Shown: piece after piece, positions 1 through 64,000 of the stretch
Numbering within the stretch: position 1 is the stretch's first letter
Layout of the letters: every line of letters starts with the position of its first letter
DNA from: Verrucomicrobiota bacterium
Lineage (GTDB): Bacteria; Verrucomicrobiota; Verrucomicrobiia; Opitutales; Cerasicoccaceae
NCBI GenBank assembly: GCA_039818205.1
Contig: JBCBUK010000017.1
Coordinates: forward strand, 13,048-77,047
Reading direction: 5' to 3'
DNA: 64,000 bases
The notes under the pieces: model-generated
Database searches by the model: none
What the model was told of the DNA's origin: nothing
What the model saw: only the letters and a program-made list of their open reading frames with translations
Made by a program: the position numbers and the translations under genes

Positions 1-2865
1 GTGCCGTGGAAAGTCTTCTGGTTGGCTTGGTAAATCATCTAGGTAGCCAGCATCGCGCATCAATGCCAGAAAGTTGGGGTTGTTCGCCAAATGAGGGTGA
101 GCGATGTTGAGCTGCCGCGTATTAAACGAGAGGCTGCCGCCTGCATGGTCGGTATGGCAGGTCAGGCATTCTGCTCGTGAGGGAAAGCGCCATTTGCGGA
201 TCTCAACTTGGCCGCCATCCATGACCGAATACGTTATATCTTTACCAGCCTCCGATACGAGCGTCGCCTCGGTTTCAGTATCGTTCCATTCGTAAGTGAC
301 TCCATAGACGCCCGAATCGTTCTTCACGATCAGACGCGTTTCTAGCTTAAATGCCGAATTCGGATCCGATGTATCCGCCAACATATCGAAGTGTTTGATA
401 AATACCGTACCCTCCGGTAGGGCCCAGGTCTTATTCGGATCGAAACCGAATTGATCCTGAGTGTTTGGAATCATGAACCAGCGAGACTTGATCGCATGGT
501 CCGACCAGAAAGGCAGGTTCACCTCGTAGGGGACAATGCCAGGATTCGGAGTCAGTGTTGCGACGTCTGCAAAGAGCCCGGTTGCAGCAAGTGTGGTTGG
601 GAAATCTTCTTCGGGCGTTTGGGACGTGAGTCGGTACAGGCCGCCATCGTTGATGTTCACGGCGATGACGTCGCCCGTTGCCGGATCATAGCCGAAATCG
701 ACGATCCCACTAAGCCCCGCAATTCGCTCAACGATCGGTGAGCCCGGCGTAATGGTGCGTTGCAACGACCAGACATTTCCGGAGCCGTAGTCGCTAAAAA
801 TGTATCTTCCATTTAGGTCCGAAATGTCTCCGTAGTAAACGACTCCGCCAGTTACCGACCATCCCTGAAAGGTATTTGAGCCACGAGTGTAATCCCATTC
901 CGGCTCGGTTAGGGTGGCTGCGGATTCGTCTGCGCCATTTATCTCTTCGCCAGAGCGGGCCGACGTCGCAGCCACGGTTCCTTCGCGCCAAGCCCAGCCG
1001 TGGTTGCTTCCTGATTTGACGATTGCGACCTCTTCACGTAGGTTTTGGCCAACATCGCCAACCCAGAGTTCGTCCGTTTGCGGGTCAAAATCGAACCGCC
1101 ATGGATTGCGGAAACCTACGGCAAAGAACTCCGTCCGGACGTCACTCGGATCTACGGAAACACCATTGAAGCTGGTTGCGCCAACCCAGTGGTTGTTTTC
1201 GGGAACCTCGTAGAGCGGAAAGCCATCGTGCAGTACGACCGCCGGATGGCTATTGGGAGCTACATTATTGTCGTCACTGCCGGTGCCATCGTCGTCGGTG
1301 TAGTCCTCGGGCTCAAGGTCAACGTCGATCCTTATGATGGACGACCAGAAGTCCTTATCGATAAATTGGCTGTTTGCCAGAGAGTCGATTTGGTTACCTT
1401 CGTCTCCCCAGGAAATGTATAGGTAACCGTCAGGCCCAAACTCAATATCGCCGCCATTGTGATTGCTGGCGTCGTTCAATTGTTGAATTAAGAGCTCCTC
1501 GGTGGCGTCTTCACCGTCGTTGTCGAGTGGGTCAGGATCTGTCCACCGCGAGACGAACTGATAGAGCACTCCATTTACCCTGGCGTCGTAGACGGTGTAA
1601 AAGCAGCCATTGTTCAAATAGTCGGGATGAAAGGCTAAGCCCAGTAGACCGAGTTCGCCCGCGGTTCGGATGGTCCGCCCACTAGAAGAAATCTTGTTTG
1701 GTAGGTTCATGAACGCGGTTTGTACCGGACTATCAGCCGATACGTCGGGTATCAGGTAAATCCATCCCCGCTTACTAGTCACCCAAAGGCGTTGATTGTC
1801 CCCCGGTGCGGATGCGATCTTGGTAGGTTGGCTGAAAGACATGTTATCAAAGGCTGGAACTAGCTCGATGGCATTGGTCGGCGCTCTATCAGGGACCGTG
1901 GAGCTTACGTTGGGAAGGCGGAATGCATCGCTGATCGTGACATTGACGGTGCGCGTCAACGTGGTTCCGGATGATTCTTGGCGGTAGTCATACTCAAAGC
2001 CATCCGTTCCTGTGCTGCTGCCGGTGTGCTCGTAGACCACTTGGCGGCCGTTTGTAGAGATTGACGTCGTGCCGTCGGTTGCAGATTTGACGGTAAGGCG
2101 ATCGGGAACGGATTCGCCAAACGGAACAACTGGCAACGAGAAGGACTGACCAACGCCGACCTCGATGTCGATCTGCGGATTCTCGATCAGGTAAAACAAT
2201 GGATTGCGGGCATCAAAGTTATTCCCTTCCGCCACAAGCTCCGAGCCTACTGGGAATTCGTTATTGTCGAAATTCAGGTTTCCCTGGCGAAGGTATAGCT
2301 CAATTCCATCACCAATATTCTCTGAGAACTCTTGATCGCGAGCAAAGTAGAGCTCATTGCTGGTTCCGCCATTGGCGTCGGCGAACCAAATCTCGAAATG
2401 GTAGCTGCTGTTGGCGTCTAAGTTGTAATCACCGCCGAGGTCGAAATACAGGTATTGGCCCGCGCCAAAGGCATTCGTTGAGTCAAATTCCAGTTGAAAA
2501 ACAAGGTCTCCATCGGAGGGCATTGATTCGGCGGAGTCCTTAATCAGGGCAAGCAGCAGATTGGAGCGGTTCGCATCGGCGGCCGCTGAGCGATCCGTCT
2601 CATAGCGCAGAACCACTTCGCTCAGCTTTAGAGGGGTCGACGTGGCAAACGTCCAAGCCCACACGCGGGAGTCCCAGTTGTTGATTGGATTGTCGGTCCT
2701 TCTGCTGATGGGGTAGCCCGCACCATTGTCGGTGGTATGGGCCAAGTAGACGTTCGCAGACGGTGCACTGTTGCTGATCGTGATCGTCTGCGCCTGTATT
2801 GGGAGATGGGCTAGGGTGCCTATGCTAAAGGCGAGGAGAATACAACGGATGAAGTTCGTGTTCAT
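1..2865 (-). CDS. Secreted PQQ-dependent glucose/sorbosone dehydrogenase-family protein fused to a c-type cytochrome domain (runs off the window start, >955 aa)
   Basis: Absent from the ORF track because it is truncated. Translated by hand from ATG 2865: signal peptide MNTNFIRCILLAFSIGTLAHLPIQA; GSDH motifs GELGLLGLAFHPDY, NHNGGDIEFGPDGYLYISWGDEG, GFRNPWRFDFD, SVTGGVYYG; then PYEVNLPFWSDHAIKSRW and heme motif CLTCH. Confidence 0.88.
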   Translation of the reverse strand, partial: MNTNFIRCILLAFSIGTLAHLPIQAQTITISNSAPSANVYLAHTTDNGAGYPISRRTDNPINNWDSRVWAWTFATSTPLKLSEVVLRYETDRSAAADANRSNLLLALIKDSAESMPSDGDLVFQLEFDSTNAFGAGQYLYFDLGGDYNLDANSSYHFEIWFADANGGTSNELYFARDQEFSENIGDGIELYLRQGNLNFDNNEFPVGSELVAEGNNFDARNPLFYLIENPQIDIEVGVGQSFSLPVVPFGESVPDRLTVKSATDGTTSISTNGRQVVYEHTGSSTGTDGFEYDYRQESSGTTLTRTVNVTISDAFRLPNVSSTVPDRAPTNAIELVPAFDNMSFSQPTKIASAPGDNQRLWVTSKRGWIYLIPDVSADSPVQTAFMNLPNKISSSGRTIRTAGELGLLGLAFHPDYLNNGCFYTVYDARVNGVLYQFVSRWTDPDPLDNDGEDATEELLIQQLNDASNHNGGDIEFGPDGYLYISWGDEGNQIDSLANSQFIDKDFWSSIIRIDVDLEPEDYTDDDGTGSDDNNVAPNSHPAVVLHDGFPLYEVPENNHWVGATSFNGVSVDPSDVRTEFFAVGFRNPWRFDFDPQTDELWVGDVGQNLREEVAIVKSGSNHGWAWREGTVAATSARSGEEINGADESAATLTEPEWDYTRGSNTFQGWSVTGGVVYYGDISDLNGRYIFSDYGSGNVWSLQRTITPGSPIVERIAGLSGIVDFGYDPATGDVIAVNINDGGLYRLTSQTPEEDFPTTLAATGLFADVATLTPNPGIVPYEVNLPFWSDHAIKSRWFMIPNTQDQFGFDPNKTWALPEGTVFIKHFDMLADTSDPNSAFKLETRLIVKNDSGVYGVTYEWNDTETEATLVSEAGKDITYSVMDGGQVEIRKWRFPSRAECLTCHTDHAGGSLSFNTRQLNIAHPHLANNPNFLALMRDAGYLDDLPSQPEDFPRH

Positions 2866-3063
2866 ATGGGATTTCACGAAGTTTAGGAGACGGCGGACTT
2901 ATGGACTACTAGACAAAAGGCCTACCTTCACTATGTCCACTAGAGGATATATGTCAGTTCCGAGTTCGGGATTTCCGGTCTATGGGGCCATTTTTCCGTT
3001 TTTTCACAAAAACGTGGCGACTCGGCATCGACACGAGGGTGCATTCGCCTTAGATCCCGAGCC

Positions 3064-3225
3064 ATGTCACTCGTCGATATACTACTGTGCCTCTTTTTAC
3101 CACCGATCGCAGTCGCCGTGCGCAAAGGAATCGGTATGGATCTGGTCATCAACATCGTATTACTGTTGATTGTTCCCTACATCGGTGGGGTTATTCACGC
3201 TTTTTGGGCATTGAATAGAAAATGA
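3064..3225 (+). CDS. YqaE/Pmp3 family small membrane protein (53 aa)
   Basis: Below the ORF-track cutoff. Translates MSLVDILLCLFLPPIAVAVRKGIGMDLVINIVLLLIVPYIGGVIHAFWALNRK, matching the family pattern (LPP.AV...G ... G.IHA.W). Confidence 0.9.
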   Translation: MSLVDILLCLFLPPIAVAVRKGIGMDLVINIVLLLIVPYIGGVIHAFWALNRK

Positions 3226-3273
3226 TTCTCGCTTCCTGCTGAAAAACTGTCAGCGTGACGCGCTTTTCAGATT

Positions 3274-5112
3274 ATGAGCGCGACTGCAGCCAGTATTTCC
3301 ACCGCGGATAAAATCCGCAATATAGCAATCATTGCCCACGTTGACCATGGTAAGACTACCCTGGTTGACTGCCTGCTGCAACAGTCGGGGACTTTCCGCG
3401 ATAATCAGGAGGTCCAGGAGCGAGCCATGGATAGCATGGATCTCGAGCGAGAAAAGGGGATTACCATTAAGGCGAAGAATACCGCCATCCAATGGAATGG
3501 TTACACGATTAACATCGTAGATACCCCGGGGCACGCCGATTTTGGTGCCGAGGTTGAGCGAGTCATGAAGATGGTCGACGGCGTTCTCCTGCTGACGGAC
3601 GCCGTGGGTGGCCCACAGGCCCAGACCCGCTGGGTGCTCCGCAAGGCGCTGAGCCATGGTCTCAAGACTGTCTGCGTCATCAACAAGGTCGATCGCGACA
3701 CCGCGCGCCCTGAATGGGTTCACGACAAGGTGCTCGAGCTGTTTCTAGACCTGGAAGCAACCGAAGAACAATTTAACGCTCCATTCCTTTACGCCTCGGC
3801 TAAGAATGGTTGGGCCGACCGCGAGGCCGATGGCCCGCGCGAAAACATGACGGCGCTCTTTGAGACCATAGTCGAACACATGCCAGCTCCCAAAATCGAG
3901 CAGGGCGACTTTCGCATGCTCGTTTCGAACATCGACTGGGACGACTTTGTTGGTCGGTTGGCGATTGGCCGTATTCTTTCGGGTAAGGTCCAGAGTGGCG
4001 ACACAATCTTTGCCCACCGGAAGGACGGCAAGGTTGAGCGCGTGAAAATTACGAAGCTTACCCAGTTTACTGGCCTCGGCGTGGTTCCCGTCGAAGAGTC
4101 CGAGGCGGGCGACATCGTCGGCATCGCTGGCTTCGAGGAGATCGATATCGGCGATACTCTAGCAACGGATAAAGAAGCGGAGGTCCTGCCTTTCGTGGAA
4201 ATTGACCCAGCAACCGTCCAGATGGAATTCCACGTGAATGACGGGCCGCTAGCCGGCAAAGACGGCAAGAAGGTGACTTCGCGACAGATCCGTGAACGCC
4301 TTGTTCACGAGAGTAAATCGAATATTTCTATTAAGCTTTCCGACACGGACGAGGGCACGCGCTTCTTGGTCAATGCCCGTGGTTCGATGCAGATCGCCGT
4401 TTTGGTTGAAACCATGCGCCGGGAAGGCTACGAAGTTATGGTTTCGCGACCAACGGTTCTTTTTAAGGAAGTCGATGGAACTGTCTGTGAGCCGTTTGAG
4501 CAGGTTTGGGTCGAAGTGCCCGAGGATATGCTAGGCGCGGTAATGGAGAATCTTTCCAACCGCAAGGCCCAGATTACCAATATGGAGCACCACCACGCGG
4601 GTGTTACCGTCGAGGCGGTTATCTCGACTCGTGGGCTGATTGGGTTTGAGAGCGATCTCGTGACGCTTACCAGCGGTCATGGCGTCTGCTCCCATATGTT
4701 CCTCGACTATCGACCCAAGGGAGTGGAGATCACTACCCGCAAGACCGGGACACTTTGCTCGGTGGCGACCGGCCCAGCGATGGGATACGCGCTCAATATG
4801 ATCCAGGCTCGGGGAAAGCTCTTTGTTGCTCCCGGTGACGAGGTCTACAATGGCCAGGTTGTCGGAGAGTGCCCCCGTCGGGAAGACTTGCCTGTTAATC
4901 CGTGCAAGGCCAAGCAGCTCGACAACATGCGCTCCTCTGGCAAGGACGACAATGTTCAGTTGGCTCCGCCGATCAACTTCTCGCTTGAGCGGGCGATCGA
5001 GTATATCGCAGCTGATGAACTCGTGGAGGCCACACCAAAGTTTCTGCGCCTTCGTAAGCGAGTTCTTGATGCGGAAGCGCGCCGGCGAATCGCAAAGCGC
5101 GGTAAGGCATAA
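3274..5112 (+). CDS. typA: Translational GTPase TypA/BipA
   Basis: RNIAIIAHVDHGKTTLVD, EREKGITI, DTPGHADFG, NKVD, C-terminal RLRK; 612 aa. Confidence 0.98.
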   Translation: MSATAASISTADKIRNIAIIAHVDHGKTTLVDCLLQQSGTFRDNQEVQERAMDSMDLEREKGITIKAKNTAIQWNGYTINIVDTPGHADFGAEVERVMKMVDGVLLLTDAVGGPQAQTRWVLRKALSHGLKTVCVINKVDRDTARPEWVHDKVLELFLDLEATEEQFNAPFLYASAKNGWADREADGPRENMTALFETIVEHMPAPKIEQGDFRMLVSNIDWDDFVGRLAIGRILSGKVQSGDTIFAHRKDGKVERVKITKLTQFTGLGVVPVEESEAGDIVGIAGFEEIDIGDTLATDKEAEVLPFVEIDPATVQMEFHVNDGPLAGKDGKKVTSRQIRERLVHESKSNISIKLSDTDEGTRFLVNARGSMQIAVLVETMRREGYEVMVSRPTVLFKEVDGTVCEPFEQVWVEVPEDMLGAVMENLSNRKAQITNMEHHHAGVTVEAVISTRGLIGFESDLVTLTSGHGVCSHMFLDYRPKGVEITTRKTGTLCSVATGPAMGYALNMIQARGKLFVAPGDEVYNGQVVGECPRREDLPVNPCKAKQLDNMRSSGKDDNVQLAPPINFSLERAIEYIAADELVEATPKFLRLRKRVLDAEARRRIAKRGKA

Positions 5113-5135
5113 ATCCGAAAAAACTTTTTAACGGT

Positions 5136-5165
5136 CGGCCGTCCAGAAATGGGCGGCCGTTTTTA
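5136..5165 (+). terminator. Rho-independent terminator after typA
   Basis: cggccgtcc-agaaat-gggcggccg followed by ttttt. Confidence 0.8.
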
Positions 5166-5191
5166 TGCCTAAATTGTTAGAAATGAGTCTC

Positions 5192-5479
5192 TTAGATCAC
5201 TGCCTCGTCGACGCAGTAATAGTCATGGCGACTGCGGATAAACGCCTCAATCGAATCTCGCCCGGGATAATCCAATTTTCGGCAGTCTTCGGGGAGGGTT
5301 CCACCGACCACTAGGTGGTATAGCAGGCACTCGCTACAGTCTTTCTGCCTTAGTGAGAGTAGATAAGTGAATCGTAGGACCTCATCATGAACCGCCATGT
5401 CCGTTCGGTCATATAATTCCCGCATCATTCGTTGAAGATCTTCAACTAATTGAAGTGAATCTATGGCGTTTTGATTCAT
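5192..5479 (-). CDS. Hypothetical protein (95 aa)
   Basis: ATG-started ORF filling the gap convergent to typA, with AT-rich upstream DNA; no family recognised. Confidence 0.55.
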   Translation of the reverse strand: MNQNAIDSLQLVEDLQRMMRELYDRTDMAVHDEVLRFTYLLSLRQKDCSECLLYHLVVGGTLPEDCRKLDYPGRDSIEAFIRSRHDYYCVDEAVI

Positions 5480-6049
5480 GGAATAAGGCGAATGGCTTAG
5501 TGGCTCTAGGTAGTATTACCTAAATATTCGGCTGAGTTTGTATATTTTCAAGCGAAAATTAACAAAAATTTAAATACTTGAGCTTCAAATATCGTAAACC
5601 CCTATCATTAATGCAATTAGAAATTCGGCGATAAATCCCCAAAATTCTATTGTTCAGTCGGCTTGATAATCGACGAAAGTTTAAGGCCATAAACTTCATA
5701 TGTAGTAGGGTCTAAAGTTATTTTAACTCAGACCTGGAATAATGTTCAGTAGTATTCATGCGATACGTCGATATCGCGTGGTTTGGTGGCGTCTTATGAT
5801 TCAAGTTGTGACTTGAGTAGCGGATTCGTTGAACCGCGTTCATGCGAGCGTGGTCCGTGTGGGAGAATCTATATATTCAGGGATTTTGTTTAGTTTTTAA
5901 ATAAGAAACGCCCCGTTTCGGGAGATTGACTCTTTATTGACGAATTCAGGGGATGAATGCTCAAAAACCGCCCTTGACTTGGCCGCTGAAAGCAGCACAC
6001 TGCCCGCCTTTTAAATACGCGTCCAAGAGACGTTTAGAGCCGTTCGGCA

Positions 6050-8842
6050 ATGGAATTAAAAGACACTTTAAATCTTCCGCAGACACCGTTTCCGATGCGC
6101 GGAAACCTCGTAAAGAGAGAACCTGCACGCCTGGAACACTGGGAATCTACGGGACTCTATGAGAAGATTCAGACGAAGAATGCCAGTGGCGAATCTTTCG
6201 TTCTTCACGATGGACCTCCGTTTACCAACGGGGATGTGCATATTGGCACTGCTCTAAATAAAATTTTGAAGGATTCCATCCTCCGCTACAAATCGATGCG
6301 GGGGTATCAAACCCCATATGTTGCCGGCTGGGATTGCCACGGTTTGCCCATTGAGCACAAGGTGAGCAAGGAACTGCGGGAGAAGGGGGAAGACCTGGAA
6401 CCCGCTCAATTGCGGGAGGCGTGTGCTGAATTTTCCGCTGGGTTTATTGAGACCCAGCGTAGCCAGTTCAAGCGTCTTGGTGTTCTTGCCGATTGGTCAG
6501 AAGAGTACAAAACCATGAAGCCCGAGTATGAGGCCGACATCTTACGAACCTTTGCCTGCTTTGTTGAACAGGGCTTGGTTTATCGGAGCAAGAAGCCGGT
6601 TTATTGGTCGATTCCATGTGAAACCGCCTTGGCAGAAGCCGAGATTGAGTATCAGGACCACGTAAGTCCCTCGATTTGGGTTAAGTTCGAGATCAAGGGG
6701 CACCAGTTCCTGCATATCGATGGTCCACTTTACATCGTCATTTGGACAACGACACCTTGGACACTGCCCGCGAACCTCGCAGTGGCCGTTCACCCGGATC
6801 TGGAGTACGTGGAAGTCCAGCATGGCGGTGAGACCTATCTCGTAGTCCACCAGCTGGCTGAAAACTTTATTGAGAATTGCGGTCTCGAAGGGGCGACCAT
6901 GGGTAATAAACATCCAGGGCGCTCTCTTGAAACCCTCCAGGCCGATCATCCATTCATCGACCGCAAGAGTCCGGTTGTTTTGGCCGATTATGTCACGACG
7001 GAAGCCGGCACAGGCTGCGTTCATACGGCTCCTGGTCACGGTCTGGATGACTATTTGACCGGCCTGAAGTATGATCTCGAGATCTACTGCCCGCTGGATG
7101 ATCACGGTTGCTATGTCAATGATGGCCAAGTTCCTGCTGAGCTGGTTGGTGTGACCGTGCTAGAAACCAAGGGTAAGTGCCCCGCGAACATCGAGGTTCT
7201 CAAGATCCTCGAAGAGAAGGGGGCGCTCATGGCCAAGAAGCGCTACGAGCACCAATACCCGCATTGCTGGCGCTCGAAGACTCCTGTGGTGTTCCGCGCA
7301 ATGGATCAATGGTTCGTATCTCTCGATGCCCATCACATGCGGGAAAAAGTCCTCGAACAGATCGATCAAGTCCAATGGACTCCCGAAGCCGGTATCAAAC
7401 GCATTCGCGGAGCGGTTGAAAGTCGTCCCGATTGGTGCATCAGCCGTCAACGTTCCTGGGGTGTGCCGATCCCTGTCTTTTACGACGAAGACAAGAATCC
7501 ACTCCTCAACAAGGATGTCATCTGTGCCTTGGCTGATAAGGTTGCCGAGCACGGGACGAATATCTGGTTTGAGCAATCGGCTGAAGAGTTGCTCAAAGGC
7601 ATTATTCTGCCAGCTGAGTTTGGTGGAAAAACGCTCAAAAAGGGCGGAGATACCTTGGACGTCTGGATTGACTCCGGCTGCTCTCATCGGGCGGTGCTGC
7701 AGCGCAATGAGAAGTTACAATGGCCCGCAGATCTCTATTTGGAAGGAAGCGACCAACATCGCGGCTGGTTCCAGAGCTCGATCTGGACCGGTGTGATCGC
7801 CGACGGCAAGGCTCCCTACAAAAGTGTGATCACCCATGGTTTCATTGTGGATGAAAAGGGTGAGAAGATCTCGAAATCCAAGGGTGCGATGAGCTCCGAT
7901 GGGTGGGTCAAAAAGTTCGGTGCCGACATCATGCGCCTCTGGGTCGCTTCCCAAGACTACCGCGGTGATATCCGCCTTTCGGAAAATCATTTTAAATTGG
8001 TCTCGAACGTCTATCGTGGCGTGCGCAACACCCTGATGTACCAATTGGGTAATTTGCACGATTTCGATCCTGCGACCAACTCGGTCGATGTTGCGGAACT
8101 TACGCCGGTCGACCAGTGGGCATTGTCGCAAACGGCGGCCTACGTTGAGCGGGTTACGGATGCCCTGGACAAGTTTGAGTTTCACCGTGCGTATCAAGAG
8201 ATTGACCGCTTTGTTGGAGTTACGCTGTCGCGGATTTATCATGCGATCCTCAAAGATCGTCTCTACACTTACGGGCCAGACTGGAAGGAGCGTCGTTCCT
8301 CCCAAACCGCCATCCTTGCTATTTTTAAAGCCTTGGTGAAAACGATTGCTCCGGTTCTGACCTTTACTGCCGACGAAGCGTGGAGCTTCTTCGTTAGCGG
8401 TCAGGAGATCGCCGAAGATAGCATCCACCTGCAGGCTTGGCCGGTTAGCGACGATTTCGCATACGACGCCACGGTCGCTGGAGAAATCGATAAGATCATT
8501 AACTTCCGAGAGGAGCTGGTTAATTTGCCGCTCGAAAAACTCCGAGAGGAAAAGGTGATTGGTTCGAACCTGGACGCGAAGGTTGTCGTCAGTGGAAAAA
8601 CCGACAATGAGCTCTTTGCTCTCTTGAACCGTTTCCAGGCAGATTTGCCGGAACTATTCATCGTCTCGCAGGTCACCCTGGAAACAAAAAGTGAGGGTGA
8701 TCTAGAAGTTTCAGCCGCCCATGCGGACGGCGTTCGTTGTCCACGTTCCTGGCGCTGGGTGCCTGAGCTCGTCAGTGCTGGGGACTTCGGAGAAGTTTCC
8801 CCACGTGATCGGGAGGCATTGCTGACACTTAACCTGGTCTAA
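6050..8842 (+). CDS. ileS: Isoleucine--tRNA ligase (type 1)
   Basis: LNLPQTPFPMRGNL, LHDGPPFTNG, HIGT, GWDCHGLPIE, WTTTPWTLPAN, EGSDQHRGWFQSS, KISKS; upstream of lspA. Confidence 0.98.
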   Translation: MELKDTLNLPQTPFPMRGNLVKREPARLEHWESTGLYEKIQTKNASGESFVLHDGPPFTNGDVHIGTALNKILKDSILRYKSMRGYQTPYVAGWDCHGLPIEHKVSKELREKGEDLEPAQLREACAEFSAGFIETQRSQFKRLGVLADWSEEYKTMKPEYEADILRTFACFVEQGLVYRSKKPVYWSIPCETALAEAEIEYQDHVSPSIWVKFEIKGHQFLHIDGPLYIVIWTTTPWTLPANLAVAVHPDLEYVEVQHGGETYLVVHQLAENFIENCGLEGATMGNKHPGRSLETLQADHPFIDRKSPVVLADYVTTEAGTGCVHTAPGHGLDDYLTGLKYDLEIYCPLDDHGCYVNDGQVPAELVGVTVLETKGKCPANIEVLKILEEKGALMAKKRYEHQYPHCWRSKTPVVFRAMDQWFVSLDAHHMREKVLEQIDQVQWTPEAGIKRIRGAVESRPDWCISRQRSWGVPIPVFYDEDKNPLLNKDVICALADKVAEHGTNIWFEQSAEELLKGIILPAEFGGKTLKKGGDTLDVWIDSGCSHRAVLQRNEKLQWPADLYLEGSDQHRGWFQSSIWTGVIADGKAPYKSVITHGFIVDEKGEKISKSKGAMSSDGWVKKFGADIMRLWVASQDYRGDIRLSENHFKLVSNVYRGVRNTLMYQLGNLHDFDPATNSVDVAELTPVDQWALSQTAAYVERVTDALDKFEFHRAYQEIDRFVGVTLSRIYHAILKDRLYTYGPDWKERRSSQTAILAIFKALVKTIAPVLTFTADEAWSFFVSGQEIAEDSIHLQAWPVSDDFAYDATVAGEIDKIINFREELVNLPLEKLREEKVIGSNLDAKVVVSGKTDNELFALLNRFQADLPELFIVSQVTLETKSEGDLEVSAAHADGVRCPRSWRWVPELVSAGDFGEVSPRDREALLTLNLV

Positions 8843-8863
8843 TCTTTAACTAAAATAATTCAT

Positions 8864-9757
8864 ATGCCCGCGAAAAAGAAGACTGCGAAGAAAGCTACCA
8901 AGAAAACCGCTGCCAAGAAGACCGCCACGAAAAAGACGGCTTCCAAGGCCGCCAAAAGTGCGAAGAAAGCAGCGGCTGCAGCTCCTTCGAAACCGGCGGA
9001 CGAAAAGACGAAGGCACTGGTTCTCGGAGCCCGTCGTCGCAGCAACACACCTTCCATGTTCAAGGTAAAGAAGGGCAAGACCCCCGTGGTCTTCACCATG
9101 GAGGACGTTGCGCAAATTCTGGAGACCAAAAAGAACGAGCCAGAAGCACAACCGACGAAGAAGATTGCGAAGAAGGTAGCAGCCGAAAAACCAGCTGTTG
9201 ATGAGGCGCAAATAGAAAACCGTGCGCATGCAGCCGCATCATTGGCCGATATTCTGGGCTTTAATCCCACGGAGACGCGCTCGGACAGCACCGCGCGCGG
9301 TCGTGAAGTGCCTCGCAAATGGCAGAAGCACTATAAGCTGCTGTTGGGCCTGCGCGATCACGTGACCGATGAACTGGAACTCCACACTGCGGACACACTG
9401 AAGCGCTCTAATCGAGAAGACTCTGGTGACCTGTCGGGCTACGGTCAGCACATGGCCGATGCGGGTACTGATACCTTTGATCGCGATTTCGCTCTCAGTC
9501 TGGTAGCCAACGAGCAGGAAGCGCTCTACGAGATTGAGGAGGCTATTCAGCGAATCTTTGATGGCACCTACGGCGTTTGCGAGCAGACCGAAGAGCCGAT
9601 CGATAGTGAGCGCTTGTTGGCGGTTCCGTTTACCCGTTACTCGCTTGAAGGACAGCGCCAGATGGAACGTCAGCGTAAGCACAAAACTCAGCGCGGCGGG
9701 GTCTTCACGGACAACGATGACGATCTCTCCCTTGGTGGTGACGACGACGACAACTAA
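8864..9757 (+). CDS. dksA: DksA/TraR family protein with Lys/Ala-rich N-terminal tail and degenerate zinc finger
   Basis: HMADAGTDTFDRDFAL coiled-coil tip, EIEEAIQRI..GTYGVCE, I..ERL.AVPFTR. Confidence 0.85.
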   Translation: MPAKKKTAKKATKKTAAKKTATKKTASKAAKSAKKAAAAAPSKPADEKTKALVLGARRRSNTPSMFKVKKGKTPVVFTMEDVAQILETKKNEPEAQPTKKIAKKVAAEKPAVDEAQIENRAHAAASLADILGFNPTETRSDSTARGREVPRKWQKHYKLLLGLRDHVTDELELHTADTLKRSNREDSGDLSGYGQHMADAGTDTFDRDFALSLVANEQEALYEIEEAIQRIFDGTYGVCEQTEEPIDSERLLAVPFTRYSLEGQRQMERQRKHKTQRGGVFTDNDDDLSLGGDDDDN

Positions 9758-9765
9758 TTTATCGA

Positions 9766-10335
9766 ATGCGAGCGACCGTGAGTAATGCGCCGGGTCAGGA
9801 CGTTGCCAGCGGCCGAGTTGAAGCTGATTACCGCCGCCTGTTTATTGTGGCGGTAATCGTCCTGATTCTTGATCAGGTGTCGAAGCTATGGATTGTCCGG
9901 GCGGTGCCGCCTGGAGCTAATCCCGTTGACGGCGGTTTGATTGAAGTCGTTCCCGGCTTTTTCTATATCATCCATGTGTATAACACCGGAGCGGCCTGGG
10001 GCATGTTTGCCGGCTACTCGTATATCCTAGGGTTGTTGGGCTTCGTCGCCTTGGCTGGCATTTATTTCTTCCGAAAATATTTTGAGTTGCACCGCTCGTT
10101 TGTGCAACTCGCCTTTGGACTCTTGATCGGTGGTATCATTGGGAACATGATCGACCGCTTCGCTTACGGCCATGTGGTCGATTTCCTAGACTTTCATTTG
10201 GGATCATACCGCTACCCGGCCTTCAATGTTGCTGATAGCGGCATTACCGTTGGCGTGGGCCTTTACATCGTCTGGACGGTTATTGAAGGCTTCCGATCGA
10301 AAAAGGAAGAAGTGGAGAAGACGGAAGCAGAATAA
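9766..10335 (+). CDS. lspA: Lipoprotein signal peptidase II
   Basis: LDQVSK, NTGAAWG, GIIGNMIDR, GHVVDF, FNVADSGI. Confidence 0.97.
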   Translation: MRATVSNAPGQDVASGRVEADYRRLFIVAVIVLILDQVSKLWIVRAVPPGANPVDGGLIEVVPGFFYIIHVYNTGAAWGMFAGYSYILGLLGFVALAGIYFFRKYFELHRSFVQLAFGLLIGGIIGNMIDRFAYGHVVDFLDFHLGSYRYPAFNVADSGITVGVGLYIVWTVIEGFRSKKEEVEKTEAE

Positions 10336-10466
10336 GCTTCGGGCCTCCTCGTTTGGGATCGAACGGTTCCGATCTGTGTGATGGTGTCCAAAAAATTGCG
10401 CAATGATTTGATAAATTGTGCGGTAAGCCTTGACTAACCGGTAGTGCTTTTAGTGTTACTTATAGC

Positions 10467-13400
10467 ATGGATAAGCTACTTGCCGCTAATCGCAGCGAAA
10501 TCGCCGTCCGTATATTCCGCAGTGCGACCGAGTTAGGACTCCGCACAGTTGCAGTTTATGCAGATGAAGACCGTTTCGGAGTCCACCGCTTTAAAGCTGA
10601 CGAGTCTTATCTGGTTGGGGTTGGACGAGGGCCTGTAGCGGCCTACCTGGATATCGAAGGTATCGTCGCACTTGCTAAAGCGAAGGGCGTAAAATACATC
10701 CATCCAGGGTATGGTTTTCTATCGGAGAACGCCAATTTTGCCCGAGCCGTTGGCGATGCTGGGTTGACCTTTGTTGGCCCCCAGCCGGAGATGCTCGAGC
10801 GTATGGGCGACAAAGTCGAAGCCCGTAAAATTGCTGACGAGGCGGGTGTGCCCACCTTGCCGGGAACCAAGGATCCGATTAAGGATTCCAAGAAGGCGAT
10901 CGCCGCAGCGAAGAAGGTCGGGTTTCCACTGATTGTGAAAGCCGCCTTTGGTGGTGGTGGCCGCGGTATGCGGGTCGTAAAGAAAGAAGAAGACTTGATC
11001 CCCATGTTGCAGGAAGCGCAAAACGAAGCGCAGACGGCTTTCGGAAATCCGGCAGTATTTCTTGAGCGCTACGTGGGCCGTGCGAAACACCTTGAGGTTC
11101 AAATTTTAGGCGATAAGCATGGCAATGTGATGCACCTGCATGAGCGGGACTGCTCGGTTCAACGTCGCCACCAGAAAGTGGTGGAAGTCGCGCCATCAAT
11201 CGATCTTCCTGAAGACACGCGCAAAGAATTGTGCGCGGCAGCGGTAAAGATCGCGCAGACCGTAAAATATGAGAATGCTGGGACCGTTGAATTCCTTTAC
11301 GACCTTGATACCGATGAGTGGTTCTTCATTGAAATGAACCCGCGGATTCAAGTGGAGCACACGGTGACTGAAGTCATTACCGGTATCGACATCGTGCGCT
11401 CACAGGTTCTGATCGCTCAAGGTAAGAAATTGACCGATCCGGAGCTTGGACTGCCAGCCCAGGATGAGGTGCCTCGCAATGGTTACGCCATGCAGGCCCG
11501 GATTACCACCGAGGATCCGGAAAAGAATTTCGCTCCGGACTACGGTAAGATCGTAAACTATCGATCGGCCGCTGGTTTCGGTATTCGCTTGGACGGCGCG
11601 ATGGGCGACACCGGTTCAGTCATCACTCCGTTTTACGATTCGCTTTTGGTAAAGCTCACCGCATCGGCTTCGAATTTCGATGTCGCATGCCAACGGATGC
11701 GTCGCGCCTTGCAGGAGATGCGAATCCGTGGAGTGAAGACGAATATTCCGTTTATTGAGAACGTGATTAGCCACCCGGAATTCGTATCGGGAATGGCGAC
11801 CACGACCATGATTGACCGCTCTCCTGAGCTGTTTGAGTTTAAGGCGCGTCGTGACCGTGCGACCAAGTTGTTGAATCTGCTTGGCGATACCATCGTCAAT
11901 GGTAATGAGCAGGTCAAAGGACGCCCCGTCCCGAAGATGGACCTGCCGGTGATTCGACCAGAGTATGACGGCAAAGCTGACATCCCAAAAGGAACAAGGG
12001 ACTACCTGCTCAAACATGGTGCGAAGAAGTTTGCCGAGTGGACAATGAAGCAGAAGCGTCTGCTGATAACCGACACGACTTTCCGCGACGCCCACCAAAG
12101 CCTTTTGGCCGCCCGTGTGCGGACCTATGATATGCTTCAGGTCGCAGATGCGATGGCCCACCGGGCACCCGAATTATTCTCGATGGAAATGTGGGGTGGG
12201 GCGACCTTTGATACCTCGATGCGCTTCTTGAAGGAGGGGCCTTACAAACGCCTGCGCAAATTGCGTGAGCGCATTCCTAATATCTGTTTCCAGATGCTTT
12301 TCCGCGGATCAAATGCGGTTGGCTATTCGACATATCCAGACAATGTCATCAAGGGCTTCATCAAGCATTCTGCCGAGGCTGGCATGGATATTTTCCGAAT
12401 CTTTGATTCGCTGAATTACCTGCCGAACTTGAAGGTCGCGATGGAAACAGTTGCCTCTGACACTCATGCGGTCTGTGAGGGAACCTTGTGCTATACCGGG
12501 AACATCATGGACCCAAAGCGCGACAAGTATGACCTGAAATACTACGTCGATCTTGCCAAGGAACTCGAGAAGATGGGCGCGCACATGATCGCCATCAAGG
12601 ACATGTCGGGACTGTGTCATCCATTGGCCGCGGAGAAGCTGGTTAAGACCTTAAAGCAAGAAGTAGGCATTCCAATTCACTTCCACACGCATGATTCCAG
12701 CGGCATTGCAAGTGCCTCCGTTCTCAAAGCTGCGGAAGCTGGTGTCGACGTGGTCGACCTTGCGATTTCTTCGCTCTCTGGCCTGACGGCACAGCCTAAT
12801 TTGAATTCTATCGTTTACTCATTGGCGGGATCGTCGCGAGACACCAAGCTCGATCAAGGCTTCCTTGATGAGTTGTCCATTTACTGGGAAGCGGTGCGCC
12901 AATATTATGGACCCTTTGATACTTCGCCAAAGTTTGGCAGCGCGGAGGTCTATCAGCATGAGATGCCGGGAGGGCAATACACGAACCTGCGCGAGCAGGC
13001 TGCTTCGCTGGGGCTGGGTTCGCGTTGGCCCGAGGTGGTTCGCTACTATGAAGAGGTCAATCAGCTCTTTGGCGACATCGTCAAGGTAACGCCAAGTTCA
13101 AAGGTTGTCGGTGATATGGCGATGTTCCTCCTGACCCGCGGCATCGAGCCGTCTGATTTGGTTAACTTGGAACCCGGTAGCCAGCCATTCCCGGCATCGG
13201 TTATCGATATGCTTTCCGGCGGTTTGGGACAACCCAAGGGCGGTTGGCCTAAGAAGGTCCAGAAGGTGGTGCTAGGGGATCAAAAAGCCCGTAAGGGTCG
13301 CCCAGGTAGCTACGCCGAGAAAATTGACTTAGACAAGACCCTGAAAGCGGTCAAAAAGATCCGCGGGCCTGAGGCGGATACCGATGATCTTTACAGCTAC

Positions 13401-13907
13401 CTGATGTATCCCGAGGTCTACAAACAGCTGGTTGATTATTTACAGGAGTTTGGTCACGCTCGCGTATTACCAACGCCGGCATTCTTTTATGGATTGAAAA
13501 CGGGCCAAGAGATTTCGGTTGAGATCGAAGAAGGTAAAACGCTCTTTGTTAAGTTGATTTATGTGGGTGAGCCGAATGAAGAGGGCGTGCGCACCTTGAC
13601 CTTCGAACTTAATGGCCGCCCGCGTGAAACCGTCGTTCGCGATAAGTCAGTGGCATCCGAGGCGGCCAGTCGCCAGCAAGCCGATCCATCCGATACCAAA
13701 CAGATCGGTGCGCCGATTCCAGCAATGATTAGCAGTGTGTCCGCAACGGTGGGGCACAAGGTCAAGAAGGGAGACAAACTCGTCGTCCTTGAGGCAATGA
13801 AAATGCAAAGCACAATCTATGCACCGTGTGCCGGCGTTATCGATGAAGTGACCGTGAAATCGGGTGATCGTGTTGAGGCCAAAGACCTTTTGGTCCGATT
13901 ACGTTAA
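10467..13907 (+). CDS. pyc: Pyruvate carboxylase
   Basis: Biotin carboxylase (ANRSEIAVR, HPGYGFLSEN, ERDCSVQRRHQK), carboxyltransferase (DTTFRDAHQSL), biotin carrier (EAMKM); 1146 aa. Confidence 0.98.
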   Translation: MDKLLAANRSEIAVRIFRSATELGLRTVAVYADEDRFGVHRFKADESYLVGVGRGPVAAYLDIEGIVALAKAKGVKYIHPGYGFLSENANFARAVGDAGLTFVGPQPEMLERMGDKVEARKIADEAGVPTLPGTKDPIKDSKKAIAAAKKVGFPLIVKAAFGGGGRGMRVVKKEEDLIPMLQEAQNEAQTAFGNPAVFLERYVGRAKHLEVQILGDKHGNVMHLHERDCSVQRRHQKVVEVAPSIDLPEDTRKELCAAAVKIAQTVKYENAGTVEFLYDLDTDEWFFIEMNPRIQVEHTVTEVITGIDIVRSQVLIAQGKKLTDPELGLPAQDEVPRNGYAMQARITTEDPEKNFAPDYGKIVNYRSAAGFGIRLDGAMGDTGSVITPFYDSLLVKLTASASNFDVACQRMRRALQEMRIRGVKTNIPFIENVISHPEFVSGMATTTMIDRSPELFEFKARRDRATKLLNLLGDTIVNGNEQVKGRPVPKMDLPVIRPEYDGKADIPKGTRDYLLKHGAKKFAEWTMKQKRLLITDTTFRDAHQSLLAARVRTYDMLQVADAMAHRAPELFSMEMWGGATFDTSMRFLKEGPYKRLRKLRERIPNICFQMLFRGSNAVGYSTYPDNVIKGFIKHSAEAGMDIFRIFDSLNYLPNLKVAMETVASDTHAVCEGTLCYTGNIMDPKRDKYDLKYYVDLAKELEKMGAHMIAIKDMSGLCHPLAAEKLVKTLKQEVGIPIHFHTHDSSGIASASVLKAAEAGVDVVDLAISSLSGLTAQPNLNSIVYSLAGSSRDTKLDQGFLDELSIYWEAVRQYYGPFDTSPKFGSAEVYQHEMPGGQYTNLREQAASLGLGSRWPEVVRYYEEVNQLFGDIVKVTPSSKVVGDMAMFLLTRGIEPSDLVNLEPGSQPFPASVIDMLSGGLGQPKGGWPKKVQKVVLGDQKARKGRPGSYAEKIDLDKTLKAVKKIRGPEADTDDLYSYLMYPEVYKQLVDYLQEFGHARVLPTPAFFYGLKTGQEISVEIEEGKTLFVKLIYVGEPNEEGVRTLTFELNGRPRETVVRDKSVASEAASRQQADPSDTKQIGAPIPAMISSVSATVGHKVKKGDKLVVLEAMKMQSTIYAPCAGVIDEVTVKSGDRVEAKDLLVRLR

Positions 13908-13936
13908 TATCACGTTTCTCTAACTAGGTATTTACG

Positions 13937-13969
13937 AAAGCTGGTGGGTATAGACCCCACCAGCTTTTT
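13937..13969 (+). terminator. Rho-independent terminator after pyc
   Basis: aaagctggtggg-tatagac-cccaccagcttttt. Confidence 0.85.
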
Positions 13970-14034
13970 AGTATTTGTAAAATCAGTCCAAAGTCCACCG
14001 CTGGCGGTAGTGGTGGATTGTATTAGATTGGTAC

Positions 14035-14050
14035 ATGACGGCTTTGTCAT
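14035..14050. promoter_or_regulatory. CusR/HprR/CopR-type inverted repeat ATGAC-N6-GTCAT
   Basis: ATGACGGCTTTGTCAT lies ~85 nt upstream of the peroxidase ATG, with the same arms and spacer as the E. coli CusR box core ATGACAATTTTGTCAT; a CusR-like regulator is encoded 2 kb downstream. Confidence 0.65.
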
Positions 14051-14132
14051 ATAAACGAATACCACCTGTTCATGTTGTTGGTGATAAACCTATAGAATCT
14101 GAACCCTTGTGGTTACTCTAACGCAAAACACA

Positions 14133-15881
14133 ATGAACAAAAACTCTATCAAGATTATCCTGTTATCAGTGGGTGTTTCACTACTGGTAAGCAGCAATGC
14201 CTCTGCCCAAAGGCAGGGCGATCAGCGTGATCGCTCTTCACGTGATCGATCGGGCTCTTCGCGCGAGCAATCGCGACCATCTCAAGAGGGCAACCTCGGG
14301 ACGGCAGTTTTCCCGGAAGAATACCGATCAATTGACGGTACGGGAAACAACATCGAAGAACCGATCTGGGGAAGTGCTCAAGATGCATTCTTGCGTCTGT
14401 TCGATGAAGACTACGCCGATGGAATTGAGGCGCCAAGTGGAGGCGATCGACCCAGCCCACGTGCGATCAGCAACGCGGTGGTGGCCCAAGATGGCGACAC
14501 ACCAAACTCAGCCAATGCCACTGACTACCTTTGGCAGTGGGGCCAGTTTCTCGATCACGACATTACCGAGACCCCGATTGTCGATCCACTCGAACCGTTG
14601 AATATTGCGGTGCCAGCTGGCGATCCATGGTTTGATCCATTTAATACGGGCGCGGTAGAAATTGCGCTCAATCGATCGTTTTACGTTTATGACAACGATG
14701 GTGTGCGCCAGCAGGTGAATCAAATCACCGCCTTTATTGATGCATCGAATGTCTATGGTTCCGACCATGAACGCGCCGAAGATCTGCGCGCGAATGACGG
14801 CTCCGGTCGTCTTCGGGTGAGCGAGGGCGATTATCTGCCCTATAACATCAATGAGCTTGAAAATGCGCCTTCACATGATCCCAACTTCTATATCGCCGGT
14901 GATTTTAGGGCGAATGAGCAGGTTGGTTTGATTGCGATGCATACTTTGTTTGTCCGTGAGCACAACTACTGGGCAGACCGTTTCCGGAGCCAAAACCCTG
15001 ATGCCGATGGCGATACGATCTATGAGATGGCCCGTGCTGTGGTCGCAGCAGAAATGCAGGTTATAACCTATCGCGAATTCTTGCCGATCGTTATTGGTCG
15101 CAACGCTATTCCGCGCTATGAAGGATACGATCCAAGCGTGGATCCGGGGATAGCGAACGCATTCGCGACGGCCGCCTATCGTTTCGGGCATACGATGTTG
15201 TCCACCGAGCTCCTACGCATCGACGAGAATGGCAACACCATTGCGGAAGGAAATTTGTCCTTGGCTGATGCGTTCTTTAATCCCGACGAATTTGCCGTGG
15301 CAGGTATGGAGCCGATTCTGCGGGGCCTTGGGGCACAGGTCGCCCAAGAGATTGATCCGATGCTAATTGATGATGTGCGGAACTTCCTGTTTGGCCCTCC
15401 AGGAGCGGGCGGATTCGATTTGGCTTCGCTCAACGTTCAGCGTGGTCGCGATCACGGTTTGCCTAGTTACAACGACGCTCGTGAAGCCCTTGGGCTCGGT
15501 CGTGTCGCCGATTTCTCGGAAGTAAGCTCGGACCCGGTTACAGCAGCAAATCTCGCTTCGGTCTACGCAAGCGTCGACGACATCGACCTTTGGATCGGAG
15601 GGTTATCGGAAGACAAGGTTGACGGAGCGCTCGTCGGAGAAACCTGGCAGGCAATCTTAGCCGATCAGTTCCAGCGTCTACGCGATGGTGATCGCTTCTG
15701 GTACGAGGGATACTTGCCGCCAGCATGGGTGGATATGGTCGAAGATCAAACGCTGTCTCGCATTGTTCGTCGGAACACCGAGATTGGACCAGAGTTATCC
15801 GATAATGTATTCGTTATAGAGCCGGAGCGCGACCGTCGCGACCGCGACCGGAATCGTGACGGCCGCCGGGAGCGGCGCTAA
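14133..15881 (+). CDS. Secreted heme peroxidase, peroxidase-cyclooxygenase (animal-type) superfamily
   Basis: Signal peptide MNKNSIKIILLSVGVSLLVSSNASA; YRSIDGTGNN, WGQFLDHD, TAFIDASNVYGS, GDFRANEQ, FGHT, LASLNVQRGRDHG, DQFQRLRDGDRFWYE. The ORF track starts at GTG 14109; ATG 14133 is preferred. Confidence 0.93.
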   Translation: MNKNSIKIILLSVGVSLLVSSNASAQRQGDQRDRSSRDRSGSSREQSRPSQEGNLGTAVFPEEYRSIDGTGNNIEEPIWGSAQDAFLRLFDEDYADGIEAPSGGDRPSPRAISNAVVAQDGDTPNSANATDYLWQWGQFLDHDITETPIVDPLEPLNIAVPAGDPWFDPFNTGAVEIALNRSFYVYDNDGVRQQVNQITAFIDASNVYGSDHERAEDLRANDGSGRLRVSEGDYLPYNINELENAPSHDPNFYIAGDFRANEQVGLIAMHTLFVREHNYWADRFRSQNPDADGDTIYEMARAVVAAEMQVITYREFLPIVIGRNAIPRYEGYDPSVDPGIANAFATAAYRFGHTMLSTELLRIDENGNTIAEGNLSLADAFFNPDEFAVAGMEPILRGLGAQVAQEIDPMLIDDVRNFLFGPPGAGGFDLASLNVQRGRDHGLPSYNDAREALGLGRVADFSEVSSDPVTAANLASVYASVDDIDLWIGGLSEDKVDGALVGETWQAILADQFQRLRDGDRFWYEGYLPPAWVDMVEDQTLSRIVRRNTEIGPELSDNVFVIEPERDRRDRDRNRDGRRERR

Positions 15882-15908
15882 CTTTTGGTATACAGGATAT
15901 TGCGAGAG

Positions 15909-15936
15909 CGCCCGGCAATGCCCGGGCGTTTTTTTT
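15909..15936 (+). terminator. Rho-independent terminator after the peroxidase
   Basis: cgcccgg-caatgc-ccgggcg + tttttttt. Confidence 0.85.
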
Positions 15937-15980
15937 GCAACTTTTTGGTCCCACGTTGGTTAGAACCTTTGTTATTTATC

Positions 15981-16649
15981 ATGAAAGTACTAGCCGTTGA
16001 AGATGAAAGAAAAATTGCCAACTTCATCCGCCAGGGATTGGTTGCTGAAGGGCATAACGTCGAGGTCGCCCATACTGGAAAGGAAGGCCTCTCTCGGGCA
16101 AAGGAGCAGCAATTTGATGCTGTTGTATTGGATATCATGTTGCCGGAGATGGACGGGTTGGAAGTCTTGCGCCAGATGCGCAAAGACGGCCTGAACATGC
16201 CGGTAATATTAGTTACCGCACGCGGCCAAGTCGATGATCGGGTAGATGGGCTCCGGCTGGGAGCAGACGATTATCTCGTGAAACCCTTTTACGTTGAGGA
16301 GTTGGCGGCGCGTCTCTTGGCAGTATGTCGCCGAACCGCGGGTGAGCACCTCAACCTTAGGCAGCATGGCGAATTGACACTCAATCTGGCCACGCGTGAA
16401 GTGCGTTGGCGGGACCAGCAGATCGAGCTGACTTCACGTGAGTTCAATATGCTTGAATATTTTATGCGCTCACCGGGTCGGGTCTATACGCGACCACAGA
16501 TATTGGAGCATGTCTGGCAATACCACTTTGACCCCGGGACGAATCTCGTCGACGTCTACATCAAACGTTTGCGTCGCAAGCTGACGGATGAGGGGGCTCC
16601 GGCGAGCATAGAAACCGTTCGTGGCGTTGGTTATCGTATTGCTGCATGA
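15981..16649 (+). CDS. OmpR-family response regulator, CusR/CzcR-like
   Basis: MKVLAVEDE, LDIMLPEMDG, GADDYLVKPF, TNLVDVYIKRLRRKL, IETVRGVGY; start placed at ATG 15981. Confidence 0.93.
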   Translation: MKVLAVEDERKIANFIRQGLVAEGHNVEVAHTGKEGLSRAKEQQFDAVVLDIMLPEMDGLEVLRQMRKDGLNMPVILVTARGQVDDRVDGLRLGADDYLVKPFYVEELAARLLAVCRRTAGEHLNLRQHGELTLNLATREVRWRDQQIELTSREFNMLEYFMRSPGRVYTRPQILEHVWQYHFDPGTNLVDVYIKRLRRKLTDEGAPASIETVRGVGYRIAA

Positions 16650-16686
16650 GCCGAGCAACTTATCCCGTTAACTCGGAGCAGTGGCA

Positions 16687-18138
16687 ATGATGCGTTGGTT
16701 CGGTTCATTTCGTGCTCGAGTGGCGATCTTTAGCGCGCTGCTGATTTGCCTTATCGTATTTGGCCTGGCGATGTCATTGCGACTCGTGATGCGGGACTTG
16801 TTAGTGACCAGTCTCGACCAACACATCCGCGCGCAAGCGGATCACTATTCAGATGTTCGTCATTTCTTGAGCATCGATCCTTACCAATTGTCGAGCGATC
16901 CCTTGCCGTCGGTTCCATCCGCCGAGATCCCGGTAACATTCCTTGCCTACGATTCCGATGGCGTCTTGCTGTTAAATCGTCGAGTCCCGGCCCATTTATC
17001 ATCCAGTTTGATTTGGGAAGACATCGATCGTGAGCTCGGAACACGGGCCTTCGATGCCTATCGGTGCATTGACTTTGATAGCCCGAAGGGTAGCTGGCGC
17101 TTTGTGATTAGTCGGGATGGCGAAACAACCTTTGTCTGGGGGCGCCCGCAGCGAACGGTGGAGCTTGCTATGGGCAAGCTGGATCGTGCCTTTTGGTTCC
17201 TGCTTCCACTAGCGCTTATAACGGCAGCTTGGGGTGGGTGGGAGATCGGTCGTCGGACGCTGCGCCCAGTCTCGAACTTGGCTAAGCAGATGCGTGAGAT
17301 CGATGCCGCTGGTCTTGATAAACGTCTCGATGAGTCGGGGGCTGCGATGGAGATTCGAGAGCTTATCCGAAACCACAATCGCATGCTCGACCGCTTGGAA
17401 CGTCAGTTCCACCAGGCGTCACGGTTTAGTGGCGATGCGGCACATGAGCTCAACACGCCATTGACCGTCATGCAAAGTGAGGTCGAAGCCCGCTTACGCT
17501 CCGAGGATGCTTCGCCCTCCGACCTGCGCTTGTGCGAAAGTATTTTGACCGAGATTATGCGCCTGAAATCGATGGCGCAAAAGCTATTACTCCTGGCCCA
17601 GAGCGACACTGGTAATCTTTCGACGTCATTGGTTCGATTCGATTTCGCAACACTCGTTGAAGACCTCTGGGAAGATATTCCCTTGATTAAGCCGGACCTG
17701 ATCTGTGAATCCGATTTGATCTGGGATGTCTACATTGATGCGGATCCCGATTTGCTTCGACTCCTTGTTCAGAATCTTCTGACGAATGCGATTCGATACT
17801 GTCGACCAGATGGCTCCGTTAAAGTCGTGCTGAGGGTTATCGCTGGCTACGCGGAGCTTACGGTTTCCAATACTGCCGATCCAATCCCTGAACCGCAATC
17901 AGTCTACCTTTTTGATCGTTTCTATCGGACGGAAGAGGCGCGTGCGAATGCCGACGGTAGTGGGTTGGGGCTCAGTCTCGCCCAAGAAATTGCAGTTGCC
18001 CATCAAGGTGATCTGACGCTTTGCCGAAATGATTCCGGAGTGGTGGCGTTTCGGTATCGTCATCCCGTGGTGCCAAAGCCTAGATACAACGAACGACGAT
18101 CGCTTTCGCTTCCGGAGGTGGGATGTTCCAACCACTGA
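16687..18138 (+). CDS. Sensor histidine kinase (two TM helices, HAMP, HisKA, HATPase), heavy-metal-sensor-like
   Basis: AAHELNTPL H-box, NLLTNAIRY, LFDRFYR, GSGLGLS; directly after the regulator. Confidence 0.92.
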   Translation: MMRWFGSFRARVAIFSALLICLIVFGLAMSLRLVMRDLLVTSLDQHIRAQADHYSDVRHFLSIDPYQLSSDPLPSVPSAEIPVTFLAYDSDGVLLLNRRVPAHLSSSLIWEDIDRELGTRAFDAYRCIDFDSPKGSWRFVISRDGETTFVWGRPQRTVELAMGKLDRAFWFLLPLALITAAWGGWEIGRRTLRPVSNLAKQMREIDAAGLDKRLDESGAAMEIRELIRNHNRMLDRLERQFHQASRFSGDAAHELNTPLTVMQSEVEARLRSEDASPSDLRLCESILTEIMRLKSMAQKLLLLAQSDTGNLSTSLVRFDFATLVEDLWEDIPLIKPDLICESDLIWDVYIDADPDLLRLLVQNLLTNAIRYCRPDGSVKVVLRVIAGYAELTVSNTADPIPEPQSVYLFDRFYRTEEARANADGSGLGLSLAQEIAVAHQGDLTLCRNDSGVVAFRYRHPVVPKPRYNERRSLSLPEVGCSNH

Positions 18139-18188
18139 TGGTTGAAAGTACAGCTTGCCTTGCTCGTGGTTGACTCCACGATTGCGCT

Positions 18189-19076
18189 ATGCCGTTACTC
18201 AATATCTCTCCCAAAGAAACTACCATCGGTTTTGTTGGCACTGGCGTCATGGGCCGAAGTATGGCGGGACATTTGCAGGCCGCCGGCTATCGCATCGCGG
18301 TCTATACGCGAACGCCTGCCAAAGCGCAAAGCCTGCTCGACGCGGGTGCCGTATGGAAGGAATCCATTGCGGATCTCGCTCGGGATACCCAGGTGATCAT
18401 TACGATGGTTGGCTATCCGGTAGACGTTGAGGAAATATATCTGGGCGAGGGTGGAATGCTCGCAGCTGCGGCACCGGGAACGGTTTTCGTGGATATGACG
18501 TCTTCGCGTCCTGACCTTGCACAACGAATTGAGTCAGAGGCAAAAGCACAGGGCTTACATGCGTTGGATGCTCCAGTATCGGGCGGTGATATCGGTGCGC
18601 GGGATGCAACGCTATCGATTATGGTTGGTGGCGAAGAAGCTATTTTTAATCAGCTTCGTCCGTTATTGGAAATGATGGGCAAGAACGTTGTCTATCAAGG
18701 TGGGGCCGGCAGTGGCCAGCACACGAAGATCTGCAACCAGATTGCGGGTGCTGCTAGCGTGATCGGGGTTTGTGAGTCGATGGCCTATGCGAAAAAGTCA
18801 GGACTGGACCCCGAGACCGTATTGCAGTCGATTTCCTCGGGCGCTGCAGGCAGTTGGAGCCTAACAAACTTGGCTCCGCGGGTCTTGCAAGATGACTTTG
18901 CGGCGGGTTTCTATATGAAACACTTCGTCAAGGATCTGAAGATTGCGGTAGAGAGTGCCGAAGCAATTGGCCTGAATATTCCGGGGACTAAACTTGCCAA
19001 AGAGCTCTACGAAAAGTTAGAGGCCGACGGTTACGGCGATCTAGGAACTCAGGCGCTCTTCAAATACTATCATTGA
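18189..19076 (+). CDS. NAD(P)-dependent beta-hydroxyacid dehydrogenase (2-hydroxy-3-oxopropionate reductase / 3-hydroxyisobutyrate dehydrogenase family)
   Basis: IGFVGTGVMG, DAPVSGGDIGA, GSGQHTKICNQI, MKHFVKDL. Confidence 0.92.
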   Translation: MPLLNISPKETTIGFVGTGVMGRSMAGHLQAAGYRIAVYTRTPAKAQSLLDAGAVWKESIADLARDTQVIITMVGYPVDVEEIYLGEGGMLAAAAPGTVFVDMTSSRPDLAQRIESEAKAQGLHALDAPVSGGDIGARDATLSIMVGGEEAIFNQLRPLLEMMGKNVVYQGGAGSGQHTKICNQIAGAASVIGVCESMAYAKKSGLDPETVLQSISSGAAGSWSLTNLAPRVLQDDFAAGFYMKHFVKDLKIAVESAEAIGLNIPGTKLAKELYEKLEADGYGDLGTQALFKYYH

Positions 19077-19084
19077 AGCTGGAC

Positions 19085-20242
19085 CTACTGCGAAAATATG
19101 TCGAAGACCTTTTTGTAGAGCAGCTTTTTTCCGTCGGCGATTGAACGTTCCCGCGTGTAATTTTCAGGCGCGATCGTATTGGCAGTTGTCTTGGGTGGTA
19201 GCTCCAAACCGCTTTCGACGATTCCTGCCATCACCTTTGCGGGCTTGCCCTGTCTTGATGCCTCCTTGAGGATCGAGCCCGGTCCTTTTCCTTGCAAAGA
19301 ACTTGCGTCAAAACGGCCTTCGCCGGTTACGATTAGGTCGGCCGCGGCAATCTTCTTCTTCAGATCCAGCCACTTCTCAACGAGGTCAAATCCGGGAATC
19401 AGCTGGGCGTCACAGGCCACGCTAAGGCCAAATGTAATTCCGCCCGCGGCGCCCGCACCGGGTTGCATCATTTCGGTGCGTTCTTTACCGAAGAAGCTGC
19501 AAAGCTGTTTTGCCATCTCACCAAATCCTTTTTCAAATTTGGAAATTTCGAGGGGCGTAAGGCCCTTCTGCGGGCCATAAACATTAACGGCTCCATTCGG
19601 TCCGAGCAGTGGATTCTGAACGTCGCAGGCTATGTGAATCGGCGGGATATGCGGCCAAATTTCTCCTCTCATGCGGGTCACCCGTGGCCAGTCGCGGGGC
19701 AGGGTGTGGTCCAGCGTGTCAAGACGCTCATCAAGTAGCTCTAAGCCAATCGCTTCAAGCGCACCGAGACCGAGGTCGATCGTGGCACTACCACCGACAC
19801 CGAGCAAGATGGCATTTGCTCCGGCATCAGCCGCTTCTGCGATGAGCTGGCCCGTTCCATAGGAGGTCGCTATCGAGGGATCACGCGCTTCTTCTGGAAT
19901 CGATTGTAGGCCGCTTGCTTGGGCCATTTCAATGATTGCTAGGCGCCCAAAAGAAGGTAGTCCGAGCATCTTGCGGGCAGCGTCGGGCACCTTGGCAGTG
20001 TCTACGTATCCCATTTCCGCCTGCAATGGCTCCAGCTGCGGTCCGATGATTGGTTTGCTAATTATCTCGCCGTAGAGAGCACGCGTCAAGATACGGCAGA
20101 AGCCTTCGCCGCCGTCCGCTAACGGAGCCACGGTAACTTCCCAGCTCGGATGCGCCTTCCGCAGAGCTTCTTGCGCAACGGCACACGCCTCGAAGGCGTT
20201 CATCGAGTCCTTAAATTTGTCAAATGCGAACAGAATATGCAT
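19085..20242 (-). CDS. glxK: Glycerate kinase (GlxK/GarK family)
   Basis: DKFKDS, PLADGGEG, IEMAQASGL, TSYGTGQLI, GVGGSATIDLG, GAGAAGG, TGEGRFD. Confidence 0.92.
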   Translation of the reverse strand: MHILFAFDKFKDSMNAFEACAVAQEALRKAHPSWEVTVAPLADGGEGFCRILTRALYGEIISKPIIGPQLEPLQAEMGYVDTAKVPDAARKMLGLPSFGRLAIIEMAQASGLQSIPEEARDPSIATSYGTGQLIAEAADAGANAILLGVGGSATIDLGLGALEAIGLELLDERLDTLDHTLPRDWPRVTRMRGEIWPHIPPIHIACDVQNPLLGPNGAVNVYGPQKGLTPLEISKFEKGFGEMAKQLCSFFGKERTEMMQPGAGAAGGITFGLSVACDAQLIPGFDLVEKWLDLKKKIAAADLIVTGEGRFDASSLQGKGPGSILKEASRQGKPAKVMAGIVESGLELPPKTTANTIAPENYTRERSIADGKKLLYKKVFDIFSQ

Positions 20243-20333
20243 GTTCTCGGGTCAAATACATCACCTGCTCTTCGCGCAGCAGATACGTGGTTCAACGCTG
20301 CTAAGTGAAGAAGGTCGCAGGGTAAGTGCAAGT

Positions 20334-21410
20334 TTAGTCTTCTTCTTTATCGCCAAAGAGAATGTTTTCGCTTTGAGCAAGAAATTGCTCTCTGGCTTTG
20401 ATGAGCTTTTCGGTTCTAGCCAGGGACTTCTCCCGGGTTGCAAGTTCCTCTTCTTTCTCACGCATTTGGGCACGCATCTGCTCCAATTCGGCCAATTCTT
20501 CGGGGGACGGACCGGCGCCGCCGCCACCTCCGCCTCCGCCGCCACCTTGCTTCTGGATGTCTTCACGCATCTGCTCGAGCTCGGTTTCGATTTCTTGGAG
20601 TCGTTGGCCTTTTTCAAAAAGACTTTCCTCACTTTCCTGGAGAAATAGTTCCCGCTCTTGGATGCTGGTCTCCATGGTTTGGAGCTCCATTTCTTTATTT
20701 TCAAGTTCTTCCTTTAAGCGCTGGAGTTCGGCTTGAGCCTCCGCGGAGAGTCCGCCGCCAGATTGATCTTTCTCAGCACTCTTGAGGGCTTCCATGCGCT
20801 CCTTCATGACCGTTTCCATGGTCTTCATCGCGCCTTCCTTGATTTCGAGCTCCGTCAATTTTTGTTTGAGGTTCTTCTCCCTTGCTTTGCGTCCCTCCAG
20901 TTCGTCCCGAACCACCTGCAGTTCAGCGTTCAAAGCCTCATTTCTCGCCTTGGCGTCCTCAAAGGAAGCCATGACGGTCTGCAAGCGTTCAAGCTCCTCA
21001 AGTAACTCTGGATTATTGCCGTTGGCGGTCGCGGTTTGTAGTCGGAGCTGGCGCTCCTCGATGCCTTTTTGGACAATGGCAATGAGCTCGTCCTCATCAT
21101 AGGGCTTCTCAATGAAGTCGTAAGCGCCCAACCGAAGCGCTTTCAGGACAAAGTCGCGGGATTCGGCGGCGGTCATCATCACGACGACGACCCGCGTATC
21201 CATGCTTTTGAGGTTAGCGAACAGCTCGAGGCCCGTCATCCCGGGCATCTCAATGTCGGAAAGAACCAGATCGATCTGGTTCTCTGCAAAAAGAGTTATC
21301 GCGTCTTCTCCCGAAAGGGCGTGCACCAACTCAATCCCGGTATCTTCGAAAACCAGATCGAGCATTTCGTGGACGCCTTCGATGTCGTCAACTATGAGGA
21401 CTTTTGCCAT
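20334..21410 (-). CDS. Response-regulator receiver domain fused to a long coiled coil (no DNA-binding or enzymatic output recognised)
   Basis: VLIVDD, DLVLSDIEMPGMTG, MTA, FIEKP, then ~230 aa of E/K/L/Q heptads with a poly-Gly break. Confidence 0.85.
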   Translation of the reverse strand: MAKVLIVDDIEGVHEMLDLVFEDTGIELVHALSGEDAITLFAENQIDLVLSDIEMPGMTGLELFANLKSMDTRVVVVMMTAAESRDFVLKALRLGAYDFIEKPYDEDELIAIVQKGIEERQLRLQTATANGNNPELLEELERLQTVMASFEDAKARNEALNAELQVVRDELEGRKAREKNLKQKLTELEIKEGAMKTMETVMKERMEALKSAEKDQSGGGLSAEAQAELQRLKEELENKEMELQTMETSIQERELFLQESEESLFEKGQRLQEIETELEQMREDIQKQGGGGGGGGGGAGPSPEELAELEQMRAQMREKEEELATREKSLARTEKLIKAREQFLAQSENILFGDKEED

Positions 21411-21602
21411 TATATTTAGAGCGTGTCTGTTACCATAGAAAATAGAGGCCTGCTACGGCAAGCGTTATGATACCCTACTGCTTCGTAAGCCCTTGCCACC
21501 TAATTCTTACCGAAGTGGGGTCAGATTCAATTAGTGTGAAGGATTCGGCAGCGCTTAATGATAATGTGATATATATTTAGGTAACTCAAATTAAGCAAAT
21601 TT

Positions 21603-21998
21603 ATGAAAATTTTACGATCTTTTACACTAATTGTCGCCTTTCTCGTGTTTTCTACGGCTCTATGTGCTCAATCGGGCCGGATTGCCACCCATACTCAAAT
21701 CTTTGAGAAATTGGACTCAACTAAGGTTCCGAGTTTGAAATTAAAGAAGGTCCCGCTTTCAAAGGTGATTGATTTACTCAACGAACAATCCCTTGAGCTC
21801 GATCCAGGACCCGTTGTTACCGGCGTCACTTTCATCAACTTAGATCAGGAGAAAGGTGACCCGTTGGTAAGTATTACCCTGCGTAACAGCAGTTTACGGA
21901 ACGCTGTCGACCTGACTACTCGGAGTATCGGTTACACCTGGGACCTGAAAGACGGCGCCGTCATTATTTTTGAGGAAAAAGAAAAAGTGCAGCGCTAG
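21603..21998 (+). CDS. Small exported protein consisting of a stand-alone secretin N0/STN-like domain
   Basis: Signal peptide; KLDSTKVPSL...VPLSKVIDLL..QSLELDP...GVTFI...DPLVSITLRNSSLRNAVDLTT..IGYTW...GAVII resembles N-terminal domains of verrucomicrobial PilQ/GspD secretins (from memory). Confidence 0.6.
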   Translation: MKILRSFTLIVAFLVFSTALCAQSGRIATHTQIFEKLDSTKVPSLKLKKVPLSKVIDLLNEQSLELDPGPVVTGVTFINLDQEKGDPLVSITLRNSSLRNAVDLTTRSIGYTWDLKDGAVIIFEEKEKVQR

Positions 21999-22103
21999 AT
22001 CGCGGAGATTGGCTCAAGCGCCGTCTCAGGGGGGCGAGTCGAGTTCGTGGACAAAAATCGTCTTTGCCTTTTAGAAGAATTTCCGAGGCAATATCTGCGT
22101 CCT

Positions 22104-23183
22104 ATGCGCCTGCTGCAATTGAACGTCGAAAACTTCCGAAATATAGCCTTTGCCTCCGTCGACCTTGGAGCGGAAAGCACGTTTCTGCTCGGATCGAATG
22201 GCCAGGGGAAAAGTAATTTGCTGGAGGCGGCGGGACTGATTACGGCCGTACGGTCATTCCGGACGACGGAGACTCGAGCAATGATTCGGCAGGGGGAAGC
22301 CCAAGGGCGGCTCCTTTACCACGTAAAGCACGAGCAACGAGGGGAGTGCGAGGTCGAGTTGGCGCTAGCAAGTGGGTCGAAGACCATCATGCTGGATCAA
22401 GAGACGATTGGCCGACTTGCCGATTTCATTGGGCTCTTTCCGGCGATTCCGCTCAGTTCGGAAGATATTCAGTTGCTTCGGGGCTCGCCGAGCCTGAGAC
22501 GCCGTGCCCTGGATCTCATGCTCGCAGCCACGGATCCAGAATATTTCCGGACGCTTTCGCGGTATCATCAAGCGCTCAAGGATCGCAATAAGCTCCTGAA
22601 AGACTCAGCTCCTGCGGAAAATCGGCGACCTTTTGAGCGACTGTTGGCCGCCGAGGCCGTAAAGTTAAACCGTGCTCGGCAGATTGGTATTCAGCAGGTG
22701 TCTGAGGCCTTGGTAGAATGCTACCAGGTTCTGTGCGGAATCGACGAGCAACCGGCGCTCCACTACAAAATGGACAGTCCGGCCGAAGATGAAACGGCTT
22801 ACTTGGCGATGCTGGTGCAAAACAGTCCACGAGACGAGGCGATTGGATCAACCCAGCGTGGACCGCATCGGGACGATCTCGTTTTTCGATTGAAGGGAAA
22901 GCCTGCGCGTGAGTATGCATCCGACGGCCAGCAACGTGGTTTGGTTGTCGCATTTCGTTTGGCGCAACTACGGTATTTTCAAAGCTGCACCCAGATAGCG
23001 CCGGTGGTGTTGGCCGATGATGTTCTTGGCGAGCTTGATCCAAAGCGACGCGACGGGTTCTGGCAGGCGGTTGGCAATGATTTGCAAGTCATCGCCACTG
23101 GCACCGAGCCACCCGTTGGCGATGCGCGCCAATGGCGGATTATCAAGGTTGAATCCGGTACCTTCGAGCCCCTTGCCCGGTAA
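22104..23183 (+). CDS. recF: DNA replication/repair protein RecF
   Basis: NFRN, GSNGQGKSNLLEA, RSFR, GPHRDD, SDGQQR, LADDVLGELD; start at ATG 22104. Confidence 0.96.
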   Translation: MRLLQLNVENFRNIAFASVDLGAESTFLLGSNGQGKSNLLEAAGLITAVRSFRTTETRAMIRQGEAQGRLLYHVKHEQRGECEVELALASGSKTIMLDQETIGRLADFIGLFPAIPLSSEDIQLLRGSPSLRRRALDLMLAATDPEYFRTLSRYHQALKDRNKLLKDSAPAENRRPFERLLAAEAVKLNRARQIGIQQVSEALVECYQVLCGIDEQPALHYKMDSPAEDETAYLAMLVQNSPRDEAIGSTQRGPHRDDLVFRLKGKPAREYASDGQQRGLVVAFRLAQLRYFQSCTQIAPVVLADDVLGELDPKRRDGFWQAVGNDLQVIATGTEPPVGDARQWRIIKVESGTFEPLAR

Positions 23184-23938
23184 TGGATTGGCTGGGCTTA
23201 ACGGCTGGTGATTGGGCATTCGCCCTGCTTGGAGCCCTGATGGTGGGGCTGGGTAAAGGCGGGCTTCCCGGCGCTGGTAACGTCACCATTTGGATTTTTG
23301 CGGAAATTTTCGGCGCTAAAGAGTCGGTGGGAATTCTGCTTCCTGTGCTTGTTTGCGCAGATACGGTGGCAATCGTTATCTACCGACGCCATGCTGATTG
23401 GAGTCTGGTTCGACGACTATTTCCGATCATGGGCATCGGAGTGATCTGCGGGTGGCTGCTTTTTGATGTCATCCCGGCCGCCGAGTTCTCTCTGGTGATG
23501 GGGTTTACGCTATTGCTGATGACACTTCTGCACTTTACCCGCCAGTGGATGTTGCGTAAGAAACAGGGGGATGATCCCGTGCCCCGTAGCCGTTGGTTTA
23601 TTTGGTTCACGGGACTCGCCGGCGGGCTAGCAACGATGCTGGCGAACGCGGCTGGACCGATTGCTGCCTTTTACCTCATGGCGGTGCGTTTGCCGAAATT
23701 TGCCTTCATTGGAACGTCGGCCTGGCTCTTCTTTTTAATCAACCTGTTTAAGATGCCTTTTCAGGCAGCTTCGAGCAATGTCACGCTTCATACGCTCAAG
23801 ATCAGCCTGCTATTGGGCCTTGCGGCAGCGCTTGGTTGCATGGTTGCGCCGCGCATCGTAAAACACATTCCTCAGAAGCAATTTGAGTGGCTAGTCTGGG
23901 CGGTAATTGTCTTCGCTGGAGTGCGCCTGATTTTTTAA
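23183..23938 (+). CDS. Sulfite exporter TauE/SafE family membrane protein
   Basis: GLGKGGLPG, G.LLP.L..AD, TMLANAAGP, FIGTSAWLF..INLFKMP; TAATG overlap with the recF stop. Confidence 0.88.
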   Translation: MDWLGLTAGDWAFALLGALMVGLGKGGLPGAGNVTIWIFAEIFGAKESVGILLPVLVCADTVAIVIYRRHADWSLVRRLFPIMGIGVICGWLLFDVIPAAEFSLVMGFTLLLMTLLHFTRQWMLRKKQGDDPVPRSRWFIWFTGLAGGLATMLANAAGPIAAFYLMAVRLPKFAFIGTSAWLFFLINLFKMPFQAASSNVTLHTLKISLLLGLAAALGCMVAPRIVKHIPQKQFEWLVWAVIVFAGVRLIF

Positions 23939-23958
23939 AAAAATCTCATTATCTGCGC

Positions 23959-23986
23959 TTGACGAAGCGCATCCTAACTGTAGGGT
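23959..23986 (+). promoter_or_regulatory. Probable sigma70 promoter of tRNA-Gln
   Basis: TTGACG-16 nt-TAGGGT ending 14 nt before the tRNA. Confidence 0.55.
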
Positions 23987-24000
23987 TACGCGCTTCCGTT

Positions 24001-24074
24001 AGGCCCATGGTGTAATGGTAGCACAGAGGTTTTTGGTACCTTTAGTTGGGGTTCGAGTCCCTGTGGGCCTGCCA
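24001..24074 (+). tRNA. tRNA-Gln(UUG)
   Basis: Cloverleaf: AGGCCCA/TGGGCCT acceptor, GAGGT-TTTTGGT-ACCTT anticodon arm (TTG), GGTTCGAGTCC T arm, encoded CCA. Confidence 0.96.
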
Positions 24075-24081
24075 ATTTTAT

Positions 24082-24117
24082 AAAAAATCCAGCGCTTTCC
24101 GGCGGCTGGATTTTTTT
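24082..24117. terminator. Bidirectional terminator between tRNA-Gln and the CYTH gene
   Basis: aaaaaatccagc...gctggattttttt. Confidence 0.8.
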
Positions 24118-24616
24118 ATACCGAGGTTAGTCCGTCTGACTTTTCCTCAGCGCTCCACTGCGAAAATGGGCGCTGGGCGAGCGCGGCATTCGTGTATTTT
24201 GGATCTTGGGTGACTTCTATGCTGACCCATGATGGTAATTCGACGCTCTCGCCTTCGGAATCCAGCTCGACTTCAGCTACAATGAGGCCCTCATTGTCTC
24301 CCGTGAAGATATCGACCTCCCAAACATGGCTTCCATGTTGGATCAGGTGGCGGGTCTTTTCGATCAGTGGTTGTCGACATAGCTTGGCAAGGATCTCTCG
24401 GCCATCGTCGATGGGGATCGGATACTCAAACTCCGAACGGCTCATGCCCTGGGTTGGGCCTTTAATCGTCAAAAAACAGTCGTTCTCTCCGGTGATCCGG
24501 ATCCGCACCACAGGGCCACTAGAATCAATATAGCCCTGGCTCATCGTCGTGTGCGATCCACTACTGGGTAATCGTTCAGGCTTCACGAGAAACTTACGTT
24601 CGATTTCGACGGGCAT
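24116..24616 (-). CDS. CYTH domain protein (inorganic triphosphatase / adenylate cyclase class IV fold)
   Basis: EIERKFLV, QGY, RIR, LTIKG, EFEY, IEKTR, WEVD.F, AEVEL. Confidence 0.95.
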   Translation of the reverse strand: MPVEIERKFLVKPERLPSSGSHTTMSQGYIDSSGPVVRIRITGENDCFLTIKGPTQGMSRSEFEYPIPIDDGREILAKLCRQPLIEKTRHLIQHGSHVWEVDIFTGDNEGLIVAEVELDSEGESVELPSWVSIEVTQDPKYTNAALAQRPFSQWSAEEKSDGLTSV

Positions 24617-24763
24617 GCTTAAAACGACAGTTATCGGTTGAGTATTGGCAGGCGAATATCCCTCAAAATTATTCAGGAATAACCCCGAGATTCAACGCTC
24701 TAATTTTCGATCCAATACCCCGATGCGAGAACACACTCGTGCAACCATCGAATTTTTTCGAAA

Positions 24764-27340
24764 ATGAATCTGAAATTATGCCTACCGGCATTTCTGCTGT
24801 TCATGGCTTCGGCCATTGCTGTAAATATTGAGTTTCGAGCGGACTCCCACCGCATCTACTGGGACTCAGTTTCGGACTACACCTACGTGGTCGAGCGTTC
24901 GACCAATCTGATCGACTGGAATGCAATTAGCCCAGTCCGTGTTGGCGATGGAAGTTCCCAGAATGTGGACGCGTCTTTGCCAACGGAAGACAACGTCTTT
25001 TACCGATTGCTCAAGATACCACCGACGGCTATTCAGAGTCCAGTGGTGGACGACAGCAGCCCGGAATACCTTAGCTGGATTGAAGAGAGTTCGGATGGAT
25101 CATTGCGATTCGAGTTCTATGCGCTGCTTGATAGCACCAACTTTGCAGACGTGCATTACCGAGTTAATGGAGATAGTTGGCTGAACCTGCGGATGGACGG
25201 CGATTTACCAAGACTTCACTATCAGACTCCGGCGTTGTCGGAAGGCGATGAAGTGGATTTTTATTTCACATTTGATGACGGCGGTCCCGTCGAAGATACG
25301 CCGACGCGTACCTATACAGTTGGTGCTGGTGGCAGCGGGAGCGATCCGGTGGATCCACCAACGGGATCCGAATACGAGGACGTGCTGTTCACGCCCCGAA
25401 CACCCTCAGATTACTCCCACGGTTTAACCTTTGCCAATGGGCAGGTGGATATCCGACTCAAAACCGGTGTCGACCCGGAGGAGATTATCGTGACCTATTC
25501 GATCAATGAGGGAAGCACGCCCGCTGGCAAAATGACGAAATCGGGTGACGAGTGGAGTTATCAAATTTCTGCTAGCGAAGGTGACACCCTGGAATACTGG
25601 TTTGAGTCGCGAACACCCGGGCACATCCGTAGCCCGCGCTTTGAGCGTGTCATCGGGTCTGCTCAGCCAGCCGACATCGAACCCGACGTCATCATTGCCG
25701 CAGGACGTTTTCGTGATCGGCATGAGAACGAATTGCGCTTCGATCCCTACGTGGATAACTACTTTGACCGCAGCTATTTTGGTTTGGTGCTGCTCGACTA
25801 CGGAAACTCGATCGACGTTACTTTTGATCCAGCGGAGCCGATGAATTTTGTCGACATCAAGCTGTTTGACCAACTGACAACCCCGCATGAAGAACGTGGT
25901 ATCGATGTGCGTGCCGATTATGATGAAGCGCATCGCATGTTTGAGGTCGATGACAAGTTCTACTGGCGCGTGGAGCCCTTGGACCTGGGGCAGTTTGTCG
26001 ATATGGAGTTTACGCTGCAGCGGACTCGAACCGGTCAGCAGTACTACACAGCAATCTTCCGCATGTTTCAAGGTGCGGGTGGTTTAACCCAACGGGTAAC
26101 CGACCAAGAAGCCTACAGCGGTGGCATGACTACGGTCGACGTATACAGCGAGTTGCAGTACGGGTTTTCCCAGGCGGCGCACAACATTTCTCCAGACAAT
26201 CTGCGGGACTTCCTGGCGGGAAAACGAATCTTCGACCAAGAGTTCACATCTGGCGACGGGCTAGGACCACTATACAATGCAACCTCATGCTTCTCCTGCC
26301 ATGTGAACGACGGTTCGGCGGCACCTCCAGGTTCGTTTTCTGAGATGATGCAGGGTATGTTGGTGAAACTAGCTGAACCGACGGTGTCCGGTCAGATTCC
26401 GCACCCGGAATACGGCGTGCAACTGCAAGACCGAGCGATTGAGGGCGAGCACGCCGAAGGACGCGGACACGTGACTTACAACGAGATTGCGGGACAATTT
26501 GACGATGGAACGAGCTATTCCTTGGCCGATCCGCAGTATTCATATTCGGGCTTACGAGGGCCGGGTTTCCTAACGGCTATTCATTCGCCACGGGTTGCTC
26601 CGAAGCTCATTGGTATGGGATTGCTTGAAGCGATCCCAGAGACAACGCTCAATGCCTGGGCAGATCCGACTGATGCAAACTTAGATGGCATTTCGGGCCG
26701 AGTGAACCAAGTGCCTAATCCTGAATCGGGTCTGACCGAAGCAGGTCGATTTGGCTGGAAGGCTTCCCAGAGTAGCACCCGTAATCAGGTGGCGATAGCG
26801 CTACGCGAAGATATGGGCATTAGTAACGTAGTTTATCCAGAGTCAGATGATTCAACCGAGCTCACCGAAACTGACTTTGAAGCAGCGGTCCATTACACCC
26901 AACTTCTGGGGCCGCCGCTTAGGCGAAACTGGGACGACAGTGATGTCTTAGCAGGAGAACAGCTCTTCACGACGCTCGATTGTGTCAGCTGCCATAAGCC
27001 AAGTGTCACGACTGGAAACGATCATCCAATAGCCGAACTACGGAATCAGTTGATCCATCCTTACACCGACCTGTTGCTGCACGATATGGGAGACGGTTTA
27101 GCGGATGAGGTGTCCGAGGGAGATGCCGAGGGGCGTGAGTGGCGAACAGCTCCGCTGTGGGGGATTGGTCGAACGGAAGAGGTGAGCGGGCATACGCGTT
27201 TCCTTCACGATGGCCGAGCCCGCAACCTAGAGGAGGCGATCTTATGGCACGGAGGTGAAGCGGAGGCGTCTCGCGATGCCTACAAAGGCCTGACTGCCGA
27301 CGAGCGTGCGCAGTTACTTAAATTTCTGGAGAGCCTCTAG
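24764..27340 (+). CDS. Secreted di-heme oxidoreductase-family (DUF1111/DHOR) protein with N-terminal accessory domains including CBM56-like modules
   Basis: Signal peptide; ADVHYRVNG...NLRM...GDEVDFYFTF module; DHOR core GLGPLYNATSCFSCH, GMGLLEAI, GRFGWKA, CVSCH, PYTDLLLHDMG, WRTAPLWGIG, FLHDGRARNLEEAILWHGGEA. Confidence 0.9.
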   Translation: MNLKLCLPAFLLFMASAIAVNIEFRADSHRIYWDSVSDYTYVVERSTNLIDWNAISPVRVGDGSSQNVDASLPTEDNVFYRLLKIPPTAIQSPVVDDSSPEYLSWIEESSDGSLRFEFYALLDSTNFADVHYRVNGDSWLNLRMDGDLPRLHYQTPALSEGDEVDFYFTFDDGGPVEDTPTRTYTVGAGGSGSDPVDPPTGSEYEDVLFTPRTPSDYSHGLTFANGQVDIRLKTGVDPEEIIVTYSINEGSTPAGKMTKSGDEWSYQISASEGDTLEYWFESRTPGHIRSPRFERVIGSAQPADIEPDVIIAAGRFRDRHENELRFDPYVDNYFDRSYFGLVLLDYGNSIDVTFDPAEPMNFVDIKLFDQLTTPHEERGIDVRADYDEAHRMFEVDDKFYWRVEPLDLGQFVDMEFTLQRTRTGQQYYTAIFRMFQGAGGLTQRVTDQEAYSGGMTTVDVYSELQYGFSQAAHNISPDNLRDFLAGKRIFDQEFTSGDGLGPLYNATSCFSCHVNDGSAAPPGSFSEMMQGMLVKLAEPTVSGQIPHPEYGVQLQDRAIEGEHAEGRGHVTYNEIAGQFDDGTSYSLADPQYSYSGLRGPGFLTAIHSPRVAPKLIGMGLLEAIPETTLNAWADPTDANLDGISGRVNQVPNPESGLTEAGRFGWKASQSSTRNQVAIALREDMGISNVVYPESDDSTELTETDFEAAVHYTQLLGPPLRRNWDDSDVLAGEQLFTTLDCVSCHKPSVTTGNDHPIAELRNQLIHPYTDLLLHDMGDGLADEVSEGDAEGREWRTAPLWGIGRTEEVSGHTRFLHDGRARNLEEAILWHGGEAEASRDAYKGLTADERAQLLKFLESL

Positions 27341-27374
27341 TGGGATCTCCGAGACGAATAATCCTCCAAGCGCC

Positions 27375-28733
27375 TTAGCGCCGGGGGCCTCGACGAGGCA
27401 CTCGGTTGCTGCTTTCCTCTGGCTCTGGCTGTGGTGCTTGCGGTGCCTGCGGCACGACCACTATTGAATTGTCGGGCAATGGAGGAGTTTGCGGTGGTGA
27501 AATTGAAGCTGTAGCCGGTGGCTCCGCGGGTAGGGTTCGAAGAATCGGTTCAGGCTCAGGAGCCGGGGTGGGGGGCGTTTGGACGATTTCGGTTCGTGGG
27601 CTAATCGGCGTAACGGCTGGCGTTGCCAGCGGTAAGCGCTTTTGCTCTACGGGTATGGAACGCAAATACTGTTCCTGGGCCTGCCGCTTCATGGTTTCCA
27701 GTTCGTTGCGCATGGCTCCCAGTTCCGCGAGCGAATTGGCTAATTCATTGCGCAGTTTGGCGTTACTTGTCGATAGCTCGGAATTGTCTTTTGCGAGAAA
27801 CTCTTGCCGCAATGTCATCTGAGAAATAGTGCCAGCGGAAAACTCTCGTGCGGAATGCGACTCCTCAAGCTCGCTGAGAAGCTCGGCGTTCGTTTGCTGA
27901 AGGGTTTCGATTGCCTCACCGGTTTCTAACGCTTCCTTTTCTTCGATCAGTTGGTTGTTTTGAAGTTCAAGGTTGGTGATGGTGGTATTGCGGTCTCGAA
28001 TGGTCGCCCGTGCGTTGGCCAGCTCCGCTTGTAGGGCGCCAATCGTCTGCTCTTTTTGCGAGAGCAGGTTGTCGAGCTCAAGAATCTGTTCTTCCAGTTT
28101 CTTGTAGTCTTGTTCAGGGGTGATCTCGCGTTCTAGATTGGCAAAAACGGTGACGGTGCCCGTGGCTTTCGCTTGCTCACCGGTGTTGAGGTTGAAGAAC
28201 GAAATTTGAAATGCGCCGCTCTCAAATGGTGGGGCGCTTTCAGCCAAATCGGCTGAGCTTAGCATTTCTCCGGCGTCATCCGAGAGTTCTATAACCAGGT
28301 CGCTGATAATGTATTCACTGTCGCCCACTTCACCACCCGCCATTTGAAGCGAAAAGGTGATGCGATCATCCTTCTCGTTGTCCTCACCATTGACGACTTC
28401 GACGAAGCTGTCGCGGTCGGAAAGAAAAGCCTCGTAGTTGACCACGTAGTTGCGGTCGAGGGTGATTTCAGCAGCAGTGATGGAGTCTCGATGGACAAAT
28501 GTGGAGATGGACTCTCCTTCATCAAGATAGCGCGGTTTGATCGCAATTGTGCCTGACAGGACCTGAGGTGGGCCGATTTTCGAACGCAATGCGGGGTCCA
28601 CGTAGTCGATATCGCCCTCAAAAACAAAGTCTGCGCCAAGGTTGACACCGATTTTTGCCGCATGATCACCATCTTGATCCTGTGCGAGGATCGGTGACGA
28701 AATCAACAAAGAGAGAATGAGTAGGCGTTTCAT
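27375..28733 (-). CDS. Exported hypothetical protein: globular N-terminus, coiled coil, Pro-rich basic tail
   Basis: Signal peptide MKRLLILSLLISSPILA; ~170 aa heptad region; PTPAPEPEP/PQAPQAPQP tail ending RVPRRGPRR. Confidence 0.8.
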   Translation of the reverse strand: MKRLLILSLLISSPILAQDQDGDHAAKIGVNLGADFVFEGDIDYVDPALRSKIGPPQVLSGTIAIKPRYLDEGESISTFVHRDSITAAEITLDRNYVVNYEAFLSDRDSFVEVVNGEDNEKDDRITFSLQMAGGEVGDSEYIISDLVIELSDDAGEMLSSADLAESAPPFESGAFQISFFNLNTGEQAKATGTVTVFANLEREITPEQDYKKLEEQILELDNLLSQKEQTIGALQAELANARATIRDRNTTITNLELQNNQLIEEKEALETGEAIETLQQTNAELLSELEESHSAREFSAGTISQMTLRQEFLAKDNSELSTSNAKLRNELANSLAELGAMRNELETMKRQAQEQYLRSIPVEQKRLPLATPAVTPISPRTEIVQTPPTPAPEPEPILRTLPAEPPATASISPPQTPPLPDNSIVVVPQAPQAPQPEPEESSNRVPRRGPRR

Positions 28734-28844
28734 GTCTAGATCGCGTAGGACACGATAAATGCCAAATGGTTCTCCTAGGAAAGCGTGAAGGTCAGAATTA
28801 ACAACGCCTTCACGCTTCCAAGAGATATGGTGACGAGACCGAAA

Positions 28845-30008
28845 CTACAGTTTCGGGAACTTGGTCCACTTTTGTTTAGCGTTGGCGCTCTTGACCGCAG
28901 TCTCGATGAACGCCATGCCGTAAACGCCGTCGTCAACGGTTGGGAAATCGTAGCCCTTTTTACGCGGATACTTGCCTTTTACCTCGTCCATAATCGCTTG
29001 GGCGGCTCCAAGGTAAACATTTGCGAAGGCTTCAATGAATGCTTCCGGGTGACCGAATGGCAGACGGGAGTTTGCCTTCGTGATGTCACTCAAATAGTCG
29101 TTGCCGCGGCGCAGAACTTGGCGGGGCTTGTCTGGATACTTGATGATCAGGTCGTTCGGATACTCCTGGTGCCATTCAATTGAGGCCTTGGTTCCGTAAA
29201 CGCGGATGTTGATGTTGTTCTCCTCGCCGCCGGATACTTGGGAGGCATAAACGATTCCACGGGCACCGCCCTCGTAGTGAACGAGTAGGTTCCCGTCGTC
29301 TTCCAGCAATCGACCAGGAGCGAAGGTGGTGAAGTCAGCACAGAGTTCTTCGATTTCGAGGCCCGTAATGTAGCGGGCAAGGTTTTCGGCGTGGGTGCCA
29401 ATATCGCCGATGCAGCACGAGGCGCCGGCTCGTTTCGGATCGGTGCGCCATGCCGCTTGCTTTTGATCTTCTTTTTCCAGCGCAGTCAACAACCAGCCTT
29501 GTGGATACTCCGCGACGATTTTCAAAATGTCGCCGATCTTGCCCTTCTTTACCCATTCACGGGCTTCCTTTACCATTGGATAGCCAGTATAGTTGTGGGT
29601 TAGCGCGAAGACTTTGCCGGACTTGTCGACGATCTTCTTTAGTTGCTTTGCCTCTTTGAGGTCGAAGGTCATCGGCTTATCGCAAATGACGTTGAACCCG
29701 GCTTCCAGGAAGCACTTCGCAACGGGGAAGTGCATGTGGTTCGGAGTGACAATTGAGACGAAGTCCAAACGCTGATCCTTGGGGAGAGCAGCCTCAGTCT
29801 TGGCCATCTCTTCGTAGGATGAGTAGGTGCGTTCAGGATCGACAAAGAAGTCTGCTCCGGAGAGCCGGGAGCGATCAGGGTCGCTGGAAAAGCAGCCAGC
29901 AACGAGTTCCATTTTGCCGTCCAAAGCGGCAGCCATTCGGTGGACGGCGCCAATAAAGGCATCACGACCACCACCAATCATTCCGTAGCGGAGTTTTCGT
30001 TTCATCAC
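28845..30008 (-). CDS. Gfo/Idh/MocA family oxidoreductase
   Basis: LRYGMIGGG...FIGAVHR, IVTPNHMH, CDKPMT, GDIGTHA, GHPEAFIEAFAN. Confidence 0.95.
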   Translation of the reverse strand: MMKRKLRYGMIGGGRDAFIGAVHRMAAALDGKMELVAGCFSSDPDRSRLSGADFFVDPERTYSSYEEMAKTEAALPKDQRLDFVSIVTPNHMHFPVAKCFLEAGFNVICDKPMTFDLKEAKQLKKIVDKSGKVFALTHNYTGYPMVKEAREWVKKGKIGDILKIVAEYPQGWLLTALEKEDQKQAAWRTDPKRAGASCCIGDIGTHAENLARYITGLEIEELCADFTTFAPGRLLEDDGNLLVHYEGGARGIVYASQVSGGEENNINIRVYGTKASIEWHQEYPNDLIIKYPDKPRQVLRRGNDYLSDITKANSRLPFGHPEAFIEAFANVYLGAAQAIMDEVKGKYPRKKGYDFPTVDDGVYGMAFIETAVKSANAKQKWTKFPKL

Positions 30009-30105
30009 CCTTGTTTAAGCAGGGGTGGCCAGCATTTTAAAGCAAGAAGTTCGTTTTGGTAACGAACATTCTGATATCTACAACGGAACTAGCCGCTAGC
30101 TGATC

Positions 30106-30777
30106 CTAGTCTTCGATTTGCCCAACCAGTTTGAGCAAGTCGATCGGATTTTCGCAGATATCGTATGGCTTCTCTTTGGCGATAGCTTCATATCGATTAA
30201 ACCCCCAGGTCACGCCAACGGATCGCACCAGCGCTTTCTGGGCCGCCCGTACGTCTCGGGTCTCATCACCAACGTAGGCCATCGTGGAAGGGTCCAGCGT
30301 AAAGGTCTTCATGACCGAACGGAGATTCTTGGCCTTTCCGCCAAGCTTGGGCACGGTGCTGATAAAATCGAAAATTTGCAGGTCTTCCTTGGTCAAAAAT
30401 GCCTCCACATTCACTTTCGCATTGGAAGTGAGGATTCCCAAGGTTGTGACCTTTGGGCGCAAGGTTCGCAAAACGTCTGGCATCCCCTCAATTGGTTTGA
30501 TCTCGCTAATCCGCTTGCCGAATATTCGTCTGCCTTCGCGAATCATCGACGGAATCTTCATGCGTGGAATGTCGTAGGCACGAATGAACTGCTTCGTGGT
30601 CATATTGCGAGCCTTCTCGAGCTCGTTGGGAGGGAGCTGTTTATAGCCGTAGACCGGGGCCAGGCGGTTAAAAAGACGCAAGGCTTCAGACAAGGTATCT
30701 GCAATTGTGCCGTCAAAATCGAAGACGAGACAGCTTGGAACGGGCTTCGGCGCGATTGGCATAGCGCGAGGTAGCAT
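30106..30777 (-). CDS. HAD-IA family hydrolase
   Basis: FDFDGTIADT, LTSN, YVGDETRD; start moved to ATG 30777 (or 30762). Confidence 0.92.
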   Translation of the reverse strand: MLPRAMPIAPKPVPSCLVFDFDGTIADTLSEALRLFNRLAPVYGYKQLPPNELEKARNMTTKQFIRAYDIPRMKIPSMIREGRRIFGKRISEIKPIEGMPDVLRTLRPKVTTLGILTSNAKVNVEAFLTKEDLQIFDFISTVPKLGGKAKNLRSVMKTFTLDPSTMAYVGDETRDVRAAQKALVRSVGVTWGFNRYEAIAKEKPYDICENPIDLLKLVGQIED

Positions 30778-30916
30778 TAAGCTAAAGTTGACAATGGCAA
30801 TGCGAATTATTGGGATGCGGCAAATGGCAGAAATTTTGTAATCAGTCTCAAATTTTGATGGATTGCCCAGATGGTAGATTCTCATTTGTAATGAGTACAA
30901 CTGCCGCGGAAAATGT

Positions 30917-31852
30917 ATGCCAGAATCGGACCCAATTGAAACGCCAAGGCCAGAACTCGAGCAGGTTCAGGCGTTTCTGCGTTGCCTTGAAAGCGAACGC
31001 CGCATGTCTCCCTATACGGTTCGAAACTACGGGCAAGCACTTCGGCGATTTGCAGAGGCTATGCGGGCGACGGAACGTTGGCAGGGTGACTGGTCGACAC
31101 TGAAGACACTGTCGTTCCGCAGTTACCTGATTGACGCGCAAAAGACGCTATCGCGGCGAACGATCCACAATCACTTTTCGGCGCTGCGCACATTTTATCA
31201 GTGGATGCGAGAACACGAGACGGTCAGCGAAAATCCGATGTTGGGGCTTAACATGCCAAAGATGCCCAAGTCGCTCCCGAAATATCTAACCGAGAGTCAG
31301 ATGAAGGCGCTTCTCAATGGCCCGATGCGCCTGTTGGACAACGAAGCTCTGGAGCCTGCCGCTGCGCTCCGGGATCGCCTGGTAATGGAGCTGCTCTATG
31401 GCGCTGGTCTTCGAGTTAGTGAGTTGGTGGCGTTGAATCATGGCTCAATTGACAGCTTGGGCGTCGCTCGGGTCGTCGGAAAGGGGAACAAGGAGCGTCT
31501 GTGTCCAATCGGCAAGGTTGCGTTGGCATGTTTGGATGAATATCGAAAGAAGTTTGCTCGGGCGACCGATCGCGCTGCTCCGATTCTTGTAAATGATAAG
31601 GGGAAACGAATTTCAGTAAGAAGTGTGCAGCTAATGCTTAAGCGTTACCTTGCTCTAGCCGATTTACCCATGGACTTAAGTCCTCACAAAATTCGACACA
31701 GCTACGCTACACACATGTTAAATCACGGAGCAGACCTCAGAATGGTTCAAGAATTGCTTGGTCACGCAAGCCTTTCAACCACACAAATTTACACGCACGT
31801 CGGAGTCGCTCGACTCAAAGACGTTCATCAGCGGGCCCATCCTCGGGGTTAA
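30917..31852 (+). CDS. xerC: Tyrosine recombinase XerC
   Basis: SPYTVRNY, RDRLVMELLYGAGLRVSEL, GKGNKER, SPHKIRHSYATHML, VQELLGHASLSTTQIYTHV; 311 aa. Confidence 0.9.
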   Translation: MPESDPIETPRPELEQVQAFLRCLESERRMSPYTVRNYGQALRRFAEAMRATERWQGDWSTLKTLSFRSYLIDAQKTLSRRTIHNHFSALRTFYQWMREHETVSENPMLGLNMPKMPKSLPKYLTESQMKALLNGPMRLLDNEALEPAAALRDRLVMELLYGAGLRVSELVALNHGSIDSLGVARVVGKGNKERLCPIGKVALACLDEYRKKFARATDRAAPILVNDKGKRISVRSVQLMLKRYLALADLPMDLSPHKIRHSYATHMLNHGADLRMVQELLGHASLSTTQIYTHVGVARLKDVHQRAHPRG

Positions 31853-31984
31853 TCACCGAGTTTTTGTGGATTTTTGTTCGCTAAAAGGCTCACTGTCAGT
31901 TGTTTCGGAAGCGCGTTAATTTTTTTCTTTTCAGTAATTTTACATTGTACTATTATGGATGTTCCCCTGAGGCTTTGTTACTCA

Positions 31985-32893
31985 ATGTGTGATTCTTCTT
32001 TATCGTTGGCGCTGGCGAAAGTTGTTGCTGTCGCCGCTTGGGCGGATGGCGTTGTCCAGCCGGAGGAACGGGATTGTTTAAAGGATCTCTTGTATCAGCT
32101 GCCCGAACTACACCGTAAAGATTGGCGTAAAGTTGAGGATCTCCTGGATCATGAAATTTCGCCGGAAGCGCGTCGATATTACCTGGCCGAGCTTGCTGAC
32201 CAACTGACGGATGGATCGTCAACCCAATTTGCGCTCTATGCATTGGAGCGAATGATTCAGGCCGATGGAGTCGTGACTTATGAGGAATATCGCCTACTGG
32301 AGGAGTTTTTAGATCAGATTCGCGAACGGTCGGCTCATGCGTTGCCGTTGGTTTCGAGGATTCTCGATCGGCCGATCCGCAGGCGGTTGCAGGCAGCGGG
32401 TCACTCTGAATGCGATTTTGCTCCGGTTGATGAAGTGGTGCAAAATCGAGTCGAGGATTGGAAAGTTGGGATGGTTGGGCTTGAGCATCGCTCCGACCAT
32501 GAGCTGCGCCGCCTGTGCCTCGCTGGAATCCTGATTGCCCGGGTGATACACGCGGACGGTAAGATCGACGAGCGCGAGCTAGCAACCGCCATAGATTTTC
32601 TAACTCGTTGTTGGCACCTGAAGCGCGAACAAGCGGAGTTCGTCATGATCGTGTCACTTTCCGATGAGTTCAGCGTTTTGGATGCCCTCAGGATAAGCCG
32701 GTGGCTATTTGAGGTCACCGATTTGCGTGAGCGCCGTATTTTCCTGGAGTTACTGTTTGAGCTCGCCGCAGTCGATTCGAAGATCGATCAACGCGAAATT
32801 GATGAGATTATGCAAATCTGCGCAAACCTGCGATTGGAACATCTCGATTTTCAACGCGGCCTAGAGCGTATTGTGGAAGAAGAGGCGGGCTAG
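31985..32893 (+). CDS. TerB (tellurite resistance/DjlA N-terminal-like) family protein with two TerB domains
   Basis: Two repeats of A.ADG.v..eE: AWADGVVQPEE/QADGVVTYEE and IHADGKIDERE/AVDSKIDQRE; start is uncertain. Confidence 0.85.
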   Translation: MCDSSLSLALAKVVAVAAWADGVVQPEERDCLKDLLYQLPELHRKDWRKVEDLLDHEISPEARRYYLAELADQLTDGSSTQFALYALERMIQADGVVTYEEYRLLEEFLDQIRERSAHALPLVSRILDRPIRRRLQAAGHSECDFAPVDEVVQNRVEDWKVGMVGLEHRSDHELRRLCLAGILIARVIHADGKIDERELATAIDFLTRCWHLKREQAEFVMIVSLSDEFSVLDALRISRWLFEVTDLRERRIFLELLFELAAVDSKIDQREIDEIMQICANLRLEHLDFQRGLERIVEEEAG

Positions 32894-33552
32894 GGGCCCA
32901 TCGGATTGCTGCTGGTATCGATTTGCTCGAGTTTCCTAAGGTCGTGTATGGGGCTGAAATCCGTTATCTGATTCTCGTGGCAAAACAACACGTGGAGTTG
33001 CTCAAGACTACGGAGAGGTTCCAGTGAGGAAACTTGATTGTCCCAACAGTAGAGCTCTTGGAGATTCGGACAGTTTTCAACACCGTCGAGGGATCGAAGG
33101 CCGTTGTCTGTTAAATTCAGGGAAATGAGCTTTGGCATTAGTTTCAGCTCTGCGACTGACTCTATCTTATTTTTGTAGAGATTTAGTTCAACTAGCTGAG
33201 TTAGGCCGGCGATGCTTCCAAGCTTACAGAGGCGATTTCCCTGCAGTTTGAGTGTCTTCAGGCTTTCGAGAGCACCGAAAGAGGAGCTGTCCGAGATATC
33301 GTTGAATGAAAGGTCGAGATGTTTAAGTAGACCGTGTTCCGCTAAGCCTGTGATGGATCGGATTTCAAATCCGACAATTCGCAGTTTTTGAAGGTTGGGG
33401 AAGCGTTTCAAGCCTTCCAAGTCCACGAGCTCAATCGTTGATTCCGGCCGAGAACGGTTAAAATCGCTGATTAGTTCAAGTGAATTCAGTTCTTCGGGTA
33501 CTTCGCCTTGCTGCTCGATTAGCTGAACAACTTGATCCCAAGGCCCGTTCAT
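32890..33552 (-). CDS. Leucine-rich repeat protein (internalin-like 22-aa repeats)
   Basis: L..L.L..N.I repeats: LKHLDLSFNDI, LKTLKLQGNRL, LVELNLYKNKI, LISLNLTDNGL, LQELYCWDNQV. Confidence 0.92.
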   Translation of the reverse strand: MNGPWDQVVQLIEQQGEVPEELNSLELISDFNRSRPESTIELVDLEGLKRFPNLQKLRIVGFEIRSITGLAEHGLLKHLDLSFNDISDSSSFGALESLKTLKLQGNRLCKLGSIAGLTQLVELNLYKNKIESVAELKLMPKLISLNLTDNGLRSLDGVENCPNLQELYCWDNQVSSLEPLRSLEQLHVLFCHENQITDFSPIHDLRKLEQIDTSSNPMGP

Positions 33553-34265
33553 TTCGTAATCGGGCGCATGCCGACTTCGCTGGGGTCGATTTTTTCGGCG
33601 TCGGAAGTGTTGTCAAACTTGCCCGCAATGATCTGAGTTGGGTTGTAGGCGTATTTGCGAAATTTACCCTTTCCATAGACGATGACGTCTACCCAGCCAG
33701 AGTTGTAGAGCACGGTGACGTGGTTGTCGACGTGGCGCCACACGCCCGTTTCACCAAACACGCCCTCGGGTCCGTTGGGGTAGGTGGTGCGCGCCGTGCC
33801 ATCAGGCTTAATCTGAACGTAGAAGTCTTCGCTGCTTTCGTCTTGCAGCTTCCAAACACCGATAAAATTGCTGATGTTGACTTCCTCAAACAGCTTGCGA
33901 CCTTCGACTTTGTTCGCCGAAGATGTATTTGAAGGCTCCGCGCTAAGCGCAGTGTTCGGGCTGAAACCATGCTTGGTGAAAGTTCCATCATCGTTGTCTT
34001 TGATGGTGTCGCACCATCCGCTATCGTATAGCACAGTGGTGATGCCGTCTCCGCGGTGCCAGTAACCGCGCTCGCCCAGAAAGCCGGTGTCACCTTTACT
34101 GTAATTCGTCCGCGCAAAGTTGCCCTCTTCGAGCGCGATTAGGAATTTGCCACCTTCACCATCGCCGACTTCCCAAATCTCAGGGAGCTCGATTTCAGCG
34201 TCTGTCGACGCAAAGCTCGTGCAGAGAGCGAGAAGGGAAAGGCAAATTAAGATGGGATACTTCAT
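33549..34265 (-). CDS. Exported hypothetical protein made of two tandem homologous domains
   Basis: Signal peptide; repeats ARTNY..G..G..GERGYW.....TTVLYDSGWCDTI and ARTTY..G..G..GETGVW.....VTVLYNSGWVDVI. Confidence 0.82.
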   Translation of the reverse strand: MKYPILICLSLLALCTSFASTDAEIELPEIWEVGDGEGGKFLIALEEGNFARTNYSKGDTGFLGERGYWHRGDGITTVLYDSGWCDTIKDNDDGTFTKHGFSPNTALSAEPSNTSSANKVEGRKLFEEVNISNFIGVWKLQDESSEDFYVQIKPDGTARTTYPNGPEGVFGETGVWRHVDNHVTVLYNSGWVDVIVYGKGKFRKYAYNPTQIIAGKFDNTSDAEKIDPSEVGMRPITK

Positions 34266-34435
34266 TGTAAAATAGTGTGGATGTTTGAGACGACAATTTA
34301 GGATGTATAGTCAGGCTAATCCTAAGTTCGAAAGCTGGGGCAGATCAAGCGTGGGATACTCCGGAGAATCGACTTCAAGGCCCATATTCTGCCTGAACAA
34401 ATAGAGGATCGGTTAGAAGCTTGCGTTGGCAACGC

Positions 34436-35665
34436 TCAATCCTCCTTCGCGTGTTGCCCTGCCATCCAGCCGGTTGTCCAGGCGATTTGAAGATTGTCTG
34501 CCGGGGCGATGGCGCAGGGTTCGAGGACACTGCCGGCAAAATACAAGCCAGGGACTCTTCGGCTCGCCATTGTTCGAAAGTCGATTTCATCGCTGGCCAC
34601 GCCACCGATTACCGAGCTAATGCTGCGAACATTTTTGCGTTTAACGACCTCGAACTCGCAAGCGGAGAGCTCACGGACAAGGGCTGAGCGTTCCGGGGGT
34701 TCCAGTGAGTCCCATGATCGAGTTAGCTCAAGCTTCGCAGCAGACACTAAGTTTCTCCAAAGTCTTGAGGGTAGGTCGGGGTGCTCAAGGCTGCCAAGCC
34801 GGCCTTGAGGAAACTGCCGCAGTTGCTCATCAATTAAGCGCGCGGCGGCGCGAGGGCCGCCGGGTAACCAGCTCACTCGAAGGGGGAAACGTCCCTGCAG
34901 TTTCTCGAGCCTGGATGCGTGGCGAGATGACAACTCCCAAGCGGCAGGACCGCTGATGCCCCAGGGTTCGATTGAAATAGAGCGAGACGCAACGCGATCT
35001 GTGTCGCCAATGCGCAAATCTCGTTCGCCGTCTAAAGGTCCAGCCATGCCCGAGATTCGAGGGTCCTGGCATTGAAACCCGGTTAGGGCCGGTAGGCATT
35101 CGGTGACGACGTGGCCGAGCCCTTCAATAATTCGGCAACTGGGGTTCGCAATGAGTCCGCCTCCGGCGATGATCAAGCGATCGACCTGAATGGTTCGTTC
35201 ATCGGCAAGGGTTAACCAAAAGCCGCCGGTCGATTTCATGTCAACGGCCTTCAACGCGCTACCAAGAAGGCATTGGATGCCTCGTTCTTGGATTACTTGA
35301 TCGAAGAATTGGGCAATGGCCGTGGGTTCGCCATCTCGGATGGTCACCAGTCCATCGTCGTTGACCTCCAGTGATTCTCCATTCTCTTCAAGCCATGCCT
35401 CGAAATCACCGGGTCCGTATCGGGTATAGGCACCAAGCATTTCCTTTTGCCCCGCGACCAGGGATTCGCTTTGGTCAATGGGATCCCATATCTCCCGAGT
35501 GAGATCAATTGGTTTTGGGTCACCGAAGCGCCACTGGCGCAGAACCGTCTCTTCGGAATCAATGAGGACGACCTGCGCACCCGCTTGGGCAGCTGTGATC
35601 GCAGCATATACTCCCGCAGGTCCCGCGCCCGCGATGGCAATGATTCGGTCTTCGTTTTGGGGCAT
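34436..35665 (-). CDS. HI0933/YhiN (BaiN-like) flavoprotein, divergent
   Basis: IAIAGAGPAG FAD motif, LIIAGGG, GGV...EIDFRTM.S..VPGLYFAG, NLQIAWTTG. Confidence 0.82.
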   Translation of the reverse strand: MPQNEDRIIAIAGAGPAGVYAAITAAQAGAQVVLIDSEETVLRQWRFGDPKPIDLTREIWDPIDQSESLVAGQKEMLGAYTRYGPGDFEAWLEENGESLEVNDDGLVTIRDGEPTAIAQFFDQVIQERGIQCLLGSALKAVDMKSTGGFWLTLADERTIQVDRLIIAGGGLIANPSCRIIEGLGHVVTECLPALTGFQCQDPRISGMAGPLDGERDLRIGDTDRVASRSISIEPWGISGPAAWELSSRHASRLEKLQGRFPLRVSWLPGGPRAAARLIDEQLRQFPQGRLGSLEHPDLPSRLWRNLVSAAKLELTRSWDSLEPPERSALVRELSACEFEVVKRKNVRSISSVIGGVASDEIDFRTMASRRVPGLYFAGSVLEPCAIAPADNLQIAWTTGWMAGQHAKED

Positions 35666-35670
35666 GATTC

Positions 35671-35705
35671 AAACAAAAGGCCTCCGCTCAATTGAGCGAA
35701 GGCCT
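35671..35705 (-). terminator. Terminator of rpsB-tsf
   Basis: aggcct.cgctca-at-tgagcg.aggcct hairpin with a U-tract on the minus strand. Confidence 0.78.
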
Positions 35706-35734
35706 GAAAGATTAATCAATTGATTGCATTCAAC

Positions 35735-36325
35735 CTATTCGCCAATCGCGAAACGAGAGAAACGACGGATCTTGATGTTTTCGCCGATACGCTGAATCGA
35801 TTGAGTCAGGAGTTCACCAACGGTGATCGAGGTGTCCTTAACAAATGGTTGATCCAACAGAGCAACGGTCGACAAGAACTTGTTGACCTTGCCTTCGACG
35901 ATTTTCCCGATTGCTTGCGCAGGCTTGCCTTCCGCCTGTGCTTCAGCAACTTCGCGCTCCTTGGCGATAACGTCTTCAGGGACCTCTTCGCGGCTGATCG
36001 CCAATGGGCTGGCTGCAGCAATGTGCATCGCGATGTCGCGAGCGAGGTCTTTGAAATCGTCGTTCTTGGCCACAAAGTCGGACTCGCAATTGAGTTCGAT
36101 CATGACACCAACTTTGCCACCCATGTGGATGTAGCTTTCGATGATGCCTTCGGTGGCTTCGCGGCCAGCTTTTTTTGCGGCCTTGATGGCGCCGTTCTTC
36201 TTCAGTAAATCGATGGCTGCGTCTTGATCGCCCTGGGACTCAACAAGGGCTTTCTTACAATCCATCAAACCGAGACCCGTGCGTTGACGGAGCTCGTTGA
36301 CCATACTTGCGGTAATTGCGGACAT
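35735..36325 (-). CDS. tsf: Elongation factor Ts (short form, 196 aa)
   Basis: LRQRTGLGLMDCKKAL, ELNCESDFVA, MHIAA..P, LLDQPFVKD, RFSRFAIGE. Confidence 0.97.
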   Translation of the reverse strand: MSAITASMVNELRQRTGLGLMDCKKALVESQGDQDAAIDLLKKNGAIKAAKKAGREATEGIIESYIHMGGKVGVMIELNCESDFVAKNDDFKDLARDIAMHIAAASPLAISREEVPEDVIAKEREVAEAQAEGKPAQAIGKIVEGKVNKFLSTVALLDQPFVKDTSITVGELLTQSIQRIGENIKIRRFSRFAIGE

Positions 36326-36358
36326 GGTAGATTCTCTTTGTGGGTTTTAGATTGAAAA

Positions 36359-37240
36359 TTATTCGGCTGGCTTTTCCGTAGGTGCTTCCCCTTCAGCTGG
36401 TGCTGGAGCTGGAGCTGCCGGTGTTTCCGCTGCTGCAGCCTTGGCCTTCGAATCATCGAGAACGATGTCATCAGCAAAGGTCACTTCTGGTTCGGCCTCA
36501 GAAAATTCCTGGCGAACGATCGGAGTGATGCCTTGCTGAGGTGAGTTGCGGACCTCAGTGCGGCGAGCCATCCCGTTTTGAACTGCTTCCATGATAACTT
36601 CAGTTACGAGACGGATCGACTTGACCGCGTCGTCATTACCAGGAATCGGATAGTTAACCAAGGTTGGGTCAGAATTCGTGTCAACTAAGGCGATGACCGG
36701 AATCTTCAGGCGGCGAGCTTCGGCGACTGCAATCGCTTCGTTCTTTACGTCGATTATGTAGAGTGCGGAAGGGACGCCTTTGACCTCGAGCATACCTTCA
36801 AAGTTGCGGTGCATCCGGGCCATCTCACGACGAATTGCGGCTTGCTCCTTACCGGGGAGCTTCTGGAGTTCACCTTCCGCTTCCATGCGCAGGTAACGCT
36901 TATACTTATCGAGACTTGCCTTCGAAGTTGTCCAGTTGGTGAGGGCGCCACCCATCCAGCGGTTAACCGCGAATGGCATGCTGCAGGTCGTTGCCGCTTC
37001 GCGCAAAATTTCTTGGGCTTGGCGCTTGGTGCCGACAAACATGATGTCGTCTCCCTTAGCAACCAATTCTTCAATGAATTCGGATGCTTTCTCGAGGAGG
37101 GCGTAGGTTTTCTCCAAGTTGATAATGGAGATGCCGTGACGATGGTCGAAAACGTATGGCTTCGATTTCGGATTCCAACGGCGGGTTTGGTGACCGAAGT
37201 GAACTCCGGCATCCAATAGGTCTTTTACAGTGATGTTCAT
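36359..37240 (-). CDS. rpsB: 30S ribosomal protein S2
   Basis: LLDAGVHFGHQTRRWNPK, FVGTKRQA, RWMGG.LTN, DTNSDP, PGNDDA; true start ATG 37240 (the ORF-track extension is untranslated leader). Confidence 0.98.
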   Translation of the reverse strand: MNITVKDLLDAGVHFGHQTRRWNPKSKPYVFDHRHGISIINLEKTYALLEKASEFIEELVAKGDDIMFVGTKRQAQEILREAATTCSMPFAVNRWMGGALTNWTTSKASLDKYKRYLRMEAEGELQKLPGKEQAAIRREMARMHRNFEGMLEVKGVPSALYIIDVKNEAIAVAEARRLKIPVIALVDTNSDPTLVNYPIPGNDDAVKSIRLVTEVIMEAVQNGMARRTEVRNSPQQGITPIVRQEFSEAEPEVTFADDIVLDDSKAKAAAAETPAAPAPAPAEGEAPTEKPAE

Positions 37241-37330
37241 GTAGGTTTTTGGGCTCCGTATCCGCAACTTTCCCGGTGAAGAGCGAACCTTGGATAAGGG
37301 TGTGGTGCTCAAAGGTTTGAGCGACCAGAT
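37241..37330 (-). promoter_or_regulatory. rpsB 5' leader, candidate S2 autoregulatory RNA
   Basis: Minus strand reads gctcaaa-cc-tttgagc CACCACACCC ... GGATACGGAGCCC before the ATG, reminiscent of the CACAC...GGRTAC..GAGG elements of the E. coli rpsB leader (from memory). Confidence 0.45.
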
Positions 37331-37519
37331 TTGGTTTTCTAGCGTATTTAATTTCAAGACATTCCGGGAGACCGTCTCGAATGGTGAAGGGCGGAAGATT
37401 AGGGGCCGTGCGAGTGCACGCAAGCAGTAATTATCGCTATTTTTGGGCGAAGTGCAAAAAAGTTTTAATTTTCTCTTGCGCTACCTTCAACAACCCGCTT
37501 TGTTCATCGACTTTTCCTA

Positions 37520-37598
<79 letters not shown>

Positions 37599-37602
37599 AT
37601 TT

Positions 37603-37635
37603 AAAGCCCTCGGAGTCAAATACTTCGAGGGCTTT
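37603..37635 (+). terminator. Terminator-like hairpin after tRNA-fMet
   Basis: aaagccctcg...cgagggcttt. Confidence 0.7.
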
Positions 37636-37804
37636 GTGGTTTTTGGGGCGGATTTTGCTTAGATGCTGCCGAATGTACGAAAATGCGGGATGATACGCGA
37701 TCGATTGCATGAACCACGTTGCACGAAAAATCTCGTCAGGAATCAGGATCCCGACTTTGCATTTCTGGATTTCATTTCTGTCAGATAGCTGCCACTCAAT
37801 GTCG

Positions 37805-37838
37805 AAAAAGACAACCTCTGCATTGGCTGAGGTTGTCT
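37805..37838 (-). terminator. Terminator downstream of the CMD gene
   Basis: agacaacctc-N10-gaggttgtct hairpin followed by TTTT on the minus strand. Confidence 0.7.
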
Positions 37839-37897
37839 CGATAGAATTCCACCTTCTAGACGCGTGGATTGAGGAGGCGAAGCATTGTTGGAGTCTC

Positions 37898-38215
37898 CTA
37901 CGACTCGATTGGCTCTCCAAGTACGTGTGTGCCGTGGGTGATTGCAGCGCCCGCCCGCAGGGCAGCAGCTACATGGATAGCTTCAGCCAGTTCTTCCTTG
38001 GTTGCTCCGGCATCGATTGCCGCTTGACGGTGGATCTCGATGCAGTAGGTGCATTGCGTGGTAAGTGCCACTGCGATAGCCATCAGTTCCTTATACTTTT
38101 TCGGAATTGCCCCATCAGCCAAAGCTCGCTGGTCGTAGGTCCAAAAGGCACTTGTTGTCGATTTATTGAAATCGCTTAAGTCTTTTAGGCGATCGAGATT
38201 TTTCATGTTGGTCAT
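37898..38215 (-). CDS. Carboxymuconolactone decarboxylase / AhpD-like family protein
   Basis: GAIPKKYKELMAIAVALTTQCTYCIEIH...A...GATKEELAEAIHVAAALRAGAA. Confidence 0.93.
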   Translation of the reverse strand: MTNMKNLDRLKDLSDFNKSTTSAFWTYDQRALADGAIPKKYKELMAIAVALTTQCTYCIEIHRQAAIDAGATKEELAEAIHVAAALRAGAAITHGTHVLGEPIES

Positions 38216-38232
38216 GTTCGTTCCTCGTTCGA

Positions 38233-38436
38233 TTATTGGTTACGACCAGCCATAACTCCGCCATCGACATCCCAGACAGCGCCGGTAATCGATGCAAGCC
38301 GCTCTTTAGCTTCGTCGAGTGCATTCCCATCGCGGGCGACCAAGGTTACTCCTTGGTTACGAGCAACGAGGCGTGATGCTGTCTCAAATCCGATCCCTTT
38401 GGAACCGCCAATAATGTATGTAGTTTCGTTTTTCAT
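38233..38436 (-). pseudogene. Short-chain dehydrogenase/reductase with a large in-frame internal deletion
   Basis: SDR N-terminus (IIGGSKGIGFETA...VARDGNAL) fused directly to the SDR C-terminus (TGAVWDVDGGVMAGRN); 67 aa, no YxxxK. Confidence 0.85.
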
Positions 38437-38484
38437 GATATTTGCTGAGTTGTTTTGAATTTCTACTTTCGAGATAAAATCTAT

Positions 38485-38556
38485 CTATCAGTCGATAGGT
38501 TTAATGGAACCTTACTCGAAGTTTTGACTTTTTCAAATAAATCTATCAGTAGATAG
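38485..38556. promoter_or_regulatory. Two TetR-type operators CTATC-AGT(C/A)-GATAG
   Basis: CTATCAGTCGATAG at 38485-38498 and CTATCAGTAGATAG at 38543-38556 in the divergent SDR/tetR intergenic region. Confidence 0.75.
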
Positions 38557-38571
38557 TTAGAGGTAAGAAAT

Positions 38572-39132
38572 ATGTCGGAAAAACGAGAACAGATCATCCA
38601 AGTCGCTACGGACATGATTCGTAGCGGAGGCTATAATGCGTTTAGCTTCAGGGAGATAGCAGATGCGATCGGGATTAAGAGTTCCTCTGTTCATCACTAT
38701 TTCCGGCGGAAGGAAGACCTTGCGGCGGCAGTTGCCGAACGCTACACGGACGGATTTTTCTCTGATTTGGGCAAATCTAGCTTTGCCGAAGGTGATGTCG
38801 GAGCCGCAATAGATTTGTATGCATCGGTGTTCATTGAGGCTTTCGTAACCTCGGGAAAAGCGTGTCTTTGTGGCGTATTGAGCCACGAATCACCGGCAAT
38901 TCCAGCTCCGGTTCTTGAGCGGGTAGATTCCTTTGTAGAGCGAAATATCGAATGGCTGGTTGCTGCATTTTATGCAGGGGCGGAGTCCGTCAATGGAAAT
39001 CATTCGCGGCGGCTTGCGTTGCTGGTCTACACGGCTCTTAGCGGGTCGATGGCTGTGGCCACGTTGAAAAAGTCAGTCGAGCCAATGGAGTTGGTTCGAG
39101 ACCAACTGGTTCAGCAGCTTTCATCGGCGTAA
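38572..39132 (+). CDS. TetR/AcrR family transcriptional regulator (NemR-like)
   Basis: REQIIQVATDMIRSGGYNAFSFREIADAIGIKSSSVHHYF, CLCGVL. Confidence 0.93.
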   Translation: MSEKREQIIQVATDMIRSGGYNAFSFREIADAIGIKSSSVHHYFRRKEDLAAAVAERYTDGFFSDLGKSSFAEGDVGAAIDLYASVFIEAFVTSGKACLCGVLSHESPAIPAPVLERVDSFVERNIEWLVAAFYAGAESVNGNHSRRLALLVYTALSGSMAVATLKKSVEPMELVRDQLVQQLSSA

Positions 39133-39319
39133 TAGTTGATTTCATCACCGGTTCAAATCAGATCCAGGCGAATCATTCTAGGGTGATTCTCGGGCGATCA
39201 GTGACGGTTCTTTACATTCTAGCCGTTTGTCGGCAGTGTCCCTGTTTTTCAAAACAGTTATTGGTCGCGGTCGTTATCGGCGTGGCTTCCAAATACCCCG
39301 AGGCCACCTATTGCTATTT

Positions 39320-39991
39320 ATGAATGCACCCGCTAAAGATTTTGAACAACTTCCTTGGTTTCACCAAATTGATCTTGGGGATAATCGAAAAACGCCTGGG
39401 AAAGATGATAGTGCCAAGAAGCTTGAGTTCTTGAAGCTGCCGAACGATCTGACCGGAAAGAGCGTTTTGGATATCGGCTGCTGGGATGGATTCTTTTCAT
39501 TTTCGTGTGAACAGCGAAACGCAAAGCGTGTTCTGGCGACCGATCATTTTGCCTGGTCTGATGCCTGCTGGGGAAGCCGTGAATGTATTGATTTTGCGCA
39601 TGCTGCATTGGGCTCTTCGGCGGAGATTATGGAGGCGACTCCGCAAGAGTTGACTCCCGAGCGAGTCGGCAAGTTCGATTTAGTTCTCTACCTTGGCGTG
39701 CTCTATCACGTCAAAAACCCGCTTAAGGAGATCGAACATGTTGCTCAGCTTTGCGATGAAATGTTGGTGCTCGAGACCTTGGTAGACCATCTGAATATTA
39801 AAGATGCGAGCGCAGCATTCTATCCCGGAAAGGAGTGCAACGGGGATCCAACGAATTGGTGGGGGCCGAATCCTGCGTGTGTCATTGGTATGTTGAAGGC
39901 GGCAGGGTTTAGCCGCGTTGAAGTTGCCAACCTACGTAAGTTTGGCGCCTTTGGTAAACAGGGGCGGGCAGTCTTTCACGCCTGGAAATAA
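39320..39991 (+). CDS. Class I SAM-dependent methyltransferase (DUF1698/CmoB-like)
   Basis: WFHQIDLG, VLDIGCWDGFFSF, FDLVLYLGVLYH, TNWW.PN; start at ATG 39320. Confidence 0.88.
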   Translation: MNAPAKDFEQLPWFHQIDLGDNRKTPGKDDSAKKLEFLKLPNDLTGKSVLDIGCWDGFFSFSCEQRNAKRVLATDHFAWSDACWGSRECIDFAHAALGSSAEIMEATPQELTPERVGKFDLVLYLGVLYHVKNPLKEIEHVAQLCDEMLVLETLVDHLNIKDASAAFYPGKECNGDPTNWWGPNPACVIGMLKAAGFSRVEVANLRKFGAFGKQGRAVFHAWK

Positions 39992-40045
39992 GCGCCCATC
40001 ATTGCTCGAGCGATACGGTCTTCGTAGTGCGACGGGCGAACTGTT

Positions 40046-41146
40046 CTACGGTTTGCGTGCGGAAATTAGGTGGTAGTAGCCGAAGTTAGGTTCGCTTTGA
40101 AAATCGACGAAGCCGGCTTGGCTAAGCATTTTTTCAAATTCTGGAAGCGAATACTTGCGGCCCTTTTCGTGCAGCATGAGGATAACATTGCAGCAGCCCA
40201 GGAAAAGCGGACCATCCTTGGTGTCGGCGATTGGCATCTCGTTGAGGATGATTTTTCCGCCGCTATCGAGCGCATCGAAGGATTGTTTGGCTAACTGATG
40301 GCAAGTGTCTGCGTCCCAATCGTGAAAGATGTTGCTGAATACATGGGCGTCGTGGTTCCGAGGAAGAGGCTCGCTGAACATGTCCCCGGTATGCAAGCTG
40401 ACTTGATTGCCAACTTGATGCTGAGCGATGGTCTCTTCCGCCAACTCGCAGACACTGGCTATATCTAACGCGGTGATGCGAATATCGGGGCGTTTAGTCG
40501 CGATTGCGCAGCTGATCGAGCAGGAGCCTGCTCCGACATCCAAAAGTGAGCTGACATCGTCGAGGATTTGATTCTCCGCCAAGGCAAAGCCCGCCGGCAA
40601 GGTGTGGATGTGCATGTAGTCGATAAACTTCTTGATCGATGCCTGATCCAATTGAGCGGCGCCAACGGCGGTATGCGATTTGGCAAACTCGACAAATTCT
40701 TTGGTATCATCCTCGTTCTGCTTGTCTACTCCGGCTTCCATGGGTGCAACCAGATGTGACTCCTCGCGAACGGCCCGCCGAATTGATTCAAGCAGCTCGG
40801 ATCCAGTGGTTAGCTCAGCGGCATAGGCGAGTTTTGCTCCGTAACTGAATGGACTGCTCGGTGAGAGGTATTCCTGGGCTAACCCAGTTGGGGAAAACCG
40901 TTTGTCGGATCCAATTTCCAGAAATCCGGCACCAGCGGAAACCGAGATGAGTGCCTCAGTCGCTCGAGGCGATAGGCCCATTGCGATGGCAGCCTCCTGG
41001 ATCGTCTGTGCTTGCCCGCTGAGGGTAGTGAACAAGCCGATTTCATGGGCCACGGCAATGGCGGGGAGGGCAAGGCTGGTGTAGATCAGATCGTAAATAG
41101 GCTGATCACTAAAATTTGGTTTGGAGAGATTGGAGTCGAAATTCAT
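40046..41146 (-). CDS. O-methyltransferase family 2 (dimerisation domain + SAM domain)
   Basis: LLDVGAGSC, GDMF, FSNIFHDWD, L.SGGKIILNE, G..YS..E...ML..AGF; start at ATG 41146. Confidence 0.9.
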   Translation of the reverse strand: MNFDSNLSKPNFSDQPIYDLIYTSLALPAIAVAHEIGLFTTLSGQAQTIQEAAIAMGLSPRATEALISVSAGAGFLEIGSDKRFSPTGLAQEYLSPSSPFSYGAKLAYAAELTTGSELLESIRRAVREESHLVAPMEAGVDKQNEDDTKEFVEFAKSHTAVGAAQLDQASIKKFIDYMHIHTLPAGFALAENQILDDVSSLLDVGAGSCSISCAIATKRPDIRITALDIASVCELAEETIAQHQVGNQVSLHTGDMFSEPLPRNHDAHVFSNIFHDWDADTCHQLAKQSFDALDSGGKIILNEMPIADTKDGPLFLGCCNVILMLHEKGRKYSLPEFEKMLSQAGFVDFQSEPNFGYYHLISARKP

Positions 41147-41353
41147 TTCGGAGTTTTGGTTGATGAAGACGGATCGACTAAAGCAGCATAATCGACAATT
41201 CTGAGGACTGCCCCACGGGTTTGCGACCGAAAATATTCGAAATGGAGAAGGAGTAATAAGTGACGAAGCAGCGAGGTATGAGCAATGAATGTGACGCAAG
41301 CGTTACGTAGAATGGGTTTGAAAAGCCGCGAAGCCTATTACATATCGAACTGG

Positions 41354-42691
41354 ATGACGGAATGGTATAGGCACGTAAGACTTTTCACGATAATCGTGAC
41401 GTTGGGAGTATTTGCTTCCAGCGCATACGCAGCTACCTTTGGAGATTTCGAGTTCGACGATACCGGATTTGATATCGTTATTACCGGCTACAATGGCTCG
41501 GACACCGATGTGATCATCCCGGATACCATCAACAGTAAGTTTGTGACTGAGATCGACGTGGAAGCATTCTTGGGAAACACGACGATCGAGACCGTGATGC
41601 TCCCAGAGGCTTTGTTGTTTATTCGGGCGCGCGCTTTCAAAGACTGCACGAGTTTGGTTTCAGTAACGGTGCCGGGTAGCGTCCTAGAGATTGGTGAAGC
41701 CGCTTTTCAGGGATGTTCATCCTTAACCAGTTTAGAACTGTCTGACGGTATTGCCGACATCTTTGCCAATGCATTCGAGGGAACCGCTTTGGAACAAGTG
41801 GTGTTCCCTGAAACTATCGGCCTGGTGGAAGCCTCGGCGTTCGCTGCGATTCCTTCGTTAGACGCTCTGTTCTTTCTCGGCAATGCGCCAACGGCCCAGG
41901 CAAACGCATTCGGAGCGGCTAATGATGCCTTCTTTTTTCAGGGAGCAACCGGATTCAGCGAGCCGACCTGGGAGTATGCCACCGGAGAGACCATTGCCTC
42001 GAAAGACCTTGGTGAATTTACGAATACAGCCGAGTGGGTCTTGCTTAACTATCCCAATAGTGGCCGATTCCTGGAAGATGAGACTGGCGCGCCTCGTTCG
42101 CTCTTCCTCAGCTACGCCTTGAATGTCGACCCAAGGGTGCCCACGGCCATTGAGTATCGTGTTGAAGGTGATGAGTTAATCCTCACTTATTATGCGGGGC
42201 GATCGGAACTCACTTACCGGGCAGTTACTTCCACTGATCTAGAAACTTGGACAGAGGTAGGCGTGACCGTTGATCTTGCAGCTCGTCTGGGATACCGTGA
42301 TACATCAGTCACGCGCGGGGATTCTCAGTTCATGCGGGTAGAAATTATTGATCCAAATGCCCCCTTAGTAAGTCTGTCAGTGTCCCAGGATTTTACGGTA
42401 GTAACAGGCTCGAATCCGAATCGAGGCATATACAAAATTCGCTCAATTTATACGGTTGGGGATGAAAATTGGGTGATTGCTTCAAGAGAATTTGATTTAT
42501 TTGCGCTCCAAATCGTGGATCACGTTTTCAAAGATACTGTGACCGTCGAAGCACCTGAACTGGATGTGATTTACTATCTGATCGAACCGCGGGTAACTCC
42601 ATCCTTTGCAGAACCAAACCAGAGATTCATTCAAGGCCTCCATGAGATCGAATCGATTTTAGCTGGTGCAACTCAGATATGGCCGAATTGA
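41354..42691 (+). CDS. Secreted BspA-type (LRR_5) leucine-rich repeat protein
   Basis: Signal peptide; ITGYNGSDTDVIIPDTIN..FVTEI..EAF, I...AF..C.SL.SV..P repeats, FLGNAPT; start is uncertain (41285 or 41354). Confidence 0.88.
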   Translation: MTEWYRHVRLFTIIVTLGVFASSAYAATFGDFEFDDTGFDIVITGYNGSDTDVIIPDTINSKFVTEIDVEAFLGNTTIETVMLPEALLFIRARAFKDCTSLVSVTVPGSVLEIGEAAFQGCSSLTSLELSDGIADIFANAFEGTALEQVVFPETIGLVEASAFAAIPSLDALFFLGNAPTAQANAFGAANDAFFFQGATGFSEPTWEYATGETIASKDLGEFTNTAEWVLLNYPNSGRFLEDETGAPRSLFLSYALNVDPRVPTAIEYRVEGDELILTYYAGRSELTYRAVTSTDLETWTEVGVTVDLAARLGYRDTSVTRGDSQFMRVEIIDPNAPLVSLSVSQDFTVVTGSNPNRGIYKIRSIYTVGDENWVIASREFDLFALQIVDHVFKDTVTVEAPELDVIYYLIEPRVTPSFAEPNQRFIQGLHEIESILAGATQIWPN

Positions 42692-42729
42692 AATTCGAGT
42701 TGATCGGTTTCCGCCAGCTTACATTGGAC

Positions 42730-44151
42730 CTAGAGCGATCGAACAAAGGTTAGCAATTTTCGGCGTTCGTCCTCGCTGAGGTTTACGTAATAGTCGCGTG
42801 ATGCTTCAGCTTCCCCGCCATGCCAAAGAATGGCTTCTTCAATGTTGCGGGCGCGGCCATCGTGGAGGAAGTTGGTGTGACGGTTGACCGTGTAAACCAA
42901 GCCGATTCCCCAAAGTGGTGGAGTGCGCCACTCGCGTCCATTGGCTTCAAACGTTGGACGGTTGTCCGCTAGGCCTTCGCCCATATCGTGCAATAACAGA
43001 TCGGTGTAGGGATGAATGATCTGCTTGGATAATTCGGGCATGTCAGCGATGGATCCTGTCTCGAGGGTGTCCACGTGGCACTTAACACATTGAGCTGCGT
43101 TAAAGAGCTCCCGTCCTTCCTGAATCATGCGGTCATCGTGTGAACGCTGGCCGGGCACGGCGAGTGTCTTGCAATAAAACGTCACAAAGTCCAGGATTTC
43201 ATCACTAACCTCCGGATTGCCACCACTTGCAGCGGAGATTTTCTGGGCGTCCATGTGGTTCTCGCTGGGGAAAAGCGAGGAGGTGATGCCGATGTCTCCA
43301 ACAAACGCCGATGCGACCTGCTGGCGAACGGTTGGCTGCTCAGCTTTCCAGCCAAAGCGACCAGTGGCCAGCGATTGCTTCTCGACGTCCCAGACCAAAT
43401 TGCGGCGTCCAGAGATGCCATCTCCATCTGCGTCGTTCGGATCCTCAAGCTCAATCAGGGTTTCTTCCGGAACCGCCTCAAGCAGACCGAGTCCGATCAT
43501 AATTGGAGCGACCCGAAGCGAGATTTCAAGGTTCTCAGGCAGCTCGCCATACTGAGCTTCTTCAAGGCGTACTACGGGTTTGCGCAAACTGTATTTCGAG
43601 CCGTCGGCAAACTTGCCGGGTATCTCGACCCAATCAATCTCGACTTGCGCTTCAGCATTCTGCCCAAGGACACCATGGTTCTGTATCTGGTCGCCGTAAA
43701 CAGGGTGGGGGACCACCCCGCTTCGCTTCAGGCCTTCGACGGGTTCGTCTCCGGTGCGTGGCATGCTTACGCGGGCGAGCATTGAAAGCATCGATTCTCC
43801 TGGCTTCGGCGGACGGCCCCGCCCATCCTTAACATGACAGGATTGGCAGGACATGGTGTTGAACAATGGACCAAGGCCATCCCGGGCTTTAGTTGATGCG
43901 GGTGCTTCAACCCAAAAGCCCTCGAAAAACGAATTCCCAACAAAGAAATTGTCCTTGCGGGTGAAGCTTAGATTCTGTGCTGGATAACCAAATGCGCCTC
44001 GATCGCTACCCTGGACATCCGGAAGGATTATCGTCGTTTTGCCACCGAGATAGGGTGGCTCCGCGCTTGTATTCAGCGACGCAATAAAACTGGTAGCAAC
44101 ACTTGCGGCGACCAGCCCAATACCCAAGGCCTGTTTTCGAAAATGGATCAT
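42730..44151 (-). CDS. Di-heme oxidoreductase family protein (DUF1111/DHOR)
   Basis: GNSFF..FWV.AP.ST.ARDGLGPLFNTMSCQSCH, GRFGWKA, CVKCH, PYTDLLLHDMG, WRTPPLWGIG, FLHDGRAR. Confidence 0.95.
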   Translation of the reverse strand: MIHFRKQALGIGLVAASVATSFIASLNTSAEPPYLGGKTTIILPDVQGSDRGAFGYPAQNLSFTRKDNFFVGNSFFEGFWVEAPASTKARDGLGPLFNTMSCQSCHVKDGRGRPPKPGESMLSMLARVSMPRTGDEPVEGLKRSGVVPHPVYGDQIQNHGVLGQNAEAQVEIDWVEIPGKFADGSKYSLRKPVVRLEEAQYGELPENLEISLRVAPIMIGLGLLEAVPEETLIELEDPNDADGDGISGRRNLVWDVEKQSLATGRFGWKAEQPTVRQQVASAFVGDIGITSSLFPSENHMDAQKISAASGGNPEVSDEILDFVTFYCKTLAVPGQRSHDDRMIQEGRELFNAAQCVKCHVDTLETGSIADMPELSKQIIHPYTDLLLHDMGEGLADNRPTFEANGREWRTPPLWGIGLVYTVNRHTNFLHDGRARNIEEAILWHGGEAEASRDYYVNLSEDERRKLLTFVRSL

Positions 44152-44163
44152 ACAGAACGAAAT

Positions 44164-45381
44164 CTAAAGTTTTGCTAACTCGCTGACCTCCGCGAGGATT
44201 GCTTCTAGCGTAATGGTTTGCTCTTTGAGCGCATCAATAACCGATTCAATGACAGCGCGCTGATCTTCGTTCTCCGGAAGAATCATACGGTCGAATGGCA
44301 TGTCTTTCGCGGCGGTCTCAAGCAGCTTTGTCGTTATTAGCTTGGTCTTTGAGAACTCAAGACGAAGCTTCTCATCAAGGTCCGGGTTGTAGCGGCGAAC
44401 CAAATTGGACAGTGAAACACCACGAATAGTTTCTCCATCAATGTCCTTCTGCTCACCGTAGTAGAGGCTTTGGATGCCCAATGCATTGTAATAGACCGAA
44501 TACTGTGTTGTATCGCTAAAACAGTTTTGCTCCTCCTCCTGGTCAGCGGCAATAAGGGCCACCCGCATGCGCTCGCCCGCCAACTCGGCGTAGCTAAGGC
44601 TGCCCATACCCGTAAGAATTCGCCAGAGTTGCTCTTCTGATGTAAGCGCTACGAAGTCTTTATAGTAACGTCCGTTTGGACTCCAATCGAGTGCCATGAA
44701 CTGAAGATCTTGCACCAGAACGCGACTAGCAGCCGAGAGATACTTGCTGCGGCGGTCACAATTTCCGTTGGTGCAGGCGCTTCCCTTGAGGTAGTCAGTG
44801 TATGAACGTTTCCCGCCAACCGTTTGGTCCTCGTTTAGGTCTTGTCCCCACAACAAGAACTCAATGGCATGGAAGCCAATGGCAACATTGGTTTCGATAT
44901 CGGTCATCCGTTGGGATGGGGCTTCTTTTGGGTCAGTTCCTGACTGGTATTCGGCAATGATCTCATCGCGAATCGGGTAAGCAGCAATTCCAATGATATT
45001 GTGTCGCGCATGCGGGTTGCCGACGTGATAGACGTAATTGTCGGCGACGTAGTCGATATAGCCTTCATCTAAGGGCCAGGCATTTACCTTACCTTCCCAA
45101 GCGTCCACGTTTGGATTGCCAAAGCGAAACACTTCGGTGAGCGAGTAGGTGTTGTGCGCCTTTAGCCAAGCATCTTTTGCCGCCTGGTGGGATTCAGCAT
45201 CCGGCTTGTTCAAGAAATCGTTAACGCGCTCTTGAAGTTCTTTAGCGTCACGCATCGAAATATCATATCGGGCGTGTGCGATTGCAGCGTAGTGCAGGGC
45301 GGCACGTTGAGAGAACCTTCCGGCACTGGCTTCGAGATATACCACCGTAAGTAAGGCTATTATAATTAGAGGAAATCTCAT
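44164..45381 (-). CDS. Imelysin family iron-regulated protein (IrpA/LruB-like)
   Basis: TEVFRFGN, VNAWPLDEGYIDYV, GFHAIEFLLWGQD (GxHxxE), ELAGERM..AL, EQNCFSDTT. Confidence 0.93.
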   Translation of the reverse strand: MRFPLIIIALLTVVYLEASAGRFSQRAALHYAAIAHARYDISMRDAKELQERVNDFLNKPDAESHQAAKDAWLKAHNTYSLTEVFRFGNPNVDAWEGKVNAWPLDEGYIDYVADNYVYHVGNPHARHNIIGIAAYPIRDEIIAEYQSGTDPKEAPSQRMTDIETNVAIGFHAIEFLLWGQDLNEDQTVGGKRSYTDYLKGSACTNGNCDRRSKYLSAASRVLVQDLQFMALDWSPNGRYYKDFVALTSEEQLWRILTGMGSLSYAELAGERMRVALIAADQEEEQNCFSDTTQYSVYYNALGIQSLYYGEQKDIDGETIRGVSLSNLVRRYNPDLDEKLRLEFSKTKLITTKLLETAAKDMPFDRMILPENEDQRAVIESVIDALKEQTITLEAILAEVSELAKL

Positions 45382-45476
45382 TTTTTAATTGGTTTGCTGA
45401 ATATCGATTGGAAACGGATCTGAGTTTGATCGGATAAACTTTTAGGCGAAATGTCAGTAAGCAGTAGCAAATGGAA

Positions 45477-45493
45477 GTGAGATGAGTTCTCAA
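45477..45493. promoter_or_regulatory. Candidate Fur-family box TGAGA-N5-TCTCA
   Basis: gTGAGAtgagtTCTCAa (minus strand TTGAGAACTCATCTCAC) ~100 nt upstream of the imelysin start; resembles TGAGAATnATTCTCA. Confidence 0.5.
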
Positions 45494-45713
45494 GTCACAT
45501 ATCGCCGTTTAAAGAGACGAAAGAGCAACGTTCCTGTCCCGAAAGTGTTACGGTGTCGGTAGCGTTACGTTTGTGTTTAACGTAGTACACAAACCTTCAC
45601 TTGAATGTTTCGTGAGCCGGTTGACTTCTTGGAGGGTTGCTACTCTGATTCGCCGCATCGTTTTGAGATCATTCCCTCAAAACCCGGCTGACTCTCTTTT
45701 AAATCACCCAAAA

Positions 45714-48700
45714 ATGCGAAAACATCTCCTCTTAACCCTTTGCCTAGCATCGCTTTGTGGCACGTCCGCGATGGGGCAGGTTTCTGCAACAGCGCAGGAT
45801 CCGACCGTTGCTACGGTCCAAGTTAGACCCTCTGGGGTATCTTCTAGTGCAGACTTCTACGCCGAAGGTAACACCTTCACCGGCTTTGAAGTCTACAGTG
45901 TTGCACGCTTCGTTCTTACCAAGGCTGACTTTGGTTTGGACAGCGGTGACACCATCAACTTGCTGACCTCGGTAGAGATCAACTTTACCCACAACGACCG
46001 TAGTTTTACCACGGGTGATTTGCTTGAGTTATATTTCACGACTCAAAATTTCAACGGCACCTATACTGGTCTCACCTACAACGTCGCCATCTTCGACGGC
46101 GTCGATGCGACTCAGTTCACCAACGCGCCTGTCTCTCTCGGAACATTCGCTTACGTTCCAACTGCGCCTGGTCTCTTCCAATACAACTACGTTGTTGACC
46201 TTTCTGCTTTCGAAGCGGACATCATCGCCAAAATCAACGCAGGCGAAGAAATCAACATCATCCTGGGCGCGGCTGATGCAGCCAACGCAATCACTTTGGC
46301 CGGTTTGAACAACACGTTCGATCCCGGTGACCCAACTATCACGGTTGAAGTCGAAGCAGCCGCTGACAACTCCGCTCCTTCGGTCGCAAGCACGACTCCT
46401 GCGGACGGTACCGTCGATGTTCCAACGGACACCACGCTCGTCATCGAGCTCGACCAGTTCGCCGCTGCTGGCACCGGGTTCATCAATCTTCGTCAAGTTA
46501 GCGACGACGGTTTGGTTGAAGCGATTGATGTGAATAGCGGTGCGGTTTCGATCGACGGTCGCGAGATAAGCATCACCCCGACATCCTTCCTCCCAGAACT
46601 CACCGAGATCTACGTCGAGATTGGCAGTGCAGTCATCACCGACGAAGCGGGTAACGGCTTTAACGGAACTGACGCTTCGAACTTCAGCTTTACAACGACA
46701 ATCGCCAACAGCGCTCCAGTATTCACCGAAACCGGTCCTTTCACCGTTTCTGACAATGCACTCGCTGGCGCGGTCGTCGGCGATGTTGATACCAATGACG
46801 ACGGCTTTACCGATGGTGAGTCCGTTTACAGCATCCTTTCGGTTGAAGACGCCAGCAATATGGCCGTCGGTTTGAATGGTTTTAAAGCAACCAGCATCTT
46901 TACAATCGGTGAAACCGTCTCTGGAACAACCGGAGCACTCAACCCAACGACTGCAGGCGACTATACTCCCGTCGGTATCCTCGACGGTATGGGCGCTTAC
47001 AAGCTCGATGCCGCAACGGTTCGGGTTCTCGCCAACCACGAGCTGCTCCACTTCCGCGGAAACAGCTACGAAGTTAGCAATGGCTCCGGTGGCACCTTCT
47101 CGATGACTGGTGCGCGCGTCAGCTACTTCGACATCGATATCGCGACACGCCAGATCGTTGATTCCGGTATCGCATACAACACCGTTTACGACGCGAATGG
47201 TAACGTTGCTACCGACCTTAGCTTTCAAAACGATAGCCTCAACGGTTTCTCCCGGTTTTGCTCCAGCGCGCTCTTCGAAGCTGAGCAGTTCGGCTCCGGT
47301 CGCGGACTTGCCAGTCGCATCTACTTCACGGGTGAAGAAGACGGTTCCGGCTTCAACCTGATCGGTGGCGCTGAGTGGGCGCTTGACCCAGCGACCGGTA
47401 ACTTCTGGGCCGTTCCTGCCATGGGCCGTGGTGCTTGGGAAAACGTTACTGAAGTCGACACTGGTTTGACCAACTACGTCGCGTTCATCTTGGCTGATGA
47501 CTCTTCTCCGTTCAACGCTGACACAAGCGATCCTGAAAACGAAGCTTCTCCACTCTACCTTTATGTTGGTGAGAAGAATCCTTCCGGTGACTTCCTCGAG
47601 CAAAACGGTCTCCGCGACGGTAAACTCTATGTTTGGGTTGCTACTAGCGGTAACACCCTTCCTTCTCAATTCAATGGTGCTGGTTCCTCCGAGCCAGGCA
47701 CTTGGGTAGAGATCGACAATTCTCCCAATCTCGCTCAAGCATCGGCCGACGGCTCGACTGGCTTCGACGAGTATGGTTACCCAACTCAGCGTAACCTCTG
47801 GACTCAAGCGGAAGCCGCCGGCGCATTCGGTTTCTCCCGTCCAGAAGACTTGGCTGTCAACCCAGTTGATGGTTCTGAGTTCGTTCTCGCTTCGACCGGT
47901 GTTGACACCTACGACATTGATCTTGTTTCTGGCAATGGTGCGGACACTTTCGGCACCATTTATGTTGGTGTTGTTGACTTCAATGTTTCCGGCGAACCAA
48001 CTGCAGGAAACCTGACCATCCTTTATGATGGCGACGAAGATACCGCCAACCGCGCATTGCGCAGCCCAGACAACTTGGATTGGGCCGATGACGGTTTCAT
48101 CTACGTTCAAGAAGACGAAGCTGAAGAAGACACCGCAAGTGGTGACGAAGTTCTCTTTGGTGCCGGTGCGGTTAATCCAAACGAAGCAGGTATCGTTCAG
48201 ATCGATCCTGCAACGGGTGATATCCTCCGGGTCGCCAACGTCGACCGCAGCATAGTTCTCGATCCCTCGATCGCAAACCCACTTGACGCTGTTGACGTCG
48301 ACGCCGGTTTCGCGGGCGAGTGGGAATCCTCGGGTATCCTCGACGTTTCCAACCTCTTCGGCGAATTGCCAGGAACCCTGTTCATCTTCAATGTTCAGGC
48401 ACACGGCATTGAAGATCAGACCAACTTCAACGCCGCATCCCGGATTGTTGACGGTGATCTCGTTGAAGGCGGTCAGCTCCTCTTCTTGGAGCGCAAGTTC
48501 GACTCCATGCTCGAAGCACTTGGTAGCAACGAAGCCGAAGCAATCTTCACGATTGGTGAGACCTTCGCTGGCACCGCCGGCGCATTGAACCCAAACACTG
48601 CGGGCGACTACACACCCGTTGGTATCCTCGACGGTCTTGGCGCCTACGAGCTCGACGCACAAACGGTTCGGGTTCTCGCCAACCACGAGCTTCTACACTT

Positions 48701-51700
48701 CCGTGGTAACAGCTACGAAGTTAGCAATGGTTCCGGTGGCACCTTCACAATGACCGGTGCCCGCGTTAGCTACTTCGACATCGACAAGTCGACTCTTCGG
48801 ATCATCGATTCCGGCCTCGCATACAACACCATCTACGATGCCAACGGTAACGTTGCCACAGACTTGAGCTTCCAGAACGATAGCCTCAACGGTTTCTCCC
48901 GCTTCTGCTCCAGTTCACTATTCGAGCCAGAACAGTTCGGTCCTGGTCTCGGGTTGGTTGATCGCATCTACTTCACAGGTGAAGAAGATGGTTCCGGTTT
49001 CAACTTGATTGGTGGCGCCGAGTGGGCACTTGACCCAGCAACCGGCAACTTCTGGGCGGTCCCTGCTATGGGTCGCGGTGCATGGGAAAACGTAACTCAG
49101 ATCGATACCGGTTTGACCAACTACGTTGCATTCATCCTTGCAGACGACTCCTCACCATTCGATGCGGATCCAAATGACCCAGAAGACGAAGCTTCACCAC
49201 TCTATCTCTATGTTGGTGAGAAGAATCCTGCTGGTGACTTCCTCGCTCGCAATGGTCTGCGTGACGGAAAGCTTTACGTTTGGGTTGCCGACAGCGGTAG
49301 CCGCGTTCCTTCTGAGTTCAACGGTGCTGGCGCATTCGAAGCTGGTTCTTGGGTAGAAATTGACAATTCACAAAACCTCGGCCAAGCATCCGCTGACGGT
49401 TCGACCGGTTTCGACGAATATGGATACCCAACTCAGCGTAATCTCTGGACACAAGCGGACGCAGCGGGTGCATTCGGTTTCTCCCGTCCGGAAGACTTGG
49501 CTGTGAATCCGTTTGACGGATTTGAATTCGTATTGGCTTCAACGGGTGTAGACACCTACGACGTGGATCCAGTCTCCGGCAACGGCGCTGACACTTTCGG
49601 CACCATCTATGTTGCTCAGGTTGAGTTCGATGGTTCCGGTGAACCAATCGCTGGCGACCTAACCATCCTTTACGATGGCGATGCCGACCCAACTCGTGCC
49701 TTGCGCAGCCCGGACAACCTGGATTGGGCAGACGACGGCTTGATCTACGTCCAAGAAGACGAAGCTGAAGAAGACACCCTCAGCGGTGACGAAATTCTCT
49801 TCGGTCCAACTGCGATCAATCCGAACGAGGCTGGTGTTGTTGTGATCGATCCAGCAACTGGAATCGTGACTCGCGTTGCGAACATTGATCGTAGTGTCAT
49901 CATCGACCCAACGATTGCCAACCCACTCGACGCGTTCGACACCGACGCGGGTTCTGCTGGCGAATGGGAATCTTCGGGTATCCTGGACGTTTCGACCCTC
50001 TTTGGTGAGCAACCAGGCAAACTCTTCATCTTGAACGTTCAAGCGCATGGAATCGAAGACCAAACCAATGTTAACGGTGCATCACGCATCAACGACAATG
50101 ATTTGGTTGAAGGTGGTCAGTTGATCTTCATGTCCATCGACTCGGCACAGCCAACCCTGAACTTCGCTGATGCATTTGAAATTAACCCAAGCACCGGTGT
50201 CATCACTTTGGTCAATCCATCCGAGATTGATTCCGATCGCTTGAAGTATATCCGCTTCGTAGTCGAAGCTGATGACGGTTTGAATGCTCCGGTGACTGAA
50301 ACGGTTGATATCTTCATCAACGACGATCCAATTGCTGAACCGGCTGAAATTCGTGTAGCCAGCTTCAACACTTCGTTGAACCGCAATGCTGCCGGTCAGT
50401 TGATCACTGACTTGAGCACTCCGAGCAACTCGCAGGCTCAGCAAATTGCTGAAATTATTCAGCGCACGAACCCAGACGTCATTTTGATCAACGAGTTCGA
50501 TTACGATCCAAACGGAACTGCGATCGACCTCTTCAAGCAAAACTACCTTGAGATTCCTCAAAATGGCCAAGCTCCGGTTTACTACGGATACAGCTACAAT
50601 GGCGAATCCAACACCGGTATCGCATCTGGCTTCGACCTCGACAACAACGGAAGCGTTGGCGGCGGCGGTGACGCATTCGGTTTCGGAAACTTCGAAGGTC
50701 AGTTTGGTTTCATCGTCCTCTCGAAATATCCAATCGTTGAAGACCAGGTCCGCACGTTCCAGAAGTTCCTCTGGAAGGACATGCCAGGAGCGTTGCTTCC
50801 TGCCGATCCGCTCGATAGCGATGGAAATTTTGACGTGGATAACTACTACACCACCGAAGAACTTGATGTGTTCCGCCTCTCTTCGAAGAGCCACTGGGAC
50901 ATTCCAGTCTGGGTTAACGGTGAGGTTATCCACGCGTTGGCTAGCCACCCAACACCACCCGTGTTCGATGGTGCCGAAGATCGCAACGGAACGCGTAACC
51001 ACGATGAAATCCGCTTCTGGGTCGATTATGTGAACAACGCGGCCTACATCTACGATGACTTTGGTCAGACCGGTGGTCTTCCACTCGAATCTGCGTTCGT
51101 TATCCTTGGTGACCAAAATGCCGATCCGTTCGACGGTGACAGCACAGCAGGTGCGGCTAATCAGCTCGTCGATGGCCCATGGGTCAATGTAAGCGTGACT
51201 CCAAGCAGCTTGGGCGGGGTGGAAGATTCCACCAACGATGGTGGTAGCAACCTGACCCACCTTGGTGATCCAGCGTTTGATACGAGCGACTTCGGTGACC
51301 CTCCCGGTAACCTCCGCGTTGACTACGCTTTGCCTTCGTCGAACTTGACCATCAACTCGGCTGGTGTGTTCTGGCCAGAAGTTGGCGAATCCGGTGCCGA
51401 TCTAGTAAGCGCAACCGACCACCGCTTGGTTTACGTCGATCTCTCGACCACACTTGAAGTTGGTTCGTTCGTTCTTGCGGGTGACGCCACGGTTGGCATT
51501 GATGCGACTCAAGGTAACCTCGCACTCATCCTCGTTAAGGCTGATGGAACCGCATTCGACTCCACCGCTCTTGACAGCTTGAATCCAGGAAGCCCAGCGC
51601 TCGGCGAGATCACCGTTGGCACGATGATCGGTGACTTCATGGTTGCTGGTTACTTGGAAGTTGGACCAAACGGAACGATCAACGTTGACGGATTTGGTTA

Positions 51701-54700
51701 TGACTTGCAGCCAGGTGCTGCCGGAAGTCTGATTTCGGTTGGCGATCAGTTCGGTTTCCTCGTGTTCGACAATCTTTTGTTCGAATCTGATGGTGGAACT
51801 GATCTCGGAACCGGTTCGTTTGATCCGTTCAATCTGATTACCGATCCGGCGTTCATAGTGCAGGAAGGTCAGCAAACTCACGGCGACGACATTCCAACGA
51901 TCTTCCGCGGTGACTTCACCTTGCAGATCCTCCACGCATCCGACCTCGAAGGTGGTGTTGAAGCAATCAAGCTTGCTCCAAACTTCGCGGCGATCGTAGA
52001 CGATCTCGAAGACAACAACCCAGCTGATGGAACAATCATCCTCTCCGCAGGTGACAACTACATCCCTGGTCCGTTCTTCAACGCTGCAAGTGATAGCGCC
52101 CTCCGTGGGCCATTACAGGCTGCCTACCAAGAGTTGTTCGCAACCGATCTTGGTGGTTCTGCTGCCGATCTCGATAACATCCGCGAAGGTCGTGGCCGTG
52201 TCGATATCGCGATCATGAACATCATCGAGTTCAACGCCTCGGCGGTCGGTAATCACGAGTTCGACGTAGGGTCGGACGCATTCGAGGGCATCATCGAAGA
52301 AGACGTTCGTGGCTCAACACTCGGAGACGTCCGTCACCTGGGTGCTCAGTTCCCATATCTATCTGCTAACCTCGACTTTAGTGGTGATAACGATCTGGGC
52401 AACTTGTTCACCAGCGATATCTTGCCAAGCACTGACTTCGCTCTATCGCCATCGCAAGCAATTGCTGGCGGCAACCCACCGAAGCTGGCTCCAGCCGCGA
52501 TTGTGGACGTTGACGGTGAGCCAGTCGGCGTAGTCGGTGCAACGACTCAGCTGCTCGAGCAGATCTCGTCGCCAGACGGCACATTCGTTATCGGTGGTTC
52601 GACGGTCGATATGACGGTTCTCGCAGCCCAGTTGCAGCCGGTGATCGACGAAGTTCTCTGGGGTCTGGACGGTGTTCCAGGAACATCCGACGATGTAAAG
52701 ATTGTCATCGTGGTTTCTCACCTCCAGCAGATCGCGCTTGAGCTCGAACTTGCTGAGCTCTTGACCGATGTTGACGTAATCATTGCGGGTGGCTCTGACA
52801 CTCTGCTTGCTGACAACAACGATGCTCTCCGCCCAGGAGACGTTGCTGACGATACTTATCCTCTGGTAGCAACGGACTTGGACGGTAACTCGACCCTGAT
52901 CGTGAGCACCGATGGTGAATACAGCTACGTTGGCCGTTTGATCATCGAGTTCGGCCCAAGCGGCACGGTTAACCCAGCCATCTTGGACGACACGCTTAAT
53001 GGTCCAGTCGCGACAACCGACCAATCGGTTATCGACCTCTACGGTGAGGCCAATATCGCTGATGCGATCGCAGCAAGCGTTAAAGGTACTGAAGTTAAGG
53101 AACTGGTCGATGAAGTCTCGGGCATCGTAAACGCCCTCGACGGAAACGTCTTCGGCTACACAGCCTTCTTTATCGATGGTCGCCGCGCAAGCATCCGCAC
53201 CGAAGAAACCTTCATGGGTAATTTGACGGCAGATGCTAACCTCTGGAAGGCGCGTCAAACCGACTCCTCGGTTGTGATCTCCTTCAAGAACGGCGGTGGT
53301 ATCCGCGCTGAGATTGGTGCAATCGACGGCCTGACCGGCGACCTCCTGCCTCCGGCTCCAAATGCTGACGCAGGAAAGCCAGCTGGTGCGATCTCTGAAC
53401 TCGATATTCAGAATACCCTCCGGTTCAATAACGGCTTGGTCCTCTTGGATCTGTCCGGACAGGATATCCTCGAAATCCTCGAACATGGATTGAGCGATAG
53501 CTTCGAAGGTAACACTCCAGGTGAATTCCCGCAGATCGGTGGTTTGCAATTCGCATTCACACCTCCGATGGCCGGTAACGGTGGCCCTGACACTCCAGCT
53601 GAAGTTCGTTCGTTCGGTTTGATCGATGAAACTGGCCGGGTCGTTGAGGTCCTCTTTAAGGATGGTGTATTCTTGAACGGAGCGGACACCCGCGAGTTCA
53701 AGATCGTAACCTTGAACTTCCTCGCCGAAGATGGTTCGACAATCGATGGAATTGGTGGAGATGGTTATCCATTCCCAGCCTTGGCTTCGAACTTCGTTGA
53801 CCTCGGAATCGGGGAGCAACAAGCCCTTCAAGAGTTCTTGGCGGCATCGTTCCCAACTCCTGAGCTTGCGTTTAGCGAAGTGGAGCGCGGTCCTGAGCAA
53901 GATCCACGAATTCAAAACCTCGAGTATCGCTTCGACACCATCGGAACTGACATTCCAGTCGTTCCTGCAGGTGCGCTTCGTCTGACTCCGGTCGCGACAT
54001 ACGAGTCTGGTATCTTCGACGAATCCGCAACTGAGATAGTGGCCTTCCACGCACCAACGGATCGTCTCTTCGCGGTTAGTAGTGCACCTGGCGAATCTTA
54101 CGTCCGCGTTCTGGACGCAAGCGACCCAGTCGGTAGTGGTCTCCTACAAGTTGACACGATTCCAGCGCCTCTTGCTGATTTCGAGCCAAACAGTGTCGAT
54201 ACCTTCTCTGGACCTCTGGGTGACGTGGTTGCCATCGCTTGGTCCGACGAAACCGGTGCAAACGGCCGTGGTCGCGTAACGCTTCACGACCCAGCAACGC
54301 TCGCTTCGCTTGCACCAGCAATCGTAGGTGGATTCTTACCAGACATGCTGACCTTCTCACCTGACGGTGAAAAGCTGGTGGTTGCCAACGAAGGTGAAGC
54401 CGATGGCGGCGTGAACCCGGTTGGTTCGGTCTCTGTGATTACCTTCGGTGCCAATTATGGTGCCCCAACTCACAACGAGATCACCTTCGATCGCTGGAAT
54501 CGTCGCGAGAACGTCCTCCGTGCTCGTGGTGTTCTCTTGACTCAGATTGACGAGGGCGAAGCTGCCAACGTAGCCGAAGACCTTGAGCCTGAGTATGTCG
54601 CGATTGACTCGAATAGCCAATACGCTTGGGTTGCGCTTCAAGAAGCGAACGCGGTAGCCGTTGTTGACCTTGTTCGCCTTGCGATCCGCAATATCTTGCC

Positions 54701-55529
54701 GCTCGGAACTGAGAACTACTCGGTCACCCCGCTTGATCCAAGTGACCGCGACGAAGGTATCGATGATGAGCCAATCAACGTTCAAACCTGGTCTGGACTC
54801 TACGGACTCCGCCAACCTGACTCGATTGCCCTCGTTGAGTTCAATGGCCAAAACTACTTGTTGACCGCCAACGAAGGTGACGCTCGCGACTTCGAAGAAG
54901 ATCGCTTCAAGGATGCTATCCTCGACCCATCAATCGAAGGTGTGTTCGGTCCATTGCAGGAAGATGACAAGCTCGGACGCCTCGAGGTAAATCTCTCGGC
55001 ATCTGACCTGGACAACGACGGTGACGTCGACGTTCCAATGGCTTACGGTGGCCGTTCGATGACAGTGTTTGAATCCCCTGTTGTGGGTCGCTTCCGCGCT
55101 GTTAGCGGAACCAGCACCAACGGAAATAACGACATTGAGGAGTATACCGCTTCGATCTTCTCGACGGTGTTCAACTCGAACAATGACGACAATGACTCAC
55201 TCGAAAGTCGCTCCGATGCCAAGGGTGCAGAACCAGAGGCTCTCACGGTTGGTGAGATCGATGGTGTGAAATATGCCTTCCTCGGTCTTGAGCGCCAGAG
55301 TGCAATCATGGTCTATGATGTCACTGATCCACGTTCACCTCAGTTCCACAGCTACGTAAGCAACCGTAACTTCATGGTTGATGCGGACACTGCGGAAGCC
55401 GGTGACCTTGGCCCAGAGGGCATCGAGTTCATTCCTGCGGATGTCTCGCCACTTGGCGTTCCAACCATCGCCGTCGCCAACGAAGTCAGCGGAACGGTTA
55501 CACTCTACCGCATCGACTTCGGCCTCTAG
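45714..55529 (+). CDS. Giant secreted multi-domain phosphatase (~3271 aa): Ig-like, cadherin split by 2x PhoX (DUF839), EEP, 5'-nucleotidase/metallophosphoesterase, choice-of-anchor I
   Basis: Signal peptide MRKHLLLTLCLASLCGTSAMG; PhoX motifs ANHE/RFCS/GEE/WEN/RPED/PDN/QED/ESSG/QAH twice; EEP IRVASFN..NEFDYD..SSKSHWD..GDQNAD..RVDY..TDHRLV; ILHASDLEGG..SAGDNY..GNHEFD..GGIRA; C-terminal EPEYVAI, NEGDARD, GAEPE, DLGPEG, ANEVSGT. Confidence 0.92.
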   Translation: MRKHLLLTLCLASLCGTSAMGQVSATAQDPTVATVQVRPSGVSSSADFYAEGNTFTGFEVYSVARFVLTKADFGLDSGDTINLLTSVEINFTHNDRSFTTGDLLELYFTTQNFNGTYTGLTYNVAIFDGVDATQFTNAPVSLGTFAYVPTAPGLFQYNYVVDLSAFEADIIAKINAGEEINIILGAADAANAITLAGLNNTFDPGDPTITVEVEAAADNSAPSVASTTPADGTVDVPTDTTLVIELDQFAAAGTGFINLRQVSDDGLVEAIDVNSGAVSIDGREISITPTSFLPELTEIYVEIGSAVITDEAGNGFNGTDASNFSFTTTIANSAPVFTETGPFTVSDNALAGAVVGDVDTNDDGFTDGESVYSILSVEDASNMAVGLNGFKATSIFTIGETVSGTTGALNPTTAGDYTPVGILDGMGAYKLDAATVRVLANHELLHFRGNSYEVSNGSGGTFSMTGARVSYFDIDIATRQIVDSGIAYNTVYDANGNVATDLSFQNDSLNGFSRFCSSALFEAEQFGSGRGLASRIYFTGEEDGSGFNLIGGAEWALDPATGNFWAVPAMGRGAWENVTEVDTGLTNYVAFILADDSSPFNADTSDPENEASPLYLYVGEKNPSGDFLEQNGLRDGKLYVWVATSGNTLPSQFNGAGSSEPGTWVEIDNSPNLAQASADGSTGFDEYGYPTQRNLWTQAEAAGAFGFSRPEDLAVNPVDGSEFVLASTGVDTYDIDLVSGNGADTFGTIYVGVVDFNVSGEPTAGNLTILYDGDEDTANRALRSPDNLDWADDGFIYVQEDEAEEDTASGDEVLFGAGAVNPNEAGIVQIDPATGDILRVANVDRSIVLDPSIANPLDAVDVDAGFAGEWESSGILDVSNLFGELPGTLFIFNVQAHGIEDQTNFNAASRIVDGDLVEGGQLLFLERKFDSMLEALGSNEAEAIFTIGETFAGTAGALNPNTAGDYTPVGILDGLGAYELDAQTVRVLANHELLHFRGNSYEVSNGSGGTFTMTGARVSYFDIDKSTLRIIDSGLAYNTIYDANGNVATDLSFQNDSLNGFSRFCSSSLFEPEQFGPGLGLVDRIYFTGEEDGSGFNLIGGAEWALDPATGNFWAVPAMGRGAWENVTQIDTGLTNYVAFILADDSSPFDADPNDPEDEASPLYLYVGEKNPAGDFLARNGLRDGKLYVWVADSGSRVPSEFNGAGAFEAGSWVEIDNSQNLGQASADGSTGFDEYGYPTQRNLWTQADAAGAFGFSRPEDLAVNPFDGFEFVLASTGVDTYDVDPVSGNGADTFGTIYVAQVEFDGSGEPIAGDLTILYDGDADPTRALRSPDNLDWADDGLIYVQEDEAEEDTLSGDEILFGPTAINPNEAGVVVIDPATGIVTRVANIDRSVIIDPTIANPLDAFDTDAGSAGEWESSGILDVSTLFGEQPGKLFILNVQAHGIEDQTNVNGASRINDNDLVEGGQLIFMSIDSAQPTLNFADAFEINPSTGVITLVNPSEIDSDRLKYIRFVVEADDGLNAPVTETVDIFINDDPIAEPAEIRVASFNTSLNRNAAGQLITDLSTPSNSQAQQIAEIIQRTNPDVILINEFDYDPNGTAIDLFKQNYLEIPQNGQAPVYYGYSYNGESNTGIASGFDLDNNGSVGGGGDAFGFGNFEGQFGFIVLSKYPIVEDQVRTFQKFLWKDMPGALLPADPLDSDGNFDVDNYYTTEELDVFRLSSKSHWDIPVWVNGEVIHALASHPTPPVFDGAEDRNGTRNHDEIRFWVDYVNNAAYIYDDFGQTGGLPLESAFVILGDQNADPFDGDSTAGAANQLVDGPWVNVSVTPSSLGGVEDSTNDGGSNLTHLGDPAFDTSDFGDPPGNLRVDYALPSSNLTINSAGVFWPEVGESGADLVSATDHRLVYVDLSTTLEVGSFVLAGDATVGIDATQGNLALILVKADGTAFDSTALDSLNPGSPALGEITVGTMIGDFMVAGYLEVGPNGTINVDGFGYDLQPGAAGSLISVGDQFGFLVFDNLLFESDGGTDLGTGSFDPFNLITDPAFIVQEGQQTHGDDIPTIFRGDFTLQILHASDLEGGVEAIKLAPNFAAIVDDLEDNNPADGTIILSAGDNYIPGPFFNAASDSALRGPLQAAYQELFATDLGGSAADLDNIREGRGRVDIAIMNIIEFNASAVGNHEFDVGSDAFEGIIEEDVRGSTLGDVRHLGAQFPYLSANLDFSGDNDLGNLFTSDILPSTDFALSPSQAIAGGNPPKLAPAAIVDVDGEPVGVVGATTQLLEQISSPDGTFVIGGSTVDMTVLAAQLQPVIDEVLWGLDGVPGTSDDVKIVIVVSHLQQIALELELAELLTDVDVIIAGGSDTLLADNNDALRPGDVADDTYPLVATDLDGNSTLIVSTDGEYSYVGRLIIEFGPSGTVNPAILDDTLNGPVATTDQSVIDLYGEANIADAIAASVKGTEVKELVDEVSGIVNALDGNVFGYTAFFIDGRRASIRTEETFMGNLTADANLWKARQTDSSVVISFKNGGGIRAEIGAIDGLTGDLLPPAPNADAGKPAGAISELDIQNTLRFNNGLVLLDLSGQDILEILEHGLSDSFEGNTPGEFPQIGGLQFAFTPPMAGNGGPDTPAEVRSFGLIDETGRVVEVLFKDGVFLNGADTREFKIVTLNFLAEDGSTIDGIGGDGYPFPALASNFVDLGIGEQQALQEFLAASFPTPELAFSEVERGPEQDPRIQNLEYRFDTIGTDIPVVPAGALRLTPVATYESGIFDESATEIVAFHAPTDRLFAVSSAPGESYVRVLDASDPVGSGLLQVDTIPAPLADFEPNSVDTFSGPLGDVVAIAWSDETGANGRGRVTLHDPATLASLAPAIVGGFLPDMLTFSPDGEKLVVANEGEADGGVNPVGSVSVITFGANYGAPTHNEITFDRWNRRENVLRARGVLLTQIDEGEAANVAEDLEPEYVAIDSNSQYAWVALQEANAVAVVDLVRLAIRNILPLGTENYSVTPLDPSDRDEGIDDEPINVQTWSGLYGLRQPDSIALVEFNGQNYLLTANEGDARDFEEDRFKDAILDPSIEGVFGPLQEDDKLGRLEVNLSASDLDNDGDVDVPMAYGGRSMTVFESPVVGRFRAVSGTSTNGNNDIEEYTASIFSTVFNSNNDDNDSLESRSDAKGAEPEALTVGEIDGVKYAFLGLERQSAIMVYDVTDPRSPQFHSYVSNRNFMVDADTAEAGDLGPEGIEFIPADVSPLGVPTIAVANEVSGTVTLYRIDFGL
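46880..50130 (+). repeat. Tandem intragenic duplication of the PhoX domain, period 1647 nt (549 aa)
   Basis: The identical anchor gttcgggttctcgccaaccacgagct has its gcc at 47031 and 48678; long near-identical peptide blocks with synonymous differences. Confidence 0.95.
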
Positions 55530-55572
55530 TTCTCGCTAGGAGCTCAATACGAAACATCAACGATTGTTCATT

Positions 55573-56115
55573 ATGAAGAAAAGTTTGATCCTCGTCACTG
55601 CAGCGTTTGCTTCCATGCAAACGCTGTCGGCTGGCCTCTTACAGTTGGACAACATCACCGGAATGTTCACCGATGGTCCGCTCACCGGAACTTCGATTGA
55701 GGGTTTCATCGAAGTTGAAGACAATGGTTTGATTACTGGAACCGCCGACACGACACCACTTACCATGGGTGATGGTGTCATCGTCGATCTTGGTTTCGAG
55801 TTTAGCACACCCGATTTGGTGTTCTTCGACCTGTTCGATGACCTGGACCCGTTTATTACCTTTAGCAACGGTCAGATAACTGGCATTGACTATTTCGGTA
55901 GTAATCTTGACGGCGAATTCCTGGATGTGACCTATGACGCGTTCCAGCCGGATCTAGCTTCGGGGATCGCGATTCAGTTTGAGGACGCTTTGGGCAATGT
56001 ATCGACCGGTGTTCTCGACCTGCCGGTCAATGTTCCCGAGCCTTCGACATATGCCTTGATTGCTGGTGTTTCGGCGCTCGTGGTTCTACGGATGCGTCGC
56101 CGGGCTAAGGCCTAA
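55573..56115 (+). CDS. PEP-CTERM sorting-domain protein
   Basis: Signal peptide MKKSLILVTAAFASMQTLSA; C-terminus VPEPSTYALIAGVSALVVLRMRRRAKA. Confidence 0.95.
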   Translation: MKKSLILVTAAFASMQTLSAGLLQLDNITGMFTDGPLTGTSIEGFIEVEDNGLITGTADTTPLTMGDGVIVDLGFEFSTPDLVFFDLFDDLDPFITFSNGQITGIDYFGSNLDGEFLDVTYDAFQPDLASGIAIQFEDALGNVSTGVLDLPVNVPEPSTYALIAGVSALVVLRMRRRAKA

Positions 56116-56133
56116 CCAAAAAACGATTTAAAA

Positions 56134-57285
56134 ATGCACAGCCGGTGCACATTTGGAACGAGCTCTTTGGATTTTGTTCTGAATGTGCACCGCCTTTTTT
56201 TTACGCTATTTCTCGGGTTGATGCTTAATGCGAACCTGTTCGCTGACCAGATGGTGCTGGAGCTCGATGCCGAACGGGATACCGCTATTTTCGAAGGTCT
56301 CGATACCAGCAGCGGAATCGGCACCTTATTTATCGGAAGAGTTGGAAGCCAAGGTGATTCGACTCGGCGCCGAGCTTTGATCGCGTTTGATATCGCTCAA
56401 GACATGCCTGCTGATTCCGTTGTTTTGTCAGCGACTTTACAGTTTCATGTTCCTCAAGTGAGGATTCTCTCGGACAAGCTATTCACGATTCACCGCGCAT
56501 ATGCAGAATGGGGTGAAGGAACGTCGTTCGCGACTAAAGGAGTAGGTGTTGCGGCAACTGCAAATGATGCCACGTGGGACGAGCGTGTCTTTGACGAGGT
56601 TCCGGTCGAACTTTGGCAGTCACCGGGGGGCGATTTTGTCGATGAGATTTCGGCTGCTGGAATCGTCAACGATATCGGCGTTTATCGCGTTTCGAGCCTG
56701 CAGTTGGCGAAAGACGTCCAAGATTGGATTGATGGCAGCAAGGAGAACTTCGGTTGGTTCATCGTGGGAGATGAGCGTGCTGAAGGAACCGCTCTTCACA
56801 TTACCAACCGTGAAGCGCTCGTAAACACGCCGAAACTGGAGGTCGTTTTTCTGACCCCGCCAATGATCCCACGCCGTGAACAATGGCTAATCGAGTTTAC
56901 AGGATCCAACGACGAAATCAGCGACTTGGGTGATCTAGACTTCGATGGTGTTCTCAACGGATTTGAGTATTCACGCGCGTCGAACCCAAATGAGTTAGAG
57001 CCGGCAGAAGTTGTGATTCCTATCTCAGAGAACTCGTTCTCATTTATACGCGACCCTCGCGCACGCGACTTAACTTACCGTCTAGAGTTTAGTGAAGACT
57101 TATCAATTTGGGATCAAGTCCTGGTGAGCGAAGGGGGTCGTATACCTGAGGTGATTTCTGGATTTAGATACTCTGAAATTTCAGTGATCGGTTCTGAACC
57201 AGTACGAGAGGTTCTGGTGTTTGAAGGTGAGGATCCTGTAACGAAAAGATATCAATTTGCACGTTTAGTTATTGAACGCAACTAG
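56134..57285 (+). CDS. Secreted DNRLRE-domain protein
   Basis: DAERDTAIFE, LFIGR...RRRALIAFDI, W..PGGDF, VQDWIDG..ENFGW, PKLEV; C-terminal DLDFDG..NGFEY...SNP; the start may be GTG 56185. Confidence 0.8.
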   Translation: MHSRCTFGTSSLDFVLNVHRLFFTLFLGLMLNANLFADQMVLELDAERDTAIFEGLDTSSGIGTLFIGRVGSQGDSTRRRALIAFDIAQDMPADSVVLSATLQFHVPQVRILSDKLFTIHRAYAEWGEGTSFATKGVGVAATANDATWDERVFDEVPVELWQSPGGDFVDEISAAGIVNDIGVYRVSSLQLAKDVQDWIDGSKENFGWFIVGDERAEGTALHITNREALVNTPKLEVVFLTPPMIPRREQWLIEFTGSNDEISDLGDLDFDGVLNGFEYSRASNPNELEPAEVVIPISENSFSFIRDPRARDLTYRLEFSEDLSIWDQVLVSEGGRIPEVISGFRYSEISVIGSEPVREVLVFEGEDPVTKRYQFARLVIERN

Positions 57286-57470
57286 CTTGCTTAAGGCGAT
57301 AAGATCTTCGTTGAAACGCTCAGCTCAGTGCCCGGAAGTCGGGTCTAAAGTTCGCTTTTTCCTGGGGTGTTTCCAGATTGTTACACTTGGGAAACAATAG
57401 CAAATCGAGTCGAAACCTTTCGGCCAAAGTGCCGAAAAATGACATATCTCTTTTGTGCTTCGCTATCTTC

Positions 57471-59120
57471 ATGATGAAGAATTCTCTCTTACCTTTTCTA
57501 CTGCTTTCGATATTCTCGTTGTCACCCTTGACCTGGTCGCAAACTGAATCGCCGACGGGCCAATCTGATGATCGGCTCTTGATCCTTGAGTCGCTGCAAG
57601 CTTCGCTGTCTACGAAGAAAGAACAGTTGGCGCGCCTGGAAGAGGACCTGGCCAATGCGACGAACGACACCCAACGCGATGCAACTGCCCAGCGAATCAA
57701 TACCGCAGCGAATGAGTTTATCGATTTGAATCGAAAGTTCGAGGAGACCGCATCCGGGGTTAATTTAGGCCTCTTTGATGAGGATATTGAGCAGGCCTTT
57801 TCCTGGGAGCATGAACTGGGGAAGTTGTTGAAACCGGTATTTTCCGAGTTGAACGAAGCAACCGCTGAAAGCCGGAACATAAGCGATCTCCGCGATACGA
57901 TCGAAACTTTCTCTGACAAAGCTTCCGCGGCGGACGAAGCAATTGAAAATATTGAAACAATTCTCAAGGGGCAGGTTCCAGACAGCTTGATAGCCTCGCT
58001 TGAGTCCCAGCTGCAGGTTTGGAATCGGCGGTCTGAAATTTCGAAAAACCAGGCTTATGCCGCTGAACTCCAGCTGAAAGATCTGCTAGCAAAGCAGGAG
58101 TCGCTCTTGGATAGCTCAACTGGGTTTGCGCAGGACTTTATGAAGTCTCGTGGGTTGAGTATTCTGCTCGCAGTCATCGCGTTCGTCGCGACTTATTGGG
58201 CGATCCGCGTCGTCTACAAAGCCTGGCTGAAAACTCAACCAGTACAAAAACATGCGACCTTTTCTCGGAGGCTTGTTGGGTTGTTGGTCAAGGTTGGGAG
58301 CATTTTGTTCGGTACTCTGGCGATCATTATTGTTTTCAATTTACGAAACGATTGGTTTCTACTCGGCATCTCGACGATCTTCCTCCTTGGGGCGGCCTGG
58401 GCAGGATTGCGAGCACTGCCACAGTTCATCGATGCGATCTATTTGATCCTCAATCTTGGGCCGGTCCGCGAAGGTGAGATTATTGAATTTGATGGACTGA
58501 TGTGGCGAGTCGACACGATTGGCTTCAAATCAGATTTGGTGAACGATCGCCTTGAGAGCGGACATTTGCGTGTGCCATTCCGCAATCTGCTCGACAAGAT
58601 CTCACGTCCAGCGAGCGACACCGAAGTGCTTTTCCCGACACGGAAAGGCGACTGGGTGTTACTCAATGATTCACTCGCGGAGGTCATCGCCCAGAACCCA
58701 AATCACGTTACCATCTGTGAAGAGGGATGTGGGGAAACGTTTTATCCGTCCACTGAGTTTATCGGAGCAACTCCCATAAATCTATCAAACGGTTACCGCG
58801 TCGAGGCGACGTTTGGCGTCGACTACTCGCATCAGGCGATCGCTACCACGACGATTCCGGCAGCAATGCTCGATCGCCTCCAAGCAGAGATTCCAAAAGT
58901 GATTCCCGCGGAGCTCATCGTGAACTATACGGTCGATTTTGCCAACGCCTCGGCTTCATCGTTGGACTACGAAATCGAAATCGATTTGAAGGGTGGGGCG
59001 GCTAAGGACTACGAAACCCTTACCTTTGCCATCCAGCGTATCCTGGTCGAACTTTGCAGTGAAAAGCAATGGAACATCCCGTTCCCCCAATTAACCATCA
59101 CGAAAAACTCAAACTCATAA
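57471..59120 (+). CDS. MscS-like mechanosensitive channel family protein with N-terminal periplasmic coiled coil
   Basis: Signal peptide, heptad region, three TM helices, G.VREGE.IEFDG..WRV..IG beta-domain, C-terminal IPFPQ. Confidence 0.78.
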   Translation: MMKNSLLPFLLLSIFSLSPLTWSQTESPTGQSDDRLLILESLQASLSTKKEQLARLEEDLANATNDTQRDATAQRINTAANEFIDLNRKFEETASGVNLGLFDEDIEQAFSWEHELGKLLKPVFSELNEATAESRNISDLRDTIETFSDKASAADEAIENIETILKGQVPDSLIASLESQLQVWNRRSEISKNQAYAAELQLKDLLAKQESLLDSSTGFAQDFMKSRGLSILLAVIAFVATYWAIRVVYKAWLKTQPVQKHATFSRRLVGLLVKVGSILFGTLAIIIVFNLRNDWFLLGISTIFLLGAAWAGLRALPQFIDAIYLILNLGPVREGEIIEFDGLMWRVDTIGFKSDLVNDRLESGHLRVPFRNLLDKISRPASDTEVLFPTRKGDWVLLNDSLAEVIAQNPNHVTICEEGCGETFYPSTEFIGATPINLSNGYRVEATFGVDYSHQAIATTTIPAAMLDRLQAEIPKVIPAELIVNYTVDFANASASSLDYEIEIDLKGGAAKDYETLTFAIQRILVELCSEKQWNIPFPQLTITKNSNS

Positions 59121-59124
59121 TACT

Positions 59125-59337
59125 ATGAATATCGATAACGCAGTAGATAAGGCCTTTGAAGGCAAAACCCTTAAGGAAATCAGTGCAGCTCCAGTCGACG
59201 CCATTCAAGGTGTTTCTGAAGGCGACGCCGAGTTGTTGGCCAAAGCCTTCAATATCAAAACGGTCAGCGACCTAGGCACCAATAAGTTCTTCGTTTGGGC
59301 GCAAGCGATCACCGTGCTCGCCGAGAAAGAGAGTTAG
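59125..59337 (+). CDS. Conserved small hypothetical protein (70 aa, helix-hairpin-helix-like)
   Basis: DKAFEGKTLKEISAAPVDAIQGVSEGDAELLAKAFNIKTVSDLGTNKFF; I recall similar small proteins in Actinobacteria and others; it is followed by its own terminator. Confidence 0.8.
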   Translation: MNIDNAVDKAFEGKTLKEISAAPVDAIQGVSEGDAELLAKAFNIKTVSDLGTNKFFVWAQAITVLAEKES

Positions 59338-59362
59338 AGCAAAATCGTGTTTGTCTTTTCTG

Positions 59363-59388
59363 GGCACCTCGCATGAGGTGCTTTTTTT
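59363..59388 (+). terminator. Rho-independent terminator
   Basis: gcacctc-gcat-gaggtgc + ttttttt. Confidence 0.82.
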
Positions 59389-59550
59389 GCGTCATGCTGC
59401 TCTAAAGGCCTGAGTCTTGGGGCTCAGATTGATTTGCCAGCCGAAGAAGTTATCGGTGATGCAGCGAAGCGACGTTTGCACAGACAGCTATTACATTCAC
59501 GATAGCAATCTAGTCTGATCAAATGTCGCCTACTAATATTAAGAAAAATT

Positions 59551-59920
59551 TGGTGGAGGTGGCGGGAGTCGAACCCGCGTGTTCGGAGGTTTCAATTAAA
59601 GCGTCTACAGGATTAGTCTGTTTTTTAAATTCGAGTTATCGGCGCGAACAGACACGCTTCGATTCCTCTAGAAACCTGTGAGATACGGCGGATTCCCGGT
59701 CACCCGAAACCAACTATACCCGCTAGCTGACGCCTCATTCCCTTAGCGAGCATCCGGGGTGAGACGAGGCTGAACTAAGCAGCCATAAGCTCGCCCTGAG
59801 GAGCGAACTCGACGATATTATTTTCGCCAATTGTAGTGTGATGGATTTGATACGGAGCCAACCATCATCTCCGTCCTGCAGCCATAACCTACGGCTCCGA
59901 GTCGAATCCGGAACACCCCC
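59551..59920 (-). ncRNA. ssrA: tmRNA (SsrA), one-piece; tag (A)GENNIVEFAPQGELMAA
   Basis: Minus strand 5' GGGGGTGTTCCGGATTCGAC ... 3' GCGGGTTCGACTCCCGCCACCTCCACCA with G3:U70; tag ORF 59828-59775 ends GCT GCT TAG. Confidence 0.95.
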
Positions 59921-60174
59921 AAGTGAATACTTGGGTAGGCAAAACAGCTGAATGCCTATCAAAGATCAATGGAATATACGAACATGCCTTTAACTGGATG
60001 TCAAGTGCGAGCGGCAGCTCTGAGGCTCGGAGAGTTGCTAATGACTCATGTAAGTGATTCTACTTTAGGGCCATAGGTCGGTATCGTGTCCTTAAAAACT
60101 ATCATAAGATATGCTGCTCCGTGCTTGCTTTCCGGCGATAGTTGATCCATACATATCAGTGTTGGGGTATTACT

Positions 60175-60702
60175 ATGGGGTATTTAAAACAGGCATTGCT
60201 ATGTACTGCGTGGCTTCTGGGGGGAAGCTTCGTGTATGGACTGACTTTGGAGTCGTCCGCATTCGTGGATGGTGGGGAATTACCCGCCATGTATGCTGCG
60301 GCTGACTCGGAAACATCGCCACCGGTGAATTGGGATGGTGCGCCGCGGCGTACCAAAACCTATGCGATCGTTGCAGATCGCCTCGGTTCGCAAGGGGAGG
60401 CCGTTGTCCATTGGGTGATCTATAACATTCCGGTTCGCGACTCTCACATCGCTGAGGGCGCTTACGTTGTTTTCAACGGATCAACCCGTGAAGCTCAGAC
60501 CGGCCTCAACAGCTGGGCGAAAGCGGCCTGGACAGGTCCTGACGCAGCGAAGGGCAGTGGAGAATTGCGCATTCGATTGTTCGCACTGGACCGCAAGCTG
60601 ACTTTCCAGACTCAGCCGGATGCGGTGGCACTTTTTGAAGCAATGGACGGATATGTTCTCGATGTTGCGGAGATTGTCGCCGTCAGCGCCAACGAATCTT
60701 AG
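60175..60702 (+). CDS. YbhB/YbcL (PEBP, Raf kinase inhibitor-like) family protein, exported
   Basis: LTLESSAFVDGGELP..Y......SPPVNW..AP..TKTYAIV, VHWVIYNIP, RLFALD. Confidence 0.88.
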   Translation: MGYLKQALLCTAWLLGGSFVYGLTLESSAFVDGGELPAMYAAADSETSPPVNWDGAPRRTKTYAIVADRLGSQGEAVVHWVIYNIPVRDSHIAEGAYVVFNGSTREAQTGLNSWAKAAWTGPDAAKGSGELRIRLFALDRKLTFQTQPDAVALFEAMDGYVLDVAEIVAVSANES

Positions 60703-60719
60703 TCCGGCTTTCTCTGAGC

Positions 60720-61595
60720 TTGAACTGCGACGAGGAGCACGATTCATCTAGGAGCGTGAGATCTTCGGCGAAGTTTATCGCAGATTTGGTGACCCGGTGG
60801 ATGCGGGCCGACGGCTTTGGCCAGTCGGCCGCCATGTCTTTCTACACGCTGTTTTCCTTCGCGCCGATCACGGTATTCGCGATGTTGATCGCGGGACATT
60901 TCTTGGGGGAGAAGAGCGCTCAGAAGGCGGCCGCCGATTGGCTCGATGGTTTCCTGGCTCGTTCTGAGGCTGACGCAATGGTCAAAATGCTGACGCCTTC
61001 GGCCTTCGATGACCAAGGATGGCTCTTTGCGCTTATCTCTGGAATCACGCTGTTTTGGGCCGCAACGCTGATTTTTGTCCGCCTGCGCATCAGCATCAAT
61101 GTGCTCCTTGGGCACAAAAGTAAAACGGTTAGACAAGCGGTTAAGCGGAGCTTGATGGGGCGCTTGGTCGCGCTTTCGTTCACGCTTGGAGCGGGTTTGT
61201 TGTTGATTGGCGGCATTTTGCTGACCTCATTGGCCCCAAAGATTGTGGAGCTGATCATCCCGTTTGCTTCCTCCCGAATTGGAATTTTGATCTATGGAAT
61301 CAACGCTATAATCTTCTTTCTGTCGGTGGCCGCGATCATGCGTTTTTTCGCGGTCAAAGCACCCTCATGGCGGGCTATCCTCTGGGGAACATCCTTTGTC
61401 TTAGTGGCGTTCGAACTCGGAAGAATCCTCGTGAATCTCTACCTTGAGCGCAGCGAAATCGCGTCAGCATACGGTGCGGCAAACACCTTGGTGATCTTTC
61501 TTCTTTGGATTTACTACTCGTCGCAGATGCTTCTATTCGGTGTCACGATTGCCGGTGTTCTTGATGCTCCTGACACCGAAACCCAAGAAGGATGA
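60720..61595 (+). CDS. YihY/virulence factor BrkB family membrane protein
   Basis: AAMSFYTLFSFAP, YL..S...SAYGAA..LVIFLLWIYYSSQMLLFG. Confidence 0.93.
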   Translation: MNCDEEHDSSRSVRSSAKFIADLVTRWMRADGFGQSAAMSFYTLFSFAPITVFAMLIAGHFLGEKSAQKAAADWLDGFLARSEADAMVKMLTPSAFDDQGWLFALISGITLFWAATLIFVRLRISINVLLGHKSKTVRQAVKRSLMGRLVALSFTLGAGLLLIGGILLTSLAPKIVELIIPFASSRIGILIYGINAIIFFLSVAAIMRFFAVKAPSWRAILWGTSFVLVAFELGRILVNLYLERSEIASAYGAANTLVIFLLWIYYSSQMLLFGVTIAGVLDAPDTETQEG

Positions 61596-61707
61596 GGCGC
61601 CGCGTCCGTAATCCGGGATCAAGACTCGCAGGTAACTGCAATTGGCTTGCGTTGATTCAGTCCGCTTGTTTCGATGCGCGGTTTCGCCCTATTTGAGGCG
61701 CATAGCT

Positions 61708-62808
61708 ATGGAAGGAATCCCGGACATTGAACCATTTCGCAGGCGACGTAATGAGCTCGACGAGCTCATGGCGCAGCCCGACTTTTTCTCCGACCAACGG
61801 AAATCCGCCGATGTGTCGCGGGAGCATACCCACATTTCTAAGCTGATCGATCTCTATGATCGCTTGGCGAAGGTTGAGCGCGAGCTCGAGGAAAACCGCT
61901 TGATGGCCGAGGACGAATCTGCGGATCCCGAATTTCGTGAGCTTGCTGCCGAAGAGGTTGCGGCATCGGAGGCCAATTACGAGCCCTACAAGCAAGAGCT
62001 GCTCCTGGCGATGTTGCCGCCGGATCCAACCGATTCGCGCAATACGATCGTCGAAGTCCGGGGCGGAGCCGGTGGTGATGAAGCCAACATTTTTGCGGGT
62101 GACCTCTATCGGATGTATCAGCGTTATGCCGACCGTATGGGTTGGCGGATCGAGCCGATGGGCATCAACGAGTCGGACATGGGCGGCTTCCGCGAAGTTG
62201 CATTCCTGATTACCGGAGAGGATGTCTACAAGCGCATGAAATACGAGAGCGGCGTCCACCGGGTTCAACGAGTTCCCGAGACAGAGTCTCAAGGGCGAAT
62301 CCACACCTCGACTGCGACGGTGGCAGTGTTGCCCGAGGCAGAAGAAGTCGACGTTGAAATTCGCCAGGAAGACCTTGAAATTAATACGATTCGAGCCAGT
62401 GGAGCCGGTGGACAACACGTCAACAAAACAGAATCGGCAATCCAACTAACGCACAAGCCCAGTGGAATCATGGTTTACTGTGCGGATGAGCGGTCGCAGC
62501 TGAAAAACAAGAACAAGGCGATGAAGGTCTTGCGGTCCCGTTTGCTTGAACAAAAGCAAAAAGAAGAGGCGGAGAAGTATGCCGAACACCGCCGTAGCCA
62601 GGTTGGCACGGGCGATCGGTCGGAGCGTATTCGCACCTACAATTTTCCCCAAAGTCGGCTCACAGATCACCGCATTGGTCTGACGGTTCATTCCTTGGCT
62701 CAAATCATGGAAGGTGAAATCGACGAGATGATTGATGCCCTGGCGACGGCCGACAACGAAGCGCGCCTCGCAGCCCTGCTGAAGGCCAACGAAACTCAAG
62801 AAGTTTGA
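61708..62808 (+). CDS. prfA: Peptide chain release factor 1
   Basis: [23 protein letters not shown] (PxT), [29 protein letters not shown]; start at ATG 61708. Confidence 0.98.
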
Positions 62809-62835
62809 TAATACGGCTCTCGGGCCCAGCTGCTT

Positions 62836-63732
62836 ATGCCGTCCTTGACTCGACGATCGCCGGCGAAAATCAATCTGCTGCTCGCCATTACCGGTAAGCG
62901 CGATGACGGATTTCACGACCTTGTAAGCTTAGTCACGCCGATTGAGTTTGGCGATGACATCACGGTCACCTTGAAGCCCGATGGGGCGGGCGATCAACTA
63001 ACCTGCAATTTTCCGGGTGTGCCTACTGATGATTCGAATCTCGCAATGAAGGCGCTCGTCGCCTTCCGCGCGGCCCATTCGTTTTCAGGTAGTGTTACCA
63101 TTGATCTTGAAAAACGCATCCCAGCGGGAGCGGGCCTTGGCGGCGGAAGTAGCAACGCGTCAATCGTTCTGACAGCGATCAATGACCTCTGCGGTAAGCC
63201 GCTTTCGAATGAACAATTAATCGAGATCGCCGCAACGATCGGTTCCGACTGCCCGCTGTTTCTTGCCGGTAGGCCAGTCGTGATGCGGGGCAGGGGGGAA
63301 CGGTTGGATTTTCTACCAAAACCGGCAGAGGAAGTTGTTGCTGATCAACGAATTATCGTATTCAAGCCAAACTTTGGTGTCGAGACTGGATGGGCTTACG
63401 GCCAGATGAAGAAGCACGGCGGTTGGTATGTCGGTGCCGATCGTGTTGAGGGTATACTCGCCAATTGGCTTAGCGATCCCCAGCGTGTTGAGTTACCGCT
63501 GGTGAACAACATGCAGGAGCCCGCGTTTGCAAAGTTTCAGGGACTGCCCGCGGTCCTTGAGCTGATTCGTGAGCGGCACAATTTGCGCTGTTTGATGAGT
63601 GGTAGCGGCAGCGCGTGTTTTGTGTTACTTGATGGTGACACAGATGGGGGTAAAGTTAAGAAAAGCATCCTTGAGTGTCTGGGTGAAGCATGCTTTTGTG
63701 TTGAAACACGAACCGCTGTACTCCCAAATTAG
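62836..63732 (+). CDS. ispE: 4-diphosphocytidyl-2-C-methyl-D-erythritol kinase
   Basis: PAKINLLL.I.GKRDDGFHDL, KRIP.GAGLGGGSSNA, IGSDCP.F, LMSGSGS. Confidence 0.97.
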   Translation: MPSLTRRSPAKINLLLAITGKRDDGFHDLVSLVTPIEFGDDITVTLKPDGAGDQLTCNFPGVPTDDSNLAMKALVAFRAAHSFSGSVTIDLEKRIPAGAGLGGGSSNASIVLTAINDLCGKPLSNEQLIEIAATIGSDCPLFLAGRPVVMRGRGERLDFLPKPAEEVVADQRIIVFKPNFGVETGWAYGQMKKHGGWYVGADRVEGILANWLSDPQRVELPLVNNMQEPAFAKFQGLPAVLELIRERHNLRCLMSGSGSACFVLLDGDTDGGKVKKSILECLGEACFCVETRTAVLPN

Positions 63733-63845
63733 CACGCTCGTCGCTGGTTTCTAGGTGCAAGGTTTTATCTTGCCTGTATCGTATTGCCTCCCAATCTTTT
63801 ACTATTCACTTACGTCTGTATTTTTTTGCTACCGATAGCTGATTG

Positions 63846-64000
63846 ATGGAATCAAAAACGTCTAAAGAAATCGTCCTGGAAGGGGTTGCGGCCTCTCCCG
63901 GTGTGGCGCATGGACTGGCGTTTGTGATTTTGCAGAAGGAGCTCGAGATCCCGGTATATGAAGTTCCGGAAGAGCAGGTAGAGCACGAAAAGGAGCGCTT
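63846..64000 (+). CDS. ptsI: PTS Enzyme I (phosphoenolpyruvate-protein phosphotransferase), 5' part only
   Basis: MESKTSKEIVLEGVAASPGVAHGLAFV...EHEKERF matches the EI N-terminus; runs off the window. Confidence 0.78.
   Translation, partial: MESKTSKEIVLEGVAASPGVAHGLAFVILQKELEIPVYEVPEEQVEHEKER

Follow-up and report, generated by a model that had tools for sequence, protein, structure and literature searches.

A candidate CusR/HprR-type regulatory cassette with an exported lactoperoxidase-like haem peroxidase as its putative output in Verrucomicrobiota

Animal-type haem peroxidases are widespread in bacteria and enzymatically active, and to our knowledge next to nothing has been described of how they are regulated or what they do for the cell. 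The papers on CyanoPOX and RbMPO treat enzymology only: iodide is the substrate that CyanoPOX oxidizes best (PMC11776367), and its haem is non-covalently bound despite Asp and Glu at the ester positions. On the regulatory side, the closest described systems are CusRS–cusCFBA and HprRS (YedWV/HypVW) of Escherichia coli and CopRS of Pseudomonas aeruginosa. In CusRS–cusCFBA, the cusC box (ATGACAATTTTGTCAT, read from MG1655) lies between the gene of the OmpR-family regulator and its divergent target, an RND efflux pump, with a third half-site 5 nt away. HprR is a sister regulator, the hprR–hiuH box is an ATTACA-N4-TGTAAT variant, and the hiuH–msrPQ output serves periplasmic oxidant chemistry through the repair of oxidized methionine. 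Both CusR and HprR are annotated in MG1655 as activators at the box. CopR, for its part, has a regulon made up of genes for copper homeostasis. The Cu(I) ligands invariant in CusS and CopS are His42, Phe43 and His176 in CusS numbering (His41, Phe42 and His140 in CopS; PMC7763554), and HprS senses HOCl through periplasmic Met72 and Met153 (bioRxiv 10.1101/2021.09.09.459708).

The locus analyzed here lies in a 64-kb stretch of DNA from a marine Verrucomicrobiota bacterium (the window), in which a box of the same type as the cusC box precedes an exported haem peroxidase gene and, behind a terminator on the same strand, a two-component system. As at E. coli cus, the box and the regulator adjoin the target; an exported haem peroxidase is the putative output where CusRS has an efflux pump, and the target lies 5' of the regulator gene where the cus target is divergent. 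The features are as follows.

13936–13968, plus strand: intrinsic terminator of the pyruvate carboxylase gene (13-bp stem and T-run), the 5' boundary of the module
14035–14050, plus strand: palindromic box ATGACGGCTTTGTCAT of CusR/HprR type, the proposed site of the adjoining response regulator
14068–14073, plus strand: GTTCAT, 17 nt past the box, counterpart of TGTCAT in relatives; candidate third half-site or -10-like element
14093–14098, plus strand: TAGAAT, the earlier candidate -10
14133–15881, plus strand: predicted exported lactoperoxidase-like haem peroxidase, 582 aa (PF03098, signal peptide, R/D/S-rich tails)
15908–15936, plus strand: intrinsic terminator or attenuating hairpin between peroxidase and regulator (8-bp GC-rich stem, then T8)
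15936–15942, plus strand: TGCAACT motif 5' of the regulator gene, which may belong to a promoter of the two-component operon itself
15981–16649, plus strand: response regulator of the OmpR family, CusR/CopR/HprR branch, 222 aa (Pfam and NCBIfam)
16681–18138, plus strand: membrane sensor histidine kinase (HAMP, HisKA, HATPase_c), starting at GTG 16681 or ATG 16687

The first-pass annotation had called the first of these genes a secreted heme peroxidase, and the profile search confirmed this assignment: An_peroxidase (PF03098) matches over the full profile (positions 1–530 of 530; E = 1.8e-161), and the translation opens with a signal peptide of the Sec type, MNKNSIKIILLSVGVSLLVSSNASA/Q. The alignment with CyanoPOX (PDB 8S6C) covers residues 64–563 (E = 1.2e-166), with WQWGQFLDHD, GDFRANEQ and YRFGHTML placed on the corresponding motifs of 8S6C. 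No catalytic residue of CyanoPOX is lost: the distal Gln-His, catalytic Arg and proximal His are conserved together with Asp/Glu at the haem-ester positions. The enzyme has its catalytic motifs in common with the bacterial lactoperoxidase-like CyanoPOX and LspPOX and differs from them in its Sec signal peptide and R/D-rich tails; we know of no described regulatory context for those two enzymes.

The perfect-armed ATGAC-N6-GTCAT palindrome reported before the peroxidase gene is present as ATGACGGCTTTGTCAT, with 5-nt arms and a 6-nt spacer, about 98 nt 5' of the start codon, and its exact match is the single one in the window. Its assignment to the CusR/HprR type agrees with the cusC box and the hiuH variant as read from MG1655; the latter variant also occurs in two of the peroxidase loci compared below (L043 and L052). 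The 10-base pattern by itself is not rare in the genome: the genome-wide scan that had been proposed returned 11 exact copies in 4.85 Mb, where base composition predicts about 4, and nine of the 11 are intragenic. The calculated chance of an exact box in the 225-nt intergenic region concerned is about 2e-4. With a position matrix built from other genomes only, the site at 14035–14050 ranked first among 9.7 million genome positions, in the same orientation as the peroxidase gene. Some features of the site speak against the regulatory reading: its score is 21 bits, lower than the 35–55 bits of most training sites; it departs from the consensus (ATGACGG versus ATGACAn); and its 98-nt distance to the start codon exceeds the 50–60 nt or so of the main clade.

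A second element, TGTCAT, is conserved 17 nt past the box in relatives, where the start codon follows about 20–30 nt 3' of it. In an alignment of 30 promoters, each of the positions +34 to +39, which played no part in site selection, carries 1.0–1.6 bits, and GTTCAT of the window agrees with TGTCAT at four of six positions. As read from sequence, the conserved downstream element is this TGTCAT-like hexamer and not TAGAAT, which is present at 14093 as had been noted and lacks conservation in relatives. A sigma-70 scan of the peroxidase strand found no full promoter. If the hexamer is a third half-site, its distance of 17 nt from the box differs from the 5 nt of E. coli cus. Upstream, the module is bounded by the terminator of the pyruvate carboxylase ORF (10467–13907; CPSase, PYC_OADA and biotin domains). 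The terminator proposed after the peroxidase was borne out by folding (−22.8 kcal/mol, z = −3.4, followed by T8), and similar hairpins occur within the 68–174-nt peroxidase–regulator gaps of relatives. The TGCAACT motif recurs 35–48 nt 5' of the regulator start codon in the window genome and three genus-mates, in flanks that are otherwise dissimilar.

The regulator carries Response_reg (PF00072, 6.4e-30) and winged-helix Trans_reg_C (PF00486, 7.6e-29) domains and shares 43% identity with E. coli CusR and 38% with HprR. Its best match among 98 models is the heavy-metal regulator TIGR01387, with 218.3 bits, below the cut-off of 279.2. The recognition helix, TNLVDVYIKRLR, is similar or near-identical to that of CusR and close to that of HprR (CusR TNAIDVAVKRLR, with TNTVDVAIRRLR also in the comparison). 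The regulator is the best CusR match among only six OmpR-type regulators in the genome, and no second CusR-like regulator was found among these six. The designation CusR-like is upheld by family, helix and box type, with the qualification that the subfamily cut-off is missed.

The kinase shares the layout of CusS (TM, periplasmic domain, TM, HAMP, HisKA, HATPase), two hydrophobic segments enclosing some 135 aa of periplasmic sequence. Regulator and kinase belong to the same family as P. aeruginosa CopRS, whose short periplasmic sensor is of similar length. The best kinase match is TIGR01386, which scores 207 bits where the cut-off is 292.55, and it covers residues 160–453 only, leaving the sensor outside the match. 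We aligned the sensor with CusS, HprS and 21 related kinases. Leu, Leu and Val stand at the CusS Cu(I) ligand positions His42, Phe43 and His176, and the ligands are missing from all 21 relatives, as is the equivalent CopS site from the window kinase; the sensor-region alignment is weak, and this negative rests on there being no conserved His nearby. HprS Met72 falls on a gap and Met153 on Ala, next to a Met that is unconserved in genus-mates. Canonical CusS and canonical HprS identities were accordingly rejected, and the earlier description of a CusS-like kinase holds for layout and best match, not for score or copper ligands. Homologues of msrP, msrQ and hiuH were not found in the genome. The earlier proposal of a metal- or oxidant-inducible module with a peroxidase output stands as far as the adjoining box, regulator and kinase are concerned; since the kinase lacks the CusS/CopS and HprS sensing residues, inducibility by metals or oxidants is putative.

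Comparison with 80 homologous peroxidase loci from other genomes gave a positive answer to the synteny question: a regulator 51–58% identical to that of the window and a kinase adjoin the peroxidase in 20 of the 80, with Verrucomicrobiales, Akkermansiaceae and Opitutaceae MAGs among them. The order is peroxidase–regulator–kinase in 16 and divergent in four, and these are the only genes conserved across the cassette loci. Conservation of the cassette extends to at least 20 further Verrucomicrobiota genomes, and it is not singular to the window genome; a literature search found no published description of this peroxidase/two-component/box arrangement. The regulators of the 20 loci have the recognition helix TNLVDVYI(K/Q)RLR in common, and ATKACA-N4-TGTMAT lies 5' of the peroxidase in all 19 cassette loci with upstream sequence, compared with five of 58 other loci, those five being on truncated contigs or in genomes with the regulator elsewhere (Fisher p = 8e-14 with kinship ignored; the loci are kindred by descent, and the counts exceed the number of independent observations). 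The two relatives that have the peroxidase and no regulator orthologue (best match 42–44%) also lack the box; within the family, the box is found only alongside the regulator. In the peroxidase tree, a clade of 18 members (support 99) is wholly box-positive, and the box occurs in at least four further lineages. Relative genomes contain 1–6 exact boxes, the peroxidase box being the sole copy in two of them. Three genus-mates retain the regulator (81–84% identity) and kinase (56–63%) in the absence of the peroxidase, which indicates that the system acts, or once acted, on other targets. A secreted YHYH protein is likewise encoded 3' of the same box in relatives.

Taken together, we consider it probable (about 0.78) that the CusR-type regulator controls the exported peroxidase through the box, the three genes forming a regulatory cassette. 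We infer regulator binding, its activating direction and the substrates of the enzyme as follows. The membrane kinase would detect a periplasmic cue with a sensor domain unlike known copper and HOCl sensors and phosphorylate the response regulator, whose dimer would bind the palindrome, probably aided by GTTCAT, and activate transcription of the peroxidase gene. With H2O2, the haem enzyme may then oxidize iodide, bromide, thiocyanate or phenolics outside the cytoplasm, so that the output would make or consume oxidants where that of HprRS repairs their damage. The two-component genes would be largely insulated by the terminator, with transcription probably starting from a promoter of their own. 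As for the signal, a peroxide- or halogen-type envelope oxidant or an associated cue is a tentative choice at somewhat under even odds, something else altogether is equally plausible, and copper or silver is rather unlikely.

The last of these signals corresponds to a different account of the locus, in which the kinase is a true periplasmic copper or silver sensor, a distant CusRS/CopRS, and the peroxidase (with YHYH in relatives) is a copper-stress output that, for example, clears the H2O2 driving copper-catalysed radical damage in the envelope. We regard this account as doubtful. The best NCBIfam matches are indeed heavy-metal subfamilies and the box is of the very type found at copper-responsive cusC, yet regulator and kinase alike fall short of the subfamily cut-offs and the Cu(I) ligands are replaced in the window kinase and missing in 21/21 relatives. 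One E. coli study describes copper inducing periplasmic oxidant-repair genes by way of CusR at the HprR box (PMC9302797), and metal binding has been predicted for YHYH proteins (bioRxiv 10.64898/2026.10.18.759936); against this, no box with fewer than 3 mismatches lies within 400 nt 5' of the metal-export genes (CusA/CusB-like RND operons, CopA-like ATPase, multicopper oxidase).

It is improbable that the box is a repression operator or is bound by another protein, the two-component system being a mere neighbour. If the TGTCAT-like hexamer were a -10, the palindrome would fall at about -45 to -30, where a bound protein might stand in for the -35 contact or, alternatively, obstruct the promoter, and the genus-mates do keep the system without a peroxidase. 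Repression sits poorly with a helix so close to those of two activators, and another protein with a genome holding no further CusR-like regulator; mere proximity is opposed by the 19/19 versus 5/58 distribution and by the loss of the box where the regulator is lost. A chance palindrome in an accidental gene order is very improbable: the 11 genomic copies, mostly intragenic, would permit it, but box, spacing, second element and gene order are conserved in at least five peroxidase lineages, and the site ranks first with an independent matrix.

The preferred reading, control of the peroxidase by the CusR-type regulator, would add to the CusR/CopR/HprR kind a variant in which both output and sensor are new, with binding and induction putative: regulator and box would be nearly unaltered from Proteobacteria to Verrucomicrobiota, with sensor domain and output swapped. 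The cassette is useful for regulon prediction and annotation, where the name heavy metal sensor/regulator would mislead. We know of no characterized function for any member of the YHYH family (PF14240), for which the box shared with the peroxidase cassette is a first functional association. A more speculative and rather unlikely extension is that the regulator was re-wired, through a new non-metal sensor, to a hypohalite-producing peroxidase (in relatives also to the YHYH metalloprotein), as a Verrucomicrobiota-specific extracytoplasmic oxidant system with a biotic trigger, for example a competitor or the oxidative burst of an alga; if true, the cassette would parallel, in bacteria, the inducible haloperoxidase responses of innate immunity and would serve neither detoxification nor metal resistance. 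The conserved cassette and its defined DNA box provide a first experimental handle on the purpose of bacterial "animal-type" peroxidases, and the signal that activates the kinase, once identified, would tell when cells deploy the enzyme.

The palindrome ATGAC-N6-GTCAT (hereafter the box; family consensus ATKACA-N4-TGTMAT) precedes a cassette of peroxidase, OmpR-family response regulator and histidine kinase genes. These elements, together with the terminator behind the peroxidase gene, were all confirmed where the first-pass annotation had placed them. The region contains:

10467-13907: pyruvate carboxylase open reading frame, with its terminator at 13936-13968
14035-14050: ATGACGGCTTTGTCAT, the box, after this terminator in a 225-nt intergenic region
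14068-14073: GTTCAT, a candidate third half-site
14133-15881: peroxidase gene, 582 aa, full-length match to PF03098 (An_peroxidase), E=1.8e-161
15908-15936: GC-rich hairpin with a T8 run, 3' of the peroxidase gene (-22.8 kcal/mol, z -3.4)
15936-15942: TGCAACT, upstream of the regulator gene
15981-16649: OmpR-family response regulator, downstream of the hairpin
16681-18138: membrane histidine kinase, downstream of the regulator

The best NCBIfam models for the regulator and the kinase were heavy-metal regulator and kinase subfamilies, both falling short of the curated cut-offs (218 bits for a cut-off of 279 and 207 bits for one of 292.55, respectively). Upstream of the peroxidase gene, a scan for the sigma-70 consensus turned up nothing convincing on the + strand.

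The ten specified bases of the box occur in 11 copies in the 4.85-Mb genome, against about 4 expected from composition, and nine of the 11 are intragenic. By itself, the box is not more than chance. The argument leans on context and conservation.

Seen from the closest relatives only, the arrangement looks unique and accidental. No peroxidase was found in five genus-mates, and two family-mates that have one (67% and 59% identity) show unrelated neighbours, no adjoining two-component system and no box. Three genus-mates have the regulator (81-84% identical) and the kinase (56-63%) without a peroxidase, in a different but mutually conserved neighbourhood. A wider locus scan overturned this view. 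Taking one genome per species gave 316 loci with peroxidase relatives, of which 80 were examined, and the synteny comparison proposed with the first-pass annotation recovered the peroxidase-regulator-kinase cassette in 20 of them. At these loci the adjoining regulator resembles that of the window at 242-270 bits (51-58% identity), compared with 95-176 bits for generic OmpR-type neighbours. Gene order is peroxidase-regulator-kinase, as in the window, in 16 of the 20 and divergent in four, and these three genes are the only ones conserved over all 20 loci.

The box accompanies this cassette. Among the 19 cassette loci with upstream sequence, 18 carry ATGAC-N6-GTCAT with at most one mismatch, the remaining one reading ATTACAACTCTGTAAT, compared with 5 of the 58 loci lacking such a regulator (Fisher p = 8e-14, a value that overstates independence because the loci are kin). 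Two of these five lie on short contigs, one belongs to a MAG that has a second peroxidase gene with the cassette, and another is from a genome in which a box-associated kinase occurs at a different place. Within the family, peroxidase genes without a regulator orthologue are likewise without a box. The peroxidase tree contains an 18-member clade (support 99) in which every member has the box, and the box also appears in at least four other lineages; the window enzyme clusters with its two family-mates beside this clade. Two other, unrelated classes of OmpR-type two-component systems sit divergently beside peroxidase homologues, in Haloferula/Akkermansiaceae and in Planctomycetota (loci L047, L070, L074, L077, L084, L098 and L116, and L041, L042, L044 and L061). 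Both differ in the recognition helix and lack a CusR-type box; the peroxidase family seems to have been linked to envelope sensors more than once.

The genome-wide box scan, also proposed in the first pass, gave the 11 copies above for the bare pattern and put the window site first with a matrix built from other genomes. This 46-column matrix, derived from 29 promoters of other genomes, was scanned across the window's genome on both strands, 9.7 million positions in all (mean -63, sd 14.7), and position 14035 on the + strand ranked first at 21.2 bits, while matching the matrix less well than most training sites do. Rank 2 fell to the genome's other intergenic box (C12:17135, on another contig). 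Exact boxes are very rare in relatives, each of which has 1-6 copies in 4.4-7 Mb; two genomes have the peroxidase box as their sole copy, and a complete 5.3-Mb chromosome has two, one upstream of the peroxidase gene and one upstream of a YHYH gene. Thirty verrucomicrobial promoters give the consensus aaaATGACAnnTtTGTCAT. In the aligned promoters, a TGTCAT(t)T element, which took no part in site selection, lies exactly 17 nt past the palindrome at 1.0-1.6 bits per position; the window carries GTTCAT there. Each box has a third half-site, TGTCAT-like and on the same strand, at +34 to +39 from the box start in loci L046-L095 and L123-L128, at 5535-5540 in L120 and at about 3898-3903 in L121. Its distance from the palindrome varies by system, being 17 nt in verrucomicrobial peroxidase and YHYH promoters and 10 nt at C12:17135.

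Comparison with Escherichia coli MG1655 bears out the initial description of the regulator as CusR-like. The cusR-cusC intergenic region reads ATGACAATTTTGTCAT and the hprR-hiuH region ATTACAAAATTGTAAT; there the third half-site follows 5 nt after the palindrome (TGTCAC at cusC, TGTAAG at hiuH), in contrast to the 17 nt of the verrucomicrobial promoters. The window regulator shares 43% identity with CusR and 38% with HprR, and is the nearest to CusR of only six OmpR-family regulators in its genome. Its recognition helix, TNLVDVYIKRLR, is essentially identical in all 20 peroxidase-linked regulators (TNLVDVYI(K/Q)RLR) and close to those of both CusR (TNAIDVAVKRLR) and HprR (TNTVDVAIRRLR). On these sequence comparisons, the box is a CusR/HprR box and the predicted regulator-box pair is CusR-like.

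The kinase had been called CusS-like, and this description stands for the cytoplasmic core but not for the sensor. The Cu(I) ligands of CusS/CopS at the dimer interface, His42, Phe43 and His176, are invariant (PMC7763554); Leu, Leu and Val align at these positions, and the ligands are missing in all related kinases. HOCl sensing by HprS requires Met72 and Met153 (bioRxiv 10.1101/2021.09.09.459708), and neither was found conserved in the window kinase alignment. Across the four genus orthologues, the periplasmic domain has no conserved His, Met or Cys. Judged by these residues, predicted membership of the copper-sensing or the HOCl-sensing class fails. Nor did a copper link through the regulon emerge: no box lies within 400 nt upstream of the CusA/CusB-like RND operons, the CopA-like ATPase or the multicopper oxidase of the window's genome; the genome also has no msrP, msrQ or hiuH homologue. 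In the periplasmic domain, what the peroxidase-linked kinases have in common with CusS is limited to a WR motif ahead of the second membrane segment. Those of Verrucomicrobiales (L048-L095) have long, low-complexity periplasmic insertions rich in Pro, Gly, Lys and Glu, and the window's genus has a short sensor without them.

The peroxidase precursor combines a Sec-type signal peptide with low-complexity tails rich in Arg, Asp and Ser. Its closest solved structure is CyanoPOX (PDB 8S6C, E=1.2e-166), a bacterial lactoperoxidase with iodide preference (PMC11776367), and the distal WQWGQFLDHD, GDFRANEQ and proximal YRFGHTML motifs are all kept. The tails of the mature enzyme, at 14208-14300 and 15822-15878, read QRQGDQRDRSSRDRSGSSREQSRPSQ... 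and ...ERDRRDRDRNRDGRRERR, and a family-mate orthologue has similar ones. In the family-mate G008, which lacks the two-component system, a MerC-family membrane protein gene lies downstream of the peroxidase gene (locus L015, 6295-6837).

In five Verrucomicrobiales genomes (L123, L124, L126, L127 and L128), the second box, again accompanied by the N17 element, stands directly upstream of a gene for a secreted YHYH protein (PF14240, about 350 aa, with Pro/Gly-rich tails), a family without characterised function that has a predicted three-His metal site (bioRxiv 10.64898/2026.10.18.759936). The shared box-N17-TGTCAT promoter suggests that this gene and the peroxidase gene are co-regulated there. 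The one YHYH homologue of the window's genome (C9:60690) directly follows nadB and has no box, so the YHYH arm of the relatives' regulon is absent there. The genome's only other intergenic exact box, at C12:17135-17150 outside the window (L008 1501-1516), is a perfect consensus, ATGACAGAATTGTCAT, with TGTCAT 10 nt away, and the regulator may have a second target here. On one side of it is the gene for a Gfo/Idh/MocA oxidoreductase, and on the other that for a secreted repeat protein of 1194 aa with a weak MAM-like match. In five relatives the oxidoreductase orthologues are boxless, so the site more likely serves the divergent repeat protein gene or is non-functional.

Most likely, the kinase would detect an extracytoplasmic cue and phosphorylate the regulator, which would bind the palindrome, and probably also the downstream half-site, to activate the peroxidase promoter. 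Should the conserved hexamer serve as the -10 element, the palindrome would cover about -45 to -30, and OmpR/PhoB-type activators substitute for the -35 contact from about these positions. In most relatives the start codon lies just 20-30 nt past the hexamer, with GGAGG in between. No autoregulation box was found upstream of the regulator gene in the window's genome or three genus-mates (best match, four mismatches). These four genomes share TGCAACT, which precedes the regulator start codon by 35-48 nt (window 15936-15942; L037, L038 and L039) despite otherwise unrelated upstream flanks and may act as the two-component operon's own promoter element. Together with the terminator behind the peroxidase gene, this shared element suggests that the regulator and kinase genes would be expressed mainly from their own promoter.

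The statement in the first-pass annotation that no description of this arrangement was known holds in a full-text literature search: within its coverage, which was thin for subscription journals, no two-component system or CusR/CopR-type box governing an animal-type haem peroxidase is described. We rate the regulator-operator pair as already known, the output and the sensor as new, and the cassette as conserved.

What the first reader, a model, noticed from the sequence alone, without database searches (positions are those of the whole stretch)
45714..55529. 3270-aa 'Swiss-army-knife' phosphatase combining four catalytic units from three unrelated superfamilies
Seen: one secreted chain with 2x PhoX (~46850-50130), an EEP domain (~50340-51440), a calcineurin-like 5'-nucleotidase with C-domain (~51910-53940) and a choice-of-anchor-I propeller (~53980-55520), plus Ig-like and cadherin modules. 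Catalytic motifs look intact in each unit. Knowledge: pairwise fusions of these domains occur in cyanobacterial atypical alkaline phosphatases. Inference: a processive organic-P mining enzyme (diester to nucleotide to Pi) in a verrucomicrobium, possibly assembled from cyanobacterial-type modules. I know of no description of this full architecture.
Basis: partly seen in the sequence, partly recalled or inferred. Interest (0 to 1): 0.75.

Follow-up and report, generated by a model that had tools for sequence, protein, structure and literature searches.

The report
Giant fused multi-enzyme phosphate-scavenging protein
A marine verrucomicrobium encodes a real 3271-residue exported protein that strings together five phosphoester-cleaving modules, but it belongs to a large, unstudied group of similarly shuffled giant phosphatases, so it is a new fusion variant and not a unique invention.

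Summary
Window 45714-55529 (+) is one uninterrupted 3271-aa ORF with a Sec-type signal peptide. It carries two PhoX-like propellers (83% identical), an EEP domain, a 5'-nucleotidase-like domain with its C-domain, and a choice-of-anchor I propeller, plus Big_5 and a weak cadherin.

- The host is a verrucomicrobium (RF1 is 81-84% identical to Cerasicoccus).
- The architecture is not unique. More than 100 giant proteins from Planctomycetota, Verrucomicrobiota, cyanobacteria and Proteobacteria shuffle the same modules. About 10-13 of them carry all four types, and one metagenomic protein (67% identity) is fully collinear.
- The motifs are not all canonical. The 5'-NT-like domain has D-x-E in place of D-x-H and GGSD in place of GHxH. 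This variant is conserved across 56 homologues, so it is probably not dead.
- The PhoX units are remote PhoX relatives (Foldseek E=2e-18 to 4A9V).
- I found no cyanobacterial origin. Congeners carry only a 1376-1404-aa 5'NT plus choice-of-anchor I protein at the same locus. Here about 2060 codons with a Planctomycetota-type architecture, plus a divergent imelysin/di-haem pair, lie upstream and are fused in frame.

Most likely function: an exported multi-substrate organic-phosphorus scavenging enzyme. Interest is moderate.

The parts
45714..45776 (+). Sec-type signal peptide (residues 1-21, MRKHLLLTLCLASLCGTSAMG)
   Evidence: Read directly from the translation. There is no RR motif and no canonical lipobox. 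This is my inference; no signal-peptide predictor was available.
45777..46364 (+). N-terminal domain of unknown family (residues 22-217)
   Evidence: No Pfam or NCBIfam hit. It is shared at 36-58% identity with many Verrucomicrobiota/Planctomycetota giant phosphatases and with the paralogue on contig C1.
46365..46697 (+). Big_5 bacterial Ig-like domain (residues 218-328)
   Evidence: Pfam PF13205, E=1.6e-13.
46698..46877 (+). Probable N-terminal half of a split cadherin-like domain (residues 329-388)
   Evidence: Alone it has no Pfam hit. Joined to residues about 1478-1545 it aligns to Cadherin profile positions 3-89 of 93 at 23.1 bits, still below the 28.8 cut-off.
46878..48503 (+). PhoX-like beta-propeller unit 1 (residues 389-930; sole Cys is C516)
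   Evidence: Pfam PhoX 51 bits. AF2 model pLDDT 86. Foldseek top hit is P. fluorescens PhoX 4A9V, E=2e-18, TM 0.58. It is 60-70% identical to more than 1000 stand-alone proteins.
48525..50150 (+). PhoX-like beta-propeller unit 2 (residues 938-1479; sole Cys is C1065)
   Evidence: 83% amino-acid and 79% nucleotide identity to unit 1. dN/dS 0.09. It keeps all columns that are invariant in alignment A1.
50151..50348 (+). Probable C-terminal half of the split cadherin-like domain (residues 1480-1545)
   Evidence: Weak Cadherin hit, E=0.002-0.003. Coverage becomes full-length when joined with residues 329-388.
50349..51443 (+). EEP (endonuclease/exonuclease/phosphatase) domain (residues 1546-1910)
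   Evidence: Pfam PF03372, E=1.9e-25. N1552, E1594, H1745, D1800, N1802, D1870, D1902 and H1903 are invariant in 66 homologues. The AF2 model (pLDDT 67) matches EEP folds 4RUW, TDP2 and sphingomyelinases.
51444..51893 (+). Linker domain of unknown family (residues 1911-2060); the fusion junction lies at its 3' end
   Evidence: No family hit. Only the collinear homologue P0004 shares it. Homology to the congeners' shorter protein starts at residue about 2061.
51894..53153 (+). Variant calcineurin-like (5'-nucleotidase N-terminal) domain (residues 2061-2480)
   Evidence: Aligns to 5'-nucleotidases 2Z1A and CD73. Motifs are D2077-L-E2079, G-D2114, G-N2180-H2181-E-F-D2184, H2336 and GGS2361-D2362. 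The Glu is invariant in 56 of 56 homologues.
53154..53993 (+). 5'-nucleotidase C-terminal (substrate-binding) domain (residues 2481-2760)
   Evidence: Pfam PF02872, E=1e-15. Aligns with 2Z1A, including the GGIR motif.
53994..55526 (+). Choice-of-anchor I propeller (residues 2761-3271), the PhoA-aty/MSP130-type domain; no C-terminal sorting signal follows
   Evidence: PF22494, E=2e-73; NF038117, 389 bits. About 90 columns conserved at 90% or more in 30 homologous domains are retained. The family control rings in Synechococcus elongatus.
44164..45381 (-). Imelysin (Peptidase_M75) gene, divergent from the giant gene across a 332-bp spacer
   Evidence: Pfam E=1.8e-67. It is conserved next to P0004 and next to stand-alone PhoX-like genes in two Planctomycetota. 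It is absent at the congeners' locus.
42730..44151 (-). Di-haem oxidoreductase (DHOR) gene, downstream of imelysin
   Evidence: Pfam PF06537, E=6e-95. Its synteny is the same as for imelysin.
55564..56115 (+). Small PEP-CTERM protein gene immediately downstream
   Evidence: PEP-CTERM motif, E=2.6e-4. It is conserved downstream of the homologous gene in P0004's contig and in two congeners at 58-67% identity.

Best explanation
The gene encodes an exported (Sec) multi-catalytic phosphoesterase that liberates phosphate from several classes of dissolved or polymeric organic phosphorus.

It is a lineage-specific in-frame fusion of two pre-existing enzymes:
1. An N-terminal part of about 2060 residues (unknown N domain, Big_5, two PhoX-like propellers inserted in a cadherin-like domain, EEP diesterase). 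Planctomycetota such as Rubripirellula and Bremerella carry this same architecture as a free-standing protein of about 2100 aa.
2. The genus-resident 'atypical PhoA'-type enzyme (variant 5'-nucleotidase-like domain plus choice-of-anchor I propeller).

Shown here: the modules, their conservation, the fusion history, and the recurrent co-occurrence of these modules.

Inferred: EEP cleaves phosphodiesters (nucleic acid or lipid head-group type). The 5'-NT-like and PhoX-like/COA-I modules cleave monoesters using hard metal ions (Ca2+, Mg2+, Fe3+) and not Zn2+. Tethering the modules keeps diesterase products close to the monoesterases. Expression is probably phosphate-starvation controlled; this was not tested.
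For: - The ORF and all domains are verified.
- Both PhoX-like units keep every family-invariant column, including the only Cys of the mature protein. They are under strong purifying selection, dN/dS 0.09. The model's best structural match by far is PhoX 4A9V.
- The EEP catalytic N/E/H/D/N/D/D-H set is invariant.
- The 5'-NT-like domain keeps GD and GNHEFD in 56 of 56 homologues, and its variant Glu is also 56 of 56. The C-domain keeps GGIR.
- COA-I keeps about 90 conserved columns.
- Rosetta-stone evidence: more than 100 giant proteins in at least four phyla recombine the same modules in many orders and copy numbers. Their additional partners are PhoD, phytase, phytase-like, GDPD and Endonuclease I.
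- Neighbourhood evidence: stand-alone PhoX-like genes sit beside 5'-NT, COA-I+phytase-like and COA-I+EEP genes.
- Fusion history: three congeners have only the 1376-1404-aa 5'NT-COAI protein, between the same LRR_5 and PEP-CTERM genes.
- Literature: recombinant dinoflagellate PhoA-aty is a Ca/Mg/Mn-activated phosphatase that is not Zn-activated and is P-starvation induced (PMC6723241). Proteins annotated as DUF839/putative PhoX, atypical alkaline phosphatase and metallophosphoesterase are among the most P-limitation-induced genes in Nodularia (PMC9846622).
Against: - No enzymatic, expression or localisation data exist for this protein or its close relatives.
- No Pho box was identified, and there is no pst/pho gene in the neighbourhood.
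- The PhoX-like unit is too remote for sequence mapping of the Fe/Ca ligands of 4A9V.
- The 5'-NT-like domain lacks three canonical His positions (two of them metal ligands), and Pfam Metallophos does not detect it.
- The EEP substrate is unknown, and that model has only medium confidence (pLDDT 67).
- I did not test directly that phytoplankton PhoA-aty equals the COA-I domain. It is inferred from PMC4548154, PMC11878542 and the S. elongatus control hit.
- Sequential channelling between modules is pure inference.
Confidence: 0.65

Rival explanations
1. The modules work strictly one after another as a processive relay (diester, then nucleotide, then Pi). In this reading domain order and tethering exist to channel substrate.
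For: EEP is fused with Endonuclease I in the paralogue and in about 60 verrucomicrobial proteins, so a nucleic-acid stream is plausible. A diesterase plus monoesterases on one chain could in principle relay products.
Against: Module order and copy number vary freely among relatives: PhoX-EEP-NT-COAI, NT-EEP-PhoX-COAI, COAI-NT-PhoX and others. This argues against an order-dependent assembly line. The same modules also work as separate neighbouring genes.
Confidence: 0.2
2. The main role is not phosphorus acquisition. The protein degrades extracellular DNA, RNA or nucleotides for nucleoside (C/N) uptake, biofilm remodelling or interference with neighbours.
For: The 5'-NT C-domain is of nucleotide-binding type. 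EEP folds resemble nucleic-acid phosphodiesterases such as TDP2 and APE1. The paralogue carries Endonuclease I. No pho or pst genes lie nearby.
Against: The fusion partners in relatives include phytase, PhoD and GDPD, which point to phosphate release in general. PhoX-like and PhoA-aty relatives are P-starvation induced in other organisms (PMC9846622, PMC6723241).
Confidence: 0.15
3. One or more modules are non-catalytic. The variant 5'-NT-like domain and/or the choice-of-anchor I propeller would serve as Ca-binding, substrate-binding or structural modules, so the number of active sites is lower than it appears.
For: The canonical His ligands are missing: DxH is DxE and GHxH is GGSD. Metazoan MSP130, which carries a COA-I domain, is discussed as a Ca-binding biomineralisation protein and not as an enzyme (PMC11878542). 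No structure or mechanism exists for COA-I.
Against: The replacement Glu, the GD motif and the catalytic N-H...D motif are invariant across 56 diverse homologues. This pattern fits an altered metal site, not decay. Recombinant PhoA-aty has phosphatase activity (PMC6723241).
Confidence: 0.2
4. The giant ORF is an artefact: a misassembly, or a sequencing error that removed a stop codon between two adjacent genes.
For: Congeners have the C-terminal half as a separate gene. The two PhoX repeats could in principle confuse an assembler.
Against: An independent metagenome contig encodes a collinear 3309-aa protein with the same neighbours. The repeats are only 79% identical at DNA level. In congeners no gene for the N-terminal half lies next to the 5'NT-COAI gene.
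Confidence: 0.03

Closest known systems
Atypical alkaline phosphatase PhoA of Synechococcus elongatus PCC 7942 (Ray et al. 1991) and phytoplankton PhoA-aty
   Same: The C-terminal 1210 residues have the same composition: a 5'-nucleotidase-like region plus a choice-of-anchor I type propeller. PF22494 rings in the S. elongatus control genome. Three congeners carry this two-module protein alone at the same locus. PhoA-aty is Ca/Mg/Mn-dependent and P-starvation induced (PMC6723241).
   Different: Here about 2060 extra residues (two PhoX-like units, EEP, Ig-like and cadherin-like modules) are fused in front. I could not align directly to the S. elongatus protein, so the architecture match rests on my knowledge plus the control hit.
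PhoX alkaline phosphatase (P. fluorescens, PDB 4A9V/3ZWU; Fe3+/Ca2+ cofactor; Yong et al. 2014)
   Same: Propeller fold: Foldseek E=2e-18, TM 0.58. Pfam PF05787 is above its cut-off. There is a single invariant Cys, as expected for an Fe-ligating Cys, together with many invariant acidic residues.
   Different: Only 15% identity, and there is no sequence-level hit to any PDB chain even with a profile. The Pfam match covers only profile positions 243-469. This subfamily uses Sec, not Tat, signal peptides (7 of 116 have RR). It forms a distinct subfamily that is highly conserved (60-70% identity across phyla) and uncharacterised.
Giant modular phosphoesterases in sequence databases, e.g. 'choice-of-anchor I family protein' of a Planctomycetota MAG (P0006), 'DUF839 domain-containing protein' of Roseibacillus sp. 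TMED18 (P0012), 'Serralysin C precursor' of Bremerella volcania (P0010)
   Same: They use the same module set at 35-68% identity per module. P0009 and P0010 have exactly the N-terminal-half architecture. P0005-7, P0011-14 and P0097 carry all four module types.
   Different: Order and copy number differ; only P0004 is collinear. Many relatives end in RTX, dockerin or T9SS tails, whereas this protein has no C-terminal sorting signal. I found none of them described in the literature.
5'-nucleotidases UshA / CD73 / T. thermophilus 2Z1A
   Same: Two-domain organisation, GD and GNHEFD motifs, a His of the 'SH' motif, and the GGIR motif in the C-domain.
   Different: D-x-H is D-x-E and G-H-x-H is G-G-S-D, so three canonical His positions (two of them metal ligands) are replaced. 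NCBIfam equivalog scores are far below their cut-offs.
Psip1 (picocyanobacterial high-affinity Fe/Ca alkaline phosphatase, PMC11098088)
   Same: It is another remote PhoX-like propeller with a Sec-type signal that needs Fe plus Ca. This shows that very divergent PhoX-like propellers can be bona fide phosphatases.
   Different: Psip1 is a different family and is not fused. No similarity was tested here, because I had no sequence for it.

Membership tests
PhoX (Pfam PF05787 / COG3211) | Match to the family profile above the curated cut-off | tested here: met
   78.5 bits for the two units together and 51 bits for one unit, against a cut-off of 24. Only profile positions 243-469 of 515 are matched.
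PhoX (Pfam PF05787 / COG3211) | PhoX-type beta-propeller fold | tested here: met
   AF2 model with pLDDT 86 and pTM 0.91. Foldseek top hit is 4A9V, E=2e-18, TM 0.59/0.57; the next hit is at E=8e-5.
PhoX (Pfam PF05787 / COG3211) | Fe3+/Ca2+ cofactor ligands, including the Fe-binding Cys | tested here: inconclusive
   There is one invariant Cys per unit (C516, C1065), the only Cys of the mature protein, plus invariant D/E clusters. No residue-level alignment to 4A9V could be obtained.
PhoX (Pfam PF05787 / COG3211) | Tat-dependent export (typical of characterised PhoX; from my knowledge) | tested here: not met
   The signal peptide has R-K, not R-R. Only 7 of 116 stand-alone subfamily members show an RR motif.
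EEP superfamily (PF03372) | Profile match plus the catalytic set N, E, H/Y, D-x-N, D, D-H | tested here: met
   E=1.9e-25. N1552, E1594, H1745, D1800, N1802, D1870, D1902 and H1903 are invariant in 66 sequences. Fold matches to EEP structures.
ExeM/NucH extracellular endonuclease (NCBIfam) | Match to the NCBIfam model | tested here: not met
   There is no NCBIfam hit for the EEP segment at E<=0.1.
5'-nucleotidase / UshA family (calcineurin-like N-domain + PF02872 C-domain) | C-terminal substrate-binding domain | tested here: met
   PF02872, E=1e-15. Alignment to 2Z1A includes GGIR.
5'-nucleotidase / UshA family (calcineurin-like N-domain + PF02872 C-domain) | Canonical dimetal ligand set: DxH, GD, GNH(E/D), H, GHxH | tested here: not met
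   The set here is D-L-E, GD, GNHEFD, SH, GGSD. The first His is replaced by Glu, and the two His of GHxH by Gly and Asp. Pfam Metallophos gives E=0.13.
Choice-of-anchor I (NF038117 / PF22494) | Profile match above the curated cut-off | tested here: met
   388.9 bits against 300 and 248 bits against 32.
Choice-of-anchor I (NF038117 / PF22494) | A C-terminal sorting signal after the domain (variable 'choice of anchor') | tested here: not met
   The protein ends about 4 residues after the domain, at ...TLYRIDFGL. Instead, a separate small PEP-CTERM protein gene follows and is conserved in four genomes.
Atypical alkaline phosphatase (S. elongatus PhoA / PhoA-aty) | 5'-NT-like region followed by the conserved PhoA-aty (COA-I) region | tested here: inconclusive
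   The architecture is present. PF22494 rings in the S. elongatus control genome. No direct alignment to the characterised proteins was possible.
Atypical alkaline phosphatase (S. elongatus PhoA / PhoA-aty) | Phosphate-starvation-induced phosphatase activity | not testable with these tools

The most novel reading that the evidence does not exclude
This protein is one visible tip of an unrecognised, widespread class of giant, freely module-shuffled extracellular 'phosphoesterase multi-tools' in PVC bacteria, cyanobacteria and Proteobacteria. In this reading its Sec-exported PhoX-like propellers receive their iron outside the cytoplasm from the imelysin/di-haem oxidoreductase pair. That pair is present beside the N-terminal half here and absent from the congeners' locus, and it also sits in operon-like arrangement with stand-alone PhoX-like genes in Planctomycetota. 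This would link Fe and P acquisition at the level of enzyme maturation.
Probability: 0.2. Interest if true: 0.75.

Novelty: new variant of a known kind. Interest (0 to 1): 0.45.

Why it matters
Dissolved organic phosphorus turnover in the ocean is currently accounted for with a handful of single-domain enzyme families: PhoA, PhoX, PhoD, PafA, PhoA-aty and Psip1.

This locus, together with the more than 100 related giant proteins found here, shows that several of these activities are repeatedly welded into single exported chains of 2000-5600 residues. They are joined with uncharacterised subfamilies: a Sec-exported PhoX-like propeller, an EEP subfamily, and a His-poor 5'-NT variant. Gene-centric surveys that count one family per protein would mis-assign such enzymes.

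The congener comparison gives a clean natural experiment. The same locus exists with and without the PhoX-PhoX-EEP half, so one can test what the fusion adds. The metal-ligand changes (His to Glu/Asp, very low His and Cys content) suggest a Zn-independent chemistry, which is relevant to trace-metal limitation of P acquisition. None of this is surprising in principle, so interest is moderate.

Tried and rejected
1. Mapping the Fe/Ca ligands of P. fluorescens PhoX onto the units failed. phmmer and a 22-sequence profile found no PDB chain even at E<=10. An intermediate PhoX-like protein from a related genome did not bridge either. The Yong et al. paper is not held, and two other papers gave no residue list.
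2. Finding a canonical PhoX in the phylum failed. Only 4 of 121 genomes have any PF05787 hit, all of them weak.
3. Pho-box search. Upstream regions of the gene, its orthologue, the paralogue and two pstS-like genes share no convincing motif. A 13-of-15 match between the two giant-gene promoters (AACCTTCACTTGAAT against AACTTTCACCTGAAT) has an expected chance count of about 0.16, so it is only a weak lead. The consensus promoter/terminator scans were uninformative.
4. Codon-usage test for foreign origin of the N-terminal half was inconclusive. Both halves deviate from the genome background, and the genus-resident C-half deviates more.
5. Homology between the PhoX-like and COA-I propellers: hhalign probability 0.1%. 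I rejected it.
6. Recent gene conversion between the two PhoX units: rejected. DNA identity is a uniform 79% with no identical run of 40 nt or more.
7. Imelysin/DHOR linkage as a general rule: not supported. It is present in 4 contexts and absent in 5 further stand-alone contexts.
8. Literature searches for a description of this architecture found none.
10. The listing of cluster members gave no organism names.
Full report
**Observation**

The window holds one uninterrupted reading frame on the + strand, open from 45573 to 55529. The ATG at 45714 is followed by a typical Sec signal peptide, MRKHLLLTLCLASLCGTSAMGQ. I take this as the start, giving 3271 residues. The database copy of the protein (P0003, 3252 aa) was called from the next Met.

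- Big_5, residues 218-328.
- Two PhoX stretches.
- Exo_endo_phos, 1556-1903.
- 5_nucleotid_C, 2490-2675.
- choice_anch_I, 2771-3267 (NF038117, 389 bits against a cut-off of 300).
- Cadherin is only sub-threshold.

Pfam Metallophos does not recognise the N-terminal half of the 5'-nucleotidase unit (E=0.13). That half does align to T. thermophilus 5'-nucleotidase 2Z1A and to CD73.

The protein is acidic and poor in His (0.7%), Lys (1.0%) and Cys. It has four Cys in total: two in the signal peptide and one in each PhoX-like unit.

**The modules one by one**

*PhoX-like units.* Residues 389-930 and 938-1479 are 83% identical in protein and 79% in DNA, with no long identical tracts. dN/dS is 0.09 at dS 1.2. 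This is an old duplication with both copies under strong constraint.

The unit belongs to a very large stand-alone family. There are 1181 hits, the best 120 at 59-70% identity, from Planctomycetota, Proteobacteria, Actinomycetota, cyanobacteria and even an archaeon. They are annotated inconsistently as DUF839, PhoX family, phytase-like or GDPD.

It is a remote PhoX relative:
- Pfam matches only profile positions 243-469.
- No PDB chain is hit by sequence or by profile.
- An AF2 model (pLDDT 86, pTM 0.91) has P. fluorescens PhoX 4A9V as by far its best structural match (E=2e-18, TM 0.58; the next hit is at 8e-5).

I could not map the Fe/Ca ligands. What can be said is that both units keep all 130-odd columns that are invariant in the family. 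These include a single Cys (C516, C1065) and several acidic clusters. Unlike characterised PhoX enzymes, this subfamily uses Sec-type signal peptides.

*EEP domain.* The canonical catalytic residues N1552, E1594, H1745, D1800, N1802, D1870, D1902 and H1903 are invariant in 66 homologues. Stand-alone relatives at 57-61% identity occur in Nostoc, many actinomycetes and others. No NCBIfam model and no PDB sequence matches. A medium-confidence model (pLDDT 67) matches EEP folds in general: 4RUW, TDP2 and sphingomyelinases. It is a phosphodiesterase-type fold with unknown substrate.

*5'-NT-like domain.* It is not canonical:

| Canonical motif | This protein |
|---|---|
| D-x-H | D2077-L-E2079 |
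| G-D | G-D2114 (kept) |
| G-N-H-E-x-D | G-N2180-H2181-E-F-D2184 (kept) |
| 'SH' His | H2336 (kept) |
| G-H-x-H | G-G-S2361-D2362 |

Across 56 homologous domains from the giant proteins, the Glu is invariant (56 of 56). GD and GNH..D are also invariant, and the last motif is (A/G)GS(D/N)T. This is therefore a conserved variant metal site, not decay. I infer a preference for harder metal ions.

*Choice-of-anchor I.* About 90 columns conserved at 90% or more in 30 homologous domains are retained. There is no solved relative and no detectable homology to the PhoX-like propeller.

The literature links this domain to metazoan MSP130, a seven-bladed Ca-binding barrel (PMC11878542). By inference it also links to the 'atypical' PhoA of cyanobacteria and phytoplankton (PMC4548154). 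A recombinant dinoflagellate member of that group is activated by Ca, Mg and Mn but not by Zn, and it is P-starvation induced (PMC6723241). PF22494 rings in the Synechococcus elongatus control genome.

The join aligns to nearly the whole Cadherin profile (positions 3-89 of 93) at 23 bits. This is still below the cut-off, but it is better than the 18.5-19.0 bits scored without the join, and the N-terminal half alone gives no hit at all. The PhoX pair may therefore sit as an insertion inside one cadherin-like domain.

**Is the architecture unique?**

No. A full-length search returned 175 significant giant proteins. I mapped this protein's modules onto the 120 listed.

The same four module types occur in almost every order and copy number. 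Examples are PhoX-EEP-NT-PhoX-COAI-COAI, NT-EEP-PhoX-COAI, COAI-COAI-NT-NT, EEP-NT-COAI in Limnoraphis/Lyngbya, and triple PhoX in Acaryochloris.

- All four types together occur in P0004-7, P0011-14, P0086 and P0097. By the precomputed Pfam sets they also occur in P0018, P0020 and P0030.
- Only P0004 (JGI metagenome, 3309 aa, 67% identity) is collinear.
- Further partners in relatives are PhoD, beta-propeller phytase, phytase-like, GDPD and Endonuclease I, together with RTX, dockerin or T9SS tails. The names for these Pfam accessions are partly from my own knowledge.
- As separate genes, the same modules also neighbour each other. A stand-alone PhoX-like gene lies next to a 5'-NT gene. Another lies between COAI+phytase-like and COAI+EEP genes.

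Recurrent fusion and neighbourhood of this kind is good evidence of a shared task, namely phosphoester breakdown. I found no paper describing these proteins.

**Origin of this particular fusion**

The organism is a verrucomicrobium of the Puniceicoccales. Its RF1 is 81-84% identical to Cerasicoccus species.

In three genomes of the same genus the best match is a protein of 1376-1404 aa. It consists only of a signal peptide, a short N-terminal region, the variant 5'-NT and COA-I, at 64-65% identity. In the two congeners examined in detail this protein lies between homologues of the window's LRR_5 gene (41285-42691) and of the small PEP-CTERM gene (55564-56115). Homology to the window protein starts at residue about 2061.

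Relative to those genomes, the window has about 9.3 kb extra. This comprises the divergent imelysin and di-haem DHOR genes (42730-45381, minus strand) and the first 2060 codons of the giant gene, fused in frame. P0004's contig has the same arrangement, including imelysin, DHOR and the downstream PEP-CTERM gene.

The N-terminal half has exactly the architecture of proteins of about 2100 aa from Rubripirellula and Bremerella: N, Big5, PhoX, PhoX, Cad, EEP, with 60-68% identity in the catalytic modules. PF05787 is rare in the phylum (4 of 121 genomes), and the congeners lack this EEP type.

The 'cyanobacterial modules' idea is therefore not supported. A PVC-internal origin is more likely, possibly Planctomycetota-derived for the N-half with a genus-resident C-half. 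I did not prove the direction of transfer, and the codon-usage test was inconclusive.

In a tree of PhoX units, the two copies of each protein pair with each other and not by position, even for the collinear pair P0002/P0004 (support 100/99 and 97/97). This means either independent duplications or old concerted evolution.

**Function and mechanism**

*Shown:* an exported chain; five conserved modules of four different folds; all under purifying selection; recurrent association with other phosphoesterases.

*Inferred:*
- EEP opens phosphodiesters. In the genome's second giant enzyme (contig C1, 2587 aa: four Big_5, PhoX-like, EEP, Endonuclease I) and in about 60 verrucomicrobial relatives, EEP is coupled to Endonuclease I. 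That suggests nucleic acids as one substrate stream.
- The 5'-NT-like, PhoX-like and COA-I modules then release phosphate from nucleotides and other monoesters.

I consider parallel action on several substrate classes, with opportunistic hand-over of products, more likely than a strict assembly line. The reason is that module order is not conserved.

The metal chemistry is probably Ca/Mg/Fe based and Zn independent. This rests on the ligand substitutions, the very low His and Cys content, and the PhoX and PhoA-aty precedents.

Regulation by phosphate is expected by analogy (PMC9846622, PMC6723241) but was not shown. I found no Pho box and no pho or pst neighbours.

The final location is unknown. 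The protein lacks the C-terminal sorting signal usual after a choice-of-anchor domain. The conserved adjacent PEP-CTERM protein might serve as a partner, which is speculation.

The imelysin/DHOR pair is usually implicated in iron handling (from my knowledge). It is linked to PhoX-like genes in four contexts from two phyla but not in five others. Extracytoplasmic iron loading of Sec-exported PhoX-like propellers is therefore an attractive but weakly supported idea.

**Verdict**

It is a lineage-specific fusion variant within a large, database-visible but unstudied population of modular giant phosphoesterases. It is not a singular architecture, and one of its units has a non-canonical active site. 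I rate it a new variant of a known kind, of moderate interest.

Noticed in passing
window 42730-45381 (minus strand); L086 273-2956; L023 3203-5748; L027 3105-5690: An imelysin (Peptidase_M75) plus di-haem DHOR gene pair lies divergently next to the giant gene. It is conserved next to the 67% homologue. In two Planctomycetota it lies directly upstream of stand-alone PhoX-like genes and co-directional with them. It is absent from the congeners' locus and from five other PhoX-like contexts.
   Followed up: partly
window 46698-46877 and 50151-50348: The two PhoX-like propellers appear to be inserted inside a single cadherin-like domain. The joined flanks align to Cadherin profile positions 3-89 of 93 at 23 bits, which is below the cut-off.
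   Followed up: partly
window 55564-56115; L086 13257-13793; L092 16292-16807; L093 2416-2952: A small PEP-CTERM protein gene of about 180 aa follows the choice-of-anchor I protein in all four genomes examined (58-67% identity). The large protein itself has no sorting signal, so this may be an anchoring partner.
   Followed up: partly
genome contig C1 149524-157287 (L087 3525-11288, minus strand): There is a second giant phosphoesterase of 2587 aa: four Big_5, PhoX-like, EEP and Endonuclease I. It is 43-48% identical to the N-terminal half of the window protein. A PEP-CTERM protein gene lies upstream of it, and an ORF with a weak PhoD-like hit is nearby.
   Followed up: partly
window 45592-45615 and L087 (upstream of the C1 paralogue): The two giant-gene promoter regions share AAC(C/T)TTCAC(T/C)TGAAT. 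In the paralogue TTCAC repeats with an 11-nt period. The expected chance count is about 0.16, so this is only a weak candidate regulator site.
   Followed up: partly
P0002, P0004, P0009, P0010 PhoX-like units (tree): Tandem PhoX-like units pair within each protein and not by position, even between collinear orthologues. This indicates independent duplications or old concerted evolution.
   Followed up: partly
whole genome G000: The 4.85-Mb genome encodes many very large ORFs, including open frames of 16270 and 9002 codons (contigs C1 and C7).
   Followed up: no
L097 (ENA ERZ25072999 contig): A stand-alone PhoX-like gene is flanked by a choice_anch_I+Phytase-like gene and a choice_anch_I+EEP gene. 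This is the unfused counterpart of the giant architecture.
   Followed up: no
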